Assembly (NCBI GenBank): GCA_964010765.1
Contig: CAXGMD010000006.1
Span: 1,481 to 65,480 of the forward strand
Direction of reading: 5' to 3'
DNA length: 64,000 nucleotides
From: an uncultured bacterium
GTDB lineage: Bacteria > SAR324 > NAC60-12
Shown here: piece after piece, positions 1 through 64,000 of the stretch
Layout of the letters: every line of letters starts with the position of its first letter
Numbering within the stretch: position 1 is the stretch's first letter
Position numbers and translations under genes: made by a program
The notes under the pieces: generated by a model
Told to the model about the DNA's origin: nothing
Seen by the model: the letters and a program-made list of their open reading frames with translations, nothing else
The model's database searches: none

Positions 1-765
1 TCGGGACAAAAAATTAACTCAGCCACGGATGGCCCGGCTTCCCTAGTAATTTCAGAGAGTTTACGGTCCCAAATTAGTAGTTTGAAGGAAGCTGCTCAGA
101 ATAGTGAAGTAGCGGCGTCGGTAGTGCAAACTGCAGAAGGTGCGATGGACGAAGTTTCGAGACTATTGGTCAATATTCGTCAACGCGCTGTTGCTGCAGC
201 AAATACCGGTGTGAATAATGAGTTAGTTGTTGCAGCGTCACAGTCTGAGATTCAGAACGCTCTGAGTTCGATCGATCGAATTGCTCAGAACACGCAATTT
301 GGGTCCAAGCCACTATTGAATGGAACAAACCCAGAATTGGAATTTCAGATTGGTGCTGATAAAGGCAATACGCTCAAGCTGGCTTTGCCAAACATTACCA
401 CCGACAAATTGGGGATTGGTAGTTCTGAGGATGGGGGTTCGAGTTTGGCAGAGGTTGATGTTCGTACTCCGTCAGGCGCAGCATCTGCGATCAGCATTGT
501 AGATAAAGCGATCAGTGAGATTGCTAGTTCACGTGGAGAGTTAGGTGCCTTACAGCGCTCAGCCCTGCAAAGCAATTTGGTCAGCCTTCGATTAGATGCA
601 GAAAACTTGTCTGCCGCTGAATCGATAATACGCGATGCTGATGTAGCGATGGAACTTGCTGAATTTACACGTCTCCAAATCATGAATCAGTTCGCAGTCG
701 CACAAGCCGCACAAGCGAACGTACTGCCCAGAAATCTGTTGCATTTGGTTCAGTCACAGTCCTAG
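1..765 (+). CDS. fliC: Flagellin, 5'-partial: the frame is open from position 1 and the N-terminus lies upstream of the window
   Basis: Frame 1 translation from nt 1 reads SGQKINSATDGPASLVISESLRSQISSLKEAAQN... (flagellin N-terminal D0/D1 signature). The C-terminus reads ...LGALQRSALQSNLVSLRLDAENLSAAESIIRDADVAMELAEFTRLQIMNQFAVAQAAQANVLPRNLLHLV, the conserved flagellin C-terminal helix. The short type (~260 aa) has no hypervariable domain. Confidence 0.85.
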   Translation, partial: SGQKINSATDGPASLVISESLRSQISSLKEAAQNSEVAASVVQTAEGAMDEVSRLLVNIRQRAVAAANTGVNNELVVAASQSEIQNALSSIDRIAQNTQFGSKPLLNGTNPELEFQIGADKGNTLKLALPNITTDKLGIGSSEDGGSSLAEVDVRTPSGAASAISIVDKAISEIASSRGELGALQRSALQSNLVSLRLDAENLSAAESIIRDADVAMELAEFTRLQIMNQFAVAQAAQANVLPRNLLHLVQSQS

Positions 766-788
766 GGAAAGGTCTGGTTAGAACAGGT

Positions 789-2159
789 ATGTTCGCTGAT
801 ACTATCGTCGCTATTGCCACACCACTACAACCCAGTGGATTAGGAGTAATTCGTGTCAGTGGTTCTACGGCAATTACCTCGGTAGAAACCATTTTTCAGC
901 CAAGTCATGGTGGAACGGTTGCAGAATCACCGAACAGAAAGCTGAGACATGGTTGGCTGAATATAGAGGGACAGCTGGTTGATGAAGCAATGCTAGTTGT
1001 CATGCGCGGGCCACATTCCTTCACCGCAGAAGATGTGGTTGAATTGCAGTGCCATGGCAGTCCTCAGATGCTCCAGATGGTGTTGCAGCAAATTCTGATG
1101 CTGGGTGTGCGTTTGGCAGAACCCGGAGAGTTCACTCGCCGTGCATTTCTCAATGGACGACTGGACCTGACTCGTGTAGAGGCGATTGCTGACTTGATCC
1201 ATGCAGATTCGCGCATGTCGGTCCTACTCGCAGCCCAACAGCTAAGAGGACGGCTATACGAGACCATTCAGCAACTACAGGAAGAACTCATCCAGATTGC
1301 TTCGCTGATTGAAGCTTGGATTGAATTTCCAGATGAGGACGAAGAATTCACGGGTCAAACTGATTGTGAGCGCAGACTCCAGTCCTTACGCAGCAAATTG
1401 GAAGGACTGTTGCAGAAAGGTAAGCAAGGGCGTCTACTGCGCAATGGTGTGCATGTGGTTCTATGTGGTCGACCAAACGTAGGCAAATCTTCGTTGATGA
1501 ATGCCCTGCTGCGTGAAAATCGCTCGATCGTTACGGAAATTCCAGGTACAACTAGGGATGTAATTGAAGAGTCCTTAGAAATTCACCAAGTGGCTTTTCG
1601 GCTCAGCGATACTGCGGGAATACGGCAAACGGAAGATCTTGTAGAAAAGCAAGGGGTAGAGCGAACAAAAAAGGCTATTGAGCAAGCAGATCTTGTTTTG
1701 TTGCTACTCGACGGTTCTCAGGAGTTACAAGCAGAAGATCAAGAACTATTAGCAGAAGTTGAAGATAAGCCCTCCCTGATTGTGGCTACAAAAGCAGATC
1801 TGTGGGACCAAGAACTGCCGAAATGGAAAGATAGTATTCAATCTCGATGGATTCCATTTTCGGTCCATCAGGTAGGAAAGCTAGAGGAACTGGAAGAAGC
1901 TCTCTACCACAACAGCATTTCAGAAAATGCTCCGCCTTTGGAAGAATCCTGGTTGACAAATCTGCGTCAACAGGCAGCGGTCGAAAAAGTATCGGAGAGT
2001 TTGGAGATATCACAAAATCTTCTTCAGCAGCGGACAGGTGAAGAATTCGTGGCTGCTGAACTGCGGAGAGCCTTAAACGCACTTGGTGATATAGTTGGGC
2101 AAACGACAGCAGATGATTTGCTGAGTCGGGTTTTCGCGGAGTTCTGTATTGGCAAATGA
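789..2159 (+). CDS. mnmE: tRNA uridine-5-carboxymethylaminomethyl modification GTPase MnmE/TrmE
   Basis: 456 aa. G-domain motifs present (GRPNVGKSSL, DTAGIR, ATKADL). Ends in the MnmE-specific C-terminal motif CIGK. Confidence 0.9.
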   Translation: MFADTIVAIATPLQPSGLGVIRVSGSTAITSVETIFQPSHGGTVAESPNRKLRHGWLNIEGQLVDEAMLVVMRGPHSFTAEDVVELQCHGSPQMLQMVLQQILMLGVRLAEPGEFTRRAFLNGRLDLTRVEAIADLIHADSRMSVLLAAQQLRGRLYETIQQLQEELIQIASLIEAWIEFPDEDEEFTGQTDCERRLQSLRSKLEGLLQKGKQGRLLRNGVHVVLCGRPNVGKSSLMNALLRENRSIVTEIPGTTRDVIEESLEIHQVAFRLSDTAGIRQTEDLVEKQGVERTKKAIEQADLVLLLLDGSQELQAEDQELLAEVEDKPSLIVATKADLWDQELPKWKDSIQSRWIPFSVHQVGKLEELEEALYHNSISENAPPLEESWLTNLRQQAAVEKVSESLEISQNLLQQRTGEEFVAAELRRALNALGDIVGQTTADDLLSRVFAEFCIGK

Positions 2160-2562
2160 TAGGCTGCAGCACAGTGATGGAATGTTGTTGCTACAGAAAA
2201 AACGCGCACTGTTGCGGCGATGGGATGTGCTAGCGCAGCAGCAGCTGGCATTGTCACACCTTGACGATGCCTTACCGCTACTAGAGGCAAAAGAAGATTG
2301 TCTGGAGGACCTGCAGCGTATCGACTCACTATTAGAGGATTGGGATCAAAGCTTCCCAACTAAACTAGATGAAATTTTGGAGCCCCAAGGCTTACAGCGT
2401 TTGTTAGAAAAAATCAGTAGAGCTGAGCAGGAATTCGCAAGACGTGTTGCGCAGGAACGTAATGTGACAATTACTGAAATCAAAACCTTGCTCCAGCAAT
2501 TGAGTTATGGTGCGGTGAAAAGCAATCGCCCACAACCACGACGTCGCAAGACTATTTTCTGA
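2149..2562 (+). CDS. Hypothetical protein whose start overlaps the mnmE stop (translationally coupled)
   Basis: 137-aa ORF overlapping the mnmE end by 11 nt. Helical, Leu/Gln-rich, no recognisable motif. Confidence 0.4.
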   Translation: MANDRLQHSDGMLLLQKKRALLRRWDVLAQQQLALSHLDDALPLLEAKEDCLEDLQRIDSLLEDWDQSFPTKLDEILEPQGLQRLLEKISRAEQEFARRVAQERNVTITEIKTLLQQLSYGAVKSNRPQPRRRKTIF

Positions 2563-2572
2563 GGATCATCCA

Positions 2573-3121
2573 ATGCGGCTGACAGTCAATCAGGTAGAGC
2601 ATATTTTGGAGCGTTGGCATCGTCTACGACGTGGCAATCATGTGCATTTTGGTTCTTCTGACCCAACTCGCTTGACCAGCGAAGCACGCCGTGAAGCTCA
2701 GCAATATGTTGCAGCTAACTCAACCGTTGACACTGGAATCACTCCAAGAAATATTTTGGAGCGCATTAGCGACTTCCAGGTCCCAGACCCAGCCATTGAT
2801 TATGCAGAACAGCGTCGAGCAGGACAGTTTCTAGATCCACCTTACATACCATCTATCAGTCCACCCGCCATCCCCAAGCTTCAAGATCGTGTTCGCAGGC
2901 TTCAGGAACTACGAGAACGCAATGCGCAACGGCGCCAGCGGACTATTGAGGACCTCGCCTCGCGCTCTACTATTACCTTAACCACTGAGGTTGTAACAGA
3001 GAATCTGGGCCATTCTGAATCAAAGCAATTACACTCAAATCAGATGGCCAACGGATTGGCTCGTCCTTTCCAGCAGCATGAGCAGCATGTAGAAGGCGTT
3101 GCTTCCCATTCCAAACCGTGA
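2573..3121 (+). CDS. Hypothetical protein
   Basis: 182-aa ORF, 10 nt after the previous stop. Arg/Gln-rich, no recognisable domain. Confidence 0.35.
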   Translation: MRLTVNQVEHILERWHRLRRGNHVHFGSSDPTRLTSEARREAQQYVAANSTVDTGITPRNILERISDFQVPDPAIDYAEQRRAGQFLDPPYIPSISPPAIPKLQDRVRRLQELRERNAQRRQRTIEDLASRSTITLTTEVVTENLGHSESKQLHSNQMANGLARPFQQHEQHVEGVASHSKP

Positions 3122-3161
3122 GATGCTCTGACGACAATCCCTTCACACATGAGATCAATGT

Positions 3162-3692
3162 TTGGAGAATTCCATGTCGTCAGATGCTAGATTTCAATCC
3201 CTCCAAATCGCAGTATTGACTGTCAGTGACACTCGTACTGTAGCCAATGATACTTCCGGTGATTATCTCAGTGAACAACTACAGCAAGCCGGGCATCGGC
3301 TAATCGCTCGTAATTTGATTCCTGATGATATCTATCAACTCCGGGCGGTCGTTTCCCAGTGGATTGCTGATCCAAGCGTTGAAATTATTTTGACTACGGG
3401 AGGGACAGGTTTGACGGGGCGAGATGGCACACCAGAAGCACTGGTTCCCCTCTTTGATAAAACCATTGAGGGTTTCGGTGAACTCTTCCGCTATCTCTCC
3501 TTTCAGGAAATTGACACATCCACCGTACAATCCCGGGCAGTTGCAGGAGTGGCGAACGGGACCTATCTTTTCTGCTTGCCAGGTTCAACAGGAGCTTGTC
3601 GACTAGGCTGGGAAAAAATTCTGTGTTCTCAGTTAGACGCAAGTCACCGCCCCTGTAACTTTGCAGAGTTGATCCCACGCCTCAAGGAATGA
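3162..3692 (+). CDS. moaB: Molybdenum cofactor biosynthesis protein MoaB/MogA family
   Basis: LTVSDTR...GGTGLTGRDGTPEA is the MogA/MoaB GGTG motif. 176 aa. Confidence 0.75.
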   Translation: MENSMSSDARFQSLQIAVLTVSDTRTVANDTSGDYLSEQLQQAGHRLIARNLIPDDIYQLRAVVSQWIADPSVEIILTTGGTGLTGRDGTPEALVPLFDKTIEGFGELFRYLSFQEIDTSTVQSRAVAGVANGTYLFCLPGSTGACRLGWEKILCSQLDASHRPCNFAELIPRLKE

Positions 3693-3741
3693 TCCTTGCT
3701 GAAACTGCAAAGTCTTTCCCCAGAGTCACAGAGATTAGACT

Positions 3742-4911
3742 ATGCTGACACTTTCAGAAGCTGCCGAACAACTTGGAATCAGTCGCGCTGCCTTAGATAA
3801 TTGGATCAAGCGCCTTGAAATTGAAAAGAAAAAAGAAGGACGGATTGGGCTCACTGCCAAGGAGGTTGAGCAGATCCGAAAACAGCGGCGTAGCAACTCA
3901 CGCCGACGTGACACCAATACAACTGTAACTAACAGTAGCGGGATAGCCTCAGCTTTTGTTGAACAAGAACTGAAAGAACTCAAACAGTTTCGCGAACAGT
4001 TACAAGGTCTGAGTGAAGAACGCCTGCAATGGCAGAAAGAGCGTTTGCAGTATCTTGAGCGGGACGCGTCCAGCCGAAAAGAACTACAAAGTTGGGAAGC
4101 GCGCTTTGTAGAAACACAGCGTCGTGCAGATTGGTTGCAGGAGCAACTAGATTCCAATAGTCGCGAAAAAACAGGGCTGCTCAAACAAGCAGATCAATTC
4201 CAGCAACTGCTCCTGCAGAAAGAGCGCTCACTACAGAGGATACTGGAAGAAAAACAGGAACTGCAGCAACGATTACACCTGCTGGAAGAACAGGCTACTT
4301 CAGAAACTTCCGAGGTAGAAACTCTGCCAGTTGCTGAGGAACCCTCTTCTGTAGATCATGAAGAAGAACTTCTGATAGAAACAGAGTTCTCTACTTCATT
4401 CTCTATCGAGACAAGTGCAGCAGAGGAAGAGGAACTAGAAAGTCAAGAGGAACTTAATGATACTGAGGAAGTTCCTGAAAATTCTGTGGAACTCGAAGAT
4501 GACGAAGCAGATTTGATGCTTTTCGATGAGCTGGAAGATGATGAAGAAGTCTCTAATGAGTTTTCAGCAGAAGAAGAATCTATTGAAGTTGATATTTTCG
4601 AAGAGATGGCTCCAGTAGAAGCAGAGTCTGCATTAGAAACACCAGCTGCAGATTCCGATGATGTAGAAGACGGATGGGATCAGGAAAAGAAGCGCCAGTT
4701 TTCAGAATTTGCAGACTTGCTTGACGAGTTGGAAGCTCAAGTTGCAAGACGCTACCTGGGGTTTGGAGAGGATCGCCAATCGTTGGAATCCATTGCATTT
4801 GCCCTGAGCATCCCTGTCTCAGAAGCACGTCAAGTAGCTGGTCGTGCTGTCCTAAAAATCCGTTCTTACCATTTGCAACTTCGCCAGTCTGGCCCCTCTG
4901 TTGATGCCTGA
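3742..4911 (+). CDS. Coiled-coil acidic protein with an N-terminal MerR/excisionase-like HTH and a C-terminal sigma-70 region-4-like HTH
   Basis: N-terminus LTLSEAAEQLGISRAALDNWIKR (HTH). A long Q/E/L-rich coiled coil, then an acidic D/E stretch. C-terminus ARRYLGFGEDRQSLESIAFALSIPVSEARQVAGRAVLKIR follows the sigma-70 r4 pattern (R..GF...LE.I....S..ARQ...A..K.R). Confidence 0.5.
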   Translation: MLTLSEAAEQLGISRAALDNWIKRLEIEKKKEGRIGLTAKEVEQIRKQRRSNSRRRDTNTTVTNSSGIASAFVEQELKELKQFREQLQGLSEERLQWQKERLQYLERDASSRKELQSWEARFVETQRRADWLQEQLDSNSREKTGLLKQADQFQQLLLQKERSLQRILEEKQELQQRLHLLEEQATSETSEVETLPVAEEPSSVDHEEELLIETEFSTSFSIETSAAEEEELESQEELNDTEEVPENSVELEDDEADLMLFDELEDDEEVSNEFSAEEESIEVDIFEEMAPVEAESALETPAADSDDVEDGWDQEKKRQFSEFADLLDELEAQVARRYLGFGEDRQSLESIAFALSIPVSEARQVAGRAVLKIRSYHLQLRQSGPSVDA

Positions 4912-7048
4912 TGACTCTTCGCCGGAGCTCTCGCTCTTTCCTCCTCTTGTTGAAACACGTTCCCAATTAGAAAAACTGGCTGAGCTGCTTCAATGGAAGG
5001 ATGCTCCCCAACTGGGCCATTGGCAGGCAACCTTGCAACATGCAGAAGCTAGGCTGCAGCAAGCAAAAGTCCGGATTGCCGTATTGGGTGCTGTCAAATC
5101 TGGTAAGTCCACGCTACTTAATGCCTTGTTGGGGGCAGATCGCCTCCGCCGTGGGGCTGGCATTCTCACGTCGATTGTCACCCGGATTCAGCCTGGGGAG
5201 ATCAGTCGAGCGCATTTGAGATTCAAATCCAAATCGTTACTTGATCGCCAATTTCAAGCTGCCCTAGCTTTCTTACAATCGTCAGATTCATCTTTCCCTT
5301 CCTGCGAACTAGATCACGCCTCAGAACGTCAATCCTTGCTTCATTGGCTGGATGAACAACCTGTTGCAGAAGACAAAGCTCATTTTGGTGAGGAGCGTGC
5401 TTTCCTGAGAGCGTGCTTAGTCGGCTATTCTGAGGCTGCAGGCTATCTTAGTAATTCCACGCGGGTACAAACTTGGTCTGGTGAGGAAAGTGATCAACAC
5501 CAAGCTTGGGTTGAGCAAGACGCTCGGGCAGTTTTTTTGAAAGATCTTCTACTCGAAGAACCAGGTTGGACCTGGCAAGGCACTGAGATTGCGGATTGTC
5601 AGGGGAGCGATTCACCAAACCCTCTCCATTTTGCGCAGGTGCAGGAATATGCTTCACGCAGCAACCTGCTCATTTATGTAATCAGTTCCAGAATTGGCAT
5701 TCGTCAAGCAGACGTGCGCCTCTTGCGTAACCTACATCAGCTTGGCTTGGCAGATCAGATCATCTTTGTAATCAACTTAGATCTCAACGAGCATGAGGAA
5801 CAAGCCGATGTAGATCGCATTACAGAACAGATTCTGCGAGATCTACGTCAATTTGGTTGGCAACAGCCTCACTATTTTACATTCTCAGCGTTGCATTTGT
5901 TGTTGCAACGTAAGTTAGAACTTACAACTCGTGAACAAAAGCAACTCGAATTTTGGCAAAATCACTCCGTTTTTCAGATCAGTGCAACTGCTTGGAAAAT
6001 GTTTCAGGAGGAACTCCATCTAAGGTTGGTACATCAGCAATCACAGACACTACTAGCAGGAGAATGGACACATTGGCAGAGATTGCATCATCAAGTGTCC
6101 GAATTTGTTGAACGGTTACAGGTAACGCTTTCTACGGAGAATCTAGACTGGGAAGAATGGCAAAGTGAACTCCAGCATCGTCAGCGATATTTGCGCTATC
6201 ATGAACAAAATCTGCGGCATACTCTGAAGGGCGGAGAGAAACAGTGGAGGCAGCATATTGACTATGGCGTTCGGGCGTTATTTGACCGCCAAGAAGGCAA
6301 GGTTTGGAGTAGCTTGGATCGATTTCTCAGGCAAGTGGAACTGACGCCACCAAAGGATGACTTCTCACCAAACATACAAAGCATGCTCTGGGTGCAAGAA
6401 GTTCGAGAAAAACTGCTGCGTTGGGTCGTGGACGAAATCAATGTGTCCCTGTTGCCAGAAATAGCAAGATTACGCAGTGAAATAACAATGCTGATCAATC
6501 AAGCTGTAGAACCGTTCTTTGAGATTCTAGACGAACTACAACAAAGAGAGTATCAACTTCATAGCCGATTGCAGAAGGGTTCGTTATCATCTACTGAAAG
6601 TCCTAAAGTATACTGGCAATTTCCAGAGGTTGAACCGATTTCATTTACGACTACGTTGGCGTTTCAAACTCCAGAGCAACTGCGTAGTTGGTTACTTTAT
6701 GGTCAGAGTTGGTTCCGCACCCTTTGGCGTAAGGAGCGAAATCTTCAGGCGGAGTTTCATCAGCAAAGCCAGCGTGAGTTAGAGCGTCAGTTGCGAGAGA
6801 ACTTAGATTTTGATGTGTTGAATTATCAGGAAAACTTAAAATACCGATATCTTTGGTCTGGGACTCAACAACTGCTAGAGACCATTTTGGTTTGTTGGCA
6901 AGAATCAGCTCGAGGTTGCCAAACAGACCTGAGTGGTGTGCTAGAACAATTGGAGAGATTACGCTCTGAGCGAAAGCAACTAATGCCTTTGCTGGCGCAA
7001 TGGCAGAGTAATTGGGAAAAACTCAACATCAGGTTGCCGCCCGAATAG
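4901..7048 (+). CDS. Bacterial dynamin-like GTPase (BDLP family)
   Basis: 715 aa. N-terminal Dynamin_N G-domain: KVRIAVLGAVKSGKSTLLNALLG (P-loop) ... D..G. Long helical stalk. Start overlaps the upstream gene by 11 nt. Confidence 0.7.
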   Translation: MMPDDSSPELSLFPPLVETRSQLEKLAELLQWKDAPQLGHWQATLQHAEARLQQAKVRIAVLGAVKSGKSTLLNALLGADRLRRGAGILTSIVTRIQPGEISRAHLRFKSKSLLDRQFQAALAFLQSSDSSFPSCELDHASERQSLLHWLDEQPVAEDKAHFGEERAFLRACLVGYSEAAGYLSNSTRVQTWSGEESDQHQAWVEQDARAVFLKDLLLEEPGWTWQGTEIADCQGSDSPNPLHFAQVQEYASRSNLLIYVISSRIGIRQADVRLLRNLHQLGLADQIIFVINLDLNEHEEQADVDRITEQILRDLRQFGWQQPHYFTFSALHLLLQRKLELTTREQKQLEFWQNHSVFQISATAWKMFQEELHLRLVHQQSQTLLAGEWTHWQRLHHQVSEFVERLQVTLSTENLDWEEWQSELQHRQRYLRYHEQNLRHTLKGGEKQWRQHIDYGVRALFDRQEGKVWSSLDRFLRQVELTPPKDDFSPNIQSMLWVQEVREKLLRWVVDEINVSLLPEIARLRSEITMLINQAVEPFFEILDELQQREYQLHSRLQKGSLSSTESPKVYWQFPEVEPISFTTTLAFQTPEQLRSWLLYGQSWFRTLWRKERNLQAEFHQQSQRELERQLRENLDFDVLNYQENLKYRYLWSGTQQLLETILVCWQESARGCQTDLSGVLEQLERLRSERKQLMPLLAQWQSNWEKLNIRLPPE

Positions 7049-7110
7049 CTTTGCTAGAAAAGAGGCAGCCCCAAAAATTTTAAAATCAATCGGATGAGGA
7101 GGCTTTACGT

Positions 7111-7707
7111 ATGTTACGTTGTTTTTTTGATGTAGACGGAGTGGTGCTAGATTTTGAGAGTGCTTATCTACGTGTGATTAGTGCTTACTTTCAACTGGAT
7201 CTCCCTGAAAATTTTCAAACTACCCGTTGGGATTTCAGCGAACTTTTGACCGAACAACAGCAACTCGAAGGTTGGGAGTATTTTGTCAACAGTAATGCCT
7301 TTCGAGAGTTGAAAAGTTTGGTCCCTGCGCCCAGATTTAACGAGGTTTTTGGGGCATATCCCGTGCATTTCGTGACCAACATCCCGCCTGAACATATGGA
7401 TGCTCGACGCGAGAATCTAAACCAAGTGGGATACCGCTTTGAGTCCGTGCATCCAGGTGGATTTCTCTCGTTCAATGAGCAACCACCACGTACAAAATCT
7501 CAGGTGATTGCTGATCTGGTTCAGGATGGAGAACAGATCCTATTCGTGGATGATCACCCACGGAACTGTGTTGATGTGAAAGAGAACTTTCCCGAGGCTT
7601 GGGTTTGGTTGATGAGCCGACCGTTTAATCAGGATTTTGAACATCCAACGATTCAGCGAGCCAAGCACTGGGAACAAGTTTTAAAGTCCCTTCCTAAAGT
7701 CCCCTAA
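7111..7707 (+). CDS. HAD-superfamily hydrolase-like protein
   Basis: N-terminal FFDVDGVVLDFE (DxDG HAD motif I) and C-terminal FVDDHPRNC (motif IV-like). 198 aa. Confidence 0.5.
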   Translation: MLRCFFDVDGVVLDFESAYLRVISAYFQLDLPENFQTTRWDFSELLTEQQQLEGWEYFVNSNAFRELKSLVPAPRFNEVFGAYPVHFVTNIPPEHMDARRENLNQVGYRFESVHPGGFLSFNEQPPRTKSQVIADLVQDGEQILFVDDHPRNCVDVKENFPEAWVWLMSRPFNQDFEHPTIQRAKHWEQVLKSLPKVP

Positions 7708-7726
7708 TCCTGACGGACAAATACGA

Positions 7727-8707
7727 ATGCTGCCTTCACTCTACCAAATGCTGCGGCAAGTTCTGATATCTCTCACCCTACTAATCGTTGTAATGATTGG
7801 GTTGGCCTCTGCCCAGCAACAAGAGCAACAACAGCAGAACCAGCAGGCTCAACCTGGCAATATGGGTGGCATCTATCGATTGAGTTTTTTTGAATTCGAT
7901 GTGCTGACTTTCCGAGAAGGAAAAGATCATGTTTTCTATCAAATGACTGGTTTCAGAGGCTTTGATGGGGGAAGTGGAGCTCGAAATCTATCGGTAGATT
8001 GGAACTACGAGAAGATGTTGTTAATGGGTGGAGACATTGACGGTCATGAAAAAGTGGAAAGTGAGGTTGAACAAATTCTACATAGCTTACCTCCCTTCTC
8101 AATCGAATATATTGTTCCTTTCCAACTTGGTTTCGCTGAATCTGCGATCAGCGTCATGGGAGGCTATACTCAGACATACTTGACAGATCAGTCTGGTAAA
8201 AATCCACAGAAAGAAAACAACAGTGCGATCTATCCGCTGATTCGACTGCGCTCCCATTACTACATTTTTGGAGGTTCTGTTTACCTGACTGGAATGCCAG
8301 AGCCAAGAAGTACTGATATTTTCTTTGGGATTGGATTGATGCGCATTGAGAGTACTCTCAGGGCAGGAATTAGAAGGGCTTCTATTTTGGGAGATGTAAG
8401 TGAACCTGAACCTTGGGAAACTAGATATAATTTAGGAGGTGAAGCAGTGACAGAATTGAGTGCTTCGCAAGGAGTGGTCTTTTTTCAGCGTGCTGGCATA
8501 ACAGTGAATGGAGAGAATTACGGATTTAACTTAGATTTTCTTTTCACTGGGGATACAGGTGTGATTGACAATCCTTATGCAGATGGGATTGGACCGATCC
8601 CACGTGAGGACTTTAAATATGTGACTTACATGTCGACAGAAGTGCCGGACCGCGTTCACCTACGTGGGGTGTTGATGAGAGCAGCAATCACCTATACCTT
8701 CTACTAG
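7727..8707 (+). CDS. Putative outer-membrane beta-barrel protein (secreted)
   Basis: Signal peptide LISLTLLIVVMIGLASA, a polyQ stretch, and a C-terminal ...ITYTFY aromatic terminus typical of OMPs. Confidence 0.45.
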   Translation: MLPSLYQMLRQVLISLTLLIVVMIGLASAQQQEQQQQNQQAQPGNMGGIYRLSFFEFDVLTFREGKDHVFYQMTGFRGFDGGSGARNLSVDWNYEKMLLMGGDIDGHEKVESEVEQILHSLPPFSIEYIVPFQLGFAESAISVMGGYTQTYLTDQSGKNPQKENNSAIYPLIRLRSHYYIFGGSVYLTGMPEPRSTDIFFGIGLMRIESTLRAGIRRASILGDVSEPEPWETRYNLGGEAVTELSASQGVVFFQRAGITVNGENYGFNLDFLFTGDTGVIDNPYADGIGPIPREDFKYVTYMSTEVPDRVHLRGVLMRAAITYTFY

Positions 8708-8764
8708 AATTATCTAGCCTTTTCTCTCACATCTTACCTGAAGACGTAAGGTTCTTAAGATCGA

Positions 8765-9164
8765 TTATCCGTTGATGCAGAGAACGGCGGATTCAAACTC
8801 GAATTCTTGTTCGCTAGCGATATCAAAGCAATCAATCATTCCAATACCGACGGCATCAGAACGATCTCTTGTAATCGACTGGACAAAGCGTTGATCTCGG
8901 TCAACAAGCCAAGTTGGGTGCATTTGTCCAGCAAATGAATGAGAACTTCCGTCCAGCACGCCTTCTACTAACACTTCAAGCTCCACTAGCTAGTTGTTCT
9001 TCCAACATCGTCTCGTAAAATGCGTCACGCATCACGTTGATAATAAGTAATTCATTGCAGGTTATGGCCTGCTCTTCCAGCACATCCAAGCCTTGCGATA
9101 TCGTCAGTTGCTGACGCGTCAGGCTTTCCAGTTTGCCAACCATCTCTCGCAAAGTCAGTGACAT
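8765..9164 (-). pseudogene. Two overlapping small ORFs (62 aa + 73 aa) that read as one ~135-aa gene interrupted by a -1 frameshift; possibly a pseudogene or a programmed shift
   Basis: ORF 9164..8976 ends ...MLEEQLASGA*. ORF 8986..8765 starts on GTG (VELEVLVEG...) in the adjacent frame with an 11-nt overlap. No family recognised. Confidence 0.3.
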
Positions 9165-9217
9165 CCTAACCTCCTTATTCGGTTTACGTCAGGGACCCGG
9201 GAAATTGTACATCTGAA

Positions 9218-9244
9218 GATCGAACCGTGGGCTTGTGTTCGATC
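9218..9244. terminator. Hairpin gatcgaac-N11-gttcgatc between convergent/adjacent genes, followed by attttctct on the + strand
   Basis: 8-bp perfect inverted repeat seen directly. Lies 45 nt past the stop of the minus-strand cytochrome gene. Confidence 0.35.
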
Positions 9245-9288
9245 ATTTTCTCTACCTTCTGCAGAGGGTGTGCCAAAAAATAGAAAAT

Positions 9289-10572
9289 CTATTTGTGCTG
9301 AATTTTAGGCCAGTAAGTTGAGAAGTCAAAGCTGGGAGAATGGCTGCCGACATGACAGTTCACACAGGCTTGACGAGCATCCAGTGGTGGGTGGTTCAGT
9401 GGATTCTTGAGGTGTTCTTGGGCAGATCCATGACAGTTTTCACACTGCACATTAGCAAGTTGGGGTGTGAGTTGATTGCTGAGAAAGCCTTTCTTTTGAA
9501 ATCCAACAACATGGCACTGCAAGCACTCAGGATCGAAATCCTTACCGACTCTTGTCAGGGTGGCTAACGCATGGCTGTGTCGACTAGATTCCCAACTTTG
9601 ATGAGCTTGAGTGTGGCAGGTGGTACAAGCTGCAGCTCCAACAAATCGTGTTTCCTGTTGCAGTTGCTGCATCCGCTTTAATCCACTCAGGAATAATTGT
9701 TTGACCTCTTGATCATAGTTTGTGAACAGTGGTGTGAGGGGTTCCCAATCAGCAGTGTCCAGACGGAGCCAGCGAACATCTAACTGATCACTCGAAGAGA
9801 AGCCATGATAGAGTCCCTGCCCTTTGGTAGGGATCATCTGTAAGGGCTGAGTTGCGGTTGCAAAGGTTGTGACCTGATTCAATTCATCATCGTTGGTGCT
9901 ACCAACAAGAATTCGATCGAACCAACCGCTCTGCAGAAATCTATCTGCTTCTACAGATGTACCACGGAAGAGCAGCATTCGCTTGCTTCCTGGTTGGCTC
10001 TGGGATTGCCACTGTTGAATCAGTGCATTGCTGACTGGAAGAACGTTGGGTAGATCGTTTTCGTTCTGGTAGAGCAAATTGGGTGTGACGTAGCCCCAGA
10101 TCTCCCAACGCTCTCCACTAACGTTCTGACTGATGACCTGAGGCCAAGGTAAATCGATAGCGTTGCTGAGCAAATAGGGTAAGGAAGTGTCCCAGGTTGC
10201 CTGACCATAGTTCCATTCGTGAGGTCCTGGAAGAATAGCAGCAGGTTTCAGTAATTTCAGCGCCTGTTGAATCAAGTCTAGTTTCAGCTTTCCCTGAGCA
10301 GAGGGCTCGGGAAAATTGTTGCCCAAATCCAGATACAGCAAATCAGAGTGTTCTGAGCGCCAATTACTCAGTGCGGTTCCCCGACGCTGGAGTCCGCCCA
10401 TATCACCTTCCTCTGCACAGCCACAAGGCTTGATCTCACCACGCAAATCACCAGAGACCACTAGATAGGGTTCAGCATGTACCAGAGTTGCCCCAAGTAG
10501 AAAGGTTCCGAGTAGACCAAGCAGGAAGCGAGTACCTCTACGAGAAAGCGAAGAGACGCTGTGCATTTTCAT
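9289..10572 (-). CDS. Secreted metallophosphoesterase/5'-nucleotidase-like domain fused to a C-terminal tetraheme c-type cytochrome
   Basis: Signal peptide, then SGDLRGEIKPCGC...GGLQRRGTAL (calcineurin-like/5'-NT N-terminal pattern). C-terminus has four CXXCH motifs: CTTCH, CLQCH, CENCH, CVNCH. Confidence 0.7.
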   Translation of the reverse strand: MKMHSVSSLSRRGTRFLLGLLGTFLLGATLVHAEPYLVVSGDLRGEIKPCGCAEEGDMGGLQRRGTALSNWRSEHSDLLYLDLGNNFPEPSAQGKLKLDLIQQALKLLKPAAILPGPHEWNYGQATWDTSLPYLLSNAIDLPWPQVISQNVSGERWEIWGYVTPNLLYQNENDLPNVLPVSNALIQQWQSQSQPGSKRMLLFRGTSVEADRFLQSGWFDRILVGSTNDDELNQVTTFATATQPLQMIPTKGQGLYHGFSSSDQLDVRWLRLDTADWEPLTPLFTNYDQEVKQLFLSGLKRMQQLQQETRFVGAAACTTCHTQAHQSWESSRHSHALATLTRVGKDFDPECLQCHVVGFQKKGFLSNQLTPQLANVQCENCHGSAQEHLKNPLNHPPLDARQACVNCHVGSHSPSFDFSTYWPKIQHK

Positions 10573-11317
10573 TGGTTTGTTCTGCTAGTTGTTCAATGGG
10601 GATCTCTAGCCAGTCTGCGAGAAAGCTGGCTACAATGGGAATACGAGAAGGATCGTTGGGCTTGCCTCGATGGGGAATAGGGCTGAGAAAAGGAGAATCT
10701 GTTTCTAAGATCAGGTGACGCAAGGGGACTCGCTTCAGAGTGTCTCGCAGTTCTTGTGCATTTCGAAAAGTGACGATGCCATTGACTCCCAGTAGCCAAC
10801 CCATTTCTACCAACTGATGAGCCATTTTAGCAGAACTAGTGAAACTGTGAGCCACTCCACCTCGACTGGGGGGATGCTTGTGCAGAAGCACCATCGTGTC
10901 ATCTTCTGCTTCACGACTATGAAGGACGATCGGAAGTTGCAGTTCTTCAGCAAGCTGTAATTGGGCGGCAAAGGCAGCTTGTTGGACCTCCTTCTCTGCA
11001 TACATGTAGTGGTAATCGAGGCCAGTTTCTCCGACAGCAACAATTTCTGTCCGATTGGCAAGGCCGCGAATTTGCTCTGCTACAGTGTCATTGTATTGAC
11101 CGGCATCGTGCGGATGGATTCCCAGAGCTCCATAGACCTCCTCATGATTTGCTGCTGTCTCAGTCACAAAGCTGATCGATTCTGAATCTACTGAGATCGT
11201 CAACAATTTGTTCACTTGGGCGGCCTTAGCCTGGGTAAGGGCTTCTGGTAAAGAAAGTGCGAGTTTGTCCAGATGGCAATGGGTATCGATAAAACTTGTC
11301 ATCACAGGGAAGATCAT
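10538..11317 (-). CDS. tatD: TatD-family metal-dependent DNase/hydrolase
   Basis: Starts with the IDTHCHLD motif. 259 aa. Confidence 0.85.
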   Translation of the reverse strand: MIFPVMTSFIDTHCHLDKLALSLPEALTQAKAAQVNKLLTISVDSESISFVTETAANHEEVYGALGIHPHDAGQYNDTVAEQIRGLANRTEIVAVGETGLDYHYMYAEKEVQQAAFAAQLQLAEELQLPIVLHSREAEDDTMVLLHKHPPSRGGVAHSFTSSAKMAHQLVEMGWLLGVNGIVTFRNAQELRDTLKRVPLRHLILETDSPFLSPIPHRGKPNDPSRIPIVASFLADWLEIPIEQLAEQTNENAQRLFAFS

Positions 11318-11372
11318 TAGGATGGAAATTTTTAGTCAAATAGGCTTTTCACGTTACAAAGATCATCTTCCC

Positions 11373-11681
11373 ATGGTCAATGCAAAACGGACCGCAATCT
11401 TCAGTGTCATCTTGATGCTAGGTACTAGCGGCTGCTATCAAACGCACCTATATTTGGAAGCCAGTGAGCAACCTCCTGAGCCCGATGCCGTGGTACGCCA
11501 GATCAGTACCTTGTTTGCGACGACCGAATTGGAAGAAGCGCGTGCCCTGCGCACTGTCTGTCCGGGTGGAGTCTCCCAGATGGAAGTGGAACAGACAGCC
11601 GCAGATGGAGCCTTTCACTATCTGACGCTCGGGATGTATAGTCCCCAGACGGTTCGAGTTTGGTGCCAGCGACCGCGCTGA
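11373..11681 (+). CDS. Small lipoprotein (hypothetical)
   Basis: Internal ATG at 11373 gives MVNAKRTAIFSVILMLGTSGC (lipobox LGTSGC). The longer annotated ORF from 11208 overlaps tatD and is unlikely. Confidence 0.4.
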   Translation: MVNAKRTAIFSVILMLGTSGCYQTHLYLEASEQPPEPDAVVRQISTLFATTELEEARALRTVCPGGVSQMEVEQTAADGAFHYLTLGMYSPQTVRVWCQRPR

Positions 11682-11767
11682 GTACACTCTTGCCGTGTCA
11701 GCTTGGTATCCTTGACCTGCCTCAGGACCCCCTCCATCACCAAAAGTGAATCGTTCAGGAGATCGGA

Positions 11768-12499
11768 ATGCCACCCCAAGCTCCAACGCAGGAACTCTGT
11801 GATCGACTCGGCTATCAGTTCAGCAGACCTGAACTGCTGAAGCAGGCACTAACTCATAAATCTTGTGTTCATGATGGCAACGCCAGGAGTCCTCAACAGA
11901 ACAATGAACGCTTTGAATTTTTGGGAGATGCAGTACTGGATCTGCTGATCAGTGAATTGCTGATGGATCGATTCCCAGAGTTGTCGGAAGGTGGTCTTTC
12001 GAAATTGCGTGCTTCTCTGGTAAACGAAAGTGGGTTACGCCGGATTGCAAACTCGCTGGAGCTCGGTCAGTTTCTACTGATGGGCAAAGGTGAAGAAATG
12101 ACGGGTGGGCGCGAGAAAGCATCTCTGTTGGCAGACGCCGTCGAAGCACTTTTTGCTGCGATCTATTTGGATAGCCGAGAAAAGCAGGGACTGCAAGATG
12201 TGACGCGAATCGTCCACAAACTCTTCAGCAGTGTGCTGCCGGATCGGGTCGAAGATGTCGCTGTGAGGGATTTTAAGTCAGAATTACAGGAATATGTCCA
12301 GAAGCACTTTGGTGTACTGGTTACTTATGAGTTGATACACCAGACCGGACCCGATCACCAGAAAGAGTTCGAGATGGCAGCCTTGGTAGAACAGAAAGTA
12401 TATGGTCGTGGAACAGGTAAAAGCAAAAAACAAGCGGGTCAGCGAGCGGCCCAGCAAGCATTCGAAACCCTCGTTGCCCAAGCGTCCTCCACAAGCTAG
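11768..12499 (+). CDS. rnc: Ribonuclease III
   Basis: ERFEFLGDAVLDL catalytic signature. C-terminal dsRBD (GTGKSKKQAGQRAAQQA). Confidence 0.9.
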   Translation: MPPQAPTQELCDRLGYQFSRPELLKQALTHKSCVHDGNARSPQQNNERFEFLGDAVLDLLISELLMDRFPELSEGGLSKLRASLVNESGLRRIANSLELGQFLLMGKGEEMTGGREKASLLADAVEALFAAIYLDSREKQGLQDVTRIVHKLFSSVLPDRVEDVAVRDFKSELQEYVQKHFGVLVTYELIHQTGPDHQKEFEMAALVEQKVYGRGTGKSKKQAGQRAAQQAFETLVAQASSTS

Positions 12500-12503
12500 A
12501 AAC

Positions 12504-13268
12504 ATGACGAGTCTTCCTCCAGTAGTTGAGAATGCTGCGGTCAGAATTCAGAAAGTGATGGCCCAGGCTGGTATCGCTTCCAGACGTGCTGCAGAGAAGA
12601 TGATTCTTGAGGGCATAGTCAGTCTCAACGGTCAGACAGTCACAGAGTTGGGTCACCGAATGGTCCCAGGTCGGGACCATTTGGTGGTTGATGGAAAGAA
12701 GGTTCGGCTTCCAGAAGTCGGACAGCGCAAGGTGTACGCGCTCTACAAGCCCAAGAATTGCATCACATCTCTGAGTGATCCAGAAGGTCGACGAACGATC
12801 GTTGATTACTTCCCGCGCAAGTCGCAGCGCCTTTTTCCAGTGGGTCGTCTAGATTACGACGCAGAAGGATTGCTGCTACTGACAAACGATGGTGAATTTG
12901 CTCACCGCATCATGCATCCGCGCTTCAAGATCGCTAAGAGTTACTTCGTGAAAGTACGCGGCCTGATTCAGTTTTCGGAGATGGAGCCATTGCGTCGTGG
13001 GCCTGTGATTGATGGACGCTCTCACATGCCGGTCCAGAGCAAAATTCTTCATCAGCGTAATGACAAAACTTGGCTGGAAGTGATTCTTCACGAAGGCACA
13101 AACCAGCAAATTAAGAAAATGTTCCTCGGGTTGGGCTATCCGGTGCTCAAGATTAAGCGCTTTCGGATTGGTAGTATTGATCTGGGGGCCTTACGACCCG
13201 GAGAACATCGGATTCTCTCCAAGGAAGAGCGCCAGCAACTGCTCGATCTTGCTGGTAATCCTAGTTAG
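12504..13268 (+). CDS. rluB: 23S rRNA pseudouridine synthase (RluB/RsuA family)
   Basis: S4 domain (RIQKVMAQAGIASRRAAEKMI) plus the PseudoU_synth_2 core (LLLLTNDGEFAHRIMHP). Start chosen at ATG 12504. Confidence 0.85.
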   Translation: MTSLPPVVENAAVRIQKVMAQAGIASRRAAEKMILEGIVSLNGQTVTELGHRMVPGRDHLVVDGKKVRLPEVGQRKVYALYKPKNCITSLSDPEGRRTIVDYFPRKSQRLFPVGRLDYDAEGLLLLTNDGEFAHRIMHPRFKIAKSYFVKVRGLIQFSEMEPLRRGPVIDGRSHMPVQSKILHQRNDKTWLEVILHEGTNQQIKKMFLGLGYPVLKIKRFRIGSIDLGALRPGEHRILSKEERQQLLDLAGNPS

Positions 13269-13313
13269 TGAATCACCCAATTCGCCTCTCCTCTATCTTG
13301 ATTGTAAACTGAC

Positions 13314-14933
13314 GTGGCAAAAAAGAAGGAACTTTACAAGTTAGCAGTTGTTGATGACAGGTTGTTGTTGCGTGTTCCACCACAGCTGGTTGGGGCTGAA
13401 GTCGCCAATTTGGACGACATCCAGCGTGAGTTGCACGTCATGGATGTGCCCTATCTGCCGGAACGCCTACTGGAAATTTACGAACGAAGCACAGGGAACT
13501 TTGAGGAACTCAGTGACCTGACAAGTGGCAAATTTTTGATGCAGGTGGAAATCAGTCATGATGAGCAAAGCGCGTTTCTGAATTTGATTCCACCAGCGGC
13601 AGACGATGCAACTGTCACGATTGAGGAAGTCGAGCATTTTCTGGAGCAGCATGACGTAGTGCAAGGCCTCAATCCGGCATCCGTGCAGAAGATGATTGAT
13701 GAGAAGAGCTACTATGATTTCATCTGTGTAGCCCAGGGTGGCCGAGCTCGCAACGGTACAAACGGAACCCCAGAACTGACTTTCATGGATCGCTCAGGTT
13801 ATGACGATCTCTCGGGAATTGATCTGCGTACCGTGCCGATGATGCAGAAGGTTGAGGCTGGACAAGTCCTGGCACGCGTATACGCACCTACCGATGGTGA
13901 TGATGGATACTCTGTCAAGGGACGGGCGATCAGTGCCGTTCCAGGACGTATCTGTCAATTGGTGCCTGGACAGAATGCACGCTATGGTACGGCACGTAAC
14001 GAAATTGTGGCTGATAAGGATGGAGTGGTCTGCTACCACAATGGTGCCCTCCATGTTCACGACCTCAAGACAGTCGACAATATCCATGCAGGTGTTGTTC
14101 GATTTGACGGGGTCTTGCAGGTCAAGGGCAACATTGGAGACAGTTGCCGTGTGGAAGCCTTCCGTATTGAGGTCAGCGGTTCCATTGGACAGTCGGTGGT
14201 GCGGGCGACCAGTGACGTACATGTACAGCAGAATGTCTTGAAAGGGACGATTCAAGCAGGAGGTTCCTTCAGTGCTAACGAGTTGATGGAGGCCACTGTT
14301 ACTGCTGGAGAGCACCTGTTTGTGCTGGGGAATATCACGGATTCGACTGTAAGTGGTGGGGAGTGTGTGCGCATCCTGAACAAGGACGGAGACGTTGCTG
14401 GAAGTAAGATCGAAGGGGGATACGTGGTCTTGGTCCCAAGTGTTGGAGCTCAGGAAGGAGCAAAGAAATCAACCTTGGAAGTTGGCATTTCACTGAGTGA
14501 GCGGAAGCGGATCCGAGAACGTGAAGATGAGCTAAAGTCACTGGTTGCGGACTTCAGTAAAGAACGCGAAGCAGTGGATGCAATCGTGCGTCGTTGGGGT
14601 AAGGGGAAGCCTACTGGAAATGATGAGAAGGATCTGGCTCCTCTTGGAGAGGAAATAGCCCAGAAAGTGAGCAAGACCCATCGCTACATGCGGGAGATCA
14701 GAGGCTTTAAGCGGATTAGCGATATCAGTGAACAAATGGATGGAGGTGCAGTCATTCTGACAGGCAAAGCTATCGCTGGAACATCCATCTTTGTACGCCG
14801 AACAAGATTCAATCTGGTTAGTGACGCAGAAGGGATGGCCTATCAGTTTTCTCAGAATGGTGTGCAGACGCGGCCCTACGAACCAGTTCTGGAGCTTTAC
14901 CAGAAGTACTTGATCGACTTGCCGGAGGAGTGA
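13314..14933 (+). CDS. FapA/DUF342-family protein (beta-helical, polymer-forming)
   Basis: 539 aa. N-terminal FapA_N-like region, a central run of short repeating beta-strand units (VKGNIGDSCRVEAFRIEVSGSIGQSVVRATSDVHVQQNVLKGTIQAGG...), and a C-terminal coiled coil. Confidence 0.5.
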   Translation: MAKKKELYKLAVVDDRLLLRVPPQLVGAEVANLDDIQRELHVMDVPYLPERLLEIYERSTGNFEELSDLTSGKFLMQVEISHDEQSAFLNLIPPAADDATVTIEEVEHFLEQHDVVQGLNPASVQKMIDEKSYYDFICVAQGGRARNGTNGTPELTFMDRSGYDDLSGIDLRTVPMMQKVEAGQVLARVYAPTDGDDGYSVKGRAISAVPGRICQLVPGQNARYGTARNEIVADKDGVVCYHNGALHVHDLKTVDNIHAGVVRFDGVLQVKGNIGDSCRVEAFRIEVSGSIGQSVVRATSDVHVQQNVLKGTIQAGGSFSANELMEATVTAGEHLFVLGNITDSTVSGGECVRILNKDGDVAGSKIEGGYVVLVPSVGAQEGAKKSTLEVGISLSERKRIREREDELKSLVADFSKEREAVDAIVRRWGKGKPTGNDEKDLAPLGEEIAQKVSKTHRYMREIRGFKRISDISEQMDGGAVILTGKAIAGTSIFVRRTRFNLVSDAEGMAYQFSQNGVQTRPYEPVLELYQKYLIDLPEE

Positions 14934-14936
14934 ATC

Positions 14937-15761
14937 ATGGCGGATATCAACCGAGATGAAATTGAACGCCGAATCCGTCGTCGGGAACCCCTGCGTGATC
15001 TGAACCTGAGTAGCATAAAGCTGGATGGGATGTCTCTGGCCGGTGGTGTGTTTCGACGATGCCGCTTCAACGACACCACTTTCTTGAGCACGGTATTAGA
15101 CGCAGTTCGTTTTGAGGCTTGTATCCTCGGTGGTTGCGATATGCGTGGGGCGAGCATGCGTGAAGCGGCGCTGGAGAACTGTGATCTGGACGGTACCAAT
15201 CTTCAGAATTCCAGTTTGGGTGAGACGAGTTTCCGTTCTTCTTCACTGGTGCGTACCGACTTCAGCGGCGCCAGGATGGAGCGAGTGATTCTGATTGAGG
15301 TGAATGCTGAGTTAGCGAGTTTTTCACAAGCTCGGCTGAACGGGGCCTATCTGATGCGGGGTAAGTTCCTACTCTGTGACTTCTCATTGGCGGAAGCTGA
15401 AGGACTGATGGCCACCAAGGCAGATTTCACAGGCTCCTTGATGACAGCGGCATCTTTGGAGCAGGCAGTGATTGCCAATTCCTCATTCAGCTTCTGTGAT
15501 TTAACAGTCGTCTCGGGCAACAGAGCGATGCTGAAGGGTAGTAATTTCTACAAGGCAAAGCTGTTTCAAGCACAATTCCACGAAGCCAATCTGGAAGATG
15601 CTTTGATCTGTGGTGTGAATGGTAGGGAAGCGGTATTTACGAACGCCAAGCTCAACAAGGCCAGCTTTCTACAATCGGATTTGCAGGGCAGCAACTTGAC
15701 TGGTGCCGAGACACAGGGGACTCTGATGAAGGGAGCCAACCTGGAGGGAGTGACCCAATGA
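14937..15761 (+). CDS. Pentapeptide-repeat protein
   Basis: Tandem A(D/N)LXX repeats throughout (CRFNDTTFLSTVLDAVRFEACILGGCDMRGASMREAALENCDLDGTNLQNSSLGE...). Confidence 0.75.
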   Translation: MADINRDEIERRIRRREPLRDLNLSSIKLDGMSLAGGVFRRCRFNDTTFLSTVLDAVRFEACILGGCDMRGASMREAALENCDLDGTNLQNSSLGETSFRSSSLVRTDFSGARMERVILIEVNAELASFSQARLNGAYLMRGKFLLCDFSLAEAEGLMATKADFTGSLMTAASLEQAVIANSSFSFCDLTVVSGNRAMLKGSNFYKAKLFQAQFHEANLEDALICGVNGREAVFTNAKLNKASFLQSDLQGSNLTGAETQGTLMKGANLEGVTQ

Positions 15762-16207
15762 AATGGTGGCTAGGATTGCTGGCGCTTACCCTTCTTTGTG
15801 TTGGTACAGCTCATGCGGAGTATCGGGCCTATGAGCTAGAAATTTTTGATCGTATCAATAATCGTTCTCGGGTCGTCATTACTTCGTTTTCCCCGAGTGA
15901 TTTTATTCAGGTGAATGGGGGTCCCCAGCGGATTGGTGTGATCATTCGGGCATCTTGGATCTGTTATGGAGATACTTCCAATGGAGAGGCAGTTTGTCCA
16001 ATGCCCAAACCGATCAATCCTCGCTTTCAAGAAGGAGAGCGGGTACAGATCAATCTTCCTAAACACTTGACGCATGACTGGGTTGGATTAGTTGAAAATA
16101 GCTTCTTTCGACCAGAATTGCGCAGCAACGTCTACGGTATCCGCTTTCCGGAGAAAGCCGGGCTATACACTCGCTACTACGAATCCAATCTCCAAAAAGC
16201 TCCCTAA
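15758..16207 (+). CDS. Hypothetical secreted protein
   Basis: Signal peptide MKWWLGLLALTLLCVGTAHA. Start overlaps the upstream stop (ATGA). Confidence 0.45.
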   Translation: MKWWLGLLALTLLCVGTAHAEYRAYELEIFDRINNRSRVVITSFSPSDFIQVNGGPQRIGVIIRASWICYGDTSNGEAVCPMPKPINPRFQEGERVQINLPKHLTHDWVGLVENSFFRPELRSNVYGIRFPEKAGLYTRYYESNLQKAP

Positions 16208-16228
16208 AACTCTGTCCTAAAACAAACC

Positions 16229-17140
16229 ATGAAAGCCGACTTGCTGGCAGCCAGCCTGATGACCGCAATCAAGACGCCTTACTGTTCTGATGGATCAATT
16301 GACCTAGCAACCTATGATTTTCTACTGCAGGAGCAGATCAAACACGGTGTTGAGGGAATCATAGTTGGCGGTACTACGGGAGAAGGTCACTTGATGCATT
16401 GGGAAGAACACCTGATGTTGATTGCTCATACCGTTCATTATTTTGGAGATCGGCTGAAGGTGATTGGCAATACCGGAAGCAACAACACGCGGGAAGCACT
16501 CAAGGCCACCGAATACGGCTTCGCTTCAGGGATGCACGCTTCACTGCAGATCAATCCCTACTACGGCAAGACCTCCCCAACAGGGCTTAAAGAGCACTTC
16601 CAGCGAGTGTTGGAGTTGGGCCCCGCCATCATCTACAACGTACCCTCTCGCACTGGACAAGACCTGCCTCCAGAACTGATTCGTGAATTGGCTAAACATT
16701 CGAACCTGTTGGGTGTTAAGGAATGCGCAGGGAATGATCGAATTGCAGCCTACGAAAAAGAAGGAATCGCTTGCTGGTCTGGGAATGATGATCAGGCATG
16801 GGAAGCTCGACACCGTTGTGGTGGACATGGTGTGATTTCTGTCACTGCCAACGTAGTGCCTGGCTTGATGCGCTGCTTGATGGATGAGCCAGACTCAACC
16901 CTAGCTGACCGATTGGAACCCTTGATGAACTGGCTGTTTGTTCATCCTAATCCAATTGGAGTCAACACTGCTTTGGCAATGACTGGCGCTACCAAGCCAG
17001 TTTTTCGACTACCTTATGTCCCGTTGGACACCGAACTCCGACAGACTGGAATAGATTTACTGCAGCAGTTTGAATCTGGTGATTTGGTTGGTTCCTCCCT
17101 CGAATTAATGCGTGACGAAGACTTCCAACTTGTCGCCTGA
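16229..17140 (+). CDS. dapA: 4-hydroxy-tetrahydrodipicolinate synthase
   Basis: DapA fold motifs GTTGEG and the Schiff-base lysine context LLGVKECAG. 303 aa. Confidence 0.85.
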   Translation: MKADLLAASLMTAIKTPYCSDGSIDLATYDFLLQEQIKHGVEGIIVGGTTGEGHLMHWEEHLMLIAHTVHYFGDRLKVIGNTGSNNTREALKATEYGFASGMHASLQINPYYGKTSPTGLKEHFQRVLELGPAIIYNVPSRTGQDLPPELIRELAKHSNLLGVKECAGNDRIAAYEKEGIACWSGNDDQAWEARHRCGGHGVISVTANVVPGLMRCLMDEPDSTLADRLEPLMNWLFVHPNPIGVNTALAMTGATKPVFRLPYVPLDTELRQTGIDLLQQFESGDLVGSSLELMRDEDFQLVA

Positions 17141-17188
17141 ATCCCCCAGAACTCCCTAGTACGAGCTAACTCGTCATGAGAAAGTAGG

Positions 17189-17749
17189 ATGCGCCACAAA
17201 GCCCGCGAGATCGCCCTGCAAGGCCTTTATCAGTTGGAAATCCACAAGACCACAGAACTAGATCTGATTGATGCCTTCCTCGCCAGAACTCGTCAGGATG
17301 AATGGGAACACTTCCGTAGTCGTCTCAAGGAAGACAAGTCCGCGACGGAACAAATAGATGCGAAGCACCAGGAGTTCGGTAAGAAGCTACAGGAAACTCT
17401 TGAATTCGCTCGCAACCTGATACAGGGTGCTTCCCTCCATCGCAAGAAACTGGATCGTGTGATCAAGCACAATCTAGAGAGCTGGAAATTAGGCCGTCTC
17501 TCTGTGCTGACCCGTAACGTCCTTCGACTGGCAGTGTACGAGATGCTTTTTCAGGCGAACGAAGTACCACACCGGGTTGTCATCAATGAAGCATTGGAAT
17601 TGACAGACTCTTTCATTGATGAAAAGACCAAGAGCTTTGTTAATAGTGTTCTCCAGAAGGTCTACGACCGGCAGCGCCAGCCTCAGGTCGACTCCGCTCA
17701 AACACCTCCCATAGAAACCACACTGGAATCCGCAGAACCAAATTCCTGA
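17189..17749 (+). CDS. nusB: Transcription antitermination factor NusB (with C-terminal extension)
   Basis: MRHKAREIALQGLYQ NusB N-terminal signature. Confidence 0.8.
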   Translation: MRHKAREIALQGLYQLEIHKTTELDLIDAFLARTRQDEWEHFRSRLKEDKSATEQIDAKHQEFGKKLQETLEFARNLIQGASLHRKKLDRVIKHNLESWKLGRLSVLTRNVLRLAVYEMLFQANEVPHRVVINEALELTDSFIDEKTKSFVNSVLQKVYDRQRQPQVDSAQTPPIETTLESAEPNS

Positions 17750-17756
17750 ACTCTGC

Positions 17757-19220
17757 ATGCTGTCTGAATTTTCTGCTCTGCGCACGGATCTCTACCAGAT
17801 CACCATGGCTTACGGCTACTGGAAGAGTGGTTTGCAAAATCGAGAAGGCGTCTTCCATATGGTTTTTCGTACCGCTCCTTTCATGGGTGGGTTCACGATT
17901 GCCTGTGGCTTGGAGGACGTGGTGCATTATCTCAAAAATTTTCGCTTCACCGACTCCGACCTGTCCTATCTGGCAACTCTAGAGGGCAGTGATGGCAAGC
18001 CATTGTTTGAAAAGCCGTTTCTGAAGTACCTCGAGGAGATGGAACTGGTCTGTGATCTGGATGCGGTTCCCGAGGGAACGGTGGTCTTCCCATATGAGCC
18101 CTTGTTACGTGTTCAGGGACCGTTGATTCAGTGTCAGTTGCTGGAGTCCCACATTCTCAATGTCGTTAATTTCCAGACACTGATCGCTACAAAGGCAGCT
18201 CGTATCTGCATAGCGACAAAGGGCAAGCCTGTGCTGGAATTTGGACTACGCCGCGCACAAGGGTCGGATGGCGCCCTGGCTGCCAGTCGAGCAGCCTATG
18301 TCGGTGGATGTGTGGCGACATCGAATGTTCTCGCTGGAAAGCACTACGGGATCCCAGTCCGAGGCACGATGGGTCACAGTTGGGTGATGTCTTTCGATAA
18401 TGAACGGGAAGCCTTTGCGACCTACGCCAAGGTGATGCCTAATAACACAGTGTTGCTAGTCGATACCTATTCAACTCTGCGAGGGGTTCAGAATGCAATT
18501 GAAGTTGGGCGAGAACTACGAGCACAAGGCCATGAATTGGCTGGAATTCGACTCGATTCAGGAGACTTGGCCTACCTCAGTGTGGAAGCTCGGCGAATGC
18601 TTGATGAGAATGGTTTTCAGGAAACGAAGATACTAGCCAGTAACGACTTGGATGAATTTGTTGTGGATTCTCTGCAGCTCCAACAAGCTCAGATCGATGC
18701 CTGGGGAATTGGCACTAAGCTCGTCACCGCTTATGATCAGCCGGCGCTTGATGGTGTCTACAAGATGGGAGCAATTCGAGATCCAGGTAAAGACTGGCAA
18801 TATAAGATCAAGATTGCTGAGCAATCAAACAAACTGACCACTCCGGGCATTCAGCAAGTCAGAAGATATCGACAGAACGGACACTACGCTGCTGATATGA
18901 TCTACGATGTGCAGCAAGGATTCGACATTCCCTGTACAATGGTGGATCCATTCGACATCACCCGCCAGCGACATTTTGAGTCTGATGCAAACTGGGAAGA
19001 CCTGTTGCAGCCGGTATTCCGGCAAGGGAAAGCTGTTCAGGAGTTGCCATCCTTGAACAGTATCCGTGAGCGAGTACAGTCACAGTTGAATGGCTTCCAT
19101 AGCGGGGTACTGCGTACTGTCAACCCCCATGAATATCCTGTGGGCATGGAGCGTGGGCTCTTCGACTTACGTACTCGTCTCGCCCTGGAGGTTCGTAACC
19201 AGTCACGTCATGCGAACTGA
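17757..19220 (+). CDS. pncB: Nicotinate phosphoribosyltransferase
   Basis: YQITMAYGYWK N-terminal motif of NAPRTase. 487 aa. Confidence 0.85.
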   Translation: MLSEFSALRTDLYQITMAYGYWKSGLQNREGVFHMVFRTAPFMGGFTIACGLEDVVHYLKNFRFTDSDLSYLATLEGSDGKPLFEKPFLKYLEEMELVCDLDAVPEGTVVFPYEPLLRVQGPLIQCQLLESHILNVVNFQTLIATKAARICIATKGKPVLEFGLRRAQGSDGALAASRAAYVGGCVATSNVLAGKHYGIPVRGTMGHSWVMSFDNEREAFATYAKVMPNNTVLLVDTYSTLRGVQNAIEVGRELRAQGHELAGIRLDSGDLAYLSVEARRMLDENGFQETKILASNDLDEFVVDSLQLQQAQIDAWGIGTKLVTAYDQPALDGVYKMGAIRDPGKDWQYKIKIAEQSNKLTTPGIQQVRRYRQNGHYAADMIYDVQQGFDIPCTMVDPFDITRQRHFESDANWEDLLQPVFRQGKAVQELPSLNSIRERVQSQLNGFHSGVLRTVNPHEYPVGMERGLFDLRTRLALEVRNQSRHAN

Positions 19221-19223
19221 AAA

Positions 19224-20096
19224 ATGGATGACCTACGCTCCCTGCTCCGTTGGGTTCAACGGTGTCACAATTATCAGTTGAATCAATTTCGACCTTTCTA
19301 TGTTGCCGGATACAAGGTCGGTTGGATTCGTCCAGAAGATCTCCCGCTGTTCGAACAGTCACCAGAACTCTTTGTGGTTGAATCAGAGAGTGTTGTGTTG
19401 CTGGGAGAACCATCATCACCGAAAGAAAGATCGGCTCAGCTGGATGCATGCCTGCGACAATGGCGAGATCAAGGACATATCACTGGCTGGCGAGATGAGC
19501 ATTACCTGATCAGCAATGATGAGGGAACTCCCCTGTTCAGTGTGGAGCGGAGCGCAACGGCCTTGCTAGGAGTGCTGAACCTTGGTGTTCACCTCAATGG
19601 CTTTGTGAAGCGTACTGATGGGATCTGGCTTTGGATGGCGCGACGTGCCAGGAACCGACCACGCTATCCTGGCAAGTTGGATCAAATGGTTGCTGGAGGG
19701 ATGACTGCCTACCAGAGCCCTCAGCAGGTTATGAAGCGAGAATGCCAGGAAGAAGCTGGAGTCCCAATGACACTGGCAAAGACGCTAAAATCTGTGGGAC
19801 TAGTGACGCTATGCCATCACAACTCCAAGGGACAGTTGAGGCGCGAAATCCTCTACACCTACGATTTGGAACTTCCAGAAACTTTTCAACCCTGTAATCA
19901 GGACGGAGAAGTGGAAGAATTCCAACTGATGCCGATTGCTGAGGTGGTGCGTCTGGTAGCAGAAACAGATGAAATCAAGACCAACTGCAACCTGGTAGTC
20001 TTGGACTTTCTAGTGCGACATGGTGTCCTTCATGCGGATCAAGCCTACTATGCCGAATTAGTCGAGGGACTGCGCCGTAGCCCTACTCCAGCTTGA
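19224..20096 (+). CDS. NUDIX hydrolase with an N-terminal extension
   Basis: Nudix box GGMTAYQSPQQVMKRECQEEAGV. Adjacent to pncB, suggesting NAD/ADP-ribose metabolism. Confidence 0.7.
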   Translation: MDDLRSLLRWVQRCHNYQLNQFRPFYVAGYKVGWIRPEDLPLFEQSPELFVVESESVVLLGEPSSPKERSAQLDACLRQWRDQGHITGWRDEHYLISNDEGTPLFSVERSATALLGVLNLGVHLNGFVKRTDGIWLWMARRARNRPRYPGKLDQMVAGGMTAYQSPQQVMKRECQEEAGVPMTLAKTLKSVGLVTLCHHNSKGQLRREILYTYDLELPETFQPCNQDGEVEEFQLMPIAEVVRLVAETDEIKTNCNLVVLDFLVRHGVLHADQAYYAELVEGLRRSPTPA

Positions 20097-20203
20097 ACCA
20101 AGACCTTCTTCCTCATTGGCTGGGAGTCTTTCCTCTTGCGTCCCGCCGAACTCACAGGTCACAATAGCCTTTATTTTCTCTAACCAATCTTTCGAGAATT
20201 GCC

Positions 20204-21583
20204 ATGCTTGCCGACCAAACGATTGCCAAAGTGCTGGAACATGGTCTCCGCCAAGGAGCCGACTTTGCCGAAGTATTCATCGAGGACTCAGTTTCCCGTT
20301 CATTGGATCTGCTGGATCGTAAGATCGATCAGATCAATTCGGGGAATTCGTATGGCATCGGAATCCGCCTATTGTTTGGTCACGAGTCCTGCTATGGCTA
20401 CAGCTCTGATCCAGATCCAGCCGGTCTGCTGCAATTGACAGAAAATCTGGCGCGCTCCAAGCGTGGAGAAGGGCGGGTCACTCCAAAAGATTTGCGACGG
20501 GCTCCGGTCAACGACCAGCACCAAATTCGACTGAGCCCTGAAAAAGTGGGCAAGACGGATCGGGTCGAGTTGCTCCGCCGCTTGGACCAGTTGACACGCA
20601 GCCATGGAGAAGCGATTCGGCAGGTCAGTGCTTCGATTGTTGAGAAGAAGCGTTCAATGTTGATCGCCAACAGTGAGGGGCTATTCCGAGAAGACAGCCG
20701 ACAATATATGCGAGTTCGCTTGTCTGCGATTGCCGATACTGGAGATGGACCTCAGGGTGGTGCTGAGTCACCAGGAGTGCTGGGAGGCTATGAATTTCTG
20801 GAAGAGGTAGATCTGGAGAAGCTGGCCCGAGAAGCAGCCGAAACAGCGCTGCGCATGGCAGGCGCGGGTTACATCGATGGGGGTGTCATGCCTGTTGTAA
20901 TGGGCAATGGGTTTGGTGGTGTGATCTTCCATGAAGCTTGCGGACATCCGCTGGAAACAGAAGCCATTCGCAAGAATGCCTCACCGTTCACGGGTAAGCT
21001 AGGCCAGTCAATCGCCAGTCCAGTGTTGACAGCTGTGGATGATGGCACGATTGTCAACGCTTGGGGCTCACTGAACATTGACGATGAAGGCAACGAAGCG
21101 CAGCGAACGGTGTTGATCAAGGATGGGGTGCTTCAGCAGTACCTCAGCGACCGAGTGGGGGCAGCCCAGGTAGGTGTTCCCCAAACGGGTTCTTCGAGGC
21201 GAGAATCTTACAAGTATGCGCCGGTTTCTCGAATGCGGAATACTTACATTGACAAGGGACCGGACAAGATTGAGGACATCATCCGTTCCGTCGATCACGG
21301 ACTCTATGCCAAGAAACTGGGTGGTGGTTCTGTCGATCCGGGAACAGGTGAATTCAACTTTGCAGTGCAGGAAGGCTACATCATCCGCAAGGGAAAGGTC
21401 GCAGAGCCAGTGCGTGGAGCAACCTTGATTGGTAAGGGTTACGAAGTGCTCCCCAAGATTTCGATGATTGCTGATGATCTGGAGTTAGCTGCAGGTATCT
21501 GTGGTGCTTCTAGTGGAATGGTTCCGACCACAGTTGGTCAGCCTACCCTCAAGATTGACTCGATCCTTGTAGGAGGGCGCTGA
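20204..21583 (+). CDS. tldD: Metalloprotease TldD (peptidase U62)
   Basis: HEACGHPLE motif and the C-terminal GICGASSG...KIDSILVGG. Confidence 0.9.
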   Translation: MLADQTIAKVLEHGLRQGADFAEVFIEDSVSRSLDLLDRKIDQINSGNSYGIGIRLLFGHESCYGYSSDPDPAGLLQLTENLARSKRGEGRVTPKDLRRAPVNDQHQIRLSPEKVGKTDRVELLRRLDQLTRSHGEAIRQVSASIVEKKRSMLIANSEGLFREDSRQYMRVRLSAIADTGDGPQGGAESPGVLGGYEFLEEVDLEKLAREAAETALRMAGAGYIDGGVMPVVMGNGFGGVIFHEACGHPLETEAIRKNASPFTGKLGQSIASPVLTAVDDGTIVNAWGSLNIDDEGNEAQRTVLIKDGVLQQYLSDRVGAAQVGVPQTGSSRRESYKYAPVSRMRNTYIDKGPDKIEDIIRSVDHGLYAKKLGGGSVDPGTGEFNFAVQEGYIIRKGKVAEPVRGATLIGKGYEVLPKISMIADDLELAAGICGASSGMVPTTVGQPTLKIDSILVGGR

Positions 21584-22923
21584 TGCAACCGGAAGCGGCC
21601 ATTGAACATGTTCTGGGCCTTGCTCGGCAAAGTGGTTTGGCAGAAGTAGATGTTCTCGTGGAGCGTGGAGAATCACTGGGCTTGAAAATCCGTGATGCAA
21701 AGGTCGAGAAAGTCGATCAATCGACGAGCTTGGGCCTAGGTGTGCGAGTCTTGCTTGATGGGCGGACAGGGCTAGCCTACACCGAACGTTTAGAAGCATC
21801 AGCGCTGCGCCGTGTGCTGGATGAAGCACTGGAAAATGCAGAATTACAGGATCAGTTAGAGGTGAACTTGCCGGATCCTGCCAGGGATGTTCCTGCTGCG
21901 GAGATTCTTCAGCTTTACAACCCGGAGTTGGAGCAACTGAGCTTCGAAGAGCTGGCTGAGGTAGGTTTGGAGATCGAAGCTACCGCCAAGCAAACGGACC
22001 AACGGGTGGTTACGCTTCCCTATCTGGGAGTGTCTCGGGAATCAGGTGAATGGATTCTTGGAACCTCCAAGGGGACGCACTATCGACAGCGAGCCAACAG
22101 CGCAACAACTTACTGCGGGGCCTTGTTGCAGAAAGGCGAGTCTCGCAAAACAGGTTTCTGGTTTTGGCAGATGCGAGACTGGAACCGTGCAGAGGCAGCG
22201 GCCATTGGCCCAAAAGCGGTGAAGGAGGGAACTTCTCTGTTAGGAGCCAAGAGCATTCAGAACTGTAAGATGCCAGTGATTCTGGATGAATACTGTGCTC
22301 CTCAATTGCTGGGGATGTTCTTCCGAGCCTTCCATGCAGATGCTGCACAGAAGGGAACCTCTCGACTGGCAGGACGCCTTGGAGAGAAAATCGCTGGAGA
22401 GAACGTCACCTTGTATGATGATCCACATATTCCTGGAGCGCGTGGTTCCTCTCACCTCGATTCAGAGGGGGTGTTGACTCAGAAGCTCTCACTCGTGAAC
22501 CAGGGAGTTTTTGAAAACTTTCTCTACCACGTTGAATCTGCAAGTAAGGAACAGCGCACGTCCACTGGTCATGCACGGCGTAGCTACAATAGCGGTATTG
22601 GAACGGGTTCACACAATTTGGTGATGGAGAAAGGAAGCTACTCTCTGGAAGAACTCTGCCAACAGCCTGAGCGAGCTTTATTGGTGACGAGCTTGGAAGG
22701 AGCAGCTGGCTGCAACTCTATCAGTGGTGATATTTCTATTGGTGTGCAGGGCTTCTTGCTGGAAAAGGGAGAGAGAGTGCAACCCGTGGATAGTATCACG
22801 ATTGCCGGAAATTTCTTTGATCTACTCGGCCAAATTCAAGGCTTGGGCAACTGCTACCAGCCTTACCTCAGCAAGGTCTTCGTACCGCCAATGCTACTGG
22901 ATGGACTTGCCATTTCTGGTTGA
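21583..22923 (+). CDS. pmbA: Metalloprotease PmbA/TldE (peptidase U62)
   Basis: U62 family partner of TldD. Start overlaps the tldD stop. Confidence 0.85.
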   Translation: MQPEAAIEHVLGLARQSGLAEVDVLVERGESLGLKIRDAKVEKVDQSTSLGLGVRVLLDGRTGLAYTERLEASALRRVLDEALENAELQDQLEVNLPDPARDVPAAEILQLYNPELEQLSFEELAEVGLEIEATAKQTDQRVVTLPYLGVSRESGEWILGTSKGTHYRQRANSATTYCGALLQKGESRKTGFWFWQMRDWNRAEAAAIGPKAVKEGTSLLGAKSIQNCKMPVILDEYCAPQLLGMFFRAFHADAAQKGTSRLAGRLGEKIAGENVTLYDDPHIPGARGSSHLDSEGVLTQKLSLVNQGVFENFLYHVESASKEQRTSTGHARRSYNSGIGTGSHNLVMEKGSYSLEELCQQPERALLVTSLEGAAGCNSISGDISIGVQGFLLEKGERVQPVDSITIAGNFFDLLGQIQGLGNCYQPYLSKVFVPPMLLDGLAISG

Positions 22924-23031
22924 GAAGTCCCCCACTCCTCGCATGGAACTTCTCTGCTTCTTTGAGAAGTTCCCCCTTCCCATTTTCTAGTAAATTCACA
23001 CGACTCTTCTTGAGAAATACTGGCGTGATCT

Positions 23032-24726
23032 TTAGTTGCGCAGATTTGGATCAATTGGGGTTAAATCCAGCGGGAAGATGAGGCGAATCATCGCACCTCC
23101 CTCTTGCAGATTAGTGAAGTGCAGCACTGCTCCATGCCGTTCCAGCAGGTTGTTTAGGGAATAGAGACCAAAGCCGTTTCCGCTTGCCTTGAGCGAGGTG
23201 ACGGACTGCTTGCCGAGCTGGTCCATTATGTCTACGGGAATACCAGTTCCATTGTCATAGACACTGATACGCAGGAAAGGACGATCCTGTTGGAAGTATT
23301 CTCCAACTTCGATGTGGATGGATGGGGAAGCGGGCTGAGCCTGACGAATGGAATCTGCTGCATTTTGGATGCAGTTTTCCAGAAAACTACTGATCAGGCT
23401 ACGGGAAAAATAGACTTCTTCCACGTTGGTGAAGTAGTCCAGCCTTAATGGGGTCTGCTCCTGGGACTGGTAAAGAGGAAGTTGCTCTTTCAATAATTTC
23501 TTGAGGTTGAAGGATCCCAATTGACCGGAGCGGCAGGCTTGCATCACTTCTCTCAGTGTTGCTGCACACTTGTCGACGGAAGCTTCAATCTGCAGTAGTT
23601 GAGGTTTAGGGTCCTGGTCAGGAAGGAGCCGCAAAAACTCTGCAGAGATGCGGATCGCACCAAGGTAGCGATTGATTTCATGGCTGATATGACCCAATGC
23701 GTCCGCAATCTCCAGCTTAGAACGCATTTGCAGGCGTTCCTCCAACTGATCAAGTTGCCGCTTACGAGATTCCTGGATGGCTACTGTCATCTCATGAATC
23801 GCCTGGTAGAGTTGATCCAATTCCTGGGATTGTTGCTTACGAAGAGGAACCTGATGATCGTTTTCCACAAATGCCCACACATCTCCCAATAATTGGCTGG
23901 TTGGCCCCGTGATGGTCTTCTCAAGAACCAGCCGCACGCCAAGATAAAGAATCAGCCCCATCATCAGAAAGACAAGCATGGCAACTGCAGTGGTGTTGAT
24001 GGCGGTTGCTTCAAGTCGCTTGTTGTCATAAAAGAGGTTCAGATAGAAATCGCGGGTGGTGGGTACAGGTAGGCTGTGAACTCGGAAACCGCCCAAAGCA
24101 TTTGCTGTCAACGGCTCCATGGTGAGGCGTACGAGATCAGCAGAGATATGAAGCACCTGTGATGGCTGCTCCCACTCCTGCAGATCGAGCTTTTTGGCGA
24201 TCAGTAATTGGCCATAAGGCAGGCCCTTTCGGTCCTGCAGGATGTGGTGGGCAAGCAGGAAAGCTTGCTGAGAATCTTCGCTGGACTTTAGCAGTGTTCC
24301 AGCTTCTTCACAAAGATTGGGTAGTGCTGGGAACTCTCCGATACTGCTGTAGGAAGTCCGGAGCTGACAAGTATTATCGAAGAACCAGAGAAATCCAGGA
24401 GATTCCTTCAGCTTTGCAAACATCGCCTTCAAGACAGAGCGGTTACGGTCTGGATCTTCGGCTGTGACTTCCAGCAGGAAATTGTAGGTGTTGACGATGC
24501 CCTGTGTTTCATCAGTAAATTCGTTGAGTTGGTTCTGTAGGAAAATCTGGGCAAGTAGTTGATCCTGCTGAAGGTTCTGCTGAAAATTCTTCTCAGTGAT
24601 GTCCTCCATGTAGTGGTAGAGGCCGAATCCAAACAACAATCCAGTGCCAATGAAGAGTATCCAGATCGACAAGCTGAGCTGTCGATTCAGCGGTTGGCGT
24701 CGGAGTTGTTCAAGAAACCTGGACAT
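23032..24726 (-). CDS. Sensor histidine kinase (two TM helices, periplasmic sensor, HisKA + HATPase_c)
   Basis: H-box HEINRYLGAIRISAEFL. ATPase N/G boxes (NCIQNAADS, DNGTGIP, GNGFGL). Confidence 0.8.
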   Translation of the reverse strand: MSRFLEQLRRQPLNRQLSLSIWILFIGTGLLFGFGLYHYMEDITEKNFQQNLQQDQLLAQIFLQNQLNEFTDETQGIVNTYNFLLEVTAEDPDRNRSVLKAMFAKLKESPGFLWFFDNTCQLRTSYSSIGEFPALPNLCEEAGTLLKSSEDSQQAFLLAHHILQDRKGLPYGQLLIAKKLDLQEWEQPSQVLHISADLVRLTMEPLTANALGGFRVHSLPVPTTRDFYLNLFYDNKRLEATAINTTAVAMLVFLMMGLILYLGVRLVLEKTITGPTSQLLGDVWAFVENDHQVPLRKQQSQELDQLYQAIHEMTVAIQESRKRQLDQLEERLQMRSKLEIADALGHISHEINRYLGAIRISAEFLRLLPDQDPKPQLLQIEASVDKCAATLREVMQACRSGQLGSFNLKKLLKEQLPLYQSQEQTPLRLDYFTNVEEVYFSRSLISSFLENCIQNAADSIRQAQPASPSIHIEVGEYFQQDRPFLRISVYDNGTGIPVDIMDQLGKQSVTSLKASGNGFGLYSLNNLLERHGAVLHFTNLQEGGAMIRLIFPLDLTPIDPNLRN

Positions 24727-24829
24727 TGAATTCGTCAGTCAGAATTAGGAACTCAGAATAATTACAATAAATTGACACTTAAATACTTTAGTATAGTTTG
24801 CGGTGTTCGACAACAATCCTGAGAAAATC

Positions 24830-26158
24830 ATGAGAAAAATCTTTTGGTGTTTGCTGCTTTGGCCTTGTGTGCTCTGGGCTGATGAAGCGGCATCACCATT
24901 CGCCAAACTACAATGGAGTGGCTGGATCTCCAAGGCTTGGATGCAGACGGATCCTGAGCCCTTGCGTCTCCCACAGCAGGAGGATAACGGCTGGGAAGCT
25001 GCGCTGCGCCTGGATTGGGTCATACAGCCGTGGCTTGCCTTCCGAGCCCTTTATGCCTACCAGCCTTACCTCAATGACGGCCCGGACAGCGAATTTGAGT
25101 TCTTGCTGCTGGATGCAAACACTTACCTTGGTGAAAGCATCGTCGGTACTCGCTTTGGGCGGCTACAGCTGCCCTATGGTTTTTACAACATGCAGCGCCT
25201 GAATCCTGCGGATCGGCTTGGTATTCATCACGCCCAGCCGATGCAAATCTATTGGGGACAGAATGCAGCCATCTTCGATCGAGGTGATGGCTGGATGACC
25301 TACTTTTACACACCCAGAAGTTCAAGCTTTCAGGCCCAATTTGAACTAGGTCGTATTGTTCGCCATGACCCAGAGCCTCAGGAAGATTATCTGACCACCC
25401 TGACCGAATTGGATATGAGACTGGATCGCCAGGAAAACCAATTCGCCTCGGTGGAGTTGGAACTCTGGGAGATGCTCCGGATTCGCAAGGATCACCACGA
25501 ACCCACTCATTTCATTCAGATTCCCTACTCTTATTACCAAAAGCTTACGGTTCAGGATGCGGTTGGTAGGGGACTCTTACCAACTGGTACAACTTTGGAT
25601 GCTCTAGGTGTTGGAGAGCTAGCGTTCATAAATTCAGAGATTGAGGCAGCAGAAATTGCTTGTGGAACTTTACCAACTGGGGAATTCACTCGGCCCTATG
25701 TGATTGACTACGATGGCTTGGAGTTGTGGTTGGAAGGATGGCAGCTGACCTTGGAGCAGTCACGGTTGTACTACAAGACAGAGGGTACACAGCAAGACTA
25801 CTATTCCTTCATGCAGTGTGTCACTGCTGCAGCTGATTCACGTCTTCGCAAGCGGCTGGACACTCACCGTTCTGCTGTGTTGACACTGCACATGGAGCAA
25901 CTCACTAGTCATGTTGGCTACGGGGATTGGTCTGTTGAGGAAAACAATGAGCAAAGATTTGGGGGTACTCATCGCTTCGCTGGTCTGAAATACAAGCCCC
26001 ACCACGATTGGACCCTGAAGTATGAATTCCATGACAAGACTGGCTACTTCGGCCTGCGCTACTCACAAAACAAAAAAACTTCCGAATCCTCAGAGTGGCG
26101 TAAAGAGATGGGGGAGAACTGGCAAGCCCAGGCAATTTCGGTGACCTATGAATTCTGA
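24830..26158 (+). CDS. Putative outer-membrane beta-barrel protein
   Basis: Signal peptide MRKIFWCLLLWPCVLWA. Aromatic-rich, ends ...VTYEF (OMP C-terminal Phe). Confidence 0.45.
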   Translation: MRKIFWCLLLWPCVLWADEAASPFAKLQWSGWISKAWMQTDPEPLRLPQQEDNGWEAALRLDWVIQPWLAFRALYAYQPYLNDGPDSEFEFLLLDANTYLGESIVGTRFGRLQLPYGFYNMQRLNPADRLGIHHAQPMQIYWGQNAAIFDRGDGWMTYFYTPRSSSFQAQFELGRIVRHDPEPQEDYLTTLTELDMRLDRQENQFASVELELWEMLRIRKDHHEPTHFIQIPYSYYQKLTVQDAVGRGLLPTGTTLDALGVGELAFINSEIEAAEIACGTLPTGEFTRPYVIDYDGLELWLEGWQLTLEQSRLYYKTEGTQQDYYSFMQCVTAAADSRLRKRLDTHRSAVLTLHMEQLTSHVGYGDWSVEENNEQRFGGTHRFAGLKYKPHHDWTLKYEFHDKTGYFGLRYSQNKKTSESSEWRKEMGENWQAQAISVTYEF

Positions 26159-26164
26159 GAATCT

Positions 26165-26584
26165 ATGCAAAAGCTGATGGCCCTGCTGGGAGCCTGGCTT
26201 CTCTTGCTGGGTTCGGTAGAGGCACAAGAAGTCTGGATGGCTTCCAACTCGGTTCCAAATTTTTCACGCCAGGAGCTCGTTGCCCTGATAGAGGGACGGA
26301 CTCGGCAAAGTTTTGACAGTGGTACAGCAACCCTCGTGGTGTACCTAGAGAATCAGGAAGTCACTCGGCGTTTCATCGAAGAGTTTCTACAGTTGAATTA
26401 CTTCCGGACGCTTTATCAACTACGAGAACAGATCAATTCAGGTCGTGCTTCACCCCTGCTGGATGTGCCTGAGAAAGATGATGCTTATATTGCCGTATTT
26501 GCTCTCGAACAAGCAATGACCTATAGCGACGATCCCATTCAGCAACTGGCAGAGATTGGACTGAAAATCGTGGAGATGCGTTGA
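26165..26584 (+). CDS. Hypothetical secreted protein
   Basis: Signal peptide MQKLMALLGAWLLLLGSVEA. 139 aa. Confidence 0.4.
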   Translation: MQKLMALLGAWLLLLGSVEAQEVWMASNSVPNFSRQELVALIEGRTRQSFDSGTATLVVYLENQEVTRRFIEEFLQLNYFRTLYQLREQINSGRASPLLDVPEKDDAYIAVFALEQAMTYSDDPIQQLAEIGLKIVEMR

Positions 26585-26596
26585 TTCCTCATAGAG

Positions 26597-27820
26597 TCAA
26601 GTAGCGCGTTCATCGGAACGCCGAAGCAGGTTAAGCAGGAGAATCATTACGAGACAGACGAAGGTCAATCCTCCAAGCGCTCCCTGAAAGTTCCCGGTCC
26701 ACTCCGACAAGACTCCGAGCCCTAGTGGACCGAGGACCCCACCGATTTCTGCTGCGGCAAAGAACATCCCTCCTGCTGAGCCAGAGTTCTTCGCACCCAC
26801 CTCTGGGATTTCCATCAGTACCAGCAACAGGATCGTCATCATTGATCCCTGTGTGATGCCCTTGAGGATAAGCCCCAGCAGCAGGATCCACTCTGTCGAA
26901 GACTGAAGGCAAAGCGAGGCGGAACCCGCCATTAGAAACAAAGTGGCCAGAATGCGAACCCGATAGGGCGGTGTTGCCTTGCGAGGAATCAGCAGCGCCC
27001 CCAGTACACCAATCATTGTGGGCAGGGAAGCCCAGATTCCGGCTTTCTCTGAACTCAGACCGTGGGTCATCAGGATCTCATGCAACCAGTTACTCAGACC
27101 GTGGTTATAAAGAAAAATGCCGATGCTGATCAGTAAAACATACTGCACAGCACGAATTTGACTTAACTGCAGAAATAGACCCCACTGGGCTGGTCGAGCT
27201 TCTCTTAGACTGTCCTGCTCCAGTTGCCGACTTCCCGGTTCCAGATTAATCACCCACCAGACAACTCCAGACAGCAGCACGAGCACTCCGTAACTGAAAA
27301 GTACGCTGCGCCATTGGTTCTCGAAGAAGGGCATGGCAACGGAGTTCGTTAGCGAGAGGGCAGCAATGGAACCCAATGCCGGTCCTGTTACATACAGACC
27401 CATCGCCAGTCCTTTTTGTGGGCCCTCAAACCAGAGGCTGATCAGCTTTGGAGCACCAATTGAGATCAGTGGACCCCCTAAGCCAAACAGGGCTACTGCG
27501 ACCAGCAGCATCGTATAGTCTTCAGCCTGTGAACGTAACAGCGCAGAGGCCCCCATTAGTAGTGAAGCCATCAGTAGTGAGCGCCGCAGACCAAAGCGAT
27601 CAATCAGCGCACCACACGGTAGAGCAGTGCCAATGTAAATGAGTTGCCAAGCTCCGAGTACACTCCCCATTGCCGCATAACTCATCGAGAGGTCTTCTGT
27701 GATAGGGCGCACCAATGGAGCAAGCGCCGAAACCGTCAGCCCAAAACAGAAATAAATCAACCAAACTCCAAAGAGCATGACCCAGCGATACGTTTGTGAA
27801 GGAATAGCAACGGTGTTCAT
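26597..27820 (-). CDS. MFS transporter
   Basis: 12 predicted TM segments. MFS motif-A-like GLRRSL after TM2. Confidence 0.8.
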   Translation of the reverse strand: MNTVAIPSQTYRWVMLFGVWLIYFCFGLTVSALAPLVRPITEDLSMSYAAMGSVLGAWQLIYIGTALPCGALIDRFGLRRSLLMASLLMGASALLRSQAEDYTMLLVAVALFGLGGPLISIGAPKLISLWFEGPQKGLAMGLYVTGPALGSIAALSLTNSVAMPFFENQWRSVLFSYGVLVLLSGVVWWVINLEPGSRQLEQDSLREARPAQWGLFLQLSQIRAVQYVLLISIGIFLYNHGLSNWLHEILMTHGLSSEKAGIWASLPTMIGVLGALLIPRKATPPYRVRILATLFLMAGSASLCLQSSTEWILLLGLILKGITQGSMMTILLLVLMEIPEVGAKNSGSAGGMFFAAAEIGGVLGPLGLGVLSEWTGNFQGALGGLTFVCLVMILLLNLLRRSDERAT

Positions 27821-28385
27821 AGGGGCCTGCGTGAGTCGACTCCTTCTGAAGAAAAGGAGCTTGGAGTGAATGGAAAATAACGGAACAGGGTTCCAACTCT
27901 GAGATCAGGATAATTGGCAGGAAACTAGTGGTGGGTGTTGCCTGAGATCAGCAAATTATCTGATTGAACTGTGCCAAGATTATCGGTTTTCTGAAGACTC
28001 GTCACGCAATCATTGAGAGGGTAAGAAGATGGAGTGCTGCTTAGATAAAGAATACGAGTTTTCGAGGGGTGGATGACTTGTCTTCGTACTGCCTTTGTTC
28101 AGGATTGAACATTCTGCTGCTGGGCTTGTCTTGTTCTATATTTGTTAGTTTAGAACTATTACAAAAAAGTTGCTTTGGTAAGAAAGAATTGGCAATGGAT
28201 TTCCTTTGGAGTATATCTCGCTATTAAAGTGGAAAACTTCTGATCTTAGGAGTTGATCCTAAACCTTGAGAGCAGAATCAACATACCGACTTGAAAGACT
28301 GAGGATCATTGATGGGCCTCCCTGATGTGACCAACGGTTTCACGAAAACAGTCCTTTCAGAGTCGATGAGCGAGCCGAGAAATCT

Positions 28386-28691
28386 ATGAAAAAGACAAAG
28401 ACAGGTGATTCGATTCATCTAACCCTTGGTGGAATCATTGAAGCTGATTTACCGGAACGTCGAACCCGTGTGGAGCGTCGCAAGATTCATGTGGACCTCT
28501 CTGAGGTAGGCATCAAGGAGGATCGCCGTAGGGGTGATCGACGTGGAACGATTGCCGACCGCCGCCAGCCTACGGATCGCCGGGTTCAAAGCATTCCTGT
28601 AGCCAATGATCGTCGAAAAGCCGACCGCCGTGAGTTTGAGCGCACAGAGTTTCCAAGGCTTTCGGTTGATCCACTCCGCTCGTTACGCTAG
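28386..28691 (+). CDS. Small basic protein with six DRR motifs (hypothetical)
   Basis: EDRRRGDRRGTIADRRQPTDRRVQSIPVANDRRKADRRE. Preceded by a ~560-bp non-coding leader. Confidence 0.4.
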   Translation: MKKTKTGDSIHLTLGGIIEADLPERRTRVERRKIHVDLSEVGIKEDRRRGDRRGTIADRRQPTDRRVQSIPVANDRRKADRREFERTEFPRLSVDPLRSLR

Positions 28692-28775
28692 CCCCCCTTC
28701 TCCCATCATTTCCAGCTGCTGTCACTCTGCCTGTTACTATTAACCATTCAAGTACAGGCGGAGGACTTTGTAGGT

Positions 28776-29396
28776 GTGCAGTATGTCCGTGCCTACGATG
28801 CCGATACACTCACCGTGAATTTGAAGAACCTACCATCTGTTTTTGGTGAGGAGCTTGGCATTCGGGTGGCAGGCATTGATGCTCCGGAGATTCGGGGCAA
28901 GTGCGCTCAGGAAGAGCGAATGGCGTTGCAAGCCCGGGATCGTGTACGGGAACTGCTCGAACAGGCCCAACAGATTGATCTCGTGGATGTGAAACGAGAC
29001 AAGTATTTTCGGGTAGTTGCCAAGGTCAAGGTTGATGGTCGTGATCTTTCACAGCTGCTGCTGGAAGAGGGGCATGCCGTGGCTTATGCTGGCGGAACCA
29101 AGTCCAAGGACTGGTGTGTTCTGGGAACTGAGGAACCTGTGCTGGTCTGGAATCCTTGGCTTGCGTGGGCTGCTGCGCAGCTCTTTCCGATTCTGCTCAG
29201 TGGGCGACTGCTCTTCAATCGGCAGCGGAAAGCCTTGTCGATTGGTGGACGTCTCCGCCGAGTCTTGCTACTGTTAGTGATCTGGAATTTGTTACTGGTT
29301 CTGGGCTATCTGGGAATAATTGGTGGGAATTTGGAAGCTTGTGAGGCGGTTGTCCCAGCGAGGCTGCAGGGCATGGTTGTCTGCCCTGCGATTTGA
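28776..29396 (+). CDS. Thermonuclease (SNase-like) with a C-terminal transmembrane tail
   Basis: GTG start with GGAGG 11 nt upstream. SNase motifs VRVAGIDAPE, RDRVRELL, DGRDLSQLLLEEGHAVAY. C-terminal hydrophobic segments. Confidence 0.65.
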   Translation: MQYVRAYDADTLTVNLKNLPSVFGEELGIRVAGIDAPEIRGKCAQEERMALQARDRVRELLEQAQQIDLVDVKRDKYFRVVAKVKVDGRDLSQLLLEEGHAVAYAGGTKSKDWCVLGTEEPVLVWNPWLAWAAAQLFPILLSGRLLFNRQRKALSIGGRLRRVLLLLVIWNLLLVLGYLGIIGGNLEACEAVVPARLQGMVVCPAI

Positions 29397-29441
29397 AAAA
29401 TTTTAGGAATCTTTCGACGAAGCAGCACTAGCCGAATGAGA

Positions 29442-29771
29442 TCATCCTTTTGCCCATGCTGAGCACCACCCGGCATTCGCTACAACAACGCCAGCGAAAA
29501 GAACGCATTGGCCCCACTCAGCATCTCCTCCCTTCCACTGAATACAATTGCCGCAGATGGATCCATCCTTGTAGAGAGGACTTGTTGATTCAGTGGCAAC
29601 GTGAACGTATTGAAGGGCCTTGGCTTGTGGATTGTCTAACTCCAACTTCTTCTCGTGACCACCGGCGTATGCTGCCTGGCTGGTAAATTTTGCGAAGGGT
29701 GCTAGCAGAGCTCCTGTGGCTGCCATTTTTAGCAAGCGTCTTCGAGAGTTATCGGGGGTGTTTGATGACAT
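29442..29771 (-). CDS. hip: High-potential iron-sulfur protein (HiPIP) with Tat signal
   Basis: RRRLLKMAATGALLAPF twin-arginine leader. Four Cys in HiPIP spacing (CGNC...C...C; CSAW). Confidence 0.8.
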   Translation of the reverse strand: MSSNTPDNSRRRLLKMAATGALLAPFAKFTSQAAYAGGHEKKLELDNPQAKALQYVHVATESTSPLYKDGSICGNCIQWKGGDAEWGQCVLFAGVVVANAGWCSAWAKG

Positions 29772-30042
29772 AATCTACTCCATAGATGATTGAGTGTGGA
29801 TTGGTTACAATCGTAACCTCACCAGTAATGCAGTTCATAGCTCAACTGTAAAGAAATTTCAGTACATAGATTTTTTAGAGTACTCAGATTGATTATTTTT
29901 TGGTGGAACATTTTTACCAGGACATCCAACTAGTAAAAATGAGAATATTGTGAATACTATGAATGTTTTGATCTTCATTTCAGGTTTATATTTATGATCT
30001 AAAAATTTTAGTAAAAATGTTCGATGTAAATCTATCCTTCCA

Positions 30043-30552
30043 TCAATATCTACTGACTTTTCTTCCTTGCTGATAAGCCTCAATAGAGGCTTTTAGATCG
30101 TCATATTCATCACAGCCCAGCCAACATAATTTATCTAATTTCTCTAAATTAGCCTTCGCGAGGTCTAGATTGCCTACTGTCAGGAAGAGTTCTCCTTGAT
30201 ATTCCAGAGCCTCCAAGTGTTTGGGATTGATATCAAGTGCTTTTTCATAGTGAATTGCAGAATTTTTCAGGTCATTCATTTTGCGCAACACGTAACCCAT
30301 ATAATTATGAGCATCCGCGTTTCCTGGATTTTTTTCTAATTCTTTCCTCAATAGTGGAATAGCTGCACTGTAGTCAAATTTCTTTATATAGCTGACAGCT
30401 CGCTGATAATCTCTTGATTTTTGTGATGTAAAGTCATCATCTGAACCACCCGCAGCTTGTAGCATCAGCGGTGAGGCACATGTCATCAGTAGAATGACGA
30501 AGACTAAAGTTGAATGAAATAGAGTTTTATTATTTCCGTTAAAATATGACAT
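30043..30552 (-). CDS. Secreted TPR-repeat protein
   Basis: Signal peptide then three TPR-like units (AHNYMGYVL..., AIHYEKAL..., ALEYQGELF...). Low-GC region. Confidence 0.55.
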   Translation of the reverse strand: MSYFNGNNKTLFHSTLVFVILLMTCASPLMLQAAGGSDDDFTSQKSRDYQRAVSYIKKFDYSAAIPLLRKELEKNPGNADAHNYMGYVLRKMNDLKNSAIHYEKALDINPKHLEALEYQGELFLTVGNLDLAKANLEKLDKLCWLGCDEYDDLKASIEAYQQGRKVSRY

Positions 30553-30723
30553 TTTCTTTCTTTTTTACTATTGAATTTGAAGTGGCAATTATTGTTGAAA
30601 AATTTTCATAGGGGTTAAATGAAAGCCAGTTATAATCTTAGTGCATTTTTTGTTGTGGAGTAAAAGCAACTAGAAGTTCGCTCTCACAGCCCACAACTTG
30701 CTCAGCAACTAGGACATTTCGAG

Positions 30724-30969
30724 TTAGAATAACATCCAGCTAGCAGCGCCCATGAATCCAAAACAGATCAAGCCGACCAAGATGGCAGATCGTTTTGCCA
30801 TTTCCTCAGCGTCATTCAATTCCAAAATGTCTGTCCAATGAACGCCATATGATTTGTGCACACCCTTGTGGGGATTTTTCATGAAATTCTCCAGTTGATT
30901 GCTGTATTGATAATCTGCTGATTGAGGACAATAGTTGGCAGGAACAACCTTTTTCAAGCTCTTTGCCAC
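30724..30969 (-). CDS. Small membrane protein (hypothetical)
   Basis: 81 aa with a single C-terminal TM helix (SAILVGLICFGFMGAASWMLF). Confidence 0.3.
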   Translation of the reverse strand: MAKSLKKVVPANYCPQSADYQYSNQLENFMKNPHKGVHKSYGVHWTDILELNDAEEMAKRSAILVGLICFGFMGAASWMLF

Positions 30970-31847
30970 GTAGTATATAAAATTAAAATACTGAAATTAT
31001 TTATTATTTAATTTTAAGAACAAAAGAAAAGAGATTGTGTGAGAAAATTAGTGAGAAATGCAGGCGTTGATAATGATTTTCTCAGGAAACGATGGATCAG
31101 TAGGTTTGCCAACCAGCTAGCATTCCATCGGTAGCTCTTTCGATGTGTGGCTACAGCAGTTGTTTTTGCCTTCTGTTGCTTTGCAGATAGTGAATAATTT
31201 GGCTTTGCGAACCTGGAGAAATGATTTCCTTGGTCGAATGTTATCGAGCTTGTGGACGAACGGAAGAAAATATTTGGAAAAGAATTGTTTGTTTTTCAGC
31301 TCAGCTGTCACTCATAATTGTAAATCAAGTTTTTACCCATTAATTGACCAATTCTATATCCAAGGAAAATTCATGTTTTCTGAGACAGTCTTTATCAATC
31401 CGAAAATTCGCAAAATAGTCAGTGCAATCGTTGTTTATAGTTCTCTGGCCGCAGCAATTGCGTTCCTTGGGTTTCTGTTGATCTTTTTCGAAAATCCACA
31501 GTGAGATAGATTCCAGCTTGCCAGAGTGATCTTGTTAGAATATCAGAGAGACAGATGCTTCTACTTGACCGAGAGCAGCATCGCCGGTAATTGATCCGGA
31601 AAGATTCTTAAGTGATTACTTGGGTGGAAGTCATTTACAGTGAGGAAATATGAGTGTGATCTGCATTGATGAGATTCTTGAGAAAGATCAGCAGCGTCAG
31701 AAAGCGTTGGAACTAGATGAACTGGAGGAGTTGGACGAGTACGAACTGTGGGATTTGCAGGCTGATGAAATTCTCAACGGCTCTGGCTCGGAGATTCTGT
31801 GTTGAGAACAAGATTTCTACAGATGATGCCTGATTGAGATTGGACTG

Positions 31848-32261
31848 GTGATGTCTCATCGTCTAGCGATTGCTTTGCTCCTCACGCTCACCAATCTTGT
31901 GATTACCATGTCGCTTCAAGCCACTCCACTGAAAGACCATCTTTGGAAAAACCGTGTGATCATTACATTCTCTGCATCGGTGAAGGAACCGGAGCGTCTT
32001 GCACTTCAAAAGCAAATGGAAGAGAAAGCCTGTGCATTTATAGACAGAAATCTTGTGCACATAGATCTGCTTCAAGGGTCAGAGGACTTTGACGAGATGA
32101 GCCAACAATTTGCGGTATCAAGCTCAGGATTTCAGTTACTGCTATTGGGCAAAGATGGTGGGGTAAAGTTAAGATCGAGTACTGCCTCTTTAGAAGATAT
32201 TTTCTCCCTGATCGATACGATGCCAATGAGAAGAAGCGAAATGAGAGATGATCAGTGTTGA
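31848..32261 (+). CDS. DUF4174-family secreted protein
   Basis: Signal peptide, then WKNRVIITFSA...LLLLGKDGGVKLRS...IDTMPMRRSEM matches the DUF4174 signature recalled from memory. Confidence 0.5.
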   Translation: MMSHRLAIALLLTLTNLVITMSLQATPLKDHLWKNRVIITFSASVKEPERLALQKQMEEKACAFIDRNLVHIDLLQGSEDFDEMSQQFAVSSSGFQLLLLGKDGGVKLRSSTASLEDIFSLIDTMPMRRSEMRDDQC

Positions 32262-32610
32262 AGCAGCCCTACATTCAGTAATCTTGGGTTCAGTGAGTCT
32301 TCATTTTTTATTTTTTCGGTTCTTCCACGTTCCTCCATATTGATAGTTTGGATTATTTGGCCGTACAACTTCCAGGCATCCTCTACAGACAAAGACCCAC
32401 TCCTTGCTTGTGGAAACACGCACTCGAAACAGGGTGTTCATTTCTTTGAGACACTGATCACAAGATTTCATGGAAAATATGTGTGCTCAGTCAAGTTCAT
32501 GCATTCACCAAATAAAAACCACCTTCATCGCGTCTCTATACTGAGAATTCACGTTAGAATGTCCTTTTCAAATCAGGAAACATGTAACCTGAGAATTTTG
32601 GAGTAGAACC

Positions 32611-33069
32611 ATGGCTGAAGAATCTACGCTTGATACTGAGGTGAGGCACTTCATATATCAAACCTTCATAAGTGCATTGAGACCACCGACGACAGAAGAA
32701 ACTGCAAAACGATTTCAACTGCCGATTAATAAAATAGAAAGCGCTTTCGAGCGGCTTGCGGCTACACATGATATTGCACTGGCTCCTGGTAGCCACTCGA
32801 TCTGGATGGCTCATCCATTTTCTGCTTTGCCTACCAACTACACGGCCAAAATAGACGGGAAAAAATATTACGGCAATTGAATTTGGGATGTCTTCGGTAT
32901 TGCTGCCATCCTGGGCAAAAATACCGAAGGTCACACTCCGTGCGGGTGTGGAGAGTGTAATGATCATTTGGATTTTTTGATTGGTAAAAACCAGCCAATT
33001 ACCTCCGAATGGGTTGTGCATTTTGTTGTTCCTGCAAGACAGTTCTGGGAAAAAATTGGTTTCACCTGA
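32611..33069 (+). CDS. MerB-family (organomercurial lyase-like) protein with an in-frame UGA at the catalytic-Cys position; candidate selenoprotein (alternative reading: nonsense pseudogene ending at 32880)
   Basis: GGAG 7 nt upstream of the ATG. N-terminal HTH-like segment resembles MerB. ...KIDGKKYYGN-TGA-IWDVFGIAAILG aligns with MerB ...[11 protein letters not shown]96-ALD99TLIFPALIG. The frame stays open to the TGA at 33067. A stem-loop follows the in-frame TGA. Confidence 0.5.
32891..32930 (+). promoter_or_regulatory. Candidate bacterial SECIS hairpin: cttcggtatt / aataccgaag perfect 10-bp stem, 18-nt loop with an inner 4-bp stem, starting 11 nt 3' of the in-frame UGA (32878-80)
   Basis: Inverted repeat verified base-by-base in the sequence. 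The spacing matches the minimal fdhF-type SECIS (upper stem-loop 11 nt downstream of UGA). Confidence 0.45.
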
Positions 33070-33445
33070 GCTACCATCCTCGCTTTCAGTTCGAAAGCAC
33101 ATTTGCAGAATTGGTTGAAGAGAACAGATCAGAATCATGGAGCAATGATTTCTCTTCAAACCTGCCATCAATTGGCGATTCAGTGGTACTCTGGGCGAGC
33201 AGAAAAACATTGGGAAAGACGCTCGGGTGACTCAACACAGGCAATGTTTGCTGAATTAGGAATGACAGGGCCATTCTGGAGTTTTTGAAGAGCCCTTGTT
33301 AGCGCATATCGACGAAAATTTTGGTCACTGAGAGGCTTCAAGCAACCACCTTTCATTTGGCAACACCAAGGTCTTTTCAAAATTCTTGTGCTATACCCAA
33401 ACCTTTTCAACAAATCGGTTAATCATTCTTTGCTGACCGAAACGC

Positions 33446-35425
33446 TTGAAAACAAACCCACATTCCTTTTATTTTCCTCATCGATTACGAAATATGGCTA
33501 AAGCTCCTTACGGTTCCTGGAAGTCACCAATCAGCACGGATCTGATCGTTGCTGGTTCCATTGGCTTGTCCTCCCCTCAAGCATTGCAAAATGGTCGCTG
33601 CTGGATTGAGTCTCGGCCCCAGGAAGGAGGTCGGTCGGTACTAGTCAAACAGGATCCAGACGGCAAGGTCCATGACGTAACACCAGCTCCTTTCAACATC
33701 AGAACCCGAGTGCATGAGTATGGAGGGGGAGCCTCGCTGATTCATGGAGATAGCATCTATTTCTCCAATTTTTCAGATCAGCAACTGTATCGCCAGGGAT
33801 GGGAAGATCCGGTTCCGACTCAACTCACACATTCTGAGGGCTATCGTTTTGCGAATGGCTCTGTCGATACCCTACGGAACCGCATGATCTATGTGGTTGA
33901 AGGCCACAACGTCTCTGGGGAACCCAAAAACCTGATTGGCGCAGTTGATCTAGAAACAGGCGAGCTGACGATTCTTGCCAAGGGTCACGATTTTTATAGC
34001 TCCCCAGTGATCAGTCCAGATGGATCAAGGATGGCGTTCATGACTTGGGATCATCCCAACATGCCCTGGGACGAATCGACAATCTGGGTTACTGAACTAG
34101 ACGAAGCAGGCATGCCCAGAGAAATGATTCCGGTAGCGGGTGGAAAGCAAGGAGAGCAGAAAATCTCTGTCCAGCAACCGCAGTTTTCAGCAACTGGAGA
34201 GCTCTTTTACATCTCTGATGAGAGTGGTTACTGGAACCTGTATCGGGAGCAGTCCGGACAGAGCGTATGTCCAAGAGAAGCTGAATTTGGTGGTCCTCAC
34301 TGGGTGTTTGGAATGCACCATTACGAGTTTCTCGATTCAGGCAAAATCATTTGTTGCTACAGTGAGAAGAACCTTGATCAACTGGCCTTGCTGAATCCAG
34401 AGACAGGCGAGTTGGAAGACCTAGATCTTCTGTATACCTCCATCGGGAATCTTTCTCTTTCGGGCAACAGACTCCTGACAGTGGCATCTTCACCAACGCT
34501 TTTTCAAGAAATCATCGAAATCGATCTCTCCACGAAAACGATACAAACCATCAAAACCTCGACGGATTTGGAACTGGATCAGGCTTACCTCTCTGTCCCA
34601 GAAACGATTGAGTTCCCCACTGCGGGAAATGCAGTTGCCCACGGGTTTTACTACCCTCCGACAAACCAAGATTTTCAGGGTCTGGATGGAGAAACTCCTC
34701 CGCTGATCGTGACGCTGCATGGTGGTCCCACCAGCGCTACCCACGCGGTGCTGAGCTTCAAGACGCAGTACTGGACAACACGTGGATTTGGAGTGCTCGA
34801 CCTGAATTATCGGGGATCTACAGGATACGGAAGAGCCTACCAGGATGAGTTGATCCGTCAGTGGGGAATCATCGACGTAGAGGACGCTGTCGCTGGGGCG
34901 GAGTACTTGGTGCGTCAGCAAAAAGCAGATCCACTGCGCTTGGCCATCCGGGGAGGTAGTGCCGGAGGTTACACCACGCTGGCCGCCTTGACCTTCGCGG
35001 ATACTTTCAAAGCAGGAGCGAGCCTCTATGGCATTAGTGACTTGGAAATTCTAGCCCAGGAAACTCACAAATTCGAATCGCGCTACCTGGACCGGCTAAT
35101 CGGCGACTACCCCGAAGAGAAAGAGGTCTACCAGGCTCGTTCACCGATCAATCATCTAGATCAACTTTCAAGCCCCTGCATCTTCTTTCATGGGTTGGAG
35201 GATCAAGTGGTGCCCCCCAACCAGGCAGAGATGATGGTCGAAGCACTGCGGACGAAAGGGGTTCCCGTGGCGTATGTGCCCTTTGAAAAAGAGCAGCATG
35301 GCTTCCGCATCGCAGAGAACATCAAGCGCTGCCTGGAGCTTGAGTTGTATTTCTATTCCCGTATTTTTGGCTTCCACCCGGCAGATCCGATTGACCCGAT
35401 TGTGATTGACAACCTGGAGGAATGA
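33446..35425 (+). CDS. S9-family serine peptidase (acylaminoacyl-peptidase/prolyl oligopeptidase-like; beta-propeller + alpha/beta-hydrolase)
   Basis: GGSAGGYTTLAAL nucleophile elbow (GxSxGG). C-terminal catalytic Asp/His region (FFHGLEDQVVP, EQHGF). Confidence 0.8.
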   Translation: MKTNPHSFYFPHRLRNMAKAPYGSWKSPISTDLIVAGSIGLSSPQALQNGRCWIESRPQEGGRSVLVKQDPDGKVHDVTPAPFNIRTRVHEYGGGASLIHGDSIYFSNFSDQQLYRQGWEDPVPTQLTHSEGYRFANGSVDTLRNRMIYVVEGHNVSGEPKNLIGAVDLETGELTILAKGHDFYSSPVISPDGSRMAFMTWDHPNMPWDESTIWVTELDEAGMPREMIPVAGGKQGEQKISVQQPQFSATGELFYISDESGYWNLYREQSGQSVCPREAEFGGPHWVFGMHHYEFLDSGKIICCYSEKNLDQLALLNPETGELEDLDLLYTSIGNLSLSGNRLLTVASSPTLFQEIIEIDLSTKTIQTIKTSTDLELDQAYLSVPETIEFPTAGNAVAHGFYYPPTNQDFQGLDGETPPLIVTLHGGPTSATHAVLSFKTQYWTTRGFGVLDLNYRGSTGYGRAYQDELIRQWGIIDVEDAVAGAEYLVRQQKADPLRLAIRGGSAGGYTTLAALTFADTFKAGASLYGISDLEILAQETHKFESRYLDRLIGDYPEEKEVYQARSPINHLDQLSSPCIFFHGLEDQVVPPNQAEMMVEALRTKGVPVAYVPFEKEQHGFRIAENIKRCLELELYFYSRIFGFHPADPIDPIVIDNLEE

Positions 35426-35470
35426 ACGAGCTCAACTCGTTGGTTGAGAACATCGGTCAGAATTTGGAAA

Positions 35471-36475
35471 CTATCCCACAGGATGTTGTTTTCCTGGCCA
35501 TCTATCCCACCATCGTTCAAACAAAGCCAGCTGGCTTGCTGCAAAATCTTTCTGGCTTGGGCTCAGTTCATCAAAGGCATTGAGATGGTGTTGATAGTCA
35601 GCATCGCCCTTGAGAAACAACAGGTATTTGTAATAGAGCACAAGGTCCGGGCCTTCATCAAAGGTGGATAGCGTTTTTAGGGCGTCTTCGAGCTCATACG
35701 CATAGTTTTTTGCTTGGCAATCTCCGCTGAGAGCCATTTGGCAGAGTGCAAACAACTTCAGCACAGGTTGTGGCAGAACGTTGCCAACCCCAGTAATCAA
35801 CCCAATGGCACCACATCGAAGTACTCCGTGGCAAACTTGGGTATCGACCCCAACCAGTAGCTCTAACGCTTCCTCCCCACTGGTGATGTGTTCTGCAGCG
35901 TAACTCAGCGCCTTAGCACCTCCAAACTCCTTGAATCCAACAAGATGCGGGTAATCTTTCCGTAAATCAAAAAACAACTCTGCTTTCGTTTCAAATCCAT
36001 AGTATAGGCTGTTGTAAATCACAGAGGGAAGGTCCACCCCAGCTTCCAAAACCGCAGCCAGATGTGCTCTTTGCGCTGTGGGTGAGGTGCCCCTGGAGAG
36101 TACTCTGGGAATGATCATCAACCCTCTTGCTCCACTTGCCTTTGCATGGACAGCATGAGCAACTGCGTTCTGAGTATTTTGAGCACCGGTTCCCACAATA
36201 ACTGGAAGACCAGCATCGATCAGGGCATTCACTCCGTGGCGACGATGCTCCTCAGAAAGTAACGGCCAGTCGCCCATTGATCCACAGTACACTACTGAAC
36301 TCATTCCTTCTTCCATCAGCTCTTGGCCTTTGCGGACTAGCGCATCAAAATTGGGGATGCCAGATTCGTCGCAGGGAGTCATTAGGGCAGGAATACAACC
36401 ATAAAACGTGTGTGTTGGCTTCATTGCGCTACTCAGTTTATGAATCTGTTTGGGCCATGCTTCGATTTGAGTCAA
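35471..36475 (-). CDS. DapA-family class I aldolase/lyase (paralog of dapA)
   Basis: Schiff-base Lys context GFKEFGG, and TPCDESG...GTGAQNT. Alternative start at 36424 (MKPTHTF). Confidence 0.7.
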   Translation of the reverse strand: MTQIEAWPKQIHKLSSAMKPTHTFYGCIPALMTPCDESGIPNFDALVRKGQELMEEGMSSVVYCGSMGDWPLLSEEHRRHGVNALIDAGLPVIVGTGAQNTQNAVAHAVHAKASGARGLMIIPRVLSRGTSPTAQRAHLAAVLEAGVDLPSVIYNSLYYGFETKAELFFDLRKDYPHLVGFKEFGGAKALSYAAEHITSGEEALELLVGVDTQVCHGVLRCGAIGLITGVGNVLPQPVLKLFALCQMALSGDCQAKNYAYELEDALKTLSTFDEGPDLVLYYKYLLFLKGDADYQHHLNAFDELSPSQKDFAASQLALFERWWDRWPGKQHPVG

Positions 36476-36714
36476 CAGATTTGGATCTGCTTAGTTCAAA
36501 TCAGGCAATTAGGTTTAATTTTAGGAATATTGTCTGTTCAGCTAATGAAGAGAATACTTACCGGAACAGAATCCATTGGTCCAGCCTCCAGACTTTGCTT
36601 GCTACTTCATTATCTACTGAATGATACTTTCGACGCTTTTTCTAATTTTTTGGGCTTGGTATTTTATTCTGCTGAGGCCGGTAATTTTAAAAATTTCTAT
36701 GATTAAGGTTAGTA

Positions 36715-37029
36715 ATGCCAACACTGTTTTATTTTGAAGCCAAATTGAAAATAGGTAAGGAAGAACGATTTCTTCAATTCGTAAACGGCCCTAAAGGCTT
36801 TGCAATCACCAAATCAAAGCCGGGTTTCATTTCGGCAGAAGTTGGACTATCGAAAGATGGTGTGGGTCAAACCACTTTCCACCTGTGGGAGAAATGGGAA
36901 AAGCTGGAAGACTTTGAAAATTATGGCCAAGACCCAGAGCGCTTGCCTGGTGCAGAGTTTGAGGAAATTTTTGCAGATTGTATTGATGGTGTTCCTCGAG
37001 AGATTTTCCCAGAAATCATGGAAGTCTAG
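36715..37029 (+). CDS. Small ABM/Dabb-like alpha+beta-barrel protein (hypothetical)
   Basis: 104 aa. ...FISAEVGLSKDGVGQTTFHLWEKWEKLEDFENY resembles antibiotic-biosynthesis-monooxygenase-type proteins. Weak. Confidence 0.35.
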   Translation: MPTLFYFEAKLKIGKEERFLQFVNGPKGFAITKSKPGFISAEVGLSKDGVGQTTFHLWEKWEKLEDFENYGQDPERLPGAEFEEIFADCIDGVPREIFPEIMEV

Positions 37030-37144
37030 AGTCTCACCCCCATGCAAGAATTCCTATTGCTCATGGAACTACCAACTATCTCTTGCTTAGTAACTGCTAA
37101 TGCACTCGGGATCTAGTCAGCTAAATATCAGTTCTATCATACCA

Positions 37145-37197
37145 GTTCGTTGGTGGATCAAATTTGCCGAAGAATACTTCAGCTACAAAAATTATTG
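37145..37197. repeat. Repeat copy A (~53 bp, ~83% identical to copy B at 42926). Begins with ttggtgga, resembling the tmRNA 3' end core
   Basis: gttcgttggtggatcaaatttgccgaagaatacttcagctacaaaaattatt vs ggtttgttggtggatcaaatttgatcgagaatgattcagctacaataattgtt. Confidence 0.6.
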
Positions 37198-37343
37198 GCT
37201 ATCATTCTTGAAAGCAATCTCTCATTACCTGCGGAAGATAGATGAAAAATTATAATTGAAGAATGACCCGGAGTACTCAGTACAAAAGTTGTTTCAAATA
37301 ATGAATTTATCCTTGATGAACCCAAGTAAAGAAAGAAGGGATT

Positions 37344-39047
37344 ATGATTTTTAATAGACTGTTCTCTAGCTTGGTCTTTGTTGCTTTCTTGTGGAATCCG
37401 GCATTTGCCCAAAGCTCCAAGAAAGCGCTCAAGTACATGGTAGCTACTGCAAATCCAGTGGCTTCCCAAGTTGGCTACGATATTCTAAGCAGGGGAGGCA
37501 ATGCGATTGACGCCATGGTTGGTGTTCAACTCATGCTGAATCTTGTGGAACCACAGAGTTCTGGGATTGGTGGTGGTGCTTTCTTGTTGTTTTATGATGC
37601 CAAACGGAAGGAAGTTACCAGTTTTGACGGTAGGGAAACAGCACCACTCAAGGCAAAGGGAGACTTGTTTCTCAAAGAGGATGGCGGCCCTCTGAAATTT
37701 TTTGAAGGTGTTGTAGGGGGTCGCTCTGTTGGAACACCAGGAACATTGAAACTCCTAGAAGTCACCCATAAAAACTTTGGTTCTCTCCCTTGGCGAGAGT
37801 TGATGCAACCGACAATTAAACTTGCTGAAGAGGGCTTCAGGGTTTCCAAAAGGCTAGCGGCATCGGTGGAGAGGGATGCAAAACGTTTGAAAACTTTCCC
37901 AGCAACAAAATCATATTTCTTCCTAGACAGTGATACGCCAGTTCCCGAGGGAACTTTGTTGCGTAATCCAGATTTCGCCAAAACATTGCGCCTGATTGCC
38001 GCAGAGGGTAGCGACCCATTTTACTATGGTGAAATTGCGAGGGACATTGTTCGTACTGTTCAAGAAGCAAAGGGTAACCCAGGCAAACTATCACTCGCTG
38101 ATTTAAGAAATTATTGGGTTATTGAGAGACAACCAATTTGCCATGACTACAAGCAGTATCAAATTTGTGGAATGGGACCACCCTCTTCAGGAGCACTTAC
38201 CATTGGACAAATGTTGGGGATGCTAAGTCACTTCAATTTGCGAGACCTGTCTCCAAACGGATTGAACTTCACCCATCTTTTTGCAGAGGCCAACCAACTG
38301 GCATTTAAAGATCGAGGTCTTTACATGGCGGATAGTGACTATGTAGACATGCCAACTGAAGGTTTGCTTGATCCGGAATATTTAGAGATGCGGTCCAAGT
38401 TGATCGATCCGAGTAAAGCCTCCGGTAATCTGTCTGCTGGCTCACCGCCGAAAGCTTTGAGTTATCAACTTAGTCCTGACATGTCGCTAGAATTCCCCTC
38501 TACGAGTCACTTTGCAATTGTAGATGCTCAAGGCAACGCTGTCAGTATGACGACCACTATTGAAAACGGCTTTGGCTCTCGCCTGATGACCAGGGGATTT
38601 TTGCTCAACAACGAATTAACCGATTTCTCTTTCCGACCGGAACAGAATGGTCGCTTGATTGCCAATCGACTTGAACCCGGGAAGCGTCCTCGCTCTTCGA
38701 TGTCTCCTACACTTGTGTTCAACGCAAAAGGTGAGTTACACATGGCTGTTGGCTCACCTGGCGGTAGTCGGATCATTCCATACGTTGCAAAAACTCTGTT
38801 GGGGGTACTTGAATGGAACATGGATATACAGGACGCGATTAATCTGCCGAACCTAGCCAAAAATTTTGGTACCCTAGACTTGGAAGCAGAAACCCCTGCA
38901 GAGCAACTGAAAGCAGAGTTGGAACAACGGGGACACAAAGTTAGTGTGCGTTCACTCACGAGCGGAATTCAGGGGATTGTTGTCTCATCAGGTGGACTGG
39001 TTGGTGGGGCAGATCCACGTAGAGAAGGATTGGTTCTGGGTGAATAG
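37344..39047 (+). CDS. ggt: Gamma-glutamyltranspeptidase
   Basis: Signal peptide. Autoprocessing Thr context and ...TSHFAIVDAQGNAVSMTTTIENGFGS (GGT catalytic region). Confidence 0.85.
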   Translation: MIFNRLFSSLVFVAFLWNPAFAQSSKKALKYMVATANPVASQVGYDILSRGGNAIDAMVGVQLMLNLVEPQSSGIGGGAFLLFYDAKRKEVTSFDGRETAPLKAKGDLFLKEDGGPLKFFEGVVGGRSVGTPGTLKLLEVTHKNFGSLPWRELMQPTIKLAEEGFRVSKRLAASVERDAKRLKTFPATKSYFFLDSDTPVPEGTLLRNPDFAKTLRLIAAEGSDPFYYGEIARDIVRTVQEAKGNPGKLSLADLRNYWVIERQPICHDYKQYQICGMGPPSSGALTIGQMLGMLSHFNLRDLSPNGLNFTHLFAEANQLAFKDRGLYMADSDYVDMPTEGLLDPEYLEMRSKLIDPSKASGNLSAGSPPKALSYQLSPDMSLEFPSTSHFAIVDAQGNAVSMTTTIENGFGSRLMTRGFLLNNELTDFSFRPEQNGRLIANRLEPGKRPRSSMSPTLVFNAKGELHMAVGSPGGSRIIPYVAKTLLGVLEWNMDIQDAINLPNLAKNFGTLDLEAETPAEQLKAELEQRGHKVSVRSLTSGIQGIVVSSGGLVGGADPRREGLVLGE

Positions 39048-39460
39048 GTTTCATAAATTGTAAGAGACGCCACTCATCCTGAGTTCGTTGGTAGGTCGTT
39101 AAATTTATCAAGACGATCCTCCAAAGTAGTCTGATTACTTTCTTGCGAACGCATAGTTTGTCTTTACACTATCTACTGAATGATATATTTTTATCTTATT
39201 CATTTTTTTTCAATTTGGTGATTCTGCGCATCTTGTATAGCAATTTTGCCAAAATTTTTGGCTAGTTTCCTGAAGTTATATGTTTAAACTGGCCAATTCA
39301 ATTTTTTGCTAACAGATTGCTTGTGTTTTAATTACCTTCTGGTTGATATTTGGGCTCTCTGCCCAAATTACTTGGGCCTGATGCCGCAGTGTCCGACTCA
39401 TGTGAGTTGTGATCTCACACTGTGCAACGCAACGCTAAATCTGATTATCTAGAGGACCAA

Positions 39461-39892
39461 ATGCTGAGAAAATTGATTTTTGCCTGTCTTATCATGGCGC
39501 TGTTATCTGCTACACCTATCTTTGGGGGTAGTCATTCAAATGAGAAAAAACCGCAGTTCATGTGGATCCGTACTTATGAATTGAAACCTGGGGTGAGTTC
39601 AGTAGAGGCTGAAAAGGTTGCAAGAGGTGTAATGGATTTTGTCAATAACAAACTCCTCCAAGGGAATGGTATTCTTACCATGCTTGTTCCAGTAGCGGGG
39701 CCGTCAAACAAATTTAGCTTCTTTTACATTTCTGACAGTATTGATGACAGAATTATAGGTAGAAGTAGACTGGTAAAGCTTGAGGGGTTTCAACCTCATT
39801 TCAAGGCTATGATGAATATTGTTGAAAGCGCTGACGATCAGTGGTTCATGCTTCCATCACAAGATGTTATTTGGTCTCCTTCTAGTGAATAG
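39461..39892 (+). CDS. Hypothetical secreted protein
   Basis: AGAGGA RBS then ATG 39461. Signal peptide MLRKLIFACLIMALLSATPIFG. Confidence 0.4.
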   Translation: MLRKLIFACLIMALLSATPIFGGSHSNEKKPQFMWIRTYELKPGVSSVEAEKVARGVMDFVNNKLLQGNGILTMLVPVAGPSNKFSFFYISDSIDDRIIGRSRLVKLEGFQPHFKAMMNIVESADDQWFMLPSQDVIWSPSSE

Positions 39893-39913
39893 CGTGTACT
39901 AGTTAACCACCTT

Positions 39914-39936
39914 GGGACCCAATCAAATTGGGTCCC
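39914..39936 (+). terminator. Hairpin gggacccaa-tcaaa-ttgggtccc downstream of the 39461 gene (no clear U-tract)
   Basis: 9-bp perfect inverted repeat, 20 nt after the stop. Confidence 0.35.
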
Positions 39937-40117
39937 GCTGATCCTCTGTGTTAAAATGATGGTTGGTTTAGATCAACTAATTTTTCTAATTGACATATTC
40001 TTATATTTTCAATTTTTTGGCCTTAAATTAAAAAAGAATTTCAGCTAAATTGCTTTGAAAAAAGAATGATCTGCCAACGTGACGAAATGAAATACTAATT
40101 CTAGTTTGAGATGAACA

Positions 40118-40381
40118 ATGAAAGTAATGATGCAAGTGGAATGTAGAGACTGGGATCACTGGAAAAAAGCCTACGATGCTCACGCTCCTGTAAGAGTTGG
40201 ATTTCAACAGGACATCTTTGTAGGTCATGAAGCAGAAAATCCAAACAATGTAGTGTTGATTGTTGAAATTCCTTCTATGGAAGCAATGCAGGAGTTTATG
40301 CAGCGCCCTGATAATGCAAAGGCAATCGCTGATTCAGGAGTGAATGTAGAGAGTATCAAAGTAACTCCTCTTGCAGACTAA
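40118..40381 (+). CDS. Small protein, paralog A of an 87-aa family (see 42050)
   Basis: MKVMMQVECRDWDHWKKAYDAH...MEAMQEF...VTPLAD. Shares a pattern with the ORF at 42050 (M..M.I.C.DW.KA.DA...VG.....MEAM..P....VTP). Confidence 0.5.
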   Translation: MKVMMQVECRDWDHWKKAYDAHAPVRVGFQQDIFVGHEAENPNNVVLIVEIPSMEAMQEFMQRPDNAKAIADSGVNVESIKVTPLAD

Positions 40382-40434
40382 AGAGTCACTACTAAAAACA
40401 GAAATTTTCTCATTTAATCACTGAGGAAAATAGC

Positions 40435-41295
40435 ATGAAAAAGTTTTTCATTGCTCTAGTTAGCATAGTCGTAATTTTATTCGTTGCTGTTGGAGGTGCA
40501 CATTTTTATGGATTACAGAATTTGAGTGCATATCAACTCGATCGATTTACAACAGTAAAAGCTAGTGAATATTCGGTTGCCCTTGAGAGAGGGAAGCATT
40601 TAGCAACCATTAGTGGGTGCAACGGTTGTCATGGGGCAAATTTTCAAGGGAAAGATTTTATAAACGGGGCACCTATTGGATATGTCCCGGCTCCTAATCT
40701 CACCCCTGCTGGACCTGTCGCAAATTATACAGATGAAGATTGGGTGAAGGCTATTCGGCATGGCATAGCGAAAGATGGTAGGGTAATGGTGATTATGCCC
40801 TCAAACCATTATTCGGCCTATGGTGATGATGATCTCGCTGCACTCATTTCTTACATGAAAACATTACCACCCGCTGAAAATAAATTTGGCTCACGAGAAA
40901 TTCAATTTCCTGGATCAATTATTTTTGGAATTCTTGCTTATGATTCATGGCCCGCAAATCAAATTCCTCATGATGAAGTTGGTGGAAAAATAGCACCGAT
41001 TATTGATGAGTCCCTTGAATATGGTCAATATTTGACAAGAATTACAGGGTGTTACGAATGTCATGGAGGGAACTTGGCAGGAAAAGATCCAGACTCCGAA
41101 GGTTCACCTGGTCCGAACATCACTAGAAAAGGCAATCCTGGCAATTGGAATTTCGGGGAATTCAAGAAAGCTATGCAAACTGGTCAAACACCAGAAGGTA
41201 AGACATTAAATCCAGAAAAAATGCCTTGGCCTCATTATGCAGTGATGTCTGATATAGAATTGCGATCGCTGTGGTTGAGTTTAAATTCAATCTAA
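40435..41295 (+). CDS. Membrane-anchored diheme c-type cytochrome
   Basis: N-terminal TM helix. Two heme motifs CNGCHGANFQGKD and CYECHGGNLAGKD, each followed by a candidate Met ligand region. Confidence 0.7.
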   Translation: MKKFFIALVSIVVILFVAVGGAHFYGLQNLSAYQLDRFTTVKASEYSVALERGKHLATISGCNGCHGANFQGKDFINGAPIGYVPAPNLTPAGPVANYTDEDWVKAIRHGIAKDGRVMVIMPSNHYSAYGDDDLAALISYMKTLPPAENKFGSREIQFPGSIIFGILAYDSWPANQIPHDEVGGKIAPIIDESLEYGQYLTRITGCYECHGGNLAGKDPDSEGSPGPNITRKGNPGNWNFGEFKKAMQTGQTPEGKTLNPEKMPWPHYAVMSDIELRSLWLSLNSI

Positions 41296-41540
41296 ATTTA
41301 ACTAACTAACCGGTGACTCAATGTCTTAGCTGGTAAATTAGTTGTGCAATCCTTCAATCTAAGCTTGCAATCTCAATCATGGAGGCCTTCTACCAGATCA
41401 CTAACTCCACACATTATTGATAATTTTTCTTGCTTTTTGGCTACCTTCCAGTCGATTTTTTGTGAGTCAAACTCAAGCTTTCAGTTACGACTGTTTGTGT
41501 CTAAGCTAATTTTTCAAATTTAATTTTCTAAGGCATCACA

Positions 41541-41948
41541 ATGAAAAAGTTTCTAGCCGTTCTTGCCGCTGCAATCATCAATACTCCTGTGTTATTTGCA
41601 GGAGCGCATGTCAATATCCCAATTGATCATCTTGTGGACGGAATGCCTGTTATTTTTATGGTCACCGGGCAAAAGATCACCCCACAGCAACACTCTGAAT
41701 TCAAGACAGCTGTTGACGAATGGTATGCATCAGACTGCTTCATGTCTCAGCAGCACTCAGTTGATATCGTAGTCGATGCTGATGGATCCGTTACCCACGT
41801 TGTACGATGGGCCACTAAGGAAGCATTTCTACGTGATCAAGGAATTCAGTGTGAAGCATTTGAGTCTATGTTTGGCAAGATTGCTCAGATTGGTGGTGCT
41901 GATCTGAAAATGTCTGCAACCACATCGATTGCACCTTCACCGAGATAA
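41541..41948 (+). CDS. Hypothetical secreted protein
   Basis: Signal peptide MKKFLAVLAAAIINTPVLFAGA. 135 aa. Confidence 0.4.
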   Translation: MKKFLAVLAAAIINTPVLFAGAHVNIPIDHLVDGMPVIFMVTGQKITPQQHSEFKTAVDEWYASDCFMSQQHSVDIVVDADGSVTHVVRWATKEAFLRDQGIQCEAFESMFGKIAQIGGADLKMSATTSIAPSPR

Positions 41949-42049
41949 TTTTATTCAGAATCCTATCTGCTTTTTGTTAGCCATAGACCGACAGCTCAAA
42001 TTGGTCAAATGACACTCGCCCTAAAAGTTTTAAATTCAAGGACTCACAA

Positions 42050-42316
42050 ATGCTCAATACAATGGTGATCATAAAAATGGGTAATTGCACTTTTGATGAT
42101 TGGAAAAAGGCTTTTGATGCTGACTCCGAAACCGATGCTCAATTCATGAAGGATATCATTGTCGGCAAAGTGGATGAACATACTGCAATTGTCAGTGCGG
42201 ATGTGTTTGCTCCAGAAAAAATGGAAGCAATGATGTCCGATCCAGAATTTCAAAAAATTGAGGCTGAAATGGGTTTGAAGCACACTGTCTATCAGGTAAC
42301 CCCAGCCTCAGCTTAA
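42050..42316 (+). CDS. Small protein, paralog B of the 87-aa family
   Basis: MLNTMVIIKMGNCTFDDWKKAFDAD...MEAMMSDPEF...VYQVTPASA. See 40118. Confidence 0.5.
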   Translation: MLNTMVIIKMGNCTFDDWKKAFDADSETDAQFMKDIIVGKVDEHTAIVSADVFAPEKMEAMMSDPEFQKIEAEMGLKHTVYQVTPASA

Positions 42317-42396
42317 GAAGTGTCTTCCCAAGCGTGCCATGTCAGGACACTAAATTTACCTTGAGTATGTTTTCACACCCCTACATTGGAGACCTC

Positions 42397-42837
42397 ATGA
42401 AAGCTTACAAACTTGTAACTACACTAGTATTTTCACTTGTGATATCTGCTTTTGCTTTTGCTTCTGAACCGATACCTGACACAGGTTGGGGGGCAGTTCT
42501 AAAAGTTCCAGTAGCAGAAGTTGAACGAGTGGAGCAAGGCTTGATCGAGTGGTCAAATTGGATAAGGGATACTCATCCTATGGGTAAAGAAGAAAATGGT
42601 TTAGAAAGCCTGACCATTACGAAGAGTTATGCATCTGAAAATCACGTTTTCTACGTTATTGTGGAGCGTTACCGAGATAATGCTGGATTAAAAAATCATC
42701 AGCAACTTTTCCAGAGAGACGTAAGAGGTGCTTATGCAAATATGTTCGCCAAACTCTCTTTCTTCCGGCAGTACAGAATAGCGGGCTCGGAACAGAATCA
42801 GACTCTGTACAGTCTGATTCCATCTGTAGGAAAATAA
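42397..42837 (+). CDS. Secreted ABM-like protein (hypothetical)
   Basis: Start chosen at MKAYKLVTTLVFSLVISAFAFA (signal peptide). VFYVIVERYRDNAGLKNHQQLF resembles the ABM monooxygenase fold. Confidence 0.35.
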   Translation: MKAYKLVTTLVFSLVISAFAFASEPIPDTGWGAVLKVPVAEVERVEQGLIEWSNWIRDTHPMGKEENGLESLTITKSYASENHVFYVIVERYRDNAGLKNHQQLFQRDVRGAYANMFAKLSFFRQYRIAGSEQNQTLYSLIPSVGK

Positions 42838-42925
42838 ACAGTTTCAGTTAGAACTTCTCCCAAGCTAATGACAACTGTTGGTGTTATTTGAAGCCTATCC
42901 GGCCAAATAACAGCCCTAATATATC

Positions 42926-42978
42926 GGTTTGTTGGTGGATCAAATTTGATCGAGAATGATTCAGCTACAATAATTGTT
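42926..42978. repeat. Repeat copy B (pairs with copy A at 37145)
   Basis: See copy A. 40/48 identical positions in the ungapped core alignment. Confidence 0.6.
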
Positions 42979-43078
42979 AACGGGAATGTTTGAACGTAAT
43001 ACCTAGTAATTGTTGCAGATCTATTGATTGGCGGTGGAGGATACTTCGGAATTGTGGATATCCTGAACTTTTTTTAAT

Positions 43079-43107
43079 TGGTGGAGGTGGTAACACTTGA
43101 ACTTTGT
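43079..43107. repeat. Degenerate copy of the tmRNA 3' end (att-site relic): tggtggaggtggtaacacttgaactttgt vs tmRNA end tggtggaggtggcgagagtcgaactcgcg
   Basis: 12/12 identical core then 9/17, 21/29 total. Same orientation as the ssrA 3' end at 46127, about 3 kb away. Confidence 0.55.
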
Positions 43108-43201
43108 AGTATGCTCGGAATTACAAGGTTTTTTGAAGACTCGTGTCGCTGTTGAAAATCATTCTCGACTTCACAGTCTAGGGATAAAGGAGAATTTGCT
43201 C

Positions 43202-44095
43202 TCAGATATCTAGCGTGCCTTCTGCTACTTGGATGCAATTCCCACCAATCCAAGTGGTGGTTACCACACCATTTTGCTTGCTTGCCCGGGCTCTCAGTTC
43301 ACTTGGTCTACCCATTTCAACTCCCTGGGCAATCCTCCAACCATAATCTCTGTCCACCCCGTCATCCAGGTGAGCGAGTAATCCAGCTAAGGCGCAATTG
43401 GCACTTCCGGTTGCAGGATCTTCGGTCACCCCATCCAACGGAGCGAACATCCGAGTTCGCAGATCAAATTCATCCTCAGAGCGCACATAGAGATGCGTCA
43501 TCGCTACACCCTGCGCCTGGAGTACTGGAAAAGCGTCTAGATTTGGCCTCGCTTTCTCTAGTGCCTCTCGATCCTTCAATTCGACCATCAAGAAAGGCAG
43601 ACCCACAGAGGCAAGCTGTGGTCTGTGTCTATCCGCACGAATCGCTGAGCTTGGAAGATTCAGCGCTTGGCTGACCGATTCCAAGCTGATCTCCGCTCCA
43701 AGCGAGAGGGGCGTGGGAGCCTGTAGTTCAAAGAAGGGATGACCGTCATTCGGATTCGTTATGGTGACTGGGACCAAACCAGCCTTTTCCTCAAAGACAA
43801 CCTGCAGCGGAGGCTGGGCATCCCCAAGATATCCGTTGTGATAGAGCGTGAAGGCAGTGCCCAGATTGGGGTGACCTGCAAACGGTACTTCCGAGGTAGG
43901 CGTGAAGATCCTCACTTGTTTGGTCTGGCCTTGTTCAGGAGGAAGGACAAAAGTCGTTTCGGAGAAATTGAATTCACGGGCGATCTGCTGCATTTGTTCA
44001 TCGTTCAGACCACTGGCTTCCGGAACGACTGCGAGCTGATTCCCTTGAAAAGCTTGTTTGGTGAAGACGTCACAGATAAAGAATTGATAGGTCAT
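43202..44095 (-). CDS. PhzF-family isomerase (phenazine biosynthesis-like protein)
   Basis: [12 protein letters not shown]...GNQLAVV N-terminal PhzF signature. ORF extends to 44134; start chosen at MTYQFF. Confidence 0.7.
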
Positions 44096-44275
44096 CAAAG
44101 GAACAGGTCTTTCAGTAACAGGAAGCTTTGGCACCCGTCAGCTGCCAGCAGGATTCAACGTATTTTGAGTGAGCGCAATGAGAGCTTTACATCGATAGAT
44201 CTCAAGTAGCAGAGACGACTCAGTTGGACCAAACGGCGCAATTACACCATCTCCCATTTGTCTCTGCTTCTCTCC

Positions 44276-45175
44276 TTACACAGGAATGGCGGTGCCAGCG
44301 GCATTTCTGGCAACATAATTTTGTGGAACTCCCGGAAATATTTCTTTAAATAGGCTCAACATGTTCATCGTAGAACGTCGATCCGAGCTTAAATGCAAAT
44401 GCCCAGGAGACCCTAGCGTGGGGGGCAGCGCAAATCCGTGAGGGGTCCCTGAGTGATCATGAAAATTCCAATCAACTCCAGCCTCATTCATTTCAGCATA
44501 GAATCTTTCCTTGCTTTCATTTGTCACTAGATAATCAGCTGCACCGTTCTCAATCAAAACGACGGCTTTTGTGTTGTAATGGTTTTCACATAATTTCAGC
44601 GGTGGTATTGCGGCACCATATTTTGCTGCATTCGGATCCTCTCCGGTTTGCAACAGACCATGGAAAGAAACCACTCCCCCAACATCCAAGCCACCTCGGA
44701 TACACTCCAGCACCGCCATTCCCCCAAAACAGTAGCCGATCGCAGCTGGGGCAAACGCTTTGTCAACAAAAGGACTCTCCAAGCCTTTTTCCAACCAAAT
44801 CTTCAGCAAAGCTCTGAATTTTTCATGATCGTGATCCAGGGAAACGAGACCCTCAAAACACCGCTTCCTGAAAGCGGGCATAAGCTGCTCATCTTCTGGA
44901 CATAATCTTTGATCAGGTGGCACGAGATCCCCATAAAGATCTGCCGCTAGTCCAACATACCCCAATTTTGCCAGGTACTCCGCAACATCCAGTTCGAAGA
45001 ACTTGAGTCCTTGAAAGTTGTGAAAAATCAACACGAGTGGGCGTGGACCTTGTTCCGCACTCGGCGCCACAAGATATCCTTTGTAGTTGTTGTCTCTGAA
45101 AGAAAAATTGATTTCTGATCTTCGGAGATCCGAACCACTGGGGGAATTTTCTTTTGATTGATTCATGGCTACCAA
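44276..45175 (-). CDS. Dienelactone-hydrolase-family alpha/beta hydrolase
   Basis: IGYCFGGMAVLE nucleophile elbow (Cys nucleophile, as in DLH) ... SFHG ... HGF. Confidence 0.65.
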   Translation of the reverse strand: MVAMNQSKENSPSGSDLRRSEINFSFRDNNYKGYLVAPSAEQGPRPLVLIFHNFQGLKFFELDVAEYLAKLGYVGLAADLYGDLVPPDQRLCPEDEQLMPAFRKRCFEGLVSLDHDHEKFRALLKIWLEKGLESPFVDKAFAPAAIGYCFGGMAVLECIRGGLDVGGVVSFHGLLQTGEDPNAAKYGAAIPPLKLCENHYNTKAVVLIENGAADYLVTNESKERFYAEMNEAGVDWNFHDHSGTPHGFALPPTLGSPGHLHLSSDRRSTMNMLSLFKEIFPGVPQNYVARNAAGTAIPV

Positions 45176-45203
45176 CCGGAAATTGTTGTTGATTGATGAT
45201 GGT

Positions 45204-45824
45204 TCAAACCAAGATTTTCTTGGCTGTTACGACATACAAAGGATCAAAGTTGCTGTTTTCACGGACAAGCTGCTCAGACTGAATTTCACGAAACCCTCCC
45301 GCCTTCTCAAAGTACCAGGAAACGAGTCGACAGTGATCCTCGCCGCTAAACATTCTCCAAGCCAGGATTGCTTTGGTTGGGAACATCCTGTTTGAAAAAC
45401 TCACACAACAGGTCCCATTCGGCTTCAAGACTCTGTAAATCTCTCTAAAGACCGGTACCGGAGAGGTTAAGTATTGAACTGATACGGCAATCGTACAAAG
45501 GTCAAATTCTTCATCACCATATGGCAACTGCTGCTCCGTGTTTAGGTTCTGAATATGGAAATCAGTGAGCTGCGTATTGTTTTGCAGTTCAATTTGATTC
45601 ATTCCATGACCCGAAACCCTAGAGTAGTGCTTGTGATCAGGCAGGTGCGAAACCCAGCTCGACATCAAATCGAGCACGGCATCGCCATCTTTCAGTAACT
45701 GATCATAGTAGTTTCTCAGAACTTGACAGGCATTTTCGTCAATGTGTTTAACTAGCCGTGGGCTCGCATAAAAAAGACGGTCATCATTGGAGTCTTCCTT
45801 GGTAAACAACTGTTCTGGAATCAT
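45204..45824 (-). CDS. Class I SAM-dependent methyltransferase
   Basis: VLDLMSSWVSHLPD (motif I-like) and a Methyltransf_11-type layout. 206 aa. Confidence 0.65.
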   Translation of the reverse strand: MIPEQLFTKEDSNDDRLFYASPRLVKHIDENACQVLRNYYDQLLKDGDAVLDLMSSWVSHLPDHKHYSRVSGHGMNQIELQNNTQLTDFHIQNLNTEQQLPYGDEEFDLCTIAVSVQYLTSPVPVFREIYRVLKPNGTCCVSFSNRMFPTKAILAWRMFSGEDHCRLVSWYFEKAGGFREIQSEQLVRENSNFDPLYVVTAKKILV

Positions 45825-46126
45825 CTGTTATCCTGAAGAAAAGGTCAGCTCGTCCAGGTGGCAAATCGTGATGAAGCAGGTAGGACAGAAGACTGATTCG
45901 ATGCAGCGCAGATGTCAACTGGTTGATGAGCGGGATTTGCTGAATATCCAATCTGACGATCCAGAGACGGATTCATTTAGAAGACGGATGTTGTGGGTGT
46001 CACGATAGGTGCCACTCAGCCAGTTTGTATGGACGGACTAAAGTGAATTTGACTGGAGGAAAAACCGAGGAATCGTTGGTTGTTTCAGGGAAGAAGAGGA
46101 AGAAGTTGTGATTAAATTCGAAAAAA

Positions 46127-46496
46127 TGGTGGAGGTGGCGAGAGTCGAACTCGCGTCCTGATATGCTTTCCCACGAAGCGCTACAAGCTTAGTCGAAACT
46201 TGTCGTTTTCACAGTCGGTGTCGGCAATCGACCGCCTCACGACTGTACACTTCCAGTTGATCTCATCTGACCGTCAGAAGCCCAGTCAGACCAGCCCAAG
46301 TAAAGGGTTACACCTCAACGGAGGCCCTCGGGCCTACCTCCGCGAGACGCCTACTCAGGCAGCGATTGCTGCGTGAGCCGGAGCGTAGTCGCTGTTGTTT
46401 GCAGCTATAATTTTGATGACCGTATTTACGTGGACGTTCATCACCCACGGCTTGCTCTCAGTGAGTTCCACACCCAGTCGAATACCGGGACACCCC
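46127..46496 (-). ncRNA. ssrA: tmRNA (SsrA), one-piece. Predicted tag ANNSDYAPAHAAIAA (resume codon GCA, stop UGA at 46355-57)
   Basis: Reverse complement begins GGGGGUGUCCCGGUAUUCGACUGGG. It contains GACUAAGCUUGUAG and ends GGACGCGAGUUCGACUCUCGCCACCUCCACCA. These match the E. coli tmRNA landmarks GGGGCUGAUUCUGGAUUCGACGGG, GACUAAGCAUGUAG and the T-arm plus CCA. Acceptor stem has a G3:U wobble. Confidence 0.8.
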
Positions 46497-46685
46497 CACA
46501 ACAGACCTTTTAGACTAGCAGCTTTGTGGATTTGTGCCACTGAAATCATTCAGCTTGTGCGGAAGGGAACCGTCCTTGTTCCTTGGTCAGCACTGGAGTG
46601 AACCTCGGCTCGAGTGGTGTTGTGCAGGTCACTTTGGGGCCTTGGTGTTCCCAACAGAGCACCACGACTTGTGTAGCAATCGGGG

Positions 46686-47543
46686 CTAGGAGGCCACCTC
46701 CTGCAGCGCCTGCACAACGTACTGGGGCAGGGCGAAAGCTCCCTGGTGAATCGCCGGATTATAGTAGCGAGTCTGCAGTTTTGCAGCTTGGAAGCGCTCT
46801 GCCAACGTGCTCAGGGGTACTTGACGATAGGTCGGGTTGTCGCTGCCCCAGGCAAAGGTCATGATGCCCCCGACATAGGTCGGTACTGCTGCGCCATAAA
46901 AAGTGGCATCGGCAAAGATGGGCCGTAGGCGCTGGTAAGTGTCACGCACCTCTTGGAGCTGCATGTAGCAGACGCCGTTCTGGGTTGCCAGGATTCCTCC
47001 CGGCTTGAGGCAGCGCTGGCAGTTGGCATAGAAACCCTTGGTGAACAAGGCTTCTCCTGGACCCACGGGATCGGTCGAATCGGAGATGATCACGTCAAAA
47101 CGAAGTGAGGTCTCCTGGACAAACTGCAGGCCATCGGCAATCACGATCTCTACCCGTGGATCCTGAAAGGCCCCCTGAGAATGCTGTGGCAGGAAACGCT
47201 CCGACATCTCGATCACGGCCTGGTCGATCTCCACCTGCACGACTCGCTTGACGTTCGGATGCCGCACCACTTCTCGTAACATGCCACCATCTCCCCCACC
47301 GATGATCAGCACCTCCGTGGCTTGACCGTGTGCCAATAGTGGCACGTGGGCCATCATCTCGTGATAGATGAACTCGTCAGCCTCGGTTGTCTGGACCACA
47401 CCATCCAGGGCCAGCACTCGACCGAAGCAGGGATTCTGAAAGATGATCAGGTGCTGGTGCTCTGTGCGTTGTTCAAAGAGCACCTCGGTGATCTCCAAGT
47501 GTTGGCTGTAGCCCTTGTAGAGCTTCTCGCTAAATATCTCCAT
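46686..47543 (-). CDS. speE: Spermidine synthase (polyamine aminopropyltransferase)
   Basis: LIIGGGDGGMLREV..VEIDQAVIE (SpeE GGGDGG motif). Start chosen at MEIFSEKLYKGY (47543). The longer upstream ORF is likely spurious. Confidence 0.8.
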   Translation of the reverse strand: MEIFSEKLYKGYSQHLEITEVLFEQRTEHQHLIIFQNPCFGRVLALDGVVQTTEADEFIYHEMMAHVPLLAHGQATEVLIIGGGDGGMLREVVRHPNVKRVVQVEIDQAVIEMSERFLPQHSQGAFQDPRVEIVIADGLQFVQETSLRFDVIISDSTDPVGPGEALFTKGFYANCQRCLKPGGILATQNGVCYMQLQEVRDTYQRLRPIFADATFYGAAVPTYVGGIMTFAWGSDNPTYRQVPLSTLAERFQAAKLQTRYYNPAIHQGAFALPQYVVQALQEVAS

Positions 47544-47985
47544 AACTCCCTGTACGTCCTCGCAACAACTCCTGCACCTGGAACTGTCCGGGGTGAAAAT
47601 GAGTTCGTAGGACCTCGACCGCCAGCTCTGGTTTGGCATCACCGCACATGAAGATGTCGAAAGCCGCAAATTGCCGCTCTGGCCAGGTATGCACGCTGAT
47701 GTGTGATTCAGCCAGCACAGCCACTCCGGAAATGCCACCGTTGGGCGTGAAGTGGTGCAGGTGAATGTGGAGTAGGGTGGCCTTGGCGGCCTCAACTGCC
47801 TCTCGCATCGCACGTTCCATCAGCTCCAGGTCGTCCAGCTGATCTACACCCCAGATATCGACAATCAGGTGAGCACCTGCACAGGAGACACCGTCACGGA
47901 CAATAAAGTGATCTTGTGCGTCCTGCTCGTCATCCAGGTTATGGTAGGCAGGCCAATTGTTGAGGGTAGAAAGATTTTGTTCCAT
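47530..47985 (-). CDS. speH: S-adenosylmethionine decarboxylase proenzyme (class 1, SpeH type), canonical copy
   Basis: VAVLAESHISVHTWPE: E|S self-processing site and signature. Start chosen at MEQNLS (47985). Confidence 0.7.
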   Translation of the reverse strand: MEQNLSTLNNWPAYHNLDDEQDAQDHFIVRDGVSCAGAHLIVDIWGVDQLDDLELMERAMREAVEAAKATLLHIHLHHFTPNGGISGVAVLAESHISVHTWPERQFAAFDIFMCGDAKPELAVEVLRTHFHPGQFQVQELLRGRTGSYGDI

Positions 47986-48013
47986 CAGAAACTCCTTGAT
48001 GAGTGTGAACCGT

Positions 48014-48436
48014 TCAGGCAACTGCTTCGAGCAGACCGGGCATCGGGAAAAGCATGGGTCGGCTGAGAGGGATCTCATCCAGTCCGTGCTCGCGGTCGAT
48101 AAATTTCGACTCCAGCTTGGCGAGACCAAAGTCTCTCTGGAGACGATCAAAAATCAGTTGAGGGTCAAACTCAGCGCAGGAATAAACATCCATCTGCATC
48201 AGGGCAGGGGAGACTTCATCCCAAACGTGAACAGCAATGTGTGAGGTTTCGATGATGGTGACACTCGTCAGGCCCTGGTTGCCGGGCATGTCCGAGTAGA
48301 CTGAGAAGGGCCCCATCAGCACTTTCATGCGGATGTCTTGAACCAGTTGGCGCATCCAGTCGTCCATTGCGCTTGGGTTGCAGGGGGGATAGTGAATTTC
48401 AGCACGGACGATCAAGTGCTTGTGTTCCAGTAGCAT
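48014..48436 (-). CDS. AdoMetDC-family paralog, divergent (ETSH in place of ESH at the processing site)
   Basis: SVTIIETSHIAVHVWDE...VYSCAEFDP. Same fold signature as the neighbour, but the cleavage-site context is altered. Confidence 0.65.
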   Translation of the reverse strand: MLLEHKHLIVRAEIHYPPCNPSAMDDWMRQLVQDIRMKVLMGPFSVYSDMPGNQGLTSVTIIETSHIAVHVWDEVSPALMQMDVYSCAEFDPQLIFDRLQRDFGLAKLESKFIDREHGLDEIPLSRPMLFPMPGLLEAVA

Positions 48437-48490
48437 GGAAACTCCTTTCAGTCAGGGGGTTCGGAATATTTTCTCCGCATTCCGCTACGG

Positions 48491-48775
48491 CTAGGCAGCG
48501 GGCGGTGGTATTTCAGAGGCGTGCAGGCCGGCGGGCAGTTTCTTCTCACTACGGAGCCACTCCGGGGCGCTGCGCTCGGCAACTGCTGCACGCATCAGCA
48601 AACGCTGAACGAGCTGGTGCCGATTCATGTCAAAATCACGACAAAGCTTCTTGAGGAGTTGCTTGCTCTCCTTCGATAGTTTGATTTCCACTCTCTCTAA
48701 TCCCTTCTTACGTAGCTTGAGCCGGTAGGTGCGTTGCCTTTCCGCATTGCTCTGGCACTGTTTTTCGGGATCCAT
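48491..48775 (-). CDS. Hypothetical small protein, possibly a ribbon-helix-helix DNA-binding protein
   Basis: KGLERVEIKLSKESKQLLKKLCRDF: beta-strand followed by helices, basic N-terminus. Lies immediately upstream of the spe operon. Confidence 0.3.
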   Translation of the reverse strand: MDPEKQCQSNAERQRTYRLKLRKKGLERVEIKLSKESKQLLKKLCRDFDMNRHQLVQRLLMRAAVAERSAPEWLRSEKKLPAGLHASEIPPPAA

Positions 48776-49025
48776 AACTGCTCCAGCATGGGTGAATCAT
48801 CAGATTGGAGAACCAACTACTCCCAACCTGACGTTATCAGTAACGTTTTTAGGCGCGATGATAACGATTTGAGCAAAAGCTCACCAGAATTCAATATTCT
48901 GTTTGAGAATGCAAGATTTTCGTGAAGAATATTTCTGGACTAGGAATTTTATTCAATTTGGTCAAACTGGAAGAAGCGGTACATGTTTTACCGCTGGACA
49001 CAAACAACCCATCCTCAGAGGAATA

Positions 49026-49211
49026 ATGGAAGAATTGCGCATTCAGATGTCAGCCAAAGGGCCTTATACAATCAAGGGCTACAAGGTGGTCGTGGTGGAT
49101 TCCGAAGGAAACGAAATTGAAAAAGAAGGCACAGTGGCTCTCTGTCGCTGTGGACTCTCCAACAAGAAGCCGTTCTGTGATGGTGCCCACCGCAACTGTG
49201 AGACCCTCTGA
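49026..49211 (+). CDS. CDGSH-type iron-sulfur domain protein
   Basis: ...KGPYTIKGYKVVVVDSEGNEIEKEGTVALCRCGLSNKKPFCDGAH. AGAGGA RBS before ATG 49026. The longer ORF from 48903 is less likely. Confidence 0.6.
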   Translation: MEELRIQMSAKGPYTIKGYKVVVVDSEGNEIEKEGTVALCRCGLSNKKPFCDGAHRNCETL

Positions 49212-49220
49212 GCTGAATCA

Positions 49221-50828
49221 CTAGCGACTGATGCGCTCTTCCCACTCGCTGACCGTGTGGGCAGCACGACGCACCAGTCGTAATCCTCCCTTGGCGACTA
49301 GGCGTCCGGCCTCTCGCGCCTGTTCCCAGCTTTGCTCCCAATTTTGACGAGACTGTAGGTCTGGCAGACAACGCAAGTACTTGTGTCGCAGTGATTCCTC
49401 CAGGCTTCCAAGGATGCTGGGAATCAGCGCTTCCTGGACGTTGTAGACTTTCCCGTGCTCCAGACAGACTGGAATAACACTCTCTGTTGGCACTTCCAGA
49501 TCCTGGGCGACAACTTCCAGCGCTTGACGAATCAACTGGGCCTTGGGACGTACGGCTTGTTCAATGTCGTAGGGTGGTTCCCATTCACGAAGGGGTCGTA
49601 GCAGATCGATCTTGCTCAGCACAACGAACAGGACGGGAGAAGGTAGCTTGGATTGGCGGAATTCTTCACGGAGCTGGTCGAGTAATCGTTTATCAGCCTG
49701 CCGAGCGGCCTGGTTGGCGGCACAGACCCAGAGTAACACATCGGAACTGCGAGCTGCTTTCCACCAGGCTTTGGGTAGTTTTTCATCTGCATGTAGACCA
49801 AAGCCAGCCGAGTCGAGCACAAGCGCCTGGGGGAGTTCATCCTGTTCCAGCAGGTAGGGAGTCAGGCCTTGTTCGACCGGAAGCACATCAGTTGCTGCCT
49901 GCAACTTTCCAAACATCGCATTGACCAGACTCGATTTGCCAGAGTTGACCTGTCCGAGGATCAGGATGCGCAAGGGTTCTCGATGCAGCGACTCAGTATG
50001 GGATTGCTGTTGTTGCAGATCGGCTGTACTCGAGGAGCTACGATAATTCTGTAGATCCGCTTTTTCGATCATCACCGAGCCACTGTACAATTCAATGGCA
50101 TAGTAACCCACGCGTTCGAACAAGGCCTCCAGCAACCAACCAGATACTTCCTGCCGGGAAGCCTTCAATAGTTTACTACTGAACCAGCCTTGGATTTCTC
50201 GTAAAATTGCCGTCTGTGGTGCCAACCCGAAGGAGAGAGCCCGGTAGAGTGCGTAGAGATCACTACCCAGCAGATACAGTCGTCGAGTGCGCAATAGATC
50301 GTGGATCGTCAGCAGGTGCGCTCCGGGCAGATGAGTTTCCAAATCACGTCGGAGATCCAGCGCAGCCCGTTCTACAATACGGAGCAGCGCAGGTAGGGGA
50401 ACCTCTAGAAGAGCTTTGGAGGAATCCTTGTGAAAGTGAGAGGCAACGCGTTGAATTTCCTTTAGGAGTTGTTCCTGAAGGTGGGCTGGCTGTTGTAGTA
50501 ACTCCGGCTGCTGAGTGGCCTGACGGGCTCGCTGTTGGATGGCTTCCCAGAGGGACTGGGTGTCGTGAGGCCAGTGCGCGGCAAAGGGCTTGGTCACCGA
50601 TTTGGGTTTCCAGCCGCGAAGCGACCAGCGGACTCCGATTCCACCGATCAACAAGGTTGCCCCAATCACTCCGGTGCCGTACCAAAGCCACTGACGTTCT
50701 TCCAGCCAGAGAAAGCCCAGTCCGATCAGTCCAAGCCATGGCAAGAGCAGGAAAATCACTAGTAAGAGCAGGGCAAGAGACCTTCCTCGAGTATGGTTTG
50801 TAGAGGGCGATGGTTCAGGGGTTGGCAT
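49221..50828 (-). CDS. Membrane-anchored GTPase (N-terminal TM helices + P-loop GTPase domain)
   Basis: TM segments LALLLLVIFLLLPWLGLIGLGFLW / GVIGATLLIGGIGV. G1 GQVNSGKSSLVNAMFG, G3 DSAG, G4 SKID. Confidence 0.6.
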   Translation of the reverse strand: MPTPEPSPSTNHTRGRSLALLLLVIFLLLPWLGLIGLGFLWLEERQWLWYGTGVIGATLLIGGIGVRWSLRGWKPKSVTKPFAAHWPHDTQSLWEAIQQRARQATQQPELLQQPAHLQEQLLKEIQRVASHFHKDSSKALLEVPLPALLRIVERAALDLRRDLETHLPGAHLLTIHDLLRTRRLYLLGSDLYALYRALSFGLAPQTAILREIQGWFSSKLLKASRQEVSGWLLEALFERVGYYAIELYSGSVMIEKADLQNYRSSSSTADLQQQQSHTESLHREPLRILILGQVNSGKSSLVNAMFGKLQAATDVLPVEQGLTPYLLEQDELPQALVLDSAGFGLHADEKLPKAWWKAARSSDVLLWVCAANQAARQADKRLLDQLREEFRQSKLPSPVLFVVLSKIDLLRPLREWEPPYDIEQAVRPKAQLIRQALEVVAQDLEVPTESVIPVCLEHGKVYNVQEALIPSILGSLEESLRHKYLRCLPDLQSRQNWEQSWEQAREAGRLVAKGGLRLVRRAAHTVSEWEERISR

Positions 50829-50881
50829 GATTTTTGAGGAGTGGAAGGGAACGTGCTTTATTTTTCTTTGGAGGTTGTCTT

Positions 50882-51049
50882 ATGAGTTTTATTTTTGACA
50901 GTCACAATAGCGCGTTGCGGTTTCGAAAGATGGTGGAACGGTACTACCAGATCCCCTATGAAGAGGCCCTGAATTCGGCAGATCCACGGGAATTGCGCCG
51001 AATTTATCGTTCCTGCCACCCAACGCAGGCTTTATTTAACTATTTTTGA
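50882..51049 (+). CDS. Small hypothetical protein (55 aa) with a strong RBS
   Basis: GGAGG 7 nt upstream of ATG 50882. MSFIFDSHNSALRFRKMVERYYQIPYEEALNSADPRELRRIYRSCHPTQALFNYF. Confidence 0.35.
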   Translation: MSFIFDSHNSALRFRKMVERYYQIPYEEALNSADPRELRRIYRSCHPTQALFNYF

Positions 51050-52056
51050 ACCAACCCGGTTCTAGGCATTCGACGCCAGAAGAACCAACCAACCGCCAGC
51101 AGCAACGTCAGGAAGACAGCCAAGCTAACAAAAGCATAGTTGCGAGAGTCTACCGGGATATTGGAAATCCTGATCTCCAACAGGCTGGCATCACTGGCTT
51201 GTGCCCGCCACGCCAGAAAGTCGACATCACCGAAGGTTTGATTCCCCTGGAAGGTCAATTGGGAAGAATTCACGTCCAAGCGTTTGGCTGGAGTGAAGAC
51301 GCTGACCCGATCCAATGGATGAGCGTAGCGCTTCTGGAGCGAGTGGCTGCCCAGAAAAACAGGAATGGTGTATTGGAAGAGCAGTTGCGTGTCTCCTGGT
51401 GGAAAGCCACGAGTCCAGCGCAATTGATTGCCCTCCTGTTGATAGGTTTCCGGACCGTCTTCGAGAACACGAAAGTTTTCATGGGCGTTCGGTAGTTCCA
51501 TCAACAAGGGAGATTGGGTGCTGAGAATATTGTCCTCGGTCGGATTCTGGACGCTGATGACCTCCGTGACGATAAGTTGATCGATATTGGACTCGAAGAA
51601 CAACGAGGACTCGCTGAAGACCAGTGCGCTGGTATCGAAGCTGGTGGACGGTAGACGGATGTCCACAGTAATCAGTTGCTGTTCCGGACGCATGAAGAAA
51701 ACCTCTGAGCTATAGAGGTTCCCTTCAAATCGAGTTCCCAGACGATATCCGGCTCGGTCATCCCGGGGAGGATCCTCAAAGCGAAAGCGACCTGTATCGT
51801 CAGTTTTGGTTCGTCCAACTGGACCGGCAGGTACGACTTCACCGCTGGGATCGAGTACGAATTTGATCAGCACTACATCCAGGCCTTCGGAGAGGGTAAT
51901 TCCCTGGGGAACTTGGACCTGTCCCTCGATTGAGATTGGATTGTTGCTCTCTTCAGCCGCTAGGGAAGTCCAGCTAAGCAGGGAACCAATGATGATCAGG
52001 GCTAACAGAAGTTGAACTGTTTGGAGAAATCCGTGATGAATTTTGCAAAGGGGCAT
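51040..52056 (-). CDS. Secreted/membrane-anchored protein with a CarboxypepD_reg-like beta-sandwich and a C-terminal TM anchor
   Basis: Start chosen at MPLCKIHHGFLQTVQLLLALIIIGSLLSWTSLAA (signal). GQVQVPQGITLSEGLDVVLIKF...DDTGRFRF. C-terminal TM FVSLAVFLTLLLAVGWFFW. Confidence 0.45.
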   Translation of the reverse strand: MPLCKIHHGFLQTVQLLLALIIIGSLLSWTSLAAEESNNPISIEGQVQVPQGITLSEGLDVVLIKFVLDPSGEVVPAGPVGRTKTDDTGRFRFEDPPRDDRAGYRLGTRFEGNLYSSEVFFMRPEQQLITVDIRLPSTSFDTSALVFSESSLFFESNIDQLIVTEVISVQNPTEDNILSTQSPLLMELPNAHENFRVLEDGPETYQQEGNQLRWTRGFPPGDTQLLFQYTIPVFLGSHSLQKRYAHPLDRVSVFTPAKRLDVNSSQLTFQGNQTFGDVDFLAWRAQASDASLLEIRISNIPVDSRNYAFVSLAVFLTLLLAVGWFFWRRMPRTGLVQK

Positions 52057-52087
52057 CGGTTGAAAAGCTCCGCTAACGTGATCCTTT

Positions 52088-52744
52088 GTGGGGAGGATAG
52101 GAATGCCGTTGTCTGATGATTTGAACCGCACACGACTGAAGCGCCGAATTGACGAACTACATGTCGATGTGCGACGCCTGCAACGTCCACAAGAGCGCCA
52201 TAAAGCTCTCAAGGAACTGGATCAACTGACCGTGGAATACATCCGTGCACTCTGTACGGAAATGAAATATGTCTTTCAGCAGAGTGCCTTGCTGCAGGAA
52301 GAACTGCAACCTGATCCAGAACCTGCATTGGCAACAGAAGATTTGCTGGAACCACTGATACTGCAGGAAACTTACCGAGAGGTGGTTGAGCGCCTGGGCT
52401 GGAATCTGCCTGATGAACAACGACCAGAAGTGCCAGTGATCTTGCCTGAACCTGATAAGGAAGAAGAGATCAGCTTCGAATCTCCCCAAGATCTACGTTA
52501 CTACGTGGAAGTCCAGATCGAGGATTGGGGGAGCAACCGAGACCGCTTCGCCTTGCTTGAAAAAATGACGCTGGAAGTGCCCTTGTGGCAGGAATGGGTC
52601 GAAGAATACCGAGCTGAAAAATCACCCAAGGTGCGGCATCCAGGAATCGAGGGACGCTGTACAGTGGAAATCGGTAAGCTCCTTGGCGTGCAGCCAGCAC
52701 TGATCTCGGTCCAGGTACTCAAGTGTGCAGAGGGCATGCGCTAG
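52088..52744 (+). CDS. Hypothetical protein
   Basis: 218-aa ORF, helical/acidic. No motif recognised. Confidence 0.35.
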   Translation: MGRIGMPLSDDLNRTRLKRRIDELHVDVRRLQRPQERHKALKELDQLTVEYIRALCTEMKYVFQQSALLQEELQPDPEPALATEDLLEPLILQETYREVVERLGWNLPDEQRPEVPVILPEPDKEEEISFESPQDLRYYVEVQIEDWGSNRDRFALLEKMTLEVPLWQEWVEEYRAEKSPKVRHPGIEGRCTVEIGKLLGVQPALISVQVLKCAEGMR

Positions 52745-54348
52745 GAAGACTGCTTGCGGAGCTCTTGTTTCACCTCTGCTGCCAAACGACCAAGTGGGTA
52801 ATTTTCCAGATTCACGAAGCGCATCAGTTGGGCTAATCGAGGCTGGACCTCGTGTACTCGCTGGAACATTTGTTGAGCCAGCCAGCGATAATTCTCATGC
52901 CCCTGCGGAGTAGTTCGTAACTCCACCAGCCACATCAAGGAGCGCAGGTTGATCTTCAATGACCAGCGTAGCTGATACGCCATCGGCACCACATACTGTG
53001 CTTCTTGCGGAAATTCTCCCTCCAACGCTTCAAACGCACTCGCTGCTTTCTCCAGAACCTTCCTCACTGGACTTTCCAGTCCTGCATCAATCAATGATTC
53101 TGGGATTGTATAGCCAAGTCGGGTAGTCAGTCGCTGCCGTTCCTGAGTCAGGATTCGGTGTCGGTGTAGATCTCGGTAGGAGCCGTAATCCCCAACGATA
53201 TCGAAGGTGTAGCTTGCATGCTCCAGGGCACGACCAAGCTTGTGGCGTCGGTGCTCGCGTAAGTCTGCCCATTGGCGCAACAGGTTTTCCCGATCTTGGT
53301 CCGACATCCTGCGCACATTCTCCCTGGCTTGGGCAAAGGACAACTCACTGTTTTCATAGAATAGAGCTGTCAGTACTTCGATCTCTGCTTCTGGATCGTA
53401 GCTCAGCAGTTCAACGCTAGCGCTCTGGGGAGTCGATGACTCTATCTGTGGTTGGATCCAGCGGTTGAGCAAATTCTGGCTTTGCTGCTGGAAATTCAGT
53501 TGGCTGCAAAAATGTCGATGGGTTGGATCTGCTCGCCGAATGAAAGATGGAACGACTTGCTGTAGTTCCTGCTCAGCAGCACTGGCTAGATCCTGAAGTT
53601 CCTGCAGGGTCTGTAAGCGGAGGCGAATTAGTAGTCCTTCGAAGAAGCGCCCATTCCCAAAGACACCCATGTTTGTCAGTGTTGAAGCCGGTAACAGGCC
53701 ACGCAGCAGGTCAAATCCCCGTGCCCGAATGGAACGTTCATAGGCGGCTTGTGGTTGATCAGGTTCGGGTGGCAAGACCTTGCGCAGATAGTCTCTGATT
53801 GTTTCAATTAACTCAGCATAGGTGCGAAAAAGCTCTCGGTTTGTCTCCAAATAGAGCTCTGCGTGATCAGAAGCAAGCACCCGTGGGTCTTTGTAAAATT
53901 GGAAGTCTCCATTGACCTGCTGGGCAAAGCTGACATAGCGGGTAGATTTCTCCAATGGCGAACCACCAATCCTTGCGTCCTCCAGCACCTTGGTTGCCAG
54001 AATGGAAACCTGTTCCAGTGCCAGGTGAGCGCCTCCTAATTCACCAATGGAGTCATCTCCGTAGCCGTCGAGAATGCGATCATAAAAGGACTGGGCCTTG
54101 TTCAGTGCCAGTCGAGAATCTTGGGAAGTGGAGGGAGCTTGAAATCCGGCCTCATCATTTTGCAGAAATTCTCGCAGCAGTAGGGTACGGAGACCCAGTG
54201 TGGAGCGAGAATAGCGGGAAAAGAGTGCCCCCTTGATGACTTCGGGAAGATTGGTCAGCACGAACACCGGATGTTCGGTGTTCGTTACGTAAGGCGCGAG
54301 CTGGAGTTGCTCTGCTGGACTGAAGGATTCGTGGCTTTCCAAGACCAA
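52741..54348 (-). CDS. ThyX-like (FAD-dependent thymidylate synthase family) long-form protein; tentative
   Basis: FDIVGDYGSYRDLHRHRIL fits the ThyX F.I......R.L.RHR pattern, recalled from memory. 535 aa suggests a duplicated ThyX fold. Lies 6 nt downstream of nuoI. Confidence 0.35.
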   Translation of the reverse strand: MVLESHESFSPAEQLQLAPYVTNTEHPVFVLTNLPEVIKGALFSRYSRSTLGLRTLLLREFLQNDEAGFQAPSTSQDSRLALNKAQSFYDRILDGYGDDSIGELGGAHLALEQVSILATKVLEDARIGGSPLEKSTRYVSFAQQVNGDFQFYKDPRVLASDHAELYLETNRELFRTYAELIETIRDYLRKVLPPEPDQPQAAYERSIRARGFDLLRGLLPASTLTNMGVFGNGRFFEGLLIRLRLQTLQELQDLASAAEQELQQVVPSFIRRADPTHRHFCSQLNFQQQSQNLLNRWIQPQIESSTPQSASVELLSYDPEAEIEVLTALFYENSELSFAQARENVRRMSDQDRENLLRQWADLREHRRHKLGRALEHASYTFDIVGDYGSYRDLHRHRILTQERQRLTTRLGYTIPESLIDAGLESPVRKVLEKAASAFEALEGEFPQEAQYVVPMAYQLRWSLKINLRSLMWLVELRTTPQGHENYRWLAQQMFQRVHEVQPRLAQLMRFVNLENYPLGRLAAEVKQELRKQSS

Positions 54349-54354
54349 TTGAGA

Positions 54355-54933
54355 TTAGGGTGCTGGGATTCCACGCGAATTGGGGAGGGCGCTCTGTTGA
54401 TCCGGAGGCTTGGGCAAGTCAGCGTCAGTGTACTTGGTCTTTTCGTTGGGAGTGTAGGCGTCACGGAGCAAGTCACGCGTAAAGTTGAACGACTCCCGTG
54501 AGTGATAGGCCATCCCGATGACACCTGTATCCATCCGGATTGCCTGCTTCGGACAGGCCTCCACACATAGGCCACAGAAGACGCAGCGCAATTCATCGAT
54601 ATCAAAACGAACCGGATACTTCTCCACCGAAAAGTCGGGGTGCTCTCCGGCTTCAATATGGATGCACTTTGCTGGACAAACTGTCTCACACATGTAGCAA
54701 GCAACGCACTTGAGGAAGCCATCATCGCGACGGGTAAGTCGGTGTCGGCCCCGCCAGCGTTGAGAGACTGGTCGCTCTTCTTCTGGATACTGAATCGTCA
54801 CAACGTCTTTTTTACCAACGATGTTGCGGAAGAAGTGACGCATCGTGTGTTTCAGTCCGACAGCAATGCCTGGGATGTAGAGGGCTTCCTTGAGTCCTTC
54901 GCTACGATCTACTTTCTTTACCTTGAACTTCAT
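54355..54933 (-). CDS. nuoI: NADH-quinone oxidoreductase subunit I
   Basis: Two 4Fe-4S motifs: CVACYMCETVCP and CVFCGLCVEACP. Confidence 0.85.
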   Translation of the reverse strand: MKFKVKKVDRSEGLKEALYIPGIAVGLKHTMRHFFRNIVGKKDVVTIQYPEEERPVSQRWRGRHRLTRRDDGFLKCVACYMCETVCPAKCIHIEAGEHPDFSVEKYPVRFDIDELRCVFCGLCVEACPKQAIRMDTGVIGMAYHSRESFNFTRDLLRDAYTPNEKTKYTDADLPKPPDQQSALPNSRGIPAP

Positions 54934-54958
54934 ATCAGGCTCACGAGGAGAAAAGGAA

Positions 54959-56029
54959 TCAGGCTAGGGCCACGATGATGATTGCCGTAACCACGGTGTT
55001 TAACAGGGCAACTGGGAGTAGTTTTTTCCAACCCAGGGCCATTGTCTGATCAAAGCGGAACTTTGGTACCGTCCAACGAAGTTGAATCTGGAACCAACAG
55101 AAAATGAAGGTGAAACTGGCGAACTTGCCAAATTGGAGCAGGGTTACTAGCCACTGTGGTGCGGATTCCCAGTGATAGAGCCAAGGCACTTGGTAGCCAC
55201 CGAAAAACAGAGTCGTGATCAGAGCAGCAACTCCAACAATGGCAATGTATTCCGCAAGCATGAAAGACGACCAGCGCATTCCAGAGTACTCAACAAAATA
55301 TCCGGCAACAATCTCAGATTCTCCCTCTGGAGCATCAAAAGGTGCTCTCTTGGTTTCTGCAATCAAGGCCGTAAAGAAAACTACAAATCCCAGGGGTTGT
55401 GTGAAAACACCCCACTTGGGAATCAGACCGAACCAGTGTTCTCCCTGCCCTTCAACGATGGCGCTGACCTGCGTAGAACCGTAGACCATGAATAGTCCCA
55501 TCAGCGAAAGCCCAAGGAAGACCTCGTAGGAGATCATTTGGGCTGAAGCTCGCGTTCCACCAAAGAGTGCAAACTTGCTGTTGGAAGATGCTCCTGCCAG
55601 CACAGCGCCGTAGACACCCAAGGATGTGATTGCAAATATGAAGAGTAGCCCGGGCTGTACGTCAGTGACCTGAAACTTGAAGTCACCAATTGGGCCAGCG
55701 ATTGGGATGATGGCAAAGACCGCCACTGCTGACATAAAGCTGAAGAAGGGCGCGATTGTGTAGAGGAATTTATCAGCACCCTTAGGAATCAGATCTTCTT
55801 TGAAAATTGACTTCAGTGCATCAGCAGCAATATGCAGTAGGCCTCGCCCTCGGTATGATCCAATGTTTGCACGGTTGGGACCGATTCGATCCTGAACGGC
55901 AGCACTCCACTTGCGTTCCATCAGGGTCATGAATGTACCCAAGGGCATGGCAAAGAGCAGCAGTATGAAAAGGATTTTCAACACATCCTGCACAAACGGC
56001 AGGGCTAGAAATTCTAGAACAAGTTGCAT
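54959..56029 (-). CDS. nuoH: NADH-quinone oxidoreductase subunit H
   Basis: NuoH/ND1 signatures (ERKWSAAVQDRIGPNR, GYFVEYSGMRWS...). Confidence 0.9.
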   Translation of the reverse strand: MQLVLEFLALPFVQDVLKILFILLLFAMPLGTFMTLMERKWSAAVQDRIGPNRANIGSYRGRGLLHIAADALKSIFKEDLIPKGADKFLYTIAPFFSFMSAVAVFAIIPIAGPIGDFKFQVTDVQPGLLFIFAITSLGVYGAVLAGASSNSKFALFGGTRASAQMISYEVFLGLSLMGLFMVYGSTQVSAIVEGQGEHWFGLIPKWGVFTQPLGFVVFFTALIAETKRAPFDAPEGESEIVAGYFVEYSGMRWSSFMLAEYIAIVGVAALITTLFFGGYQVPWLYHWESAPQWLVTLLQFGKFASFTFIFCWFQIQLRWTVPKFRFDQTMALGWKKLLPVALLNTVVTAIIIVALA

Positions 56030-56044
56030 GGTTTTCCAGTTGAC

Positions 56045-57304
56045 TCAGCGGTCAAGTTCTCCACCGATCATGTTGATGGAACCAAAAATTGCGATGATGT
56101 CTGCGACGTAGTGTCCGAGGGCCAGCTCGGGCATGGCTTGAACATAGTTGAAACAGGGTGGACGGACACGACATTTTACTGGATCACCAGAACCATCAGA
56201 GACGAGATAGAAGCCTACTTCTCCATTACCCCCTTCGATTGGTTGGTAAACTTCTCCGGCCGGTGGATGGTGACCTTCCATCACCATCTTGAAGTGATCG
56301 ATCAATCCCTCAATGCTACCATAAACTTCTTTCTTGTCCGGATAGCCCAAGTACCGTTCGCGTGTTATTACTGGTCCGTAAGGGATCTTATCGATAGCTT
56401 GTTCGATGATCGATATACTTTGCCGCATCTCTTCCATCCGGACCAGGAAGCGGTCATAGGAATCACCGACTTCTCCAATGGGAATTTCGAAATCCAGTTC
56501 ATCGTAGACAAGGTGTGGATCTGCCCGACGGATGTCGTAGGGTACGCCGCAGGCACGCAGCAACGGACCCGTGAAGCCGTAGGAAATTGCTTTCTCTTTG
56601 GAGAGGACCCCAATGTTCTTCATGCGGTCGATGAAGATCTTGTTGCGAGTGATGAGTTGATCTCCCTCTTCAATCACCTCTCTAACTTTTTCGAGCCGGA
56701 CTTCCACTTCCTTTAAAAAGCCATCTGGGAAATCGGTACTGTTGCCACCAAAGCGAGTCCAGTTGATAGTAACTCTCCCACCAGTGACCTGTTCCAGTAG
56801 TTCGTAGAGATATTCCCGTGCTTTGATGAACCAGAGGAAGAAGGTGAATCCACCGACTTCCATTGCGCAGGCGGCAAGACAGGTGAGATGATCGGTGATT
56901 CTGGAAATTTCGCCCATGATCACCCTGGCAAACTGGGCTCTCCTTGGAATTTCAGCACCAAATAACTTCTCAACAGCCATTGAGTAGCCGATGTTGTTGA
57001 GCACCGGTGAAACATAATTGAGGCGATCTGTGTAAGGAATGACCTGAATCCACTTGGAATTCTCAGACTCTTTCTCAAAGCCTCGATGCAGGTAGCCGAT
57101 TTCTGGCACCATTCCAACGATCTGCTCACCGTCCAAGTAGGTAGTTAGACGCACGATGCCGTGCATTGCCGGATGAGCCGGACCGATTTCGATGCGCATG
57201 ATCGAGGTGTCTGAGTCTTCGGGTGGAGCTGGAATAATGGCTCCAGGCAGGTGAACCGGCTTCAGTTCTTCTGCAGAGATCGTGGTTAGCTCACTGGCGT
57301 TCAC
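56045..57304 (-). CDS. nuoD: NADH-quinone oxidoreductase subunit D (49 kDa)
   Basis: GPAHPAMHGIVRL, LHRGFEK, and a C-terminal ...GEL.R end typical of NuoD. Confidence 0.9.
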   Translation of the reverse strand: MNASELTTISAEELKPVHLPGAIIPAPPEDSDTSIMRIEIGPAHPAMHGIVRLTTYLDGEQIVGMVPEIGYLHRGFEKESENSKWIQVIPYTDRLNYVSPVLNNIGYSMAVEKLFGAEIPRRAQFARVIMGEISRITDHLTCLAACAMEVGGFTFFLWFIKAREYLYELLEQVTGGRVTINWTRFGGNSTDFPDGFLKEVEVRLEKVREVIEEGDQLITRNKIFIDRMKNIGVLSKEKAISYGFTGPLLRACGVPYDIRRADPHLVYDELDFEIPIGEVGDSYDRFLVRMEEMRQSISIIEQAIDKIPYGPVITRERYLGYPDKKEVYGSIEGLIDHFKMVMEGHHPPAGEVYQPIEGGNGEVGFYLVSDGSGDPVKCRVRPPCFNYVQAMPELALGHYVADIIAIFGSINMIGGELDR

Positions 57305-57885
57305 TCAAACCTCCCATAGTGGTAACGCTCCTCGACATCATTGAGTTCGAGCAGGGGTTGCTGCTTGTCCATAGGATAGTCTTTGCGCAAGGGATGTCCC
57401 TGGAACTGTTCGTACATTAAGATGCGGGTTAGATTTGGGTGTCCCTCAAAGTGAATGCCGTACATGTCGTAGCATTCTCGTTCATACCAGTTGACTGCAT
57501 CCCAGAGAGTATGAATTGAAGGAATCTGGCAGTCGTCTTCAGGTACAGGACACTTCAGGCGAATTCTGCGGTCCTTGCTGAGCGAGCGTAGATGGTAGAC
57601 GACTTCAAAGCGCTCGGTTTGCTGTAGATCGGTTTCAACCATCAAATAATCAACGGCGGTTAGATCAACCATCATCTCAAATTGGCAATCTGGATGATCT
57701 CGTAGTAGTCGGCAGATTGGCTGGATGAACTCGCGTTTTAATGCGATGGTCTCGTCGCCGCGATGCCGATGGGTACTCAAAATCGCTGCAGGATATTCCT
57801 GTTGAACCAGGTGGATGACCACACTGGTTTCAATGGGTTCCGAGGCCGCAATACTCTCTATGTTTTCTGAACTTTCTTCAGCCAT
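57301..57885 (-). CDS. nuoC: NADH-quinone oxidoreductase subunit C (30 kDa)
   Basis: Start chosen at ATG 57885 (MAEESS...), 8 nt after the nuoB stop. The ORF track extends it to 58179, overlapping nuoB. Complex1_30kDa motifs (ERECYDMYGI, HPNLTRILM). Confidence 0.8.
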   Translation of the reverse strand: MAEESSENIESIAASEPIETSVVIHLVQQEYPAAILSTHRHRGDETIALKREFIQPICRLLRDHPDCQFEMMVDLTAVDYLMVETDLQQTERFEVVYHLRSLSKDRRIRLKCPVPEDDCQIPSIHTLWDAVNWYERECYDMYGIHFEGHPNLTRILMYEQFQGHPLRKDYPMDKQQPLLELNDVEERYHYGRFE

Positions 57886-57892
57886 AGCCCCT

Positions 57893-58594
57893 TCAGCCTG
57901 TTTTGAGATTGTCCTTGTCACGGCGGCCTTTCGGCGTATCGTAGCCCATTGTGGAGTTGGTGTTGATGTAGTCTTTGGAGTAGCTATAGCCCGGCTTTGT
58001 TGAGCGGTTACTCTTTGGATTCTGAACATTTTCAACCACTTCGTTTTCAGGGATTTCGAGGAAACGGCTGAGTTGAAGTTTCTTTTGGTCCATATGGCTG
58101 ATCGCGGCGGAGTTGATACTGCCTTGAAGAGCGCTGGGCCCATCATTCTGGATGCGATTCTGTAGCTCCATAAGCCCATCTAGCACGGCCTCAGGACGGG
58201 GAGGACAGCCAGCAATGTAAACGTCCACTGGGATCACCCGATCAATTCCCTGCAACACAGAGTAATTCTGGTAGAAGCCTCCAGAGGAAGCGCAGGCACC
58301 GAAAGCAATCACCCACTTTGGTTCAGCCATTTGGTCATAGACGTTGCGTAGGATGGGAGTCATCTTGTGAGTGACGGTGCCGACTACCCAGAGGACATCG
58401 GACTGGCGTGGTGAAAAACGAGGAATTTCTGCACCAAAGCGCGAAACGTCGTAGTGTGAACAGGAGGCGGACATGTACTCCATTCCGCAGCAAGCTGTGA
58501 CGAATGGATACTGAAATAGGGAAAACTTGCGTGCCCAGTTGACCACATTATCAAATTTAGTGGTCAGGAAATCACCGTAGTGGGCAGATTCCAT
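57893..58594 (-). CDS. nuoB: NADH-quinone oxidoreductase subunit B (20 kDa) with ~80-aa polar C-terminal extension
   Basis: CCGMEYM...GACASSGG...GCPPRPE, the N2 cluster cysteines. Confidence 0.85.
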
Positions 58595-58618
58595 AGGTTC
58601 CTTGAACTGAGTGGTGGA

Positions 58619-58990
58619 TCATTCCCATTCCAATGCGCCCTTTTTCCAGTCGTAGACCAGACCAAGGACGAGTACACCGATGAAGAATAGCGCTGCGATC
58701 AGGCCGGGCCAGTGCAACTCGCGAATTTGTACTGCCCAGGGATAGAGAAAGACAACTTCGACATCAAACACGAGAAAAACCAGGGCTGTCATGAAGAATT
58801 TGACATCGTAGCGCTGCCCTTCTGTGCCTTGAGTCAGGAATCCAGACTCAAAAGGAGTTTGCTTGGTCTCGGTGCTCAACTTGGGTCCAAACAGGATACT
58901 GATGGCAGTGAAGACTCCGGCTAACCCGATGCCAACCAAGATCATGATCAAAATGGGAAGGTACTCGCGCATGCAAACTCCAGCAGGCAA
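58619..58990 (-). CDS. nuoA: NADH-quinone oxidoreductase subunit A
   Basis: Three TM helices. PFESGF and FDVEVVFLYPWA motifs. Confidence 0.8.
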   Translation of the reverse strand: MPAGVCMREYLPILIMILVGIGLAGVFTAISILFGPKLSTETKQTPFESGFLTQGTEGQRYDVKFFMTALVFLVFDVEVVFLYPWAVQIRELHWPGLIAALFFIGVLVLGLVYDWKKGALEWE

Positions 58991-59070
58991 AACAAATCGA
59001 ATAAAATCAGTGGCAGTATTCCACCCGGCCTGCCCTTTGTCAAATCAAAGCAAACGGCTCAAACTGGGCT

Positions 59071-60978
59071 TTAACGAACCGTTGAGCCAGGCACAACACT
59101 TTCTGGAATTTTTACCAATTCAAAGCCCTTTTCCGATTCGGCAAAAAGAATCATCCCTTCTGAAAGCACTCCTCTCAGCTTGGTTGGACGCAAGTTGCTG
59201 ACCACGATAACACGCTGTCCGATCAAGTCAGCAGGAGAGAACCTCGGAGCCACCCCAGAAACAATAGAGCGCAAGCGCCCTTCTCCCAGATCAACTTGTG
59301 AGTGCAGTAGCTTGTCTGATCCGGCGACAAGGGTGCAATCTCGAATCAGGCCAACCTTCAACTCAACTTTGTTGAATTCATCGATATTCAATGGAGTAGC
59401 TTCATATTCAGGAGCAGAATCTTCTTTGGGGGTTGGTGCTTCCTGTTGTGCTTTGGGTACCTGGATTTTAGGGAAGAGGGGTTCAGGCTTGGGGAGCGCT
59501 GTGCCGCTTTGCAATAATCCTGGCTGAAGCTCTGTCAGTTGAGGAGGACTTTCTAACCCAAGGGTTGTTGAGGCAAGCTTCATTTTTTCAGGCATTACCG
59601 GAGCAAGTAGGCCAATCAAGATGCGTGTGGCATCAAGGGCTGTGTAGAGCACGGCACCCAGACGCTCGCGTTGATCTGGTTGCTTGGCCAACTGCCATGG
59701 AGCTTGCTGCTGGAGATATCCATTGACTTGACTAGCCATCCAAGCGATGTGTTCGAGCGCCTTGTGTAGATAGAACTGACGGATAAATTCTTGTACTTGC
59801 TCCACTCCTTTTTGAAACTGTGCTCGGAGTTCTGTCTCTGCATCGGTCAATGCACCGCACTCAGGAACCAACTCGCTAAAGTTCTGGCGACTCAGGTTGA
59901 CACTTCGGCTAAGTAGGTTGCCAAAGTTATTCGCGAGATCGCCATTGTAGCGAGTGATGGCTAGTTCCTCAGTGAAGTTTGCGTCTTCACCAAAACTCAT
60001 GTCCCGTACGAGGAAGTAGCGCAGTCCATCCACTCCTAGCTTTTCTTTCATCGCCAGAGGATCGACCACATTTCCAAGGGTTTTGCTCATCTTGGATCCG
60101 CTGCTTACCCAGTGACCGTGCACGACCAATCTTGCGAAGGGTGTCATGCCAGCTGCCTTGAGCATGCAGGGCCAATAAACGGCATGGGTCTTCAGAATGT
60201 CTTTGCCAATGATATGGTGACAGACAGGCCAGTAGCGTTGGAACAACTCACCATCTGGACATTCGAGCGCAGAAGCGTAGTTCAGTAATGCATCAAACCA
60301 GACATAGGTCACAAAATCGCTGTCAAAAGGCAGTTCGATTCCCCAGGTCAGGCGTGATTTTGGACGTGAGATGCATAGGTCCTGCAGTGGATTTTCCAAA
60401 AATCGTAAGACTTCATTGCGATATCGTCCTGGATAGATCCAGTCAGGTTGATCCTTCAGCATTTGGACAAGCCAGTCTTGGTAAGCGCTCATCCGGAAGA
60501 AGTAATTGCGCTCCTGGCGAAACTCAGGGACTTTTTGGTGAGTTGGACATTGCCCTTCGACGAGCTCACTTTCGTTGAGAAATTCTTCACAACCCACACA
60601 ATAGTGGCCTTCGTATTCTTTTAGAAAAATTTCGCCGTTGTCATAAATTTGCTGCAGAATCTGTTGAACAGTTTTCTTGTGGCGTTCTTCGGTAGTGCGG
60701 ATGAACTGATCTGGTTCGATGTGTAGTTCAGGCCAAAGCTCTCTGAACTTTTGGGTCATCATGTCAACAAACGCCTGCGGCTCCATCTTCGCTTTGGCTG
60801 CAGATTCAGCGATTTTTTGGCCATGTTCATCGGTACCTGTGAGAAAGTAGGCATCTTCCCCGAACAGTCGCCGAAAACGGATGATTGCATCACTGACGAT
60901 GGTGGTGTAAGCGTGCCCAATGTGCGGATTGCTATTGACGTAGTAAATCGGCGTGGTGCAGTAGAAGGTCTGGCTCAT
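59071..60978 (-). CDS. metG: Methionyl-tRNA synthetase (with C-terminal EMAP/tRNA-binding domain)
   Basis: HIGHAYT and KMSKTLGN class I signatures. Zinc knuckle CVGCEEF...CPTH. Confidence 0.9.
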   Translation of the reverse strand: MSQTFYCTTPIYYVNSNPHIGHAYTTIVSDAIIRFRRLFGEDAYFLTGTDEHGQKIAESAAKAKMEPQAFVDMMTQKFRELWPELHIEPDQFIRTTEERHKKTVQQILQQIYDNGEIFLKEYEGHYCVGCEEFLNESELVEGQCPTHQKVPEFRQERNYFFRMSAYQDWLVQMLKDQPDWIYPGRYRNEVLRFLENPLQDLCISRPKSRLTWGIELPFDSDFVTYVWFDALLNYASALECPDGELFQRYWPVCHHIIGKDILKTHAVYWPCMLKAAGMTPFARLVVHGHWVSSGSKMSKTLGNVVDPLAMKEKLGVDGLRYFLVRDMSFGEDANFTEELAITRYNGDLANNFGNLLSRSVNLSRQNFSELVPECGALTDAETELRAQFQKGVEQVQEFIRQFYLHKALEHIAWMASQVNGYLQQQAPWQLAKQPDQRERLGAVLYTALDATRILIGLLAPVMPEKMKLASTTLGLESPPQLTELQPGLLQSGTALPKPEPLFPKIQVPKAQQEAPTPKEDSAPEYEATPLNIDEFNKVELKVGLIRDCTLVAGSDKLLHSQVDLGEGRLRSIVSGVAPRFSPADLIGQRVIVVSNLRPTKLRGVLSEGMILFAESEKGFELVKIPESVVPGSTVR

Positions 60979-61000
60979 GCGTTCCTACAGTGGCTGAGAA

Positions 61001-61300
61001 TCAATCAGAAGAGGGCAGGATAATTTGTGGATCTTCAGGGTGAGGGCGATAGAGTACAATGGTACGTCCTATGACCTGAATGATTTCTAATGCTGGCTGC
61101 TCTTCGAGAATTTTAGCGCTTTCCCGTGGTGTATTGGGAGCATTTTCCAACACCTTTAACTTGATCAACTCATGTTGTAAAAGAGCAGTGTTCAATTGCT
61201 CTAGGAACTGATCGCTGAGTCCATGTTTGCCCAACTGCAACAATGGTTTGAGTGAATGTGCAAGGGCACGAAGTGCGCGTCGTTGTTTTCCGGTCATCAT
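61001..61300 (-). CDS. yhbY: RNA-binding protein YhbY (CRM domain)
   Basis: LTGKQRRALRALAHSLKPLLQLGKHGLSDQFLEQLNTALLQHELIKLKV, the CRS1/YhbY signature. Start chosen at MMTGKQRR. Confidence 0.6.
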   Translation of the reverse strand: MMTGKQRRALRALAHSLKPLLQLGKHGLSDQFLEQLNTALLQHELIKLKVLENAPNTPRESAKILEEQPALEIIQVIGRTIVLYRPHPEDPQIILPSSD

Positions 61301-61372
61301 CAGAGAGTTGAGAGAAAAAACGTGCATTCCAACGAACTTTCTCTGCAAAAACAAGTGAATTTCGGTGTGATA

Positions 61373-62170
61373 ATGAAACGGAAATGGGGACAGCACTTTC
61401 TGGTACGGGAACGCTATGTACAACGTATGATTGAGTTGTCTGGTGTGCAGGCTGGGGAACAAGTGTTGGAAATCGGACCTGGCAGAGGAGTACTGACTAG
61501 AGCCCTGCTGGAAACGGGTGCTTTTGTGAAAGCAGTAGAAATTGATTCAAGCCTACAAGGTTTTCTGCAGCAGGAATTTGCAGGATCAGCTCAATTTCAA
61601 TTGTTATGTGGAGATGCGCTCAAGTTGCCAATTGAGGAGCTACTCCCTTCAAGTCAGCCAGCTCGAATTGTTGCCAACTTGCCTTATAATGTGGCAACAG
61701 CAATCTTCTTTCACCTGCTACCCTGGAGAGAATACTGGAATTCTTGGTCCTTGATGGTTCAGTACGAGGTTGCTCAACGAATCTGTGCTACTGCAGAAGG
61801 TGGTAAGGCGTTTGGTACACTCTCTCTTGCTGGAAGTCTCGGATTTGAACGTAAATTAGCTTTTGAAGTTCCCCCAGAAGCGTTTGCTCCACCTCCAAAA
61901 GTGAACTCTGCTGTCGTGCATTTGTGGCCAAGAAAAAGTGGCTGGAGCAATGAAGGAGAACAAAACTTTCTGGAATTTGTGAGGCGCCTCTTCCAACAAC
62001 GGCGAAAGACGTTGATAGGCAATCTGAAACAGCAGTTTCCAAATTGGTTTCAGCAGGAAAGAGAGAGTTTGGAGGAGCAATATTTGAAGTTGCGGCCTGA
62101 AAATCTGGAATTCGAGGACTGGTGCGAGTTATACCAACGATTTTGTGAGCGCGGACGTGCTCTTCATTAG
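61373..62170 (+). CDS. rsmA: 16S rRNA (adenine1518/1519-N6)-dimethyltransferase
   Basis: MKRKWGQHFL and VLEIGPGRGVLT (SAM motif I), KsgA family. Confidence 0.85.
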   Translation: MKRKWGQHFLVRERYVQRMIELSGVQAGEQVLEIGPGRGVLTRALLETGAFVKAVEIDSSLQGFLQQEFAGSAQFQLLCGDALKLPIEELLPSSQPARIVANLPYNVATAIFFHLLPWREYWNSWSLMVQYEVAQRICATAEGGKAFGTLSLAGSLGFERKLAFEVPPEAFAPPPKVNSAVVHLWPRKSGWSNEGEQNFLEFVRRLFQQRRKTLIGNLKQQFPNWFQQERESLEEQYLKLRPENLEFEDWCELYQRFCERGRALH

Positions 62171-62178
62171 AAGAAGAG

Positions 62179-62201
62179 AAAGCCTGCGGTGAAGCAGGCT
62201 T
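62179..62201. terminator. Hairpin aaagcctgc-ggtga-gcaggcttt between convergent rsmA (+) and hflK (-)
   Basis: 9-bp perfect stem. T-rich tract on the minus side (ttctcttcttc). Confidence 0.5.
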
Positions 62202-62207
62202 TGATGA

Positions 62208-63287
62208 TTAGCGCATGGTCGTGGATTGGCGGACTCCACTATCGGTATTAGCAGCGCGTCGAAGTTCATTAATTGGGAGGAATGGCATGAAATTTTGCCC
62301 CAGCTTCTCGTCAGCAATGACCTTGTTGACTCTGGGCAAGACCTCTTCCATTGTTTCGATGTAGATGCGAGCCTTGGTGATGTCTTTGGCTTTACGGTAT
62401 TCCTCAAAAATCTGCTCGAAGCGGCTTGCCTTTCCCTGTGCCAGCAGGACTGTCTGTTCAGCGTAGGACTGTGCTTCGTTCACTATTTGCACGCCTTCCC
62501 CCCGTGCTTTAGGAATCAGATTGTTCTTGTAGCCCTCAGCTTCATTGATCATTTTTTGTTGATCTTCGCGAGCACTGACCACATCCTTGAATGCTTCTTT
62601 AACCTCATCTGGGGGATGTACGTCCTGAAGCTTGACGTTCACAATGGAGATTCCAGAGTCGTAGCCTTTCAGGATTTCCTGTAGCAAGGTGGCCGTATTT
62701 GTTTCGATCAGGCTTTTGCCAACAGTCAGTGCATCCATTACCTTGGTATCTCCGATAACTTCACGCATGGCAGATTCAGATGCTGCACGTACTGTCGATT
62801 CTGGCTCGGTTAGGTTGTATAGGTAGCCTTCCAGATCATTGATGCGATACTGTACAGTGAACTGTACGTTGATAATATTTTCATCACCAGTAAGCATCAG
62901 GGATTCCTTCAGTACTTGCCGGTAACGAGCTGGAGGCCCCGGGTCAATGGTACGGAAGCCAATTTCAAGTCGGCGCACTTCTGTGACCTTCTCAATGTCT
63001 ATATTCTCGATAGGCGAGGGCAAATGGTAGTGCGGGCCAGGCCCAACGACGCGGTCAACAACTCCGAAACGCTTTACTACGGCTTGTTCTTGTGGATCAA
63101 CAATGAAAAATCCGGTTGCCAGCCAGACAGCGGCTGCAACAAAAATCAAAATTAGGCCTGCGTTGCCTTGAGGCAGACGGTGCCGGAAGCGATTCTGCAG
63201 ATTGTTCAGCAGTTCATCGACATTCGGCGGAGTTGGTTGTCGCTTGTCCCAGGGTGATTTACGAGGGGGCTTGTTCCAGGAGTCCAT
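62208..63287 (-). CDS. hflK: SPFH/band-7 protein, HflK-like protease modulator
   Basis: N-terminal TM LILIFVAAAVWLATGFFIV, then QEQAVVKRFG (HflK start of SPFH domain). Start chosen at MDSWNKPP. Confidence 0.7.
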   Translation of the reverse strand: MDSWNKPPRKSPWDKRQPTPPNVDELLNNLQNRFRHRLPQGNAGLILIFVAAAVWLATGFFIVDPQEQAVVKRFGVVDRVVGPGPHYHLPSPIENIDIEKVTEVRRLEIGFRTIDPGPPARYRQVLKESLMLTGDENIINVQFTVQYRINDLEGYLYNLTEPESTVRAASESAMREVIGDTKVMDALTVGKSLIETNTATLLQEILKGYDSGISIVNVKLQDVHPPDEVKEAFKDVVSAREDQQKMINEAEGYKNNLIPKARGEGVQIVNEAQSYAEQTVLLAQGKASRFEQIFEEYRKAKDITKARIYIETMEEVLPRVNKVIADEKLGQNFMPFLPINELRRAANTDSGVRQSTTMR

Positions 63288-63379
63288 GAGGTCCGTTTGT
63301 AGAAGTTGGGCGTTGGTACTCTTTGCTAACAGCCTAGAAAGCAGGGCAGAAAATACAAGGAAATTCGATGGTTGCCAAT

Positions 63380-64000
63380 TTAGGCAGTCAGAATTTCTGA
63401 GCCATTGGTAGTGACCCGAATGGTGTGCTCCCACTGGGCGGAAAGCGATCCGTCCTGCGTGACAGCCGTCCATCCATCGCTGAGCAATTTACATTCTGGA
63501 CGGCCGATATTGATCATCGGTTCAATGGTGAAGACCATATTGGGTTGAAGCAATACGCCCGTATTGGGCTTGCCATAATGGAGAATTTGAGGCTCTTCGT
63601 GGAATTCAATACCAACTCCATGACCAGCGAAGTCTCTGACAACAGAATAGCCCAGACCCTCTGCGTGAGTCTGAATTGCGTGGCCAATGTCTCCAGTAGT
63701 TTTACCAGGCTTCACTTGCTGTATACCAATCTGCAGGCATTGTTGTGTAATATCGACTAAGTTTTTTGCTTCTTCCGAGACATCTCCAATCAGGAACATC
63801 CTGCTTGCGTCACCATAATATCCATCGAGGATACTAGTAACATCGACATTGATAATGTCCCCCTCCTTCAGTACTTCATTGCCGGGAATTCCATGACAGA
63901 TAACATTGTTGACCGAAGTGCAAACGCTCTTGGGAAATCCTACTGCTGATTTGCCACGATAATTGAGTGGTGCAGGGTAGGCGTTGTTGGCCAAGGTTTC
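63380..64000 (-). CDS. map: Methionine aminopeptidase type I, 3'-portion; N-terminus lies beyond the window end
   Basis: VCHGIP...DIINVDV...FAGHGVG...HEEP: MetAP metal-binding residues. Confidence 0.8.
   Translation of the reverse strand, partial: ETLANNAYPAPLNYRGKSAVGFPKSVCTSVNNVICHGIPGNEVLKEGDIINVDVTSILDGYYGDASRMFLIGDVSEEAKNLVDITQQCLQIGIQQVKPGKTTGDIGHAIQTHAEGLGYSVVRDFAGHGVGIEFHEEPQILHYGKPNTGVLLQPNMVFTIEPMINIGRPECKLLSDGWTAVTQDGSLSAQWEHTIRVTTNGSEILTA

What the first reader, a model, noticed from the sequence alone, without database searches (positions are those of the whole stretch)
3742..7048. Translationally coupled pair: double-HTH coiled-coil acidic protein + bacterial dynamin-like GTPase
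The 389-aa protein combines an N-terminal MerR/excisionase-type HTH, a long coiled coil, a highly acidic D/E segment and a C-terminal segment matching sigma-70 region 4. Its stop overlaps the start of a 715-aa BDLP-type dynamin by 11 nt. BDLPs usually occur as tandem dynamin pairs. A DNA-binding coiled-coil partner hints at a nucleoid- or membrane-remodelling function that I have not seen described.
Basis: partly seen in the sequence, partly recalled or inferred. Interest (0 to 1): 0.55.

Follow-up and report, generated by a model that had tools for sequence, protein, structure and literature searches.

The report
Dynamin GTPase with DNA-binding partner gene
In one narrow lineage of marine SAR324 bacteria, a dynamin-like GTPase gene is always preceded by, and overlaps, a lineage-specific gene for a long coiled-coil protein with a DNA-binding domain at each end, which suggests but does not prove that the two proteins work together.

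Summary
ORF A (3742-4911, 389 aa) has four parts: a winged HTH, a 121-residue coiled-coil helix, an acidic disordered linker (54 D/E, 0 K/R) and a sigma-70 region-4 domain. ORF B (4904-7048, 714 aa) is a bacterial dynamin-like protein (BDLP). The conserved overlap is 8 nt (ATGCCTGA), not 11 nt.

The sigma-r4 call is just under the Pfam cut-off in this copy. It is still supported: all 8 family members match (best E 1.9e-12), and the top 50 fold matches are all sigma region 4.

The pairing holds in 14 of 14 loci that carry A. However, A exists only in one narrow SAR324 clade, and there the whole mnmE-to-NT5C block is syntenic. None of 77 distant dynamin loci (24-36% identity) has an A-like gene. 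An exhaustive search of 1.84 billion representatives found only two full-length A clusters.

So B is an ordinary member of a widespread family found without a tandem partner, and A is a clade-specific orphan add-on. My best inference is that A is a RacA-like DNA-binding adaptor that couples the dynamin to DNA. A plain transcription factor sharing a compact operon is almost as likely. No physical A-B link has been shown. Interest is moderate.

The parts
3742..4911 (+). ORF A, 389 aa: an orphan protein with an HTH at each end, a coiled coil and an acidic linker, found only in one SAR324 clade
   Evidence: ORF and translation. 87 homologs, nearly all above 80% identical and from SAR324. Only 2 full-length clusters among 1.84e9 representatives. 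dN/dS 0.22-0.28.
3742..3900 (+). A aa 1-53: winged HTH of the excisionase/MerR (HTH_17) type, nearly invariant across the clade
   Evidence: Pfam HTH_17 at 21.7 bits, family best E 1.5e-5. Model shows strand-helix-helix-strand-helix. Nearly invariant in the alignments. Marginal phmmer match to the RacA DNA-binding domain 5i41, E 0.014. dN/dS 0-0.14.
3943..4305 (+). A aa 68-188: one long helix, a presumed dimeric coiled coil of about 18 nm; its Q-rich C-terminal half (aa 121-180) is nearly invariant
   Evidence: AlphaFold helix 68-188 with pLDDT above 95. Invariant columns. Hits to coiled-coil Pfam families among family members.
4297..4686 (+). A aa 186-315: acidic disordered linker whose length varies among orthologs (about 30 to 250 aa), with a conserved island VELEDDEADLMLFDELEDDEE
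   Evidence: 54 D/E and 0 K/R. pLDDT below 50. Indel pattern. dN/dS 0.29-0.40.
4681..4908 (+). A aa 314-389: sigma-70 region 4-like four-helix HTH domain
   Evidence: Pfam Sigma70_r4 in 8 of 8 family members, best E 1.9e-12. PDB profile hits to RpoD/SigA r4. Foldseek top 50 are all sigma r4. pLDDT about 90.
4904..4911 (+). ATGCCTGA junction: the start codon of B overlaps the stop codon of A by 8 nt
   Evidence: Sequence. The identical octamer is present in L003, L010-L012, L090, L091 and L093-L096. L001 overlaps through GTG or TTG starts.
4904..7048 (+). ORF B, 714 aa: bacterial dynamin-like protein with a GTPase domain (about aa 56-340), a helical neck and trunk, and an aromatic/basic tip at about aa 575-612
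   Evidence: Dynamin_N 54.8 bits. 1423 homologs. P-loop GAVKSGKS at 62-69, DCQG at 231-234, invariant N291/D293. Model pTM 0.84. Foldseek matches SynDLP, BDLP and IniA. Tip alignment.

Best explanation
A and B form a clade-specific two-gene module on the chromosome of a marine SAR324 lineage.

Shown:
- B is a complete bacterial dynamin-like GTPase. Its family is widespread in Desulfobacterota and SAR324 and normally occurs without a tandem partner dynamin.
- A is an orphan protein made of a winged HTH, a 121-residue coiled coil, an acidic disordered linker and a sigma-70 region-4-like HTH.
- A's stop codon overlaps B's start codon (ATGCCTGA) in every locus that carries A.

Inferred:
- A dimerises through the coiled coil. 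It would then present up to four DNA-binding heads on a rod about 18 nm long with a flexible acidic tether. That shape suits a DNA-anchoring or DNA-bridging adaptor better than a compact transcription factor. Its N-terminal half has the RacA layout: wHTH, short disordered linker, coiled coil.
- Because B appears to be translated in step with A, A most likely binds B and positions or regulates the dynamin relative to DNA. The nearly invariant coiled-coil segment at aa 121-180 or the acidic-hydrophobic island may mediate the contact, as RacA's coiled coil docks on DivIVA.
- B would bind the membrane peripherally through the amphipathic tip of its trunk, so the pair would link DNA to a GTP-driven membrane-remodelling or GTP-sensing machine.

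A is an accessory layer, not part of the dynamin's core mechanism, because the rest of the family works without it.
For: - Domain architecture of A from profiles, structure prediction and fold search.
- Each module is under purifying selection, and both HTHs are strongly constrained.
- The overlap is conserved across orthologs down to 47-53% identity, including L001 once its mis-called start is corrected.
- 14 of 14 A-bearing loci have B directly downstream.
- A and B are the two fastest-evolving genes of the syntenic block and change at similar rates: A 53/64/81-90% against B 50/63/87-92% identity.
- B has intact GTPase motifs and a BDLP fold.
- B has a family-conserved hydrophobic/basic tip around invariant G600.
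- Published precedents: RacA, a wHTH plus coiled coil that docks on DivIVA (PMC4914108); RocS, a DNA-binding domain plus coiled coil plus membrane helix (PMC11500499); CrfC, a nucleoid-positioning dynamin homolog (PMC6374313); RdcA/RdcB, a dynamin homolog with a co-operonic accessory protein (PMC13463826).
Against: - There is no direct evidence of any A-B contact.
- The pairing is confined to one narrow clade in which the entire mnmE-to-NT5C block is syntenic, so its conservation may be plain synteny.
- Overlapping neighbours also occur between apparently unrelated genes here; mnmE and orf137 overlap by 11 nt.
- All 77 distant family members lack A.
- Both HTH hits are individually below Pfam gathering scores in this copy.
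- The RacA similarity is marginal, E 0.014.
- DNA binding by A is itself only inferred from its folds.
- No hydrophobic paddle or transmembrane segment is present in B; the maximum 19-residue Kyte-Doolittle hydropathy of 1.21 falls on the P-loop. Membrane binding is therefore also an inference.
Confidence: 0.35

Rival explanations
1. A is an ordinary, though unusually elongated, transcription regulator that binds operators through its two HTH types. It sits next to the dynamin only because it was inserted into a compact, co-directional housekeeping operon. The overlap reflects genome compaction, not a protein complex.
For: - Both conserved modules are classical DNA-binding HTHs.
- The whole block is syntenic in the clade.
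- The neighbouring pair mnmE/orf137 also overlaps, by 11 nt.
- The dynamin family functions without A everywhere else.
- The closest phage and defence library hits are generic excisionase/regulator HTHs.
Against: - A 121-residue coiled coil plus a 130-residue acidic disordered region between two different HTHs is atypical for operator-binding regulators.
- No conserved operator-like element was seen in the roughly 50-nt spacer upstream of A in the diverged orthologs.
- Promoter matches are at chance level.
- The exact ATGCCTGA junction is retained down to 64% identity in A.
Confidence: 0.3
2. The dynamin acts as a GTP-sensing switch, as RdcA does, and A is its output. B binds or releases A according to GTP or (p)ppGpp levels. 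That would control A's access to DNA or to RNA polymerase, because the region-4-like domain of A could dock on the beta-flap or on -35-like DNA, with the acidic linker acting as an autoinhibitory DNA mimic like sigma-70 region 1.1.
For: - E. coli RdcA is a dynamin homolog that works as a GTP sensor together with a co-operonic accessory protein, RdcB (PMC13463826). rdcA and rdcB overlap by 4 nt.
- The C-terminal domain of A superposes on SigA r4, including r4/beta-flap chimera structures.
- In the HMMER alignment to RpoD r4, the Arg-Gln pair of the recognition helix is retained as R363-Q364. That this pair corresponds to sigma-70 R588/Q589 is from my own knowledge.
- Some of the weak sigma-factor hits in the exhaustive search have alignments that run from sigma4 back into the acidic stretch before it.
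Against: - B is related to RdcA/CrfC only at superfamily level: hhalign 96%, 16% identity.
- A has no similarity to RdcB.
- Nothing shows RNA polymerase binding.
- The positions equivalent to sigma-70 R584/E585 are V/S in this copy (the residue numbering is from my own knowledge).
- The idea is wholly inferential.
Confidence: 0.12
3. The pair is part of a mobile element or an anti-phage defence system, as with LeoABC/Eleos-type dynamin systems, and A is an excisionase-like or regulator component.
For: - Weak PADLOC LeoA hit for B: 30 bits, N-terminal P-loop region only.
- PHROG excisionase-type hits for A's N-terminus at E 5e-4.
Against: - The hits are generic P-loop and HTH similarities.
- The locus sits among housekeeping genes (mnmE, moaB, NT5C-like, TatD) and is stably syntenic.
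- No integrase, repeats or tRNA flank were noticed.
- The dynamin family sits in housekeeping contexts across Desulfobacterota.
Confidence: 0.03

Closest known systems
Nostoc punctiforme BDLP, Synechocystis SynDLP and Mycobacterium IniA (bacterial dynamin-like proteins)
   Same: B shares the Dynamin_N GTPase domain and the helical neck/trunk architecture. These are its best sequence-profile and fold matches: 2J68 at E 2e-10; 7ZW6 at E 1e-16; 2J69 at TM 0.48-0.50; 6J72 at TM 0.60 on the target.
   Different: Sequence identity is only 11-14%. B has no strongly hydrophobic paddle, only an aromatic/basic amphipathic tip. The G4 motif is unusual: an invariant N-x-D rather than N/TKxD. In this clade B is preceded by an overlapping gene for a DNA-binding-type protein.
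E. coli CrfC/RdcA (YjdA) with RdcB (YjcZ)
   Same: It is a dynamin-like GTPase of similar size (742 aa). It has a non-membrane-remodelling role in nucleoid positioning and GTP sensing, and a translationally overlapping non-dynamin partner gene (PMC6374313, PMC6510439, PMC13463826).
   Different: Similarity is only at superfamily level: hhalign 96%, 16% identity over the GTPase domain and proximal helices. The partner gene lies downstream rather than upstream. RdcB is unrelated to A and has no HTH. CrfC reaches DNA through a clamp-binding motif (41-QLALP); the ELSLF-like N-terminus of B lacks the Gln and is not conserved.
Bacillus subtilis RacA; functionally also RocS and RicO
   Same: The N-terminal half of A has the RacA layout: a winged HTH, a short disordered linker, then a coiled coil. 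In RacA that coiled coil docks onto another protein's coiled coil to anchor DNA (PMC4914108). The RacA DNA-binding domain is the second-best PDB sequence match to A aa 7-51.
   Different: The similarity is marginal (E 0.014). A is twice as long and adds an acidic disordered region and a second, sigma4-type HTH. No DivIVA link is known. RocS ends in a membrane-binding amphipathic helix, which A lacks (PMC11500499).
Sigma-70 family region 4 (domain sigma4)
   Same: The C-terminal 60-70 residues of A match Pfam Sigma70_r4 and superpose on SigA/RpoD r4 structures.
   Different: A has no regions 1.2, 2 or 3, so it cannot be a sigma factor. The domain is joined to a coiled coil and an N-terminal wHTH, and that combination was found nowhere else among 1.84 billion representatives.
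YlxM (UPF0122; SP_1288, PDB 1S7O), encoded upstream of ffh
   Same: It is a small sigma4-like HTH protein encoded immediately upstream of a GTPase gene. 1S7O appears among A's fold matches at rank 40. That YlxM lies upstream of ffh and modulates SRP GTPases is from my own knowledge and was not checked here.
   Different: YlxM is about 110 aa with no coiled coil, acidic linker or second HTH. Its partner is the SRP GTPase Ffh, not a dynamin.

Membership tests
Bacterial dynamin-like proteins (dynamin superfamily, BDLP type), for ORF B | Large GTPase domain matching Dynamin_N with an intact P-loop (G1) and DxxG (G3) | tested here: met
   Dynamin_N scores 54.8 bits against a cut-off of 27. GAVKSGKS at 62-69 and DCQG at 231-234 are invariant across 45 family members.
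Bacterial dynamin-like proteins (dynamin superfamily, BDLP type), for ORF B | Canonical G4 motif N/TKxD | tested here: inconclusive
   No [NT]KxD is present in aa 1-360. In its place is an invariant N291-x-D293 within FVxNLDLNEHE. This is probably a family-specific G4 variant. Nucleotide specificity was not tested.
Bacterial dynamin-like proteins (dynamin superfamily, BDLP type), for ORF B | Helical neck/trunk (stalk) following and flanking the GTPase domain | tested here: met
   The AlphaFold model has pTM 0.84 with long helices at 356-410, 416-460, 489-556 and 614-672. Foldseek matches run the full length of SynDLP, BDLP and IniA.
Bacterial dynamin-like proteins (dynamin superfamily, BDLP type), for ORF B | Membrane-binding paddle at the trunk tip | tested here: inconclusive
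   There is no transmembrane-like hydrophobic stretch; the maximum 19-residue Kyte-Doolittle hydropathy is 1.21 and falls on the P-loop. The tip (about aa 575-612) is aromatic and basic, with invariant G600 and hydrophobic/basic equivalents across the family. Membrane binding cannot be tested with these tools.
Bacterial dynamin-like proteins (dynamin superfamily, BDLP type), for ORF B | GTP hydrolysis stimulated by oligomerisation, and membrane remodelling | not testable with these tools
   Requires biochemistry.
CrfC/RdcA family, for ORF B | Close sequence relationship to E. coli YjdA | tested here: not met
   BLASTP matches only the P-loop region at 25% identity. hhalign gives 96% probability but 16% identity over aa 9-440. 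No NCBIfam hit specific to that family.
CrfC/RdcA family, for ORF B | N-terminal beta-clamp-binding motif (QLxLP/F) | tested here: not met
   B has PELSLFPPL with no Gln. Close homologs vary (GLSLF, GINLF, GIALF), and the motif is absent in P0127 and P0130 and in distant members.
Sigma-70 family sigma factors, for ORF A | Region 4 (-35 binding/beta-flap binding HTH) | tested here: met
   8 of 8 family members match Pfam Sigma70_r4, best E 1.9e-12. The window copy scores 23.1 bits against a cut-off of 24.1. Fold matches.
Sigma-70 family sigma factors, for ORF A | Region 2 (core binding, -10 recognition), obligatory in all sigma-70 family members | tested here: not met
   No Sigma70_r2 or r3 hit at E<=1. 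The corresponding part of A is a wHTH, a coiled coil and an acidic disordered region. A is not a sigma factor.
RacA-like chromosome-anchoring proteins, for ORF A | N-terminal MerR-like winged HTH joined by a disordered linker to a coiled coil | tested here: met
   The model shows a wHTH at 1-53, a low-confidence linker at 54-67 and a helix at 68-188. Architecture as described for RacA in PMC4914108.
RacA-like chromosome-anchoring proteins, for ORF A | Significant sequence homology to RacA | tested here: inconclusive
   phmmer E 0.014 over aa 7-51 against 5i41. RacA is not recovered by the full-length family profile at E<=1.
RacA-like chromosome-anchoring proteins, for ORF A | Binding to centromere-like DNA sites and to a polar or membrane anchor protein | not testable with these tools
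   Requires ChIP, EMSA and interaction assays.
Tandem BDLP pairs (DynA-type fusion, DLP1/DLP2, LeoB/C, IniA/IniC) | A second dynamin gene adjacent to or fused with the first | tested here: not met
   No second family member is present in the 64-kb window. The only other hit is an MMR_HSR1 GTPase at 49224-50879(-). No second dynamin appeared among the conserved neighbour clusters of the 80 genome loci. One locus, L008, has an unrelated 508-aa Dynamin_N protein nearby on the other strand.

The most novel reading that the evidence does not exclude
A is a new kind of dynamin adaptor. It would be a dimeric coiled-coil rod with two different DNA-binding heads that physically tethers a membrane-active or GTP-sensing bacterial dynamin to the chromosome or to RNA polymerase. 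That would give SAR324 a GTP-driven DNA-to-membrane coupling device, for example for nucleoid segregation or positioning, or GTP-gated control of DNA binding. Nothing equivalent has been described for any dynamin.
Probability: 0.2. Interest if true: 0.7.

Novelty: new variant of a known kind. Interest (0 to 1): 0.42.

Why it matters
Bacterial dynamin-like proteins are still poorly understood. Recent work (CrfC, RdcA/RdcB) shows they can act away from classical membrane fission and fusion, and through accessory proteins. A dynamin whose dedicated partner carries two DNA-binding domains would add a direct link between a dynamin and DNA, in an abundant but uncultured marine lineage.

The case is limited, however. 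The partner is a narrow-clade orphan, the wider dynamin family does without it, and no interaction has been shown. For now it is a well-defined, testable hypothesis and a new domain architecture, not a discovery.

Tried and rejected
- I looked for A-like genes next to distant dynamin homologs. I inspected four neighbourhoods by hand, then ran hmmsearch with the A profile against all ORFs of at least 50 aa in 89 loci. Nothing was found outside the clade.
- I looked for a wider A family with an exhaustive profile search of 1.84e9 representatives. It returned only fragments of the same family, sigma factors sharing r4, or proteins sharing only the HTH. P0229 proved to be an unrelated protein made of tandem HTH repeats.
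- I tested the idea that B's N-terminal ELSLF is a beta-clamp motif like that of CrfC. I rejected it: there is no Gln and it is not conserved.
- I tested the idea that B is a CrfC/RdcA ortholog and A an RdcB analogue by sequence. I rejected both.
- I ran defence-system and phage library scans. Only generic P-loop and HTH similarity came back.
- The promoter and terminator scan gave chance-level counts and did not delimit the operon.
- I looked for a conserved operator in the spacer upstream of A. None is apparent in the diverged orthologs.
- The apparent 115-nt A-B gap in L001/L002 is a gene-calling artefact. The dynamin frame is open from before A's stop, and the conserved N-terminal peptide is encoded upstream of the called ATG.
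- Literature searches for a described HTH or sigma-r4 partner of a bacterial dynamin, or for SAR324 dynamins, found nothing relevant.
- Prediction of the A-B complex was not possible with the tools available.


Full report
**Observation**

The window carries two co-directional ORFs exactly where stated: A at 3742-4911 (389 aa) and B at 4901/4904-7048 (715/714 aa). A's TGA stop is at 4909-4911. The B frame has a TTG at 4901 and an ATG at 4904. In every relative the ATG is present within the identical octamer ATGCCTGA, while the TTG is not always there; L003 has CGC-ATG. The real overlap is therefore 8 nt, not 11 nt. The organism is a marine SAR324 cluster bacterium, judging from the source names attached to near-identical proteins. 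The surrounding genes are chromosomal housekeeping genes: mnmE, moaB, an NT5C-like hydrolase and TatD.

**Anatomy of A**

Pfam gives Sigma70_r4 at aa 327-374 (23.1 bits, E 5e-5, gathering score 24.1) and HTH_17 at aa 1-48 (21.7 bits, gathering score 27). Both are just below threshold in this copy. Across eight family members spanning 47-93% identity, all eight match Sigma70_r4 (best E 1.9e-12) and seven match HTH_17 (best E 1.5e-5). A family profile finds RpoD/SigA region 4 chains in the PDB at E about 1e-3, aligned over aa 317-375.

The AlphaFold model (32-sequence alignment) shows four parts:
- a small winged HTH at aa 1-53;
- a single uninterrupted helix at aa 68-188 with pLDDT above 95;
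- a disordered stretch at aa 190-310;
- a four-helix C-terminal domain at aa 314-382 with pLDDT about 90.

The top 50 Foldseek matches for that model are all sigma region 4 structures, with rmsd about 2 A over about 60 residues and TM on the target of 0.6-0.8.

The segment at aa 186-315 contains 54 Asp/Glu and no Lys/Arg. Among orthologs it varies from about 30 to about 250 residues, while the flanking modules stay aligned. It holds one conserved island, VELEDDEADLMLFDELEDDEE.

Per-module dN/dS against diverged orthologs is 0-0.14 for the wHTH, 0.17-0.21 for the coil, 0.29-0.40 for the acidic linker and 0.06-0.20 for sigma4. A is therefore a real, constrained gene.

The N-terminal HTH has a marginal sequence match to the DNA-binding domain of the chromosome-anchoring protein RacA (E 0.014). 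The order wHTH, short linker, coiled coil is the RacA layout (PMC4914108).

**Anatomy of B**

- Dynamin_N scores 54.8 bits.
- The P-loop GAVKSGKS and the DCQG motif are invariant in a 45-member alignment, as is an unusual N291-x-D293 where G4 would be expected.
- The model is confident, with pLDDT 84 and pTM 0.84.
- The model matches SynDLP (E 1e-16), Nostoc BDLP (TM 0.48-0.50), IniA (TM 0.60 on the target), the Campylobacter DLP pair and the mitofusins.
- The best PDB sequence-profile hit is BDLP 2J68 at E 2e-10.
- There is no transmembrane-like segment.
- The trunk tip (about aa 575-612) is aromatic and basic around invariant G600, with hydrophobic/basic counterparts throughout the family. 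That fits peripheral membrane binding but does not show it.

**Is the pairing conserved?**

From A's side, yes. Every locus that carries A and has sequence downstream has the dynamin immediately downstream with overlapping reading frames. These are the window, L001/L002, L003, L010-L012 and L090-L096, which makes 14 of 14. The apparent 115-nt gap in L001/L002 is a mis-called start: the dynamin frame is open from GTG 7001 or TTG 7010, before A's stop at 7032, and it encodes the conserved N-terminal peptide.

From B's side, no. A genome-wide scan returned 80 loci, of which 77 hold dynamins 24-36% identical to B. They come from Desulfobacterota, other SAR324 lineages, a gammaproteobacterial MAG and a Nitrospiraceae MAG. 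None has an A-like ORF within 5 kb, even at E<=10, and manual inspection of four such neighbourhoods agrees.

An exhaustive profile search of 1.84 billion cluster representatives found only two full-length A clusters (P0027 and P0087). Everything else was a fragment, a sigma factor sharing r4, or an HTH-only protein.

Within the clade the entire block mnmE-orf137-orf182-moaB-A-B-NT5C is syntenic. Conservation of the adjacency therefore cannot be separated from general synteny; only the preserved overlap adds information. Overlaps are not rare here either, since mnmE and orf137 overlap by 11 nt.

The dynamin's other neighbours differ by lineage. An NT5C-like gene and an OMP-like gene of about 320 aa follow it in the window clade and also in L006, L007 and L015. 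A ParA/MinD-type ATPase follows it in 24 Desulfobacterota loci.

**Mechanism**

What is shown:
- B is a complete BDLP that lacks a tandem partner dynamin.
- A is a clade-restricted protein with a new domain combination.
- The two genes overlap, so they are very likely co-transcribed, and translation of B is probably coupled to that of A.

What is inferred: A dimerises through its coiled coil and binds DNA through one or both HTH types. Its elongated, tethered architecture resembles DNA-anchoring adaptors such as RacA and RocS (PMC4914108, PMC11500499) more than a compact regulator. I therefore favour A as an adaptor that links the dynamin to DNA (confidence about 0.35).

The main rival, at about 0.30, is that A is simply a transcription factor that landed in a compact operon.

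A third possibility (about 0.12) is modelled on E. coli RdcA/RdcB, where a dynamin homolog is a GTP sensor working with an accessory protein (PMC13463826). In that model B gates A's access to DNA or RNA polymerase, and the acidic linker acts as an autoinhibitory DNA mimic.

A defence-system or mobile-element origin is poorly supported.

**Comparison with what is known**

- B is a member of the BDLP class but not of the CrfC/RdcA family. BLASTP matches only the P-loop region, and hhalign gives 96% probability at 16% identity. B also lacks CrfC's clamp-binding motif (PMC6374313).
- A is not a sigma factor, because it has no region 2 or 3. It is unrelated to RdcB.
A dynamin partner with HTH domains did not turn up in the literature searches.

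**Verdict**

The dynamin is an ordinary member of a widespread family. The partner is a real orphan with a new architecture, and the association is tight but phylogenetically narrow. I rate it a new variant of a known kind, of moderate interest (0.42). The decisive missing piece is any evidence of an A-B interaction or of DNA binding by A.

Noticed in passing
window 2149-2562 (+) and 2573-3121 (+): Two ORFs of 137 aa and 182 aa lie between mnmE and moaB and have no Pfam or NCBIfam match. The first overlaps the mnmE stop by 11 nt. Both are conserved at 51-100% identity in all clade loci, so they are real genes of unknown function that travel with mnmE.
   Followed up: partly
window 7111-7707 (+) and 7727-8707 (+); L006 8826-10424: An NT5C-like hydrolase (55% identity) and a 326-aa protein (34-35% identity) follow the dynamin in the window, and also in L006, L007 and L015. 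The 326-aa protein has a signal peptide and ends in ...TYTFY, which looks like an outer-membrane protein. In those three loci the dynamin is only about 34% identical and A is absent, so these neighbours reach further than A does.
   Followed up: partly
L008 8302-9096 and 23 other Desulfobacterota loci among L016-L089: A ParA/MinD-type ATPase of about 264 aa lies directly downstream of the dynamin, on the same strand, in 24 distant loci. In L008 it is followed by RecX and a second, unrelated 508-aa Dynamin_N protein on the other strand. This hints at a link to chromosome or cell-division functions for the wider dynamin family.
   Followed up: partly
window 9289-10572 (-): [quoted passage not shown] It may be a selenoprotein whose ORF is split by an in-frame TGA.
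   Followed up: no
proteins P0226-P0230 from the exhaustive search (not in the window): Large proteins of 849-1722 aa contain 7-10 tandem sigma-region-4-like stretches. A 415-aa protein (P0229) is built of about seven tandem HTH_17-like repeats. These are unusual repeat architectures made of HTH modules.
   Followed up: no
window 49224-50879 (-): A 552-aa protein has a C-terminal MMR_HSR1 GTPase domain and only P-loop-level similarity to dynamins. It is not a second BDLP.
   Followed up: partly
window 30001-32000 and 40001-42000, compared with 46001-48000: GC content drops to 0.39-0.40 in two 2-kb bins and rises to 0.55 a few kb further on. This may mark islands or horizontally acquired segments.
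   Followed up: no
L098 (E. coli K-12 NC_000913.3 4327135-4330238): The gene known as crfC/yjdA is now annotated rdcA and overlaps its partner gene rdcB by 4 nt. That is a precedent for a bacterial dynamin homolog translationally coupled to a non-dynamin accessory gene.
   Followed up: yes
L090 (JACLAD010013588.1, 114.8-kb contig): The neighbouring genes are 100% identical to the window, but A is 98% identical and 383 rather than 389 aa. The length difference was not located; elsewhere in the family, length differences fall in the acidic linker. A can therefore differ in length between otherwise near-identical genomes.
   Followed up: partly

Follow-up and report, generated by a model that had tools for sequence, protein, structure and literature searches.

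A gene in the 64-kb stretch of SAR324 DNA analyzed here (the window) probably encodes a protein of the MerB superfamily in which selenocysteine (Sec) takes the place of both metal-ligating cysteines, at residues 90 and 153, and the catalytic aspartate (Asp93) is kept. A sequence-only reading of the same DNA had proposed a selenoprotein with a single in-frame UGA, and that the gene specifies a selenoprotein is very probable, since the UGA is conserved and is followed by a hairpin with compensatory changes where the codon is UGA. The extent of the gene, the number of its UGA codons and its standing among known MerB-like selenoproteins required revision, as described below.

Gene extent and reading frame

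The full CDS is found on the forward strand at 32611..33288, and consists of 225 codons with two in-frame UGAs and a terminal TGA. A Shine-Dalgarno-like GGAG (32600..32603, forward strand) can be read in the sequence 7 nt upstream of the ATG at 32611, and agrees with the good ribosome binding site noted previously. Translation from this ATG passes without a break through the UGAs at 32878 and 33067, with its end at 33288. The first in-frame TGA (32878-32880) is followed by codons for I-W-D and the frame then stays open, 62 codons in all, just as had been described, but the codon at which the gene was then thought to end (position 33069) is a second in-frame TGA, beyond which the frame runs for another 72 codons to the TGA at 33286-33288. 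Since the frame continues beyond 33067-33069 and the MerB profile spans both TGAs (see below), the gene is taken to be 32611-33288, and the predicted full product has 225 residues and a mass of ~25 kDa in place of the ~17 kDa expected earlier. All three segments of 32611-33288 were shown to evolve as coding sequence, with a third-codon-position substitution bias against SAR324 homologs that is present in each of them and gone past 33288. The terminal TGA (33286..33288, forward strand) was also considered as a third Sec codon and rejected: homologs stop at the same place, many by TAA or TAG, the codon-position bias is absent downstream, and no conserved hairpin follows (z = 0.58).

A genome-wide reassignment of UGA to Trp or Gly (genetic codes 4 and 25) was also considered, as public gene callers gave W at both sites in three database proteins (P0001-P0003). 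These translations overrun the true stop into non-conserved tails, however, and homologs carry Cys at both columns, not Trp or Gly. Reassignment is refuted by the window itself, where TGA is the commonest ordinary stop and ends 23 of the 43 Pfam-supported genes.

Membership of the MerB family and active-site positions

With Cys put in place of the two UGAs, the product scores 74.1 bits (E = 1.3e-20) with the Pfam MerB family (PF03243), whose cut-off is 27. Residues 70-193 cover profile positions 1-125 of 126, so the match spans both TGAs, and the earlier identification as a MerB homolog is upheld over essentially the whole profile. HMMER alignment against 1s6l and 5c17 places the first UGA (32878..32880, forward strand; proposed Sec90) on MerB Cys96 (YAW-C-ALD) and the Asp93 codon (32887..32889, forward strand), at +3, on the MerB proton donor Asp99, as the by-eye alignment had it. 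The second UGA (33067..33069, forward strand; proposed Sec153) lies at the Cys159 position of MerB and MerB2, where it is aligned by HMMER to 'GGTCKQIHYFSS' of MerB2 5c17. Residue 90 sits in the context YYGN-U-IWDVFGIAAILGK, and residue 153 in the motif G-F-T-U, within IGFT-U-ATILAFSSK; W92 and D93 hardly vary when the family is aligned. In MerB, Cys96, Asp99 and Cys159 are strictly conserved and catalytic (PMC8261052). The corresponding positions are proposed to be Sec90, Asp93 and Sec153 in the window protein, and are Cys, Asp and Sec in most members of the clade to which it belongs.

Structural comparison used an AF2 model of P0001, which is 86% identical to the window protein and has Trp at both sites; the model has a mean pLDDT of 63 and a poor C-terminus. 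MerB or MerB2 accounted for all of the top ten Foldseek matches of this low-confidence model in the PDB (E = 5e-6 to 3.5e-4), with TM-scores of just 0.32–0.42.

Conservation of the UGA codons

Relatives of the gene were found in 490 species-representative genomes and on no fewer than 586 metagenome contigs; some members of the clade lie on closed chromosomes (e.g., OZ244217.1 and OZ253507.1), and the hosts of the clade belong to SAR324, Marinimicrobia, Acidobacteriota, Gemmatimonadota, Chloroflexota and Actinomycetota. Of the 160 homologous loci fetched, 159 have UGA at site 2 (UGA-153) and the remaining one is frameshifted upstream; ~72 conserved codons lie 3' of this UGA across the loci. The site-2 motif is T-U or N-U across the clade, which spans hundreds of species and in which UGA-153 is all but universal. 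Full-length homologs with Cys at site 2 were also found (P0091, P0112, P0162, P0051, P0085, P0140 and P0154; P0092 and P0081 likewise have Cys there), as were full-length homologs with Cys at both sites.

Site 1 (UGA-90) is more restricted. UGA is present in the window and in five genome and 24 metagenome loci (L001-L004, L006, L081-L103 and L117), all of which form one clade from SAR324, Anaerolineae and Desulfobacterales. In about 130 other homologs the residue at site 1 is Cys. The idea that the TGA is a recent point mutation and the gene a pseudogene is contradicted by the occurrence of the exact 89-aa fragment upstream of UGA-90 in 627 blocks of public assemblies (contig SHAS01000013.1 of MAG GCA_004213065.1 among them), from which it follows that the first UGA is fixed in nature, and by the retention of UGA-90 in at least 28 genes with 51–99% identity. 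A single base change does turn a Cys codon into TGA, so that two chance TGC/TGT-to-TGA mutations, or sequencing errors, might in principle give the observed gene. The same UGAs recur, however, in distantly related phyla and in assemblies that number in the hundreds and are independent of one another, the coding conservation downstream is kept, and the hairpins show compensatory changes; an origin by pseudogene formation or sequencing error is effectively refuted.

Hairpins downstream of the UGA codons

Both hairpins were compared with the consensus bacterial SECIS (bSECIS) model (PMC13188914, Fig. 2A), which specifies an apical loop of 3–9 nt with a G in the first two loop positions, an upper stem of at least 4 bp, a distance of 16–37 nt from the UGA, and an MFE at or below -7.5 kcal/mol. 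The specificity of this model is low, since the true stop at 33286 passes as well.

Hairpin 2 (33082..33098, forward strand) has the sequence GCUUUC-AGUUC-GAAAGC, begins 12 nt after the second UGA and carries a SECIS-like G-U in its apical loop. An ungapped alignment of 79 genes gave the family consensus UGA-N12-CUCUUCC-GGUC-GGAAGAG, in which 81.9% of cells are paired, compared with 46–56% when the partners are slid, and pair 22-27 covaries (CG in 54, UA in 10, AU in 1 and GC in 1). There is strong constraint on synonymous codons within the hairpin: of 58 Arg codons, 56 are CGG (background 27%), of 74 Glu codons, 61 are GAA (background 38%), and Ser codons are either UCG or UCA, in step with the base they pair with. 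Of 152 genes, 140 conform to the consensus bSECIS model, compared with 56 of 152 shuffles. In the window, the loop AGUUC begins 18 nt past the UGA and a conforming structure is found at -8.8 kcal/mol; the window copy is weak, with -5.5 kcal/mol for the hairpin alone and a 64-nt fold that is not better than shuffles.

Hairpin 1 (32891..32930, forward strand) consists of an 11-bp lower stem, a 2x2 internal loop, a 4-bp upper stem and the 6-nt loop AUCCUG. The perfect 10-bp stem that had drawn attention to this region was confirmed; cttcggtatt (32892-32901) pairs throughout with aataccgaag (32920-32929), starting 11 nt past the UGA, and is lengthened by a U-G pair (32891/32930), with UGCC/GGCA (32904-32907 / 32914-32917) forming the upper stem. 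The hairpin folds with an MFE of -25.2 kcal/mol (z = -4.05), a value that 0 of 200 shuffles equaled. Pairing is kept in 84.4% of cells across 26 distinct UGA-type genes, compared with 37–47% for slid partners, and compensatory changes occur at six pairs. The same pairs are formed in just 48.7% of cells in 125 Cys-type genes, and the mean MFE z is -2.67 for UGA-type against -0.26 for Cys-type genes (p = 2.8e-12). Hairpin 1 is conserved, covarying and specific to UGA-type genes. Its likeness to a bacterial SECIS element holds only in part: the position is right, and stem, spacing and energy agree with the bSECIS model, but the loop is non-canonical and lacks the required G in its first two apical positions. 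The consensus loop rule is passed by only one of 26 UGA-type genes, compared with 46 of 126 Cys-type controls.

The misfit of hairpin 1 to the consensus model is one of the points that would suit another arrangement, in which UGA-153 alone encodes Sec and UGA-90 terminates translation, the SAR324, Anaerolineae and Desulfobacterales copies being decayed or truncated and hairpin 1 incidental. Two of the UGA-90 copies (L103 and L117) are indeed frameshifted, and proteins with two Sec residues are uncommon (PMC13188914). Termination at UGA-90 would nevertheless leave an N-terminal product of 89 residues that lacks all three catalytic residues (Sec90, Asp93 and Sec153), and it does not sit well with the persistence of the codon over the range of identities given above, with a third-position bias that goes on downstream, with the retention of both the Asp and the second Sec site, or with a hairpin that covaries and is missing from Cys-type genes. 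We consider this arrangement improbable, and favor Sec at both UGAs.

With E values as high as 10 admitted, the only Rfam match in 32800-33350 was a spurious lncRNA, neither hairpin falling in any family, and the whole window at gathering thresholds gave tmRNA alone, with no match to a bacterial SECIS family.

Selenocysteine machinery and gene neighborhood

The window and all fetched loci were scanned with ARAGORN, and a SelD motif scan and Pfam annotation of about 55 window ORFs were also carried out. Genes for selA, selB, selD and tRNA-Sec were found neither in the 64-kb window nor in the fetched loci, and the Pfam matches of the window ORFs were to housekeeping genes only (e.g., mnmE, rnc, nusB, the nuo operon, thyX and metG). 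Two scans of the window for TGA-bridged ORFs gave no convincing case of another selenoprotein gene. Among partial SAR324 single-cell genomes, only selD has been listed (PMC5029168).

The window neighbors of the gene encode a DUF4174 protein, a 56-aa ORF, an S9 peptidase, a DHDPS-like protein and GGT. An all-against-all BLAST of flanking sequences revealed no conserved neighborhood, the largest shared family occurring in 6 of 79 loci. Neither the Pfam annotation of the window nor the flanks of the 79 loci showed merA, merR, merT or merP near the gene, and SAO genes (SaoB, SaoP, SaoX, SaoC, SaoE, SaoT and others) are absent from the window. The genes around it thus lend no support to a role in mercury metabolism.

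Cys-charged tRNAs with a UCA anticodon have been reported in some Deltaproteobacteria. Recoding that depends on the hairpins and SelB might therefore insert Cys, or another residue, at the UGAs, and this would agree with the Cys present at both sites in homologs and with the failure to find Sec biosynthesis genes in the window or the fetched loci. On the other hand, the window contains no Cys tRNA with a UCA anticodon, and UGC or UGU would suffice for Cys and spare the cost of a recoding element, yet many phyla have retained the UGA. Insertion of a residue other than Sec is regarded as very improbable, and Sec remains the preferred assignment at both sites.

Relationship to known MerB-type proteins and selenoproteins

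The sequence-only reading counted no MerB-like family among known bacterial selenoproteins, but one is already catalogued: SaoL, a MerB-like organometallic lyase selenoprotein (NCBIfam NF040728; Haft & Gwadz, bioRxiv 10.1101/2022.07.06.499078; Table 1 of PMC13188914). SaoL has the MerB fold, which is also predicted for the protein described here, its aligned residues superpose on MerB Cys96/Asp99/Cys159, and in both cases database entries are routinely truncated at UGA. In SaoL, Sec occupies the residue aligned with MerB Cys159 and the Cys and Asp at the Cys96 and Asp99 positions are kept. It has one Sec, within a CU dipeptide, whereas the window protein has T-U (N-U in some relatives) together with a probable second Sec at the Cys96 position. 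Against the SaoL model NF040728, the window protein scores 30.3 bits, over residues 9-124 only, and other clade members 28–58 bits, compared with a cut-off of 140. SaoL is encoded in the nine-gene SAO locus of strict anaerobes, while the clade here is without conserved neighbors. By score, motif, gene context and taxonomy, the clade is not SaoL.

Similarity to MerB and MerB2 (PDB 3F0P, 1S6L and 5C17) extends to the full-profile domain match and the alignment of the catalytic triad positions, and the secondary structure of the low-confidence P0001 model suggests a helical N-terminal region ahead of the catalytic domain, as in those proteins. Identity is only about 14–16% over the Foldseek structural alignments, and both thiol ligands are replaced by (proposed) Sec. 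The MerB equivalog models NF009710 and NF033555 give the window protein 26.0 bits (cut-off 193) and 18.1 bits (cut-off 200), and other members 18–52, and the absence of nearby merA, merR, merT and merP also sets it apart from mer-operon MerB. Proteins with two Sec residues in one short motif provide another comparison, as their two Sec are likewise presumed to ligate one soft metal, but the folds are unrelated, and in the present case the two Sec are 63 residues apart and each has its own hairpin.

The supplement of PMC5029168 also contains the name 'Organic mercuric lyase MerB2'. In the Peng 2016 supplement it covers 17 sequences without organism detail, so single-Sec members of the clade may be among those entries. 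Reviews trace a 'MerB-like' selenoprotein back to the GOS 2008 paper, although MerB is absent from the main text and supplements of that paper. A catalogue of May 2026 lists 119 prokaryotic selenoprotein families and subfamilies, treating differing Sec positions or motifs as separate subfamilies, and its only MerB-fold entry is SaoL, with one Sec and the CU motif (PMC13188914). Neither Sec at the Cys96-equivalent nucleophile nor a two-Sec metal site is listed there.

Proposed mechanism and significance

Each hairpin would recruit SelB with Sec-tRNA(Sec), and the ribosome would then insert Sec without terminating. On the strength of the alignment with MerB, Sec90 and Sec153, distant in the chain, are expected to meet in the folded active site, where the two selenolates could bind an organometallic compound; the most plausible substrate is R-Hg+, methylmercury for instance. 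Asp93 would protonate the carbon as in MerB, after which the hydrocarbon would leave with the metal still held by the two Se atoms. How Hg(II) would exit from a two-selenolate site is a mechanistic question, and MerB without MerA has already been considered problematic (PMC8261052). Hairpin 1 would in addition be a conserved recoding element at odds with the loop rule of the consensus bSECIS model.

Annotation pipelines cut members of the clade short at the UGA codons: gene callers split the gene into an N-terminal 'hypothetical protein' of 89 or ~150 aa and an orphan of 60–75 aa, and some translate it with the wrong genetic code. In a survey of the open ocean, canonical merB was found in 0–4 MAGs per sample, out of 61–157 in each, and merA was carried by MAGs of SAR324 and Gemmatimonadota (PMC12874090), both of which carry the MerB-like selenoprotein clade. 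It is conceivable, if somewhat unlikely when taken as a whole, that this widespread clade is an obligate selenoenzyme absent from the catalogues consulted here, bis-selenolate in one sub-clade, and that its members act as high-affinity lyases of methylmercury or other organometals outside mer operons. Cleavage of the C-Hg bond, if true, changes the inventory of potential methylmercury degraders, and surveys based on canonical merB would then be missing a major pool of potential demethylators in the ocean and in soil.

A MerB-like reading frame interrupted by two UGA codons

The MerB-like gene begins with an ATG at 32611 (+ strand), and a Shine-Dalgarno-like GGAG (32600–32603) lies 7 nt ahead of it, which agrees with the good ribosome-binding site claimed by the sequence-only reading. 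The in-frame TGA (UGA-1, 32878–32880; residue 90), followed by Ile-Trp-Asp, and the perfect 10-bp stem that starts 11 nt past it (cttcggtatt/aataccgaag, 32892–32901 and 32920–32929, + strand) are both present as that reading described. It placed the end of the gene at 33069, but the codon there is a second TGA in the same frame (UGA-2, 33067–33069; residue 153), and the frame continues for 72 codons to a terminal TGA at 33286–33288. Translated through both UGAs, the gene totals 225 codons.

Substituting Cys at both UGAs gives a predicted protein that scores 74.1 bits with the Pfam MerB family (PF03243; cut-off 27), in line with the homology originally proposed. Positions 1–125 of the 126 in the profile match residues 70–193, so the MerB domain spans both UGAs. 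The catalytic residues of MerB, which are strictly conserved, are Cys96, Asp99 and Cys159 (PMC8261052). HMMER alignment with proteins of solved structure sets UGA-1 on MerB Cys96 (YAW-C-ALD) with an Asp at +3, the placement that had been suggested for the catalytic cysteine, and UGA-2 on the cysteine of the MerB2 motif 'GGT-C-KQIHYFSS', the Cys159 position. The AlphaFold model of P0001, a database relative (86% identical) with Trp at both sites, is of modest quality (mean pLDDT 63); MerB and MerB2 fill the first ten places among its PDB matches (TM-scores 0.32–0.42). The NCBIfam models for true MerB give the window protein just 26 and 18 bits (cut-offs 193 and 200), and the model for SaoL, the known MerB-like selenoprotein, gives 30 bits (cut-off 140); seven further clade members and Cys homologues also score below these cut-offs. 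These scores make the window clade a third branch of the MerB superfamily.

A CxxC motif is found between the two UGA sites (32941–32958; C111, C113 and C116) and is kept in most of the clade, with the consensus C-x-x-C-G and an extra Cys in the window sub-clade (CGCGEC). One cysteine of this region corresponds by position to MerB Cys117, and in the HMMER alignment this is C111, while C113 is the nearly invariant cysteine of the family alignment. The second Cys of the motif is without a counterpart in MerB.

Evidence for translation through both UGAs

The whole window gene evolves as coding sequence. When compared with three SAR324 homologues, third codon positions were enriched in substitutions in all three segments delimited by the UGAs, the counts by codon position against locus L002 being 10/7/26, 6/3/14 and 4/3/12, and flat (25/24/29) past the final stop. 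Of 43 Pfam-supported genes in the window, 23 stop at TGA, which makes it the commonest ordinary stop there, and the recoding is therefore local and does not reflect an altered genetic code. A sequencing error or private mutation is ruled out, as the exact 89-aa fragment upstream of UGA-1 occurs in 627 indexed public assembly blocks, among them Tara Oceans samples (PRJEB4352) and the GenBank MAG GCA_004213065.1. Annotation of these assemblies invariably presents the fragment as a short hypothetical protein (loci L161–L163).

Relatives and distribution

Among the 25 relatives found by a word-indexed protein search, about 19 stop exactly at '...GFT', i.e., are cut at UGA-2 (18 of these have Cys at site 1), and one at '...YWGN', cut at UGA-1. 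Three others (P0001–P0003; 86%, 56% and 54% identity) have full length, carry Trp at both sites and overrun the true stop; they come from short contigs to which the gene caller wrongly applied a TGA=Trp code. A scan of one genome per GTDB species revealed 490 loci encoding relatives, the best in a SAR324 single-cell genome (85% identity), which makes SAR324 the probable source of the window, and others in Acidobacteriota, Gemmatimonadota, Chloroflexota, Actinomycetota, Marinimicrobia and Desulfobacterales, and a metagenome scan added at least 586 more, including one 99%-identical contig.

When 160 fetched loci were translated with TGA written as U, site 2 was UGA in 159, the remaining one being frameshifted upstream of the site, and every intact copy carried a conserved tail of ~72 codons after it ('ATILxFRSEEHVxRW...GLTGxFW'). 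Site 1, the column that had been singled out for checking, is Cys in about 130 loci and UGA in the window gene and 29 loci (L001–L004, L006, L081–L103 and L117). A neighbour-joining tree built from the genome loci groups the UGA-UGA genes with one Cys-UGA gene (L005) in a clade of their own, and the spread of this clade over SAR324, Anaerolineae and Desulfobacterales implies horizontal transfer. Two metagenomic UGA-UGA copies (L103 and L117) are frameshifted, by assembly errors or decay, and a Desulfobacter MAG (L004) has a short relic, 'WMAHPFSSPPTNF', at about 6400–6440, ~3.8 kb upstream of its intact copy. The 72-residue C-terminal piece, searched against 1.84 billion representative proteins, matched mostly orphan ORFs of 60–75 aa, and about ten full-length proteins (214–240 aa) in which both sites are Cys; putative Sec/Cys pairs thus exist at both positions.

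Hairpins downstream of the UGA codons

Hairpin 2 (GCUUUC-AGUUC-GAAAGC, 33082–33098, + strand) lies 12 nt past UGA-2. In the window it is weak alone (-5.5 kcal/mol) and is overlooked by a plain MFE fold of the region. The ungapped consensus of 79 genes is UGA-N12-CUCUUCC-GGUC-GGAAGAG, a layout like that of the minimal SECIS of E. coli fdhF, a 17-nt hairpin ~11 nt past the UGA whose GGUC loop contains G-U. The loop-closing pair is C-G in 54 genes, U-A in 10, A-U in 1 and G-C in 1, another pair is C-G 64, U-G 4, G-C 3 and U-A 1, and the third base of the Ser codon (UCG, UCA, UCU, UCC) tracks the first base of the codon before. Overall, 81.9% of cells were paired versus 46–56% with slid partners, and the covariation score was reached by none of 500 shuffles. 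Synonymous codon choice is strongly constrained here, in genes of 42% to 75% G+C: Phe is UUC in 79/79 (same-gene background 71%), Arg CGG in 56/58 (27%), Glu GAA in 61/74 (38%), and Ser UCG in 60 and UCA in 13 (UCG background 30%). The consensus bacterial SECIS (bSECIS) constraints of PMC13188914 (Fig. 2A) fit hairpin 2 in 140 of 152 genes versus 56 of 152 shuffles. Sec at residue 153 is very probable.

Hairpin 1 (32891–32930) consists of a lower stem of 11 bp and an upper stem of 4 bp (UGCC/GGCA), separated by a 2x2 internal loop and capped by a 6-nt loop; its MFE of -25.2 kcal/mol (z = -4.05) was matched by none of 200 dinucleotide shuffles. It is present in all genes with UGA at site 1, and among 26 distinct sequences of this type 84.4% of cells are paired, versus 37–47% with slid partners, with compensatory changes at six pairs (e.g., pair 24–43: C-G 15, U-A 6, U-G 5). 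The same positions pair in just 48.7% of cells in 125 Cys-type genes, and the mean MFE z is -2.67 for UGA-type versus -0.26 for Cys-type genes (Mann-Whitney p = 2.8e-12), so hairpin 1 tracks UGA-1.

The suggested fit to a bSECIS model held for stem, spacing and energy but failed at the loop: the apical loop, AUNCUN closed by GCC/GGC, is without the G that the consensus demands in the first two loop positions, and hairpin 1 passed our own implementation of the model in 1 of 26 genes versus 46 of 126 Cys-type controls. The model also accepts the true stop codon, so its specificity is low. A subset of bSECIS elements falls outside the consensus model (PMC13188914), and hairpin 1 may represent a distinct SECIS class. 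The missing loop G is the weakest link for Sec at residue 90, which we consider likely.

Genomic context

The MerB-like gene stands alone. On one side are a DUF4174 gene (31848–32261, + strand) directly upstream and, between the two, a 56-aa ORF on the opposite strand (32301–32471) with a zinc-ribbon-like CxxC...CxxC pattern and no Pfam match; on the other is an S9 peptidase. No neighbour family recurs in more than 6 of 79 loci, and neither a mer operon nor a SAO locus was found around the gene in the window or the 79 loci. DUF4174 is conserved beside the MerB-like gene only in SAR324 loci (3 loci); its product ends ...DDQC just before a TGA, and the frame is open beyond, where the sequence looks non-coding. 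Neither selA, selB, selC or selD nor further selenoprotein genes were found in the 64-kb window or the fetched loci; partial SAR324 single-cell genomes have been listed with selD only (PMC5029168). Elsewhere in the window are a tmRNA gene (46127–46497, - strand; Rfam 173 bits) with tag peptide ANNSDYAPAHAAIAA, and a 206-aa methyltransferase-domain ORF (45204–45824, - strand) whose Pfam methyltransferase matches start at profile position 44 and cover just the second half of the profiles, leaving its N-terminal 88 residues uncovered.

Comparison with known MerB-like selenoproteins and possible function

The family had been thought new among selenoproteins, but MerB-like selenoproteins are already known: SaoL was described in 2022 (bioRxiv 10.1101/2022.07.06.499078), and a 2016 selenoproteome survey (PMC5029168) has an 'Organic mercuric lyase MerB2' in its supplement. 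SaoL (CU motif, one Sec) is the sole MerB-fold entry among the 119 families/subfamilies of the 2022 and 2026 (PMC13188914) reviews. The window clade differs from it in motif (T-U rather than C-U), model score, gene context, taxonomy and lifestyle, and is covered neither by the 2026 catalogue nor by NCBIfam release 20; a few single-Sec members may have been counted as 'MerB2' in 2016. Sec at the Cys96-equivalent nucleophile is absent from the reviews' catalogue and the SaoL paper, and would give an active site with two Sec residues, each recoded through a hairpin of its own.

By analogy with MerB, organomercurial lyase is a possible but somewhat doubtful physiological activity. No merA is linked to the gene, and MerB without MerA has already been seen as problematic (PMC8261052). 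In this putative MerB-fold protein both metal-ligand positions are UGA codons, each with its own conserved hairpin. Each hairpin would recruit SelB with Sec-tRNA(Sec), which would then insert Sec90 and Sec153, and the folded active site would offer two selenolates and Asp93. These selenolates would bind an organometal cation, R-Hg+ being the most plausible, and Asp93 would protonate the carbon, as happens in MerB. At neutral pH selenolates are deprotonated, and their affinity for Hg exceeds that of thiolates, so a two-selenolate site would help to capture substrate at very low concentrations and would hinder Hg(II) release.

What the first reader, a model, noticed from the sequence alone, without database searches (positions are those of the whole stretch)
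37145..42978. ~53-bp direct repeat pair (83% identity) flanking a 5.7-kb module: GGT, diheme cytochrome c and small secreted proteins. Both copies start with ttggtgga like the tmRNA end
gttcgttggtggatcaaatttgccgaagaatacttcagctacaaaaattatt (37145) and ggtttgttggtggatcaaatttgatcgagaatgattcagctacaataattgtt (42926) are direct repeats, both intergenic. Together with the att relic at 43079 and the genuine tmRNA end at 46127, they look like successive, progressively decayed att sites from serial island insertions at ssrA. A second tatctactgaatgata 16-mer is also shared between 36606 and 39169, both upstream of accessory genes.
Basis: seen in the sequence. Interest (0 to 1): 0.55.

Follow-up and report, generated by a model that had tools for sequence, protein, structure and literature searches.

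The report
Internal repeat inside ssrA-linked island
The two repeats are real, but they are not worn-down copies of the tmRNA gene end; they are old paralogous copies of a short non-coding element inside a dispensable 6.6-kb gene block next to an ordinary tmRNA-gene integration hotspot in a marine SAR324 bacterium.

Summary
Copies at 37113-37239 and 42895-43020 share 88/127 nt (E about 1e-14), with an invariant 18-mer inside a 48-nt core. A third, 30-nt fragment lies at 39083-39113.

The att-relic reading of this pair fails three tests:
- Neither copy resembles the tmRNA 3' part beyond TGGTGGA. Local alignment scores fall below the shuffle mean (p about 0.96), and TGGTGGA occurs 21 times in the window.
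- Three sister SAR324 genomes lack about 6.6 kb (36511-43100, or 36467-43187). Both copies lie inside that segment, 0.6 and 0.1 kb from its ends. No single-copy state was found.
- Trees on both flanks indicate the segment is ancestral and was deleted at least twice.

- Metagenome contigs break exactly after the last 25-28 nt of ssrA into at least four different islands.
- 43079-43103 is a genuine displaced ssrA 3' fragment.

The pair is not dispersed, not coding and not a structured RNA. Its 48-nt core evolves about five times slower than its flanks (p about 0.006). It has a -35/17-nt/-10 layout about 150-195 nt upstream of the GGT gene. My best reading is a duplicated cis-regulatory element; a recombination scar is the main rival. 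This is an ordinary, low-interest finding.

The parts
37113..37239 (+). Repeat copy A (127 nt). The constrained 48-nt core is 37149-37196, which is -195 to -148 relative to the GGT start codon at 37344. The copy begins 84 nt after the stop of the 104-aa ABM-like ORF.
42895..43020 (+). Repeat copy B (126 nt). The core is 42931-42978 and contains the perfect palindrome GATCAAATTTGATC and a promoter-like hit, TTGATC-17-AATAAT. The copy begins 58 nt after the stop of the 146/167-aa ORF. No gene lies downstream on the + strand.
39083..39113 (+). Partial third copy C (GTTCGTTGGTAGGTCGTTAAATTTATCAAGA), 36 nt after the GGT stop. TTYGTTGGT occurs only three times in the window (A, C and B), all on the + strand.
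36511..43100 (.). 6.6-kb dispensable accessory segment holding the ABM-like ORF, A, GGT, C, p156, p87, diheme cytochrome c, p135, p88, p167, B, c4 and the first 22 nt of the ssrA relic. It is absent from L022 with these end points, and absent from L021/L023 with end points 36467/43187. It is present in the window and in L029. G+C is about 0.39-0.47 against about 0.50 in the flanks.
43024..43050 (+). c4: a second ssrA-end-like stretch (TTGGCGGTGGAGGATACTTCGGAATTG). GGTGGAGG occurs only three times in the window, at 43033, 43080 and 46128, all on the + strand.
43079..43165 (-). Displaced ssrA 3' fragment (the true att relic). The 25-nt core 43079-43103 matches the ssrA end at 19/25. A weaker colinear similarity to the tmRNA continues to about 43165-43178.
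43104..46126 (-). ssrA-proximal island remnant carrying PhzF-like, dienelactone hydrolase and methyltransferase genes, with no integrase. It is bounded by the relic and by ssrA. The same three genes occur away from ssrA in SAR324 AAA005 (L024). A second, 86%-identical PhzF fragment with the same spacing to an ssrA core occurs in L012.
46127..46497 (-). tmRNA gene (ssrA). The live att core is its last 25-28 nt (46127-46151/46154).
27985..28007 (+). 23-nt match (87%) to 43127-43149, beside the relic. It may mark a still older ssrA-type junction next to the MFS gene. This is a lead only.
36608..36660 (+). Weak second repeat R2a. Its partner R2b is at 39167-39219.

Best explanation
A and B, plus the 30-nt fragment C, are paralogous copies of a roughly 130-nt non-coding element with a 48-nt constrained core. 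They lie inside an old, integrase-less 6.6-kb accessory segment of a SAR324 genome.

They are not derived from the tmRNA gene end, they are not the boundaries of the variable unit, and they are not active recombination sites in the sampled population. That negative part is shown, and I hold it at about 0.85-0.9.

The segment lies just distal to a genuine displaced ssrA fragment (43079-43165). It belongs to a decayed array of islands downstream of ssrA, whose last 25-28 nt are still used as an integration site.

The following is inferred, at about 0.4. The core is a cis-acting DNA element of promoter/operator type. It spans a -35 (TTGCCG/TTGATC), 17-nt spacer, -10 (AAAAAT/AATAAT) layout with a conserved upstream block. 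Copy A would control GGT from about -150 to -195. Copy B would be a duplicated copy left at the other end of the gene block when the block was assembled; it now has no evident target gene.
For: The repeat is real and has only two full copies.
- See for the repeat itself.
- No further copy was found in the window or in 112 related loci.
- A metagenome scan for the 18-mer gave 43 stretches. All 16 full-length matches sit at the two known SAR324 positions, and the other 27 match only the 18-mer.
- Nothing was found in viral, plasmid or phage collections.

The pair is not ssrA-derived and does not bound the variable unit. The segment is ancestral and was lost twice, with different junctions.

The core is constrained. 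Between the window and L029, the orthologous cores differ at 2/96 positions and the flanks at 39/341 (p about 0.006). The same core is the best-conserved part between the paralogues, at 8/48 differences against 42-56% in the flanks.

There is a promoter-like hit in B, and A has the same hexamer positions at -195 to -148 of GGT.

The element is not coding: no shared ORF, and the A/B differences in every open frame are nearly all non-synonymous. It is not a structured RNA: z-scores are -1.1 to +0.2, the covariation term is +0.52, and there is no Rfam hit.
Against: - Copy B has no downstream gene on its strand, so a promoter role for B is unexplained.
- The conserved spacer and upstream block are not typical of a plain sigma-70 promoter.
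- In L029-type lineages an IS-like 680-nt insertion separates A from GGT without visible decay of A.
- GGT homologues at 82-84% identity (L030, L031) show no convincing A copy upstream.
- The constraint estimate rests on few substitutions.
- No transcription data were available.
Confidence: 0.4

Rival explanations
1. Recombination scar of an inner module. A circular 5.8-kb DNA carrying GGT through p167 entered a resident copy of the element by Campbell-type site-specific or homology-driven recombination. This left hybrid copies A and B as attL/attR of a non-ssrA site, with the invariant 18-mer as the former crossover core.
For: - The direct orientation and the flanking of a gene block fit this model.
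- Identity peaks in a central block and falls off on both sides.
- The fragment C right after GGT suggests repeated use of the same motif at gene-block joints.
- The genes of the block occur singly or in other orders elsewhere (L030, L031, L103, L112).
- G+C is low.
Against: - No single-copy or circular-junction state was found in about 60 contigs of this population, whereas the ssrA core shows at least four variants.
- There is no recombinase gene in or near the block.
- Both known deletions ignore A and B.
- Similarity on both arms of both copies requires attP and attB to have been homologous already.
- No copy of the element was found next to homologues of ABM104 or p146 elsewhere.
Confidence: 0.25
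2. Neutral leftover of an old local duplication or rearrangement, with no present function.
For: - There are only two and a half copies, with 69% identity.
- The block shows other internal duplications: the p87/p88 paralogues and repeat R2.
- B has no partner gene.
Against: The 48-nt core evolves about five times slower than its flanks between lineages, in both copies.
Confidence: 0.15
3. One reading: A and B are progressively decayed copies of the ssrA 3' end left by serial island insertions at ssrA.
For: - Both copies contain TGGTGGA in the ssrA orientation.
- B lies 92 and 148 nt from two ssrA-end-like stretches, c4 and the relic.
- ssrA is a real hotspot with a real relic.
Against: - Neither copy is more similar to the tmRNA than shuffled sequence, and TGGTGGA occurs 21 times in the window.
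- A and B share an identical 18-mer and 127 nt of homology that ssrA does not have, and the homology extends to both sides.
- They are not indel boundaries.
- There is no integrase.
Confidence: 0.05
4. A small RNA or 3'-UTR element, or a small peptide gene. All three copies lie 36-116 nt downstream of stop codons of + strand genes.
For: The position of all three copies after + strand ORFs and the core constraint.
Against: - There is no stable or conserved fold and no Rfam match.
- There is no terminator-like site.
- There is no shared ORF.
Confidence: 0.05
5. Member of a dispersed mobile repeat family (MITE- or REP-like).
For: The size of about 130 nt and the intergenic position.
Against: - There are two copies in 64 kb and none elsewhere in any fetched locus.
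- All full-length metagenome matches sit at the same two positions.
- There are no terminal inverted repeats.
Confidence: 0.03

Closest known systems
[quoted passage not shown] Examples are the Dehalococcoides ssrA-GIs with a 20-bp repeat (PMC3146451) and the Islander-type tDNA islands (PMC4383910).
   Same: - The region downstream of ssrA is variable.
- Alternative islands join exactly at the last 25-28 nt of ssrA.
- A displaced ssrA 3' fragment (43079-43103) lies 3 kb away in the same orientation, bounding a three-gene island remnant.
- G+C is low and there are many small accessory genes.
   Different: - The A/B pair is not a copy of the ssrA end and does not bound an island.
- No integrase or integration module remains in the window.
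- The older parts are being lost by deletions whose end points are not the repeats.
Flexible ('additive') genomic islands next to tRNA or tmRNA genes in marine bacteria. This comparison rests on my own knowledge and was not checked in a paper here.
   Same: - Population-level gene-content variation is concentrated at one tDNA-linked locus in an abundant marine lineage.
- The content is a mosaic of small accessory genes that occur in other orders in relatives.
   Different: Nothing here shows that A/B take part in adding or removing genes.
Integron attC sites, such as the roughly 120-nt chromosomal cassette repeats of Vibrio.
   Same: Similar length, direct orientation, and position after ORFs.
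   Different: - There is no intI.
- There is no hairpin-forming dyad symmetry.
- There is no GTTRRRY core.
- There are only two and a half copies across nine genes, rather than one per cassette.
Duplicated sigma-70-type promoter/operator regions.
   Same: -35 and -10-like hexamers with 17-nt spacing lie inside the constrained core. Copy A is at a plausible distance upstream of GGT.
   Different: - Copy B has no target gene.
- The spacer and upstream block are conserved more than the hexamers.
- Transcription was not measured.

Membership tests
att relic of a tmRNA-gene-targeted island (displaced 3' fragment of ssrA) | The repeat is a copy of the 3' end of the target gene | tested here: not met
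   A and B against the tmRNA 3' part give a Smith-Waterman score of 7, below the shuffle mean of 8.3-8.4 (p 0.95-0.97). Only TGGTGGA is shared, and it occurs 21 times in the window. As a positive control, 43076-43103 scores 16, which 0 of 2000 shuffles reach.
att relic of a tmRNA-gene-targeted island (displaced 3' fragment of ssrA) | The repeat marks the end point of a presence/absence difference between related genomes | tested here: not met
   L021, L022 and L023 lack 36467/36511 to 43100/43187. A and B are 0.6 and 0.1 kb inside that segment and are lost together. By contrast, contigs diverge exactly at 46151/46154 in ssrA.
att relic of a tmRNA-gene-targeted island (displaced 3' fragment of ssrA) | An integrase gene lies at one end of the bounded segment | tested here: not met
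   Pfam scans of 20 ORFs across 26-46 kb, and the precomputed Pfam annotation of all called genes from the MFS gene to speE, show no integrase, recombinase or transposase.
Dispersed repeat (MITE/REP-like) | Many copies at unrelated genomic positions | tested here: not met
   An nhmmer profile of A and B finds no other hit in the window or in any locus. Of 43 metagenome stretches, the 16 full-length matches are all at the two known positions. A complete genome of this lineage was not searched.
Integron attC / gene-cassette site | An imperfect palindrome that folds as a hairpin, GTTRRRY/RYYYAAC core sites, one site per cassette, and intI nearby | tested here: not met
   Fold z-scores are -1.1, -0.9, +0.06 and +0.17. 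The consensus fold is -9.4 kcal/mol with a covariation term of +0.52. There is no intI. GTTGGTG does not fit GTTRRRY, as seen directly in the sequence.
Known RNA family (Rfam 15) | Covariance-model match at or near the gathering score | tested here: not met
   Only the tmRNA passes the gathering score. In 36300-43300 nothing has E below 0.7, and nothing overlaps A or B.
Sigma-70-type promoter | -35 and -10 hexamers 16-18 nt apart, upstream of a gene, with a mapped transcription start | tested here: inconclusive
   B passes the consensus scan (TTGATC-17-AATAAT, 9/12). A has TTGCCG-17-AAAAAT at the same columns but falls below the scan threshold. The region as a whole has fewer promoter-like hits than shuffles. 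A transcription start cannot be tested with these tools.
Protein-coding small ORF | An open frame shared by the copies, with mostly synonymous differences | tested here: not met
   No ORF of at least 20 aa is shared between A and B. In the frames that are open in both copies, the differences are almost all non-synonymous, as seen directly in the sequence.

The most novel reading that the evidence does not exclude
The motif TTYGTTGGTRG(N)AAATTT occurs only at A, C and B, each just after a + strand gene or gene block. It could mark joints used by an unrecognised, trans-acting recombination system that assembles and reshuffles single accessory genes in the SAR324 ssrA-linked island. That would be an integron-like cassette platform without intI and without hairpin sites. 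The constrained 48-nt core would then be the recombination site.
Probability: 0.06. Interest if true: 0.6.

Novelty: new member of a known kind. Interest (0 to 1): 0.2.

Why it matters
The main value is corrective. A plausible-looking series of 'decaying att sites' turns out to contain one true ssrA relic, and perhaps two or three, together with an unrelated internal repeat.

The locus is a clean example, in the abundant and uncultured SAR324 lineage, of the well-known tmRNA-gene integration hotspot. At least four alternative islands join at the same 25-28-nt core. One carries triose/dihydroxyacetone-sugar genes, one is phage-like, and one carries IS elements with a beta-lactamase-family gene. 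An older accessory block carrying GGT and a diheme cytochrome c has been lost independently in sister lineages.

If the 48-nt core is a control element, it would be one of the few candidate cis-regulatory sequences known for SAR324. On its own that would be a modest result.

Tried and rejected
- **Chance similarity.** Rejected.
- **ssrA derivation of A/B.** Rejected by BLAST and shuffle tests.
- **tRNA-like 3' end.** I read the reverse complement (CAAATTTGATCCACCA) as a tRNA-like 3' end. No T-arm pairing is possible, as seen directly in the sequence.
- **Sigma-54 promoter.** The GG-to-GC spacing is 9 or 12 nt instead of 10, and B lacks the GC. Rejected by inspection.
- **dif/Xer (IMEX) site.** There are no inverted 11-nt arms. 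Rejected by inspection only.
- **Integron attC, structured RNA, terminator.** Rejected.
- **Coding potential.** Rejected.
- **ABM104 and p167 as paralogues that would explain the repeat as duplicated 3' flanks.** No protein similarity.
- **Single-copy or 'intermediate' contigs.** Exact-protein look-ups of GGT, PhzF and ABM104 found none; all places share the same order.
- **The element next to homologues of GGT, p146 and ABM104 in other lineages.** Absent or unconvincing. The apparent A-like stretch 192 nt upstream of GGT in L030 is too weak to use.
- **Homology confined to ORFs in L030, L103, L111 and L112.** At first this looked like cassette boundaries. It is equally expected from saturated intergenic divergence at about 80% coding identity, so I do not count it as evidence.
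- **Insertion of the 6.6-kb segment into the window lineage.** Rejected in favour of ancestral presence with at least two losses. The relic is complete only where the segment is present, the segment's divergence equals that of its flanks, and the flank trees agree.
- **Walking to the far end of the alternative islands to find their integrases.** Not possible under the look-up restrictions.

Full report
**1. The observation**

The two strings are at the stated coordinates. Without gaps the similarity runs 106 nt at 72%. With one gap it runs 127 nt at 88/127, covering 37113-37239 against 42895-43020. The E-value is 9e-16 between the two regions and 7e-15 against the whole window. GTTGGTGGATCAAATTTG is identical in both copies. 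At up to 3 mismatches it is found only there, against 0.10 expected. Both copies are intergenic. A third, partial copy C lies at 39083-39113, 36 nt after the GGT stop. The 9-mer TTYGTTGGT occurs only three times in the window (A, C and B), all on the + strand, against 1.1 expected on both strands of 64 kb.

**2. The setting**

The window comes from a marine SAR324-cluster bacterium. This follows from the record titles of related genomes and from the many Tara and other ocean metagenome contigs that carry identical proteins.

The tmRNA gene is at 46127-46497 on the minus strand. Between it and the MFS transporter gene at 26.6-27.8 kb lie accessory-type genes and no integrase or transposase. These genes are:
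- SNase
- HiPIP
- a TPR protein
- DUF4174
- an S9 peptidase
- a DHDPS-like protein
- a 104-aa ABM-like protein
- GGT
- several small ORFs
- a diheme cytochrome c
- a PhzF-like protein
- a dienelactone hydrolase
- a methyltransferase

G+C drops to 0.37-0.42 at 30-33 kb and to 0.39-0.41 at 39-43 kb, against about 0.50 elsewhere.

**3. ssrA is a live hotspot**

Contigs L001, L005, L006 and L008 are identical to the window up to exactly the first 25 nt of the ssrA 3' end (TGGTGGAGGTGGCGAGAGTCGAACT). They then continue into TIM, RpiB, PfkB, Dak and ABC-transporter genes instead of the rest of ssrA.

Other contigs break at 46151-46157 and run into different content:
- a phage-like segment (L064, L095);
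- a segment with a second PhzF fragment at 78-86% nucleotide identity to the window's PhzF in the two contigs, which in L012 is followed by IS transposases and a beta-lactamase-family gene (L012, L063);
- an HTH-gene segment (L086).

This is the pattern described for tDNA islands in PMC4383910 and PMC3146451.

The relic at 43079-43103 matches the ssrA end at 19/25, a score of 16 that 0 of 2000 shuffles reach. It has a weaker colinear continuation into the tmRNA body (p = 0.02). It lies about 100 nt past the PhzF stop. In L012 an intact ssrA core sits at the same spacing past the second PhzF fragment. The PhzF-DLH-methyltransferase unit (43104-46126) is therefore an old ssrA island remnant bounded by ssrA and its displaced fragment.

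Two further ssrA-type traces exist. One is c4 at 43024-43050; GGTGGAGG occurs only at 43033, 43080 and 46128. The other is a 23-nt match between 27985-28007 and 43127-43149 (p = 0.001). Both are leads only.

**4. The pair is not part of that series**

A or B aligned with the 3' part of the tmRNA gene scores 7. That is just the 7-mer TGGTGGA and is below the mean of shuffled sequences (p about 0.96). TGGTGGA occurs 21 times in the window. A and B share 127 nt of homology on both sides of that 7-mer, including an 18-nt identical block that ssrA does not have. Their common ancestor was therefore not an ssrA end.

**5. The pair does not bound the variable unit**

Three sister genomes are 92-97% identical to the window and colinear with it, but they lack both copies:
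- L022 jumps from the DHDPS start region directly to the PhzF stop region and lacks about 36511-43100.
- L021 and L023 share a different junction and lack about 36467-43187.

A more distant lineage, L029 (about 91% identical), has the whole segment with both copies and C.

Neighbour-joining trees of both flanks place the window with L023 and L021, with L022 and L029 outside. The segment's divergence from L029 (6-9%) equals that of the flanks. The ssrA relic is complete only where the segment is present, truncated at 43101 in L022, and absent in L021 and L023. The simplest history is an ancestral segment that was deleted at least twice. Neither deletion used A or B. No contig shows a single hybrid copy.

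**6. The pair is not dispersed**

A profile of A and B finds nothing else in the window or in any fetched locus. The metagenome scan for the 18-mer gave 43 stretches. The 16 matches that extend to full length are all at the two known positions, and the other 27 share only the 18-mer. Viral, plasmid and phage collections gave only chance hits or none.

**7. What the pair is not**

It is not a known RNA family, not a stable or conserved fold, not a terminator, not coding and not attC-like.

**8. What the pair may be**

Between the window and L029, the 48-nt core (37149-37196 and 42931-42978) differs at 2/96 positions, while the surrounding repeat and flanks differ at 39/341 (p about 0.006). The same core is the best-kept part between A and B. 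This points to constraint on a DNA-level element in both copies.

The core spans a -35/17-nt/-10 layout. B passes the consensus scan. In A the layout sits at -195 to -148 of the GGT start. I therefore favour a duplicated promoter/operator-type element, at about 0.4. The main rival is a recombination scar from assembly of the GGT-to-p167 block, at about 0.25. A neutral duplication comes next, at about 0.15.

The weak points of my reading are:
- Copy B has no target gene.
- The IS-like insertion in L029 separates A from GGT.
- There are no transcription data.

**9. Gene mosaicism**

GGT occurs alone in other contexts at 82-84% identity (L030, L031). p146 and p88 occur in another small-gene island (L103). 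ABM104 follows p135 in L112. Gene order in this block is therefore fluid over longer times. That homology ends at ORF borders is expected from saturated intergenic divergence and is not evidence for cassettes.

**10. Verdict**

This is a real but ordinary low-copy internal repeat. The att-relic idea applies to 43079-43103 and to the ssrA end, not to the pair. The locus is a new example, in SAR324, of the known tmRNA-gene island hotspot.

Noticed in passing
window 46127-46154; loci L001, L012, L022, L063-L065, L086, L095, L102: At least four different islands abut the last 25-28 nt of ssrA in population variants. One carries TIM/RpiB/PfkB/Dak/ABC-transporter genes. One is phage-like, with a terminase-small-like ORF and large secreted proteins. 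One carries a PhzF fragment, followed in L012 by IS transposases and a beta-lactamase-family gene. One carries an HTH gene.
   Followed up: partly
L012:5880-5940 and L022:120-190 (minus strand): The island arm next to the ssrA core carries the direct repeat ACACGTGTCCA-n-ATACGTGTCCA, which may be arm-type integrase binding sites.
   Followed up: no
L022:1-60 (minus strand): The contig end reads ...GGTCGCAGGTTCAAATCCTGCCACCGCCACCA. This looks like the 3' end of a tRNA-like gene about 150 nt beyond the ssrA core, inside the inserted island.
   Followed up: no
window 43024-43050: A second ssrA-end-like stretch (TTGGCGGTGGAGGATACTTCGGAAT) lies 28 nt before the relic. GGTGGAGG occurs only here, in the relic and in ssrA.
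   Followed up: partly
window 27985-28007 vs 43127-43149: A 23-nt match at 87% (p 0.001) lies next to TGGTGG- and TTGAACT-like motifs at 27929-27975. It may be an older ssrA-type junction that would make 28.0-43.1 kb an earlier island.
   Followed up: partly
L029:9265-9944 (window 37315-37320): An IS1/HTH-like insertion of about 680 nt lies 29 nt upstream of the GGT start in L029-type lineages. The aligned window coordinates overlap by 6 nt (37315-37320), which may be a target duplication.
   Followed up: no
window 40118-40381 and 42050-42316: Two small ORFs (87 and 88 aa) are paralogues at 31% identity, with weak DUF3764 similarity. The diheme cytochrome c shows its internal domain repeat at 40580-40656 and 41012-41088.
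   Followed up: no
window 36608-36660 and 39167-39219: A second weak direct repeat (53 nt, 70%) contains the exact 16-mer. It lies upstream of the ABM-like ORF and of p156.
   Followed up: partly
window 32649-33313: This stretch of about 665 nt is absent from L022, which is another small indel in the accessory region.
   Followed up: no
L024 (SAR324 JCVI-SC AAA005) 7484-10894: The methyltransferase-DLH-PhzF trio, with one extra ORF, occurs away from any tmRNA gene. This is consistent with the trio having moved as a unit.
   Followed up: partly
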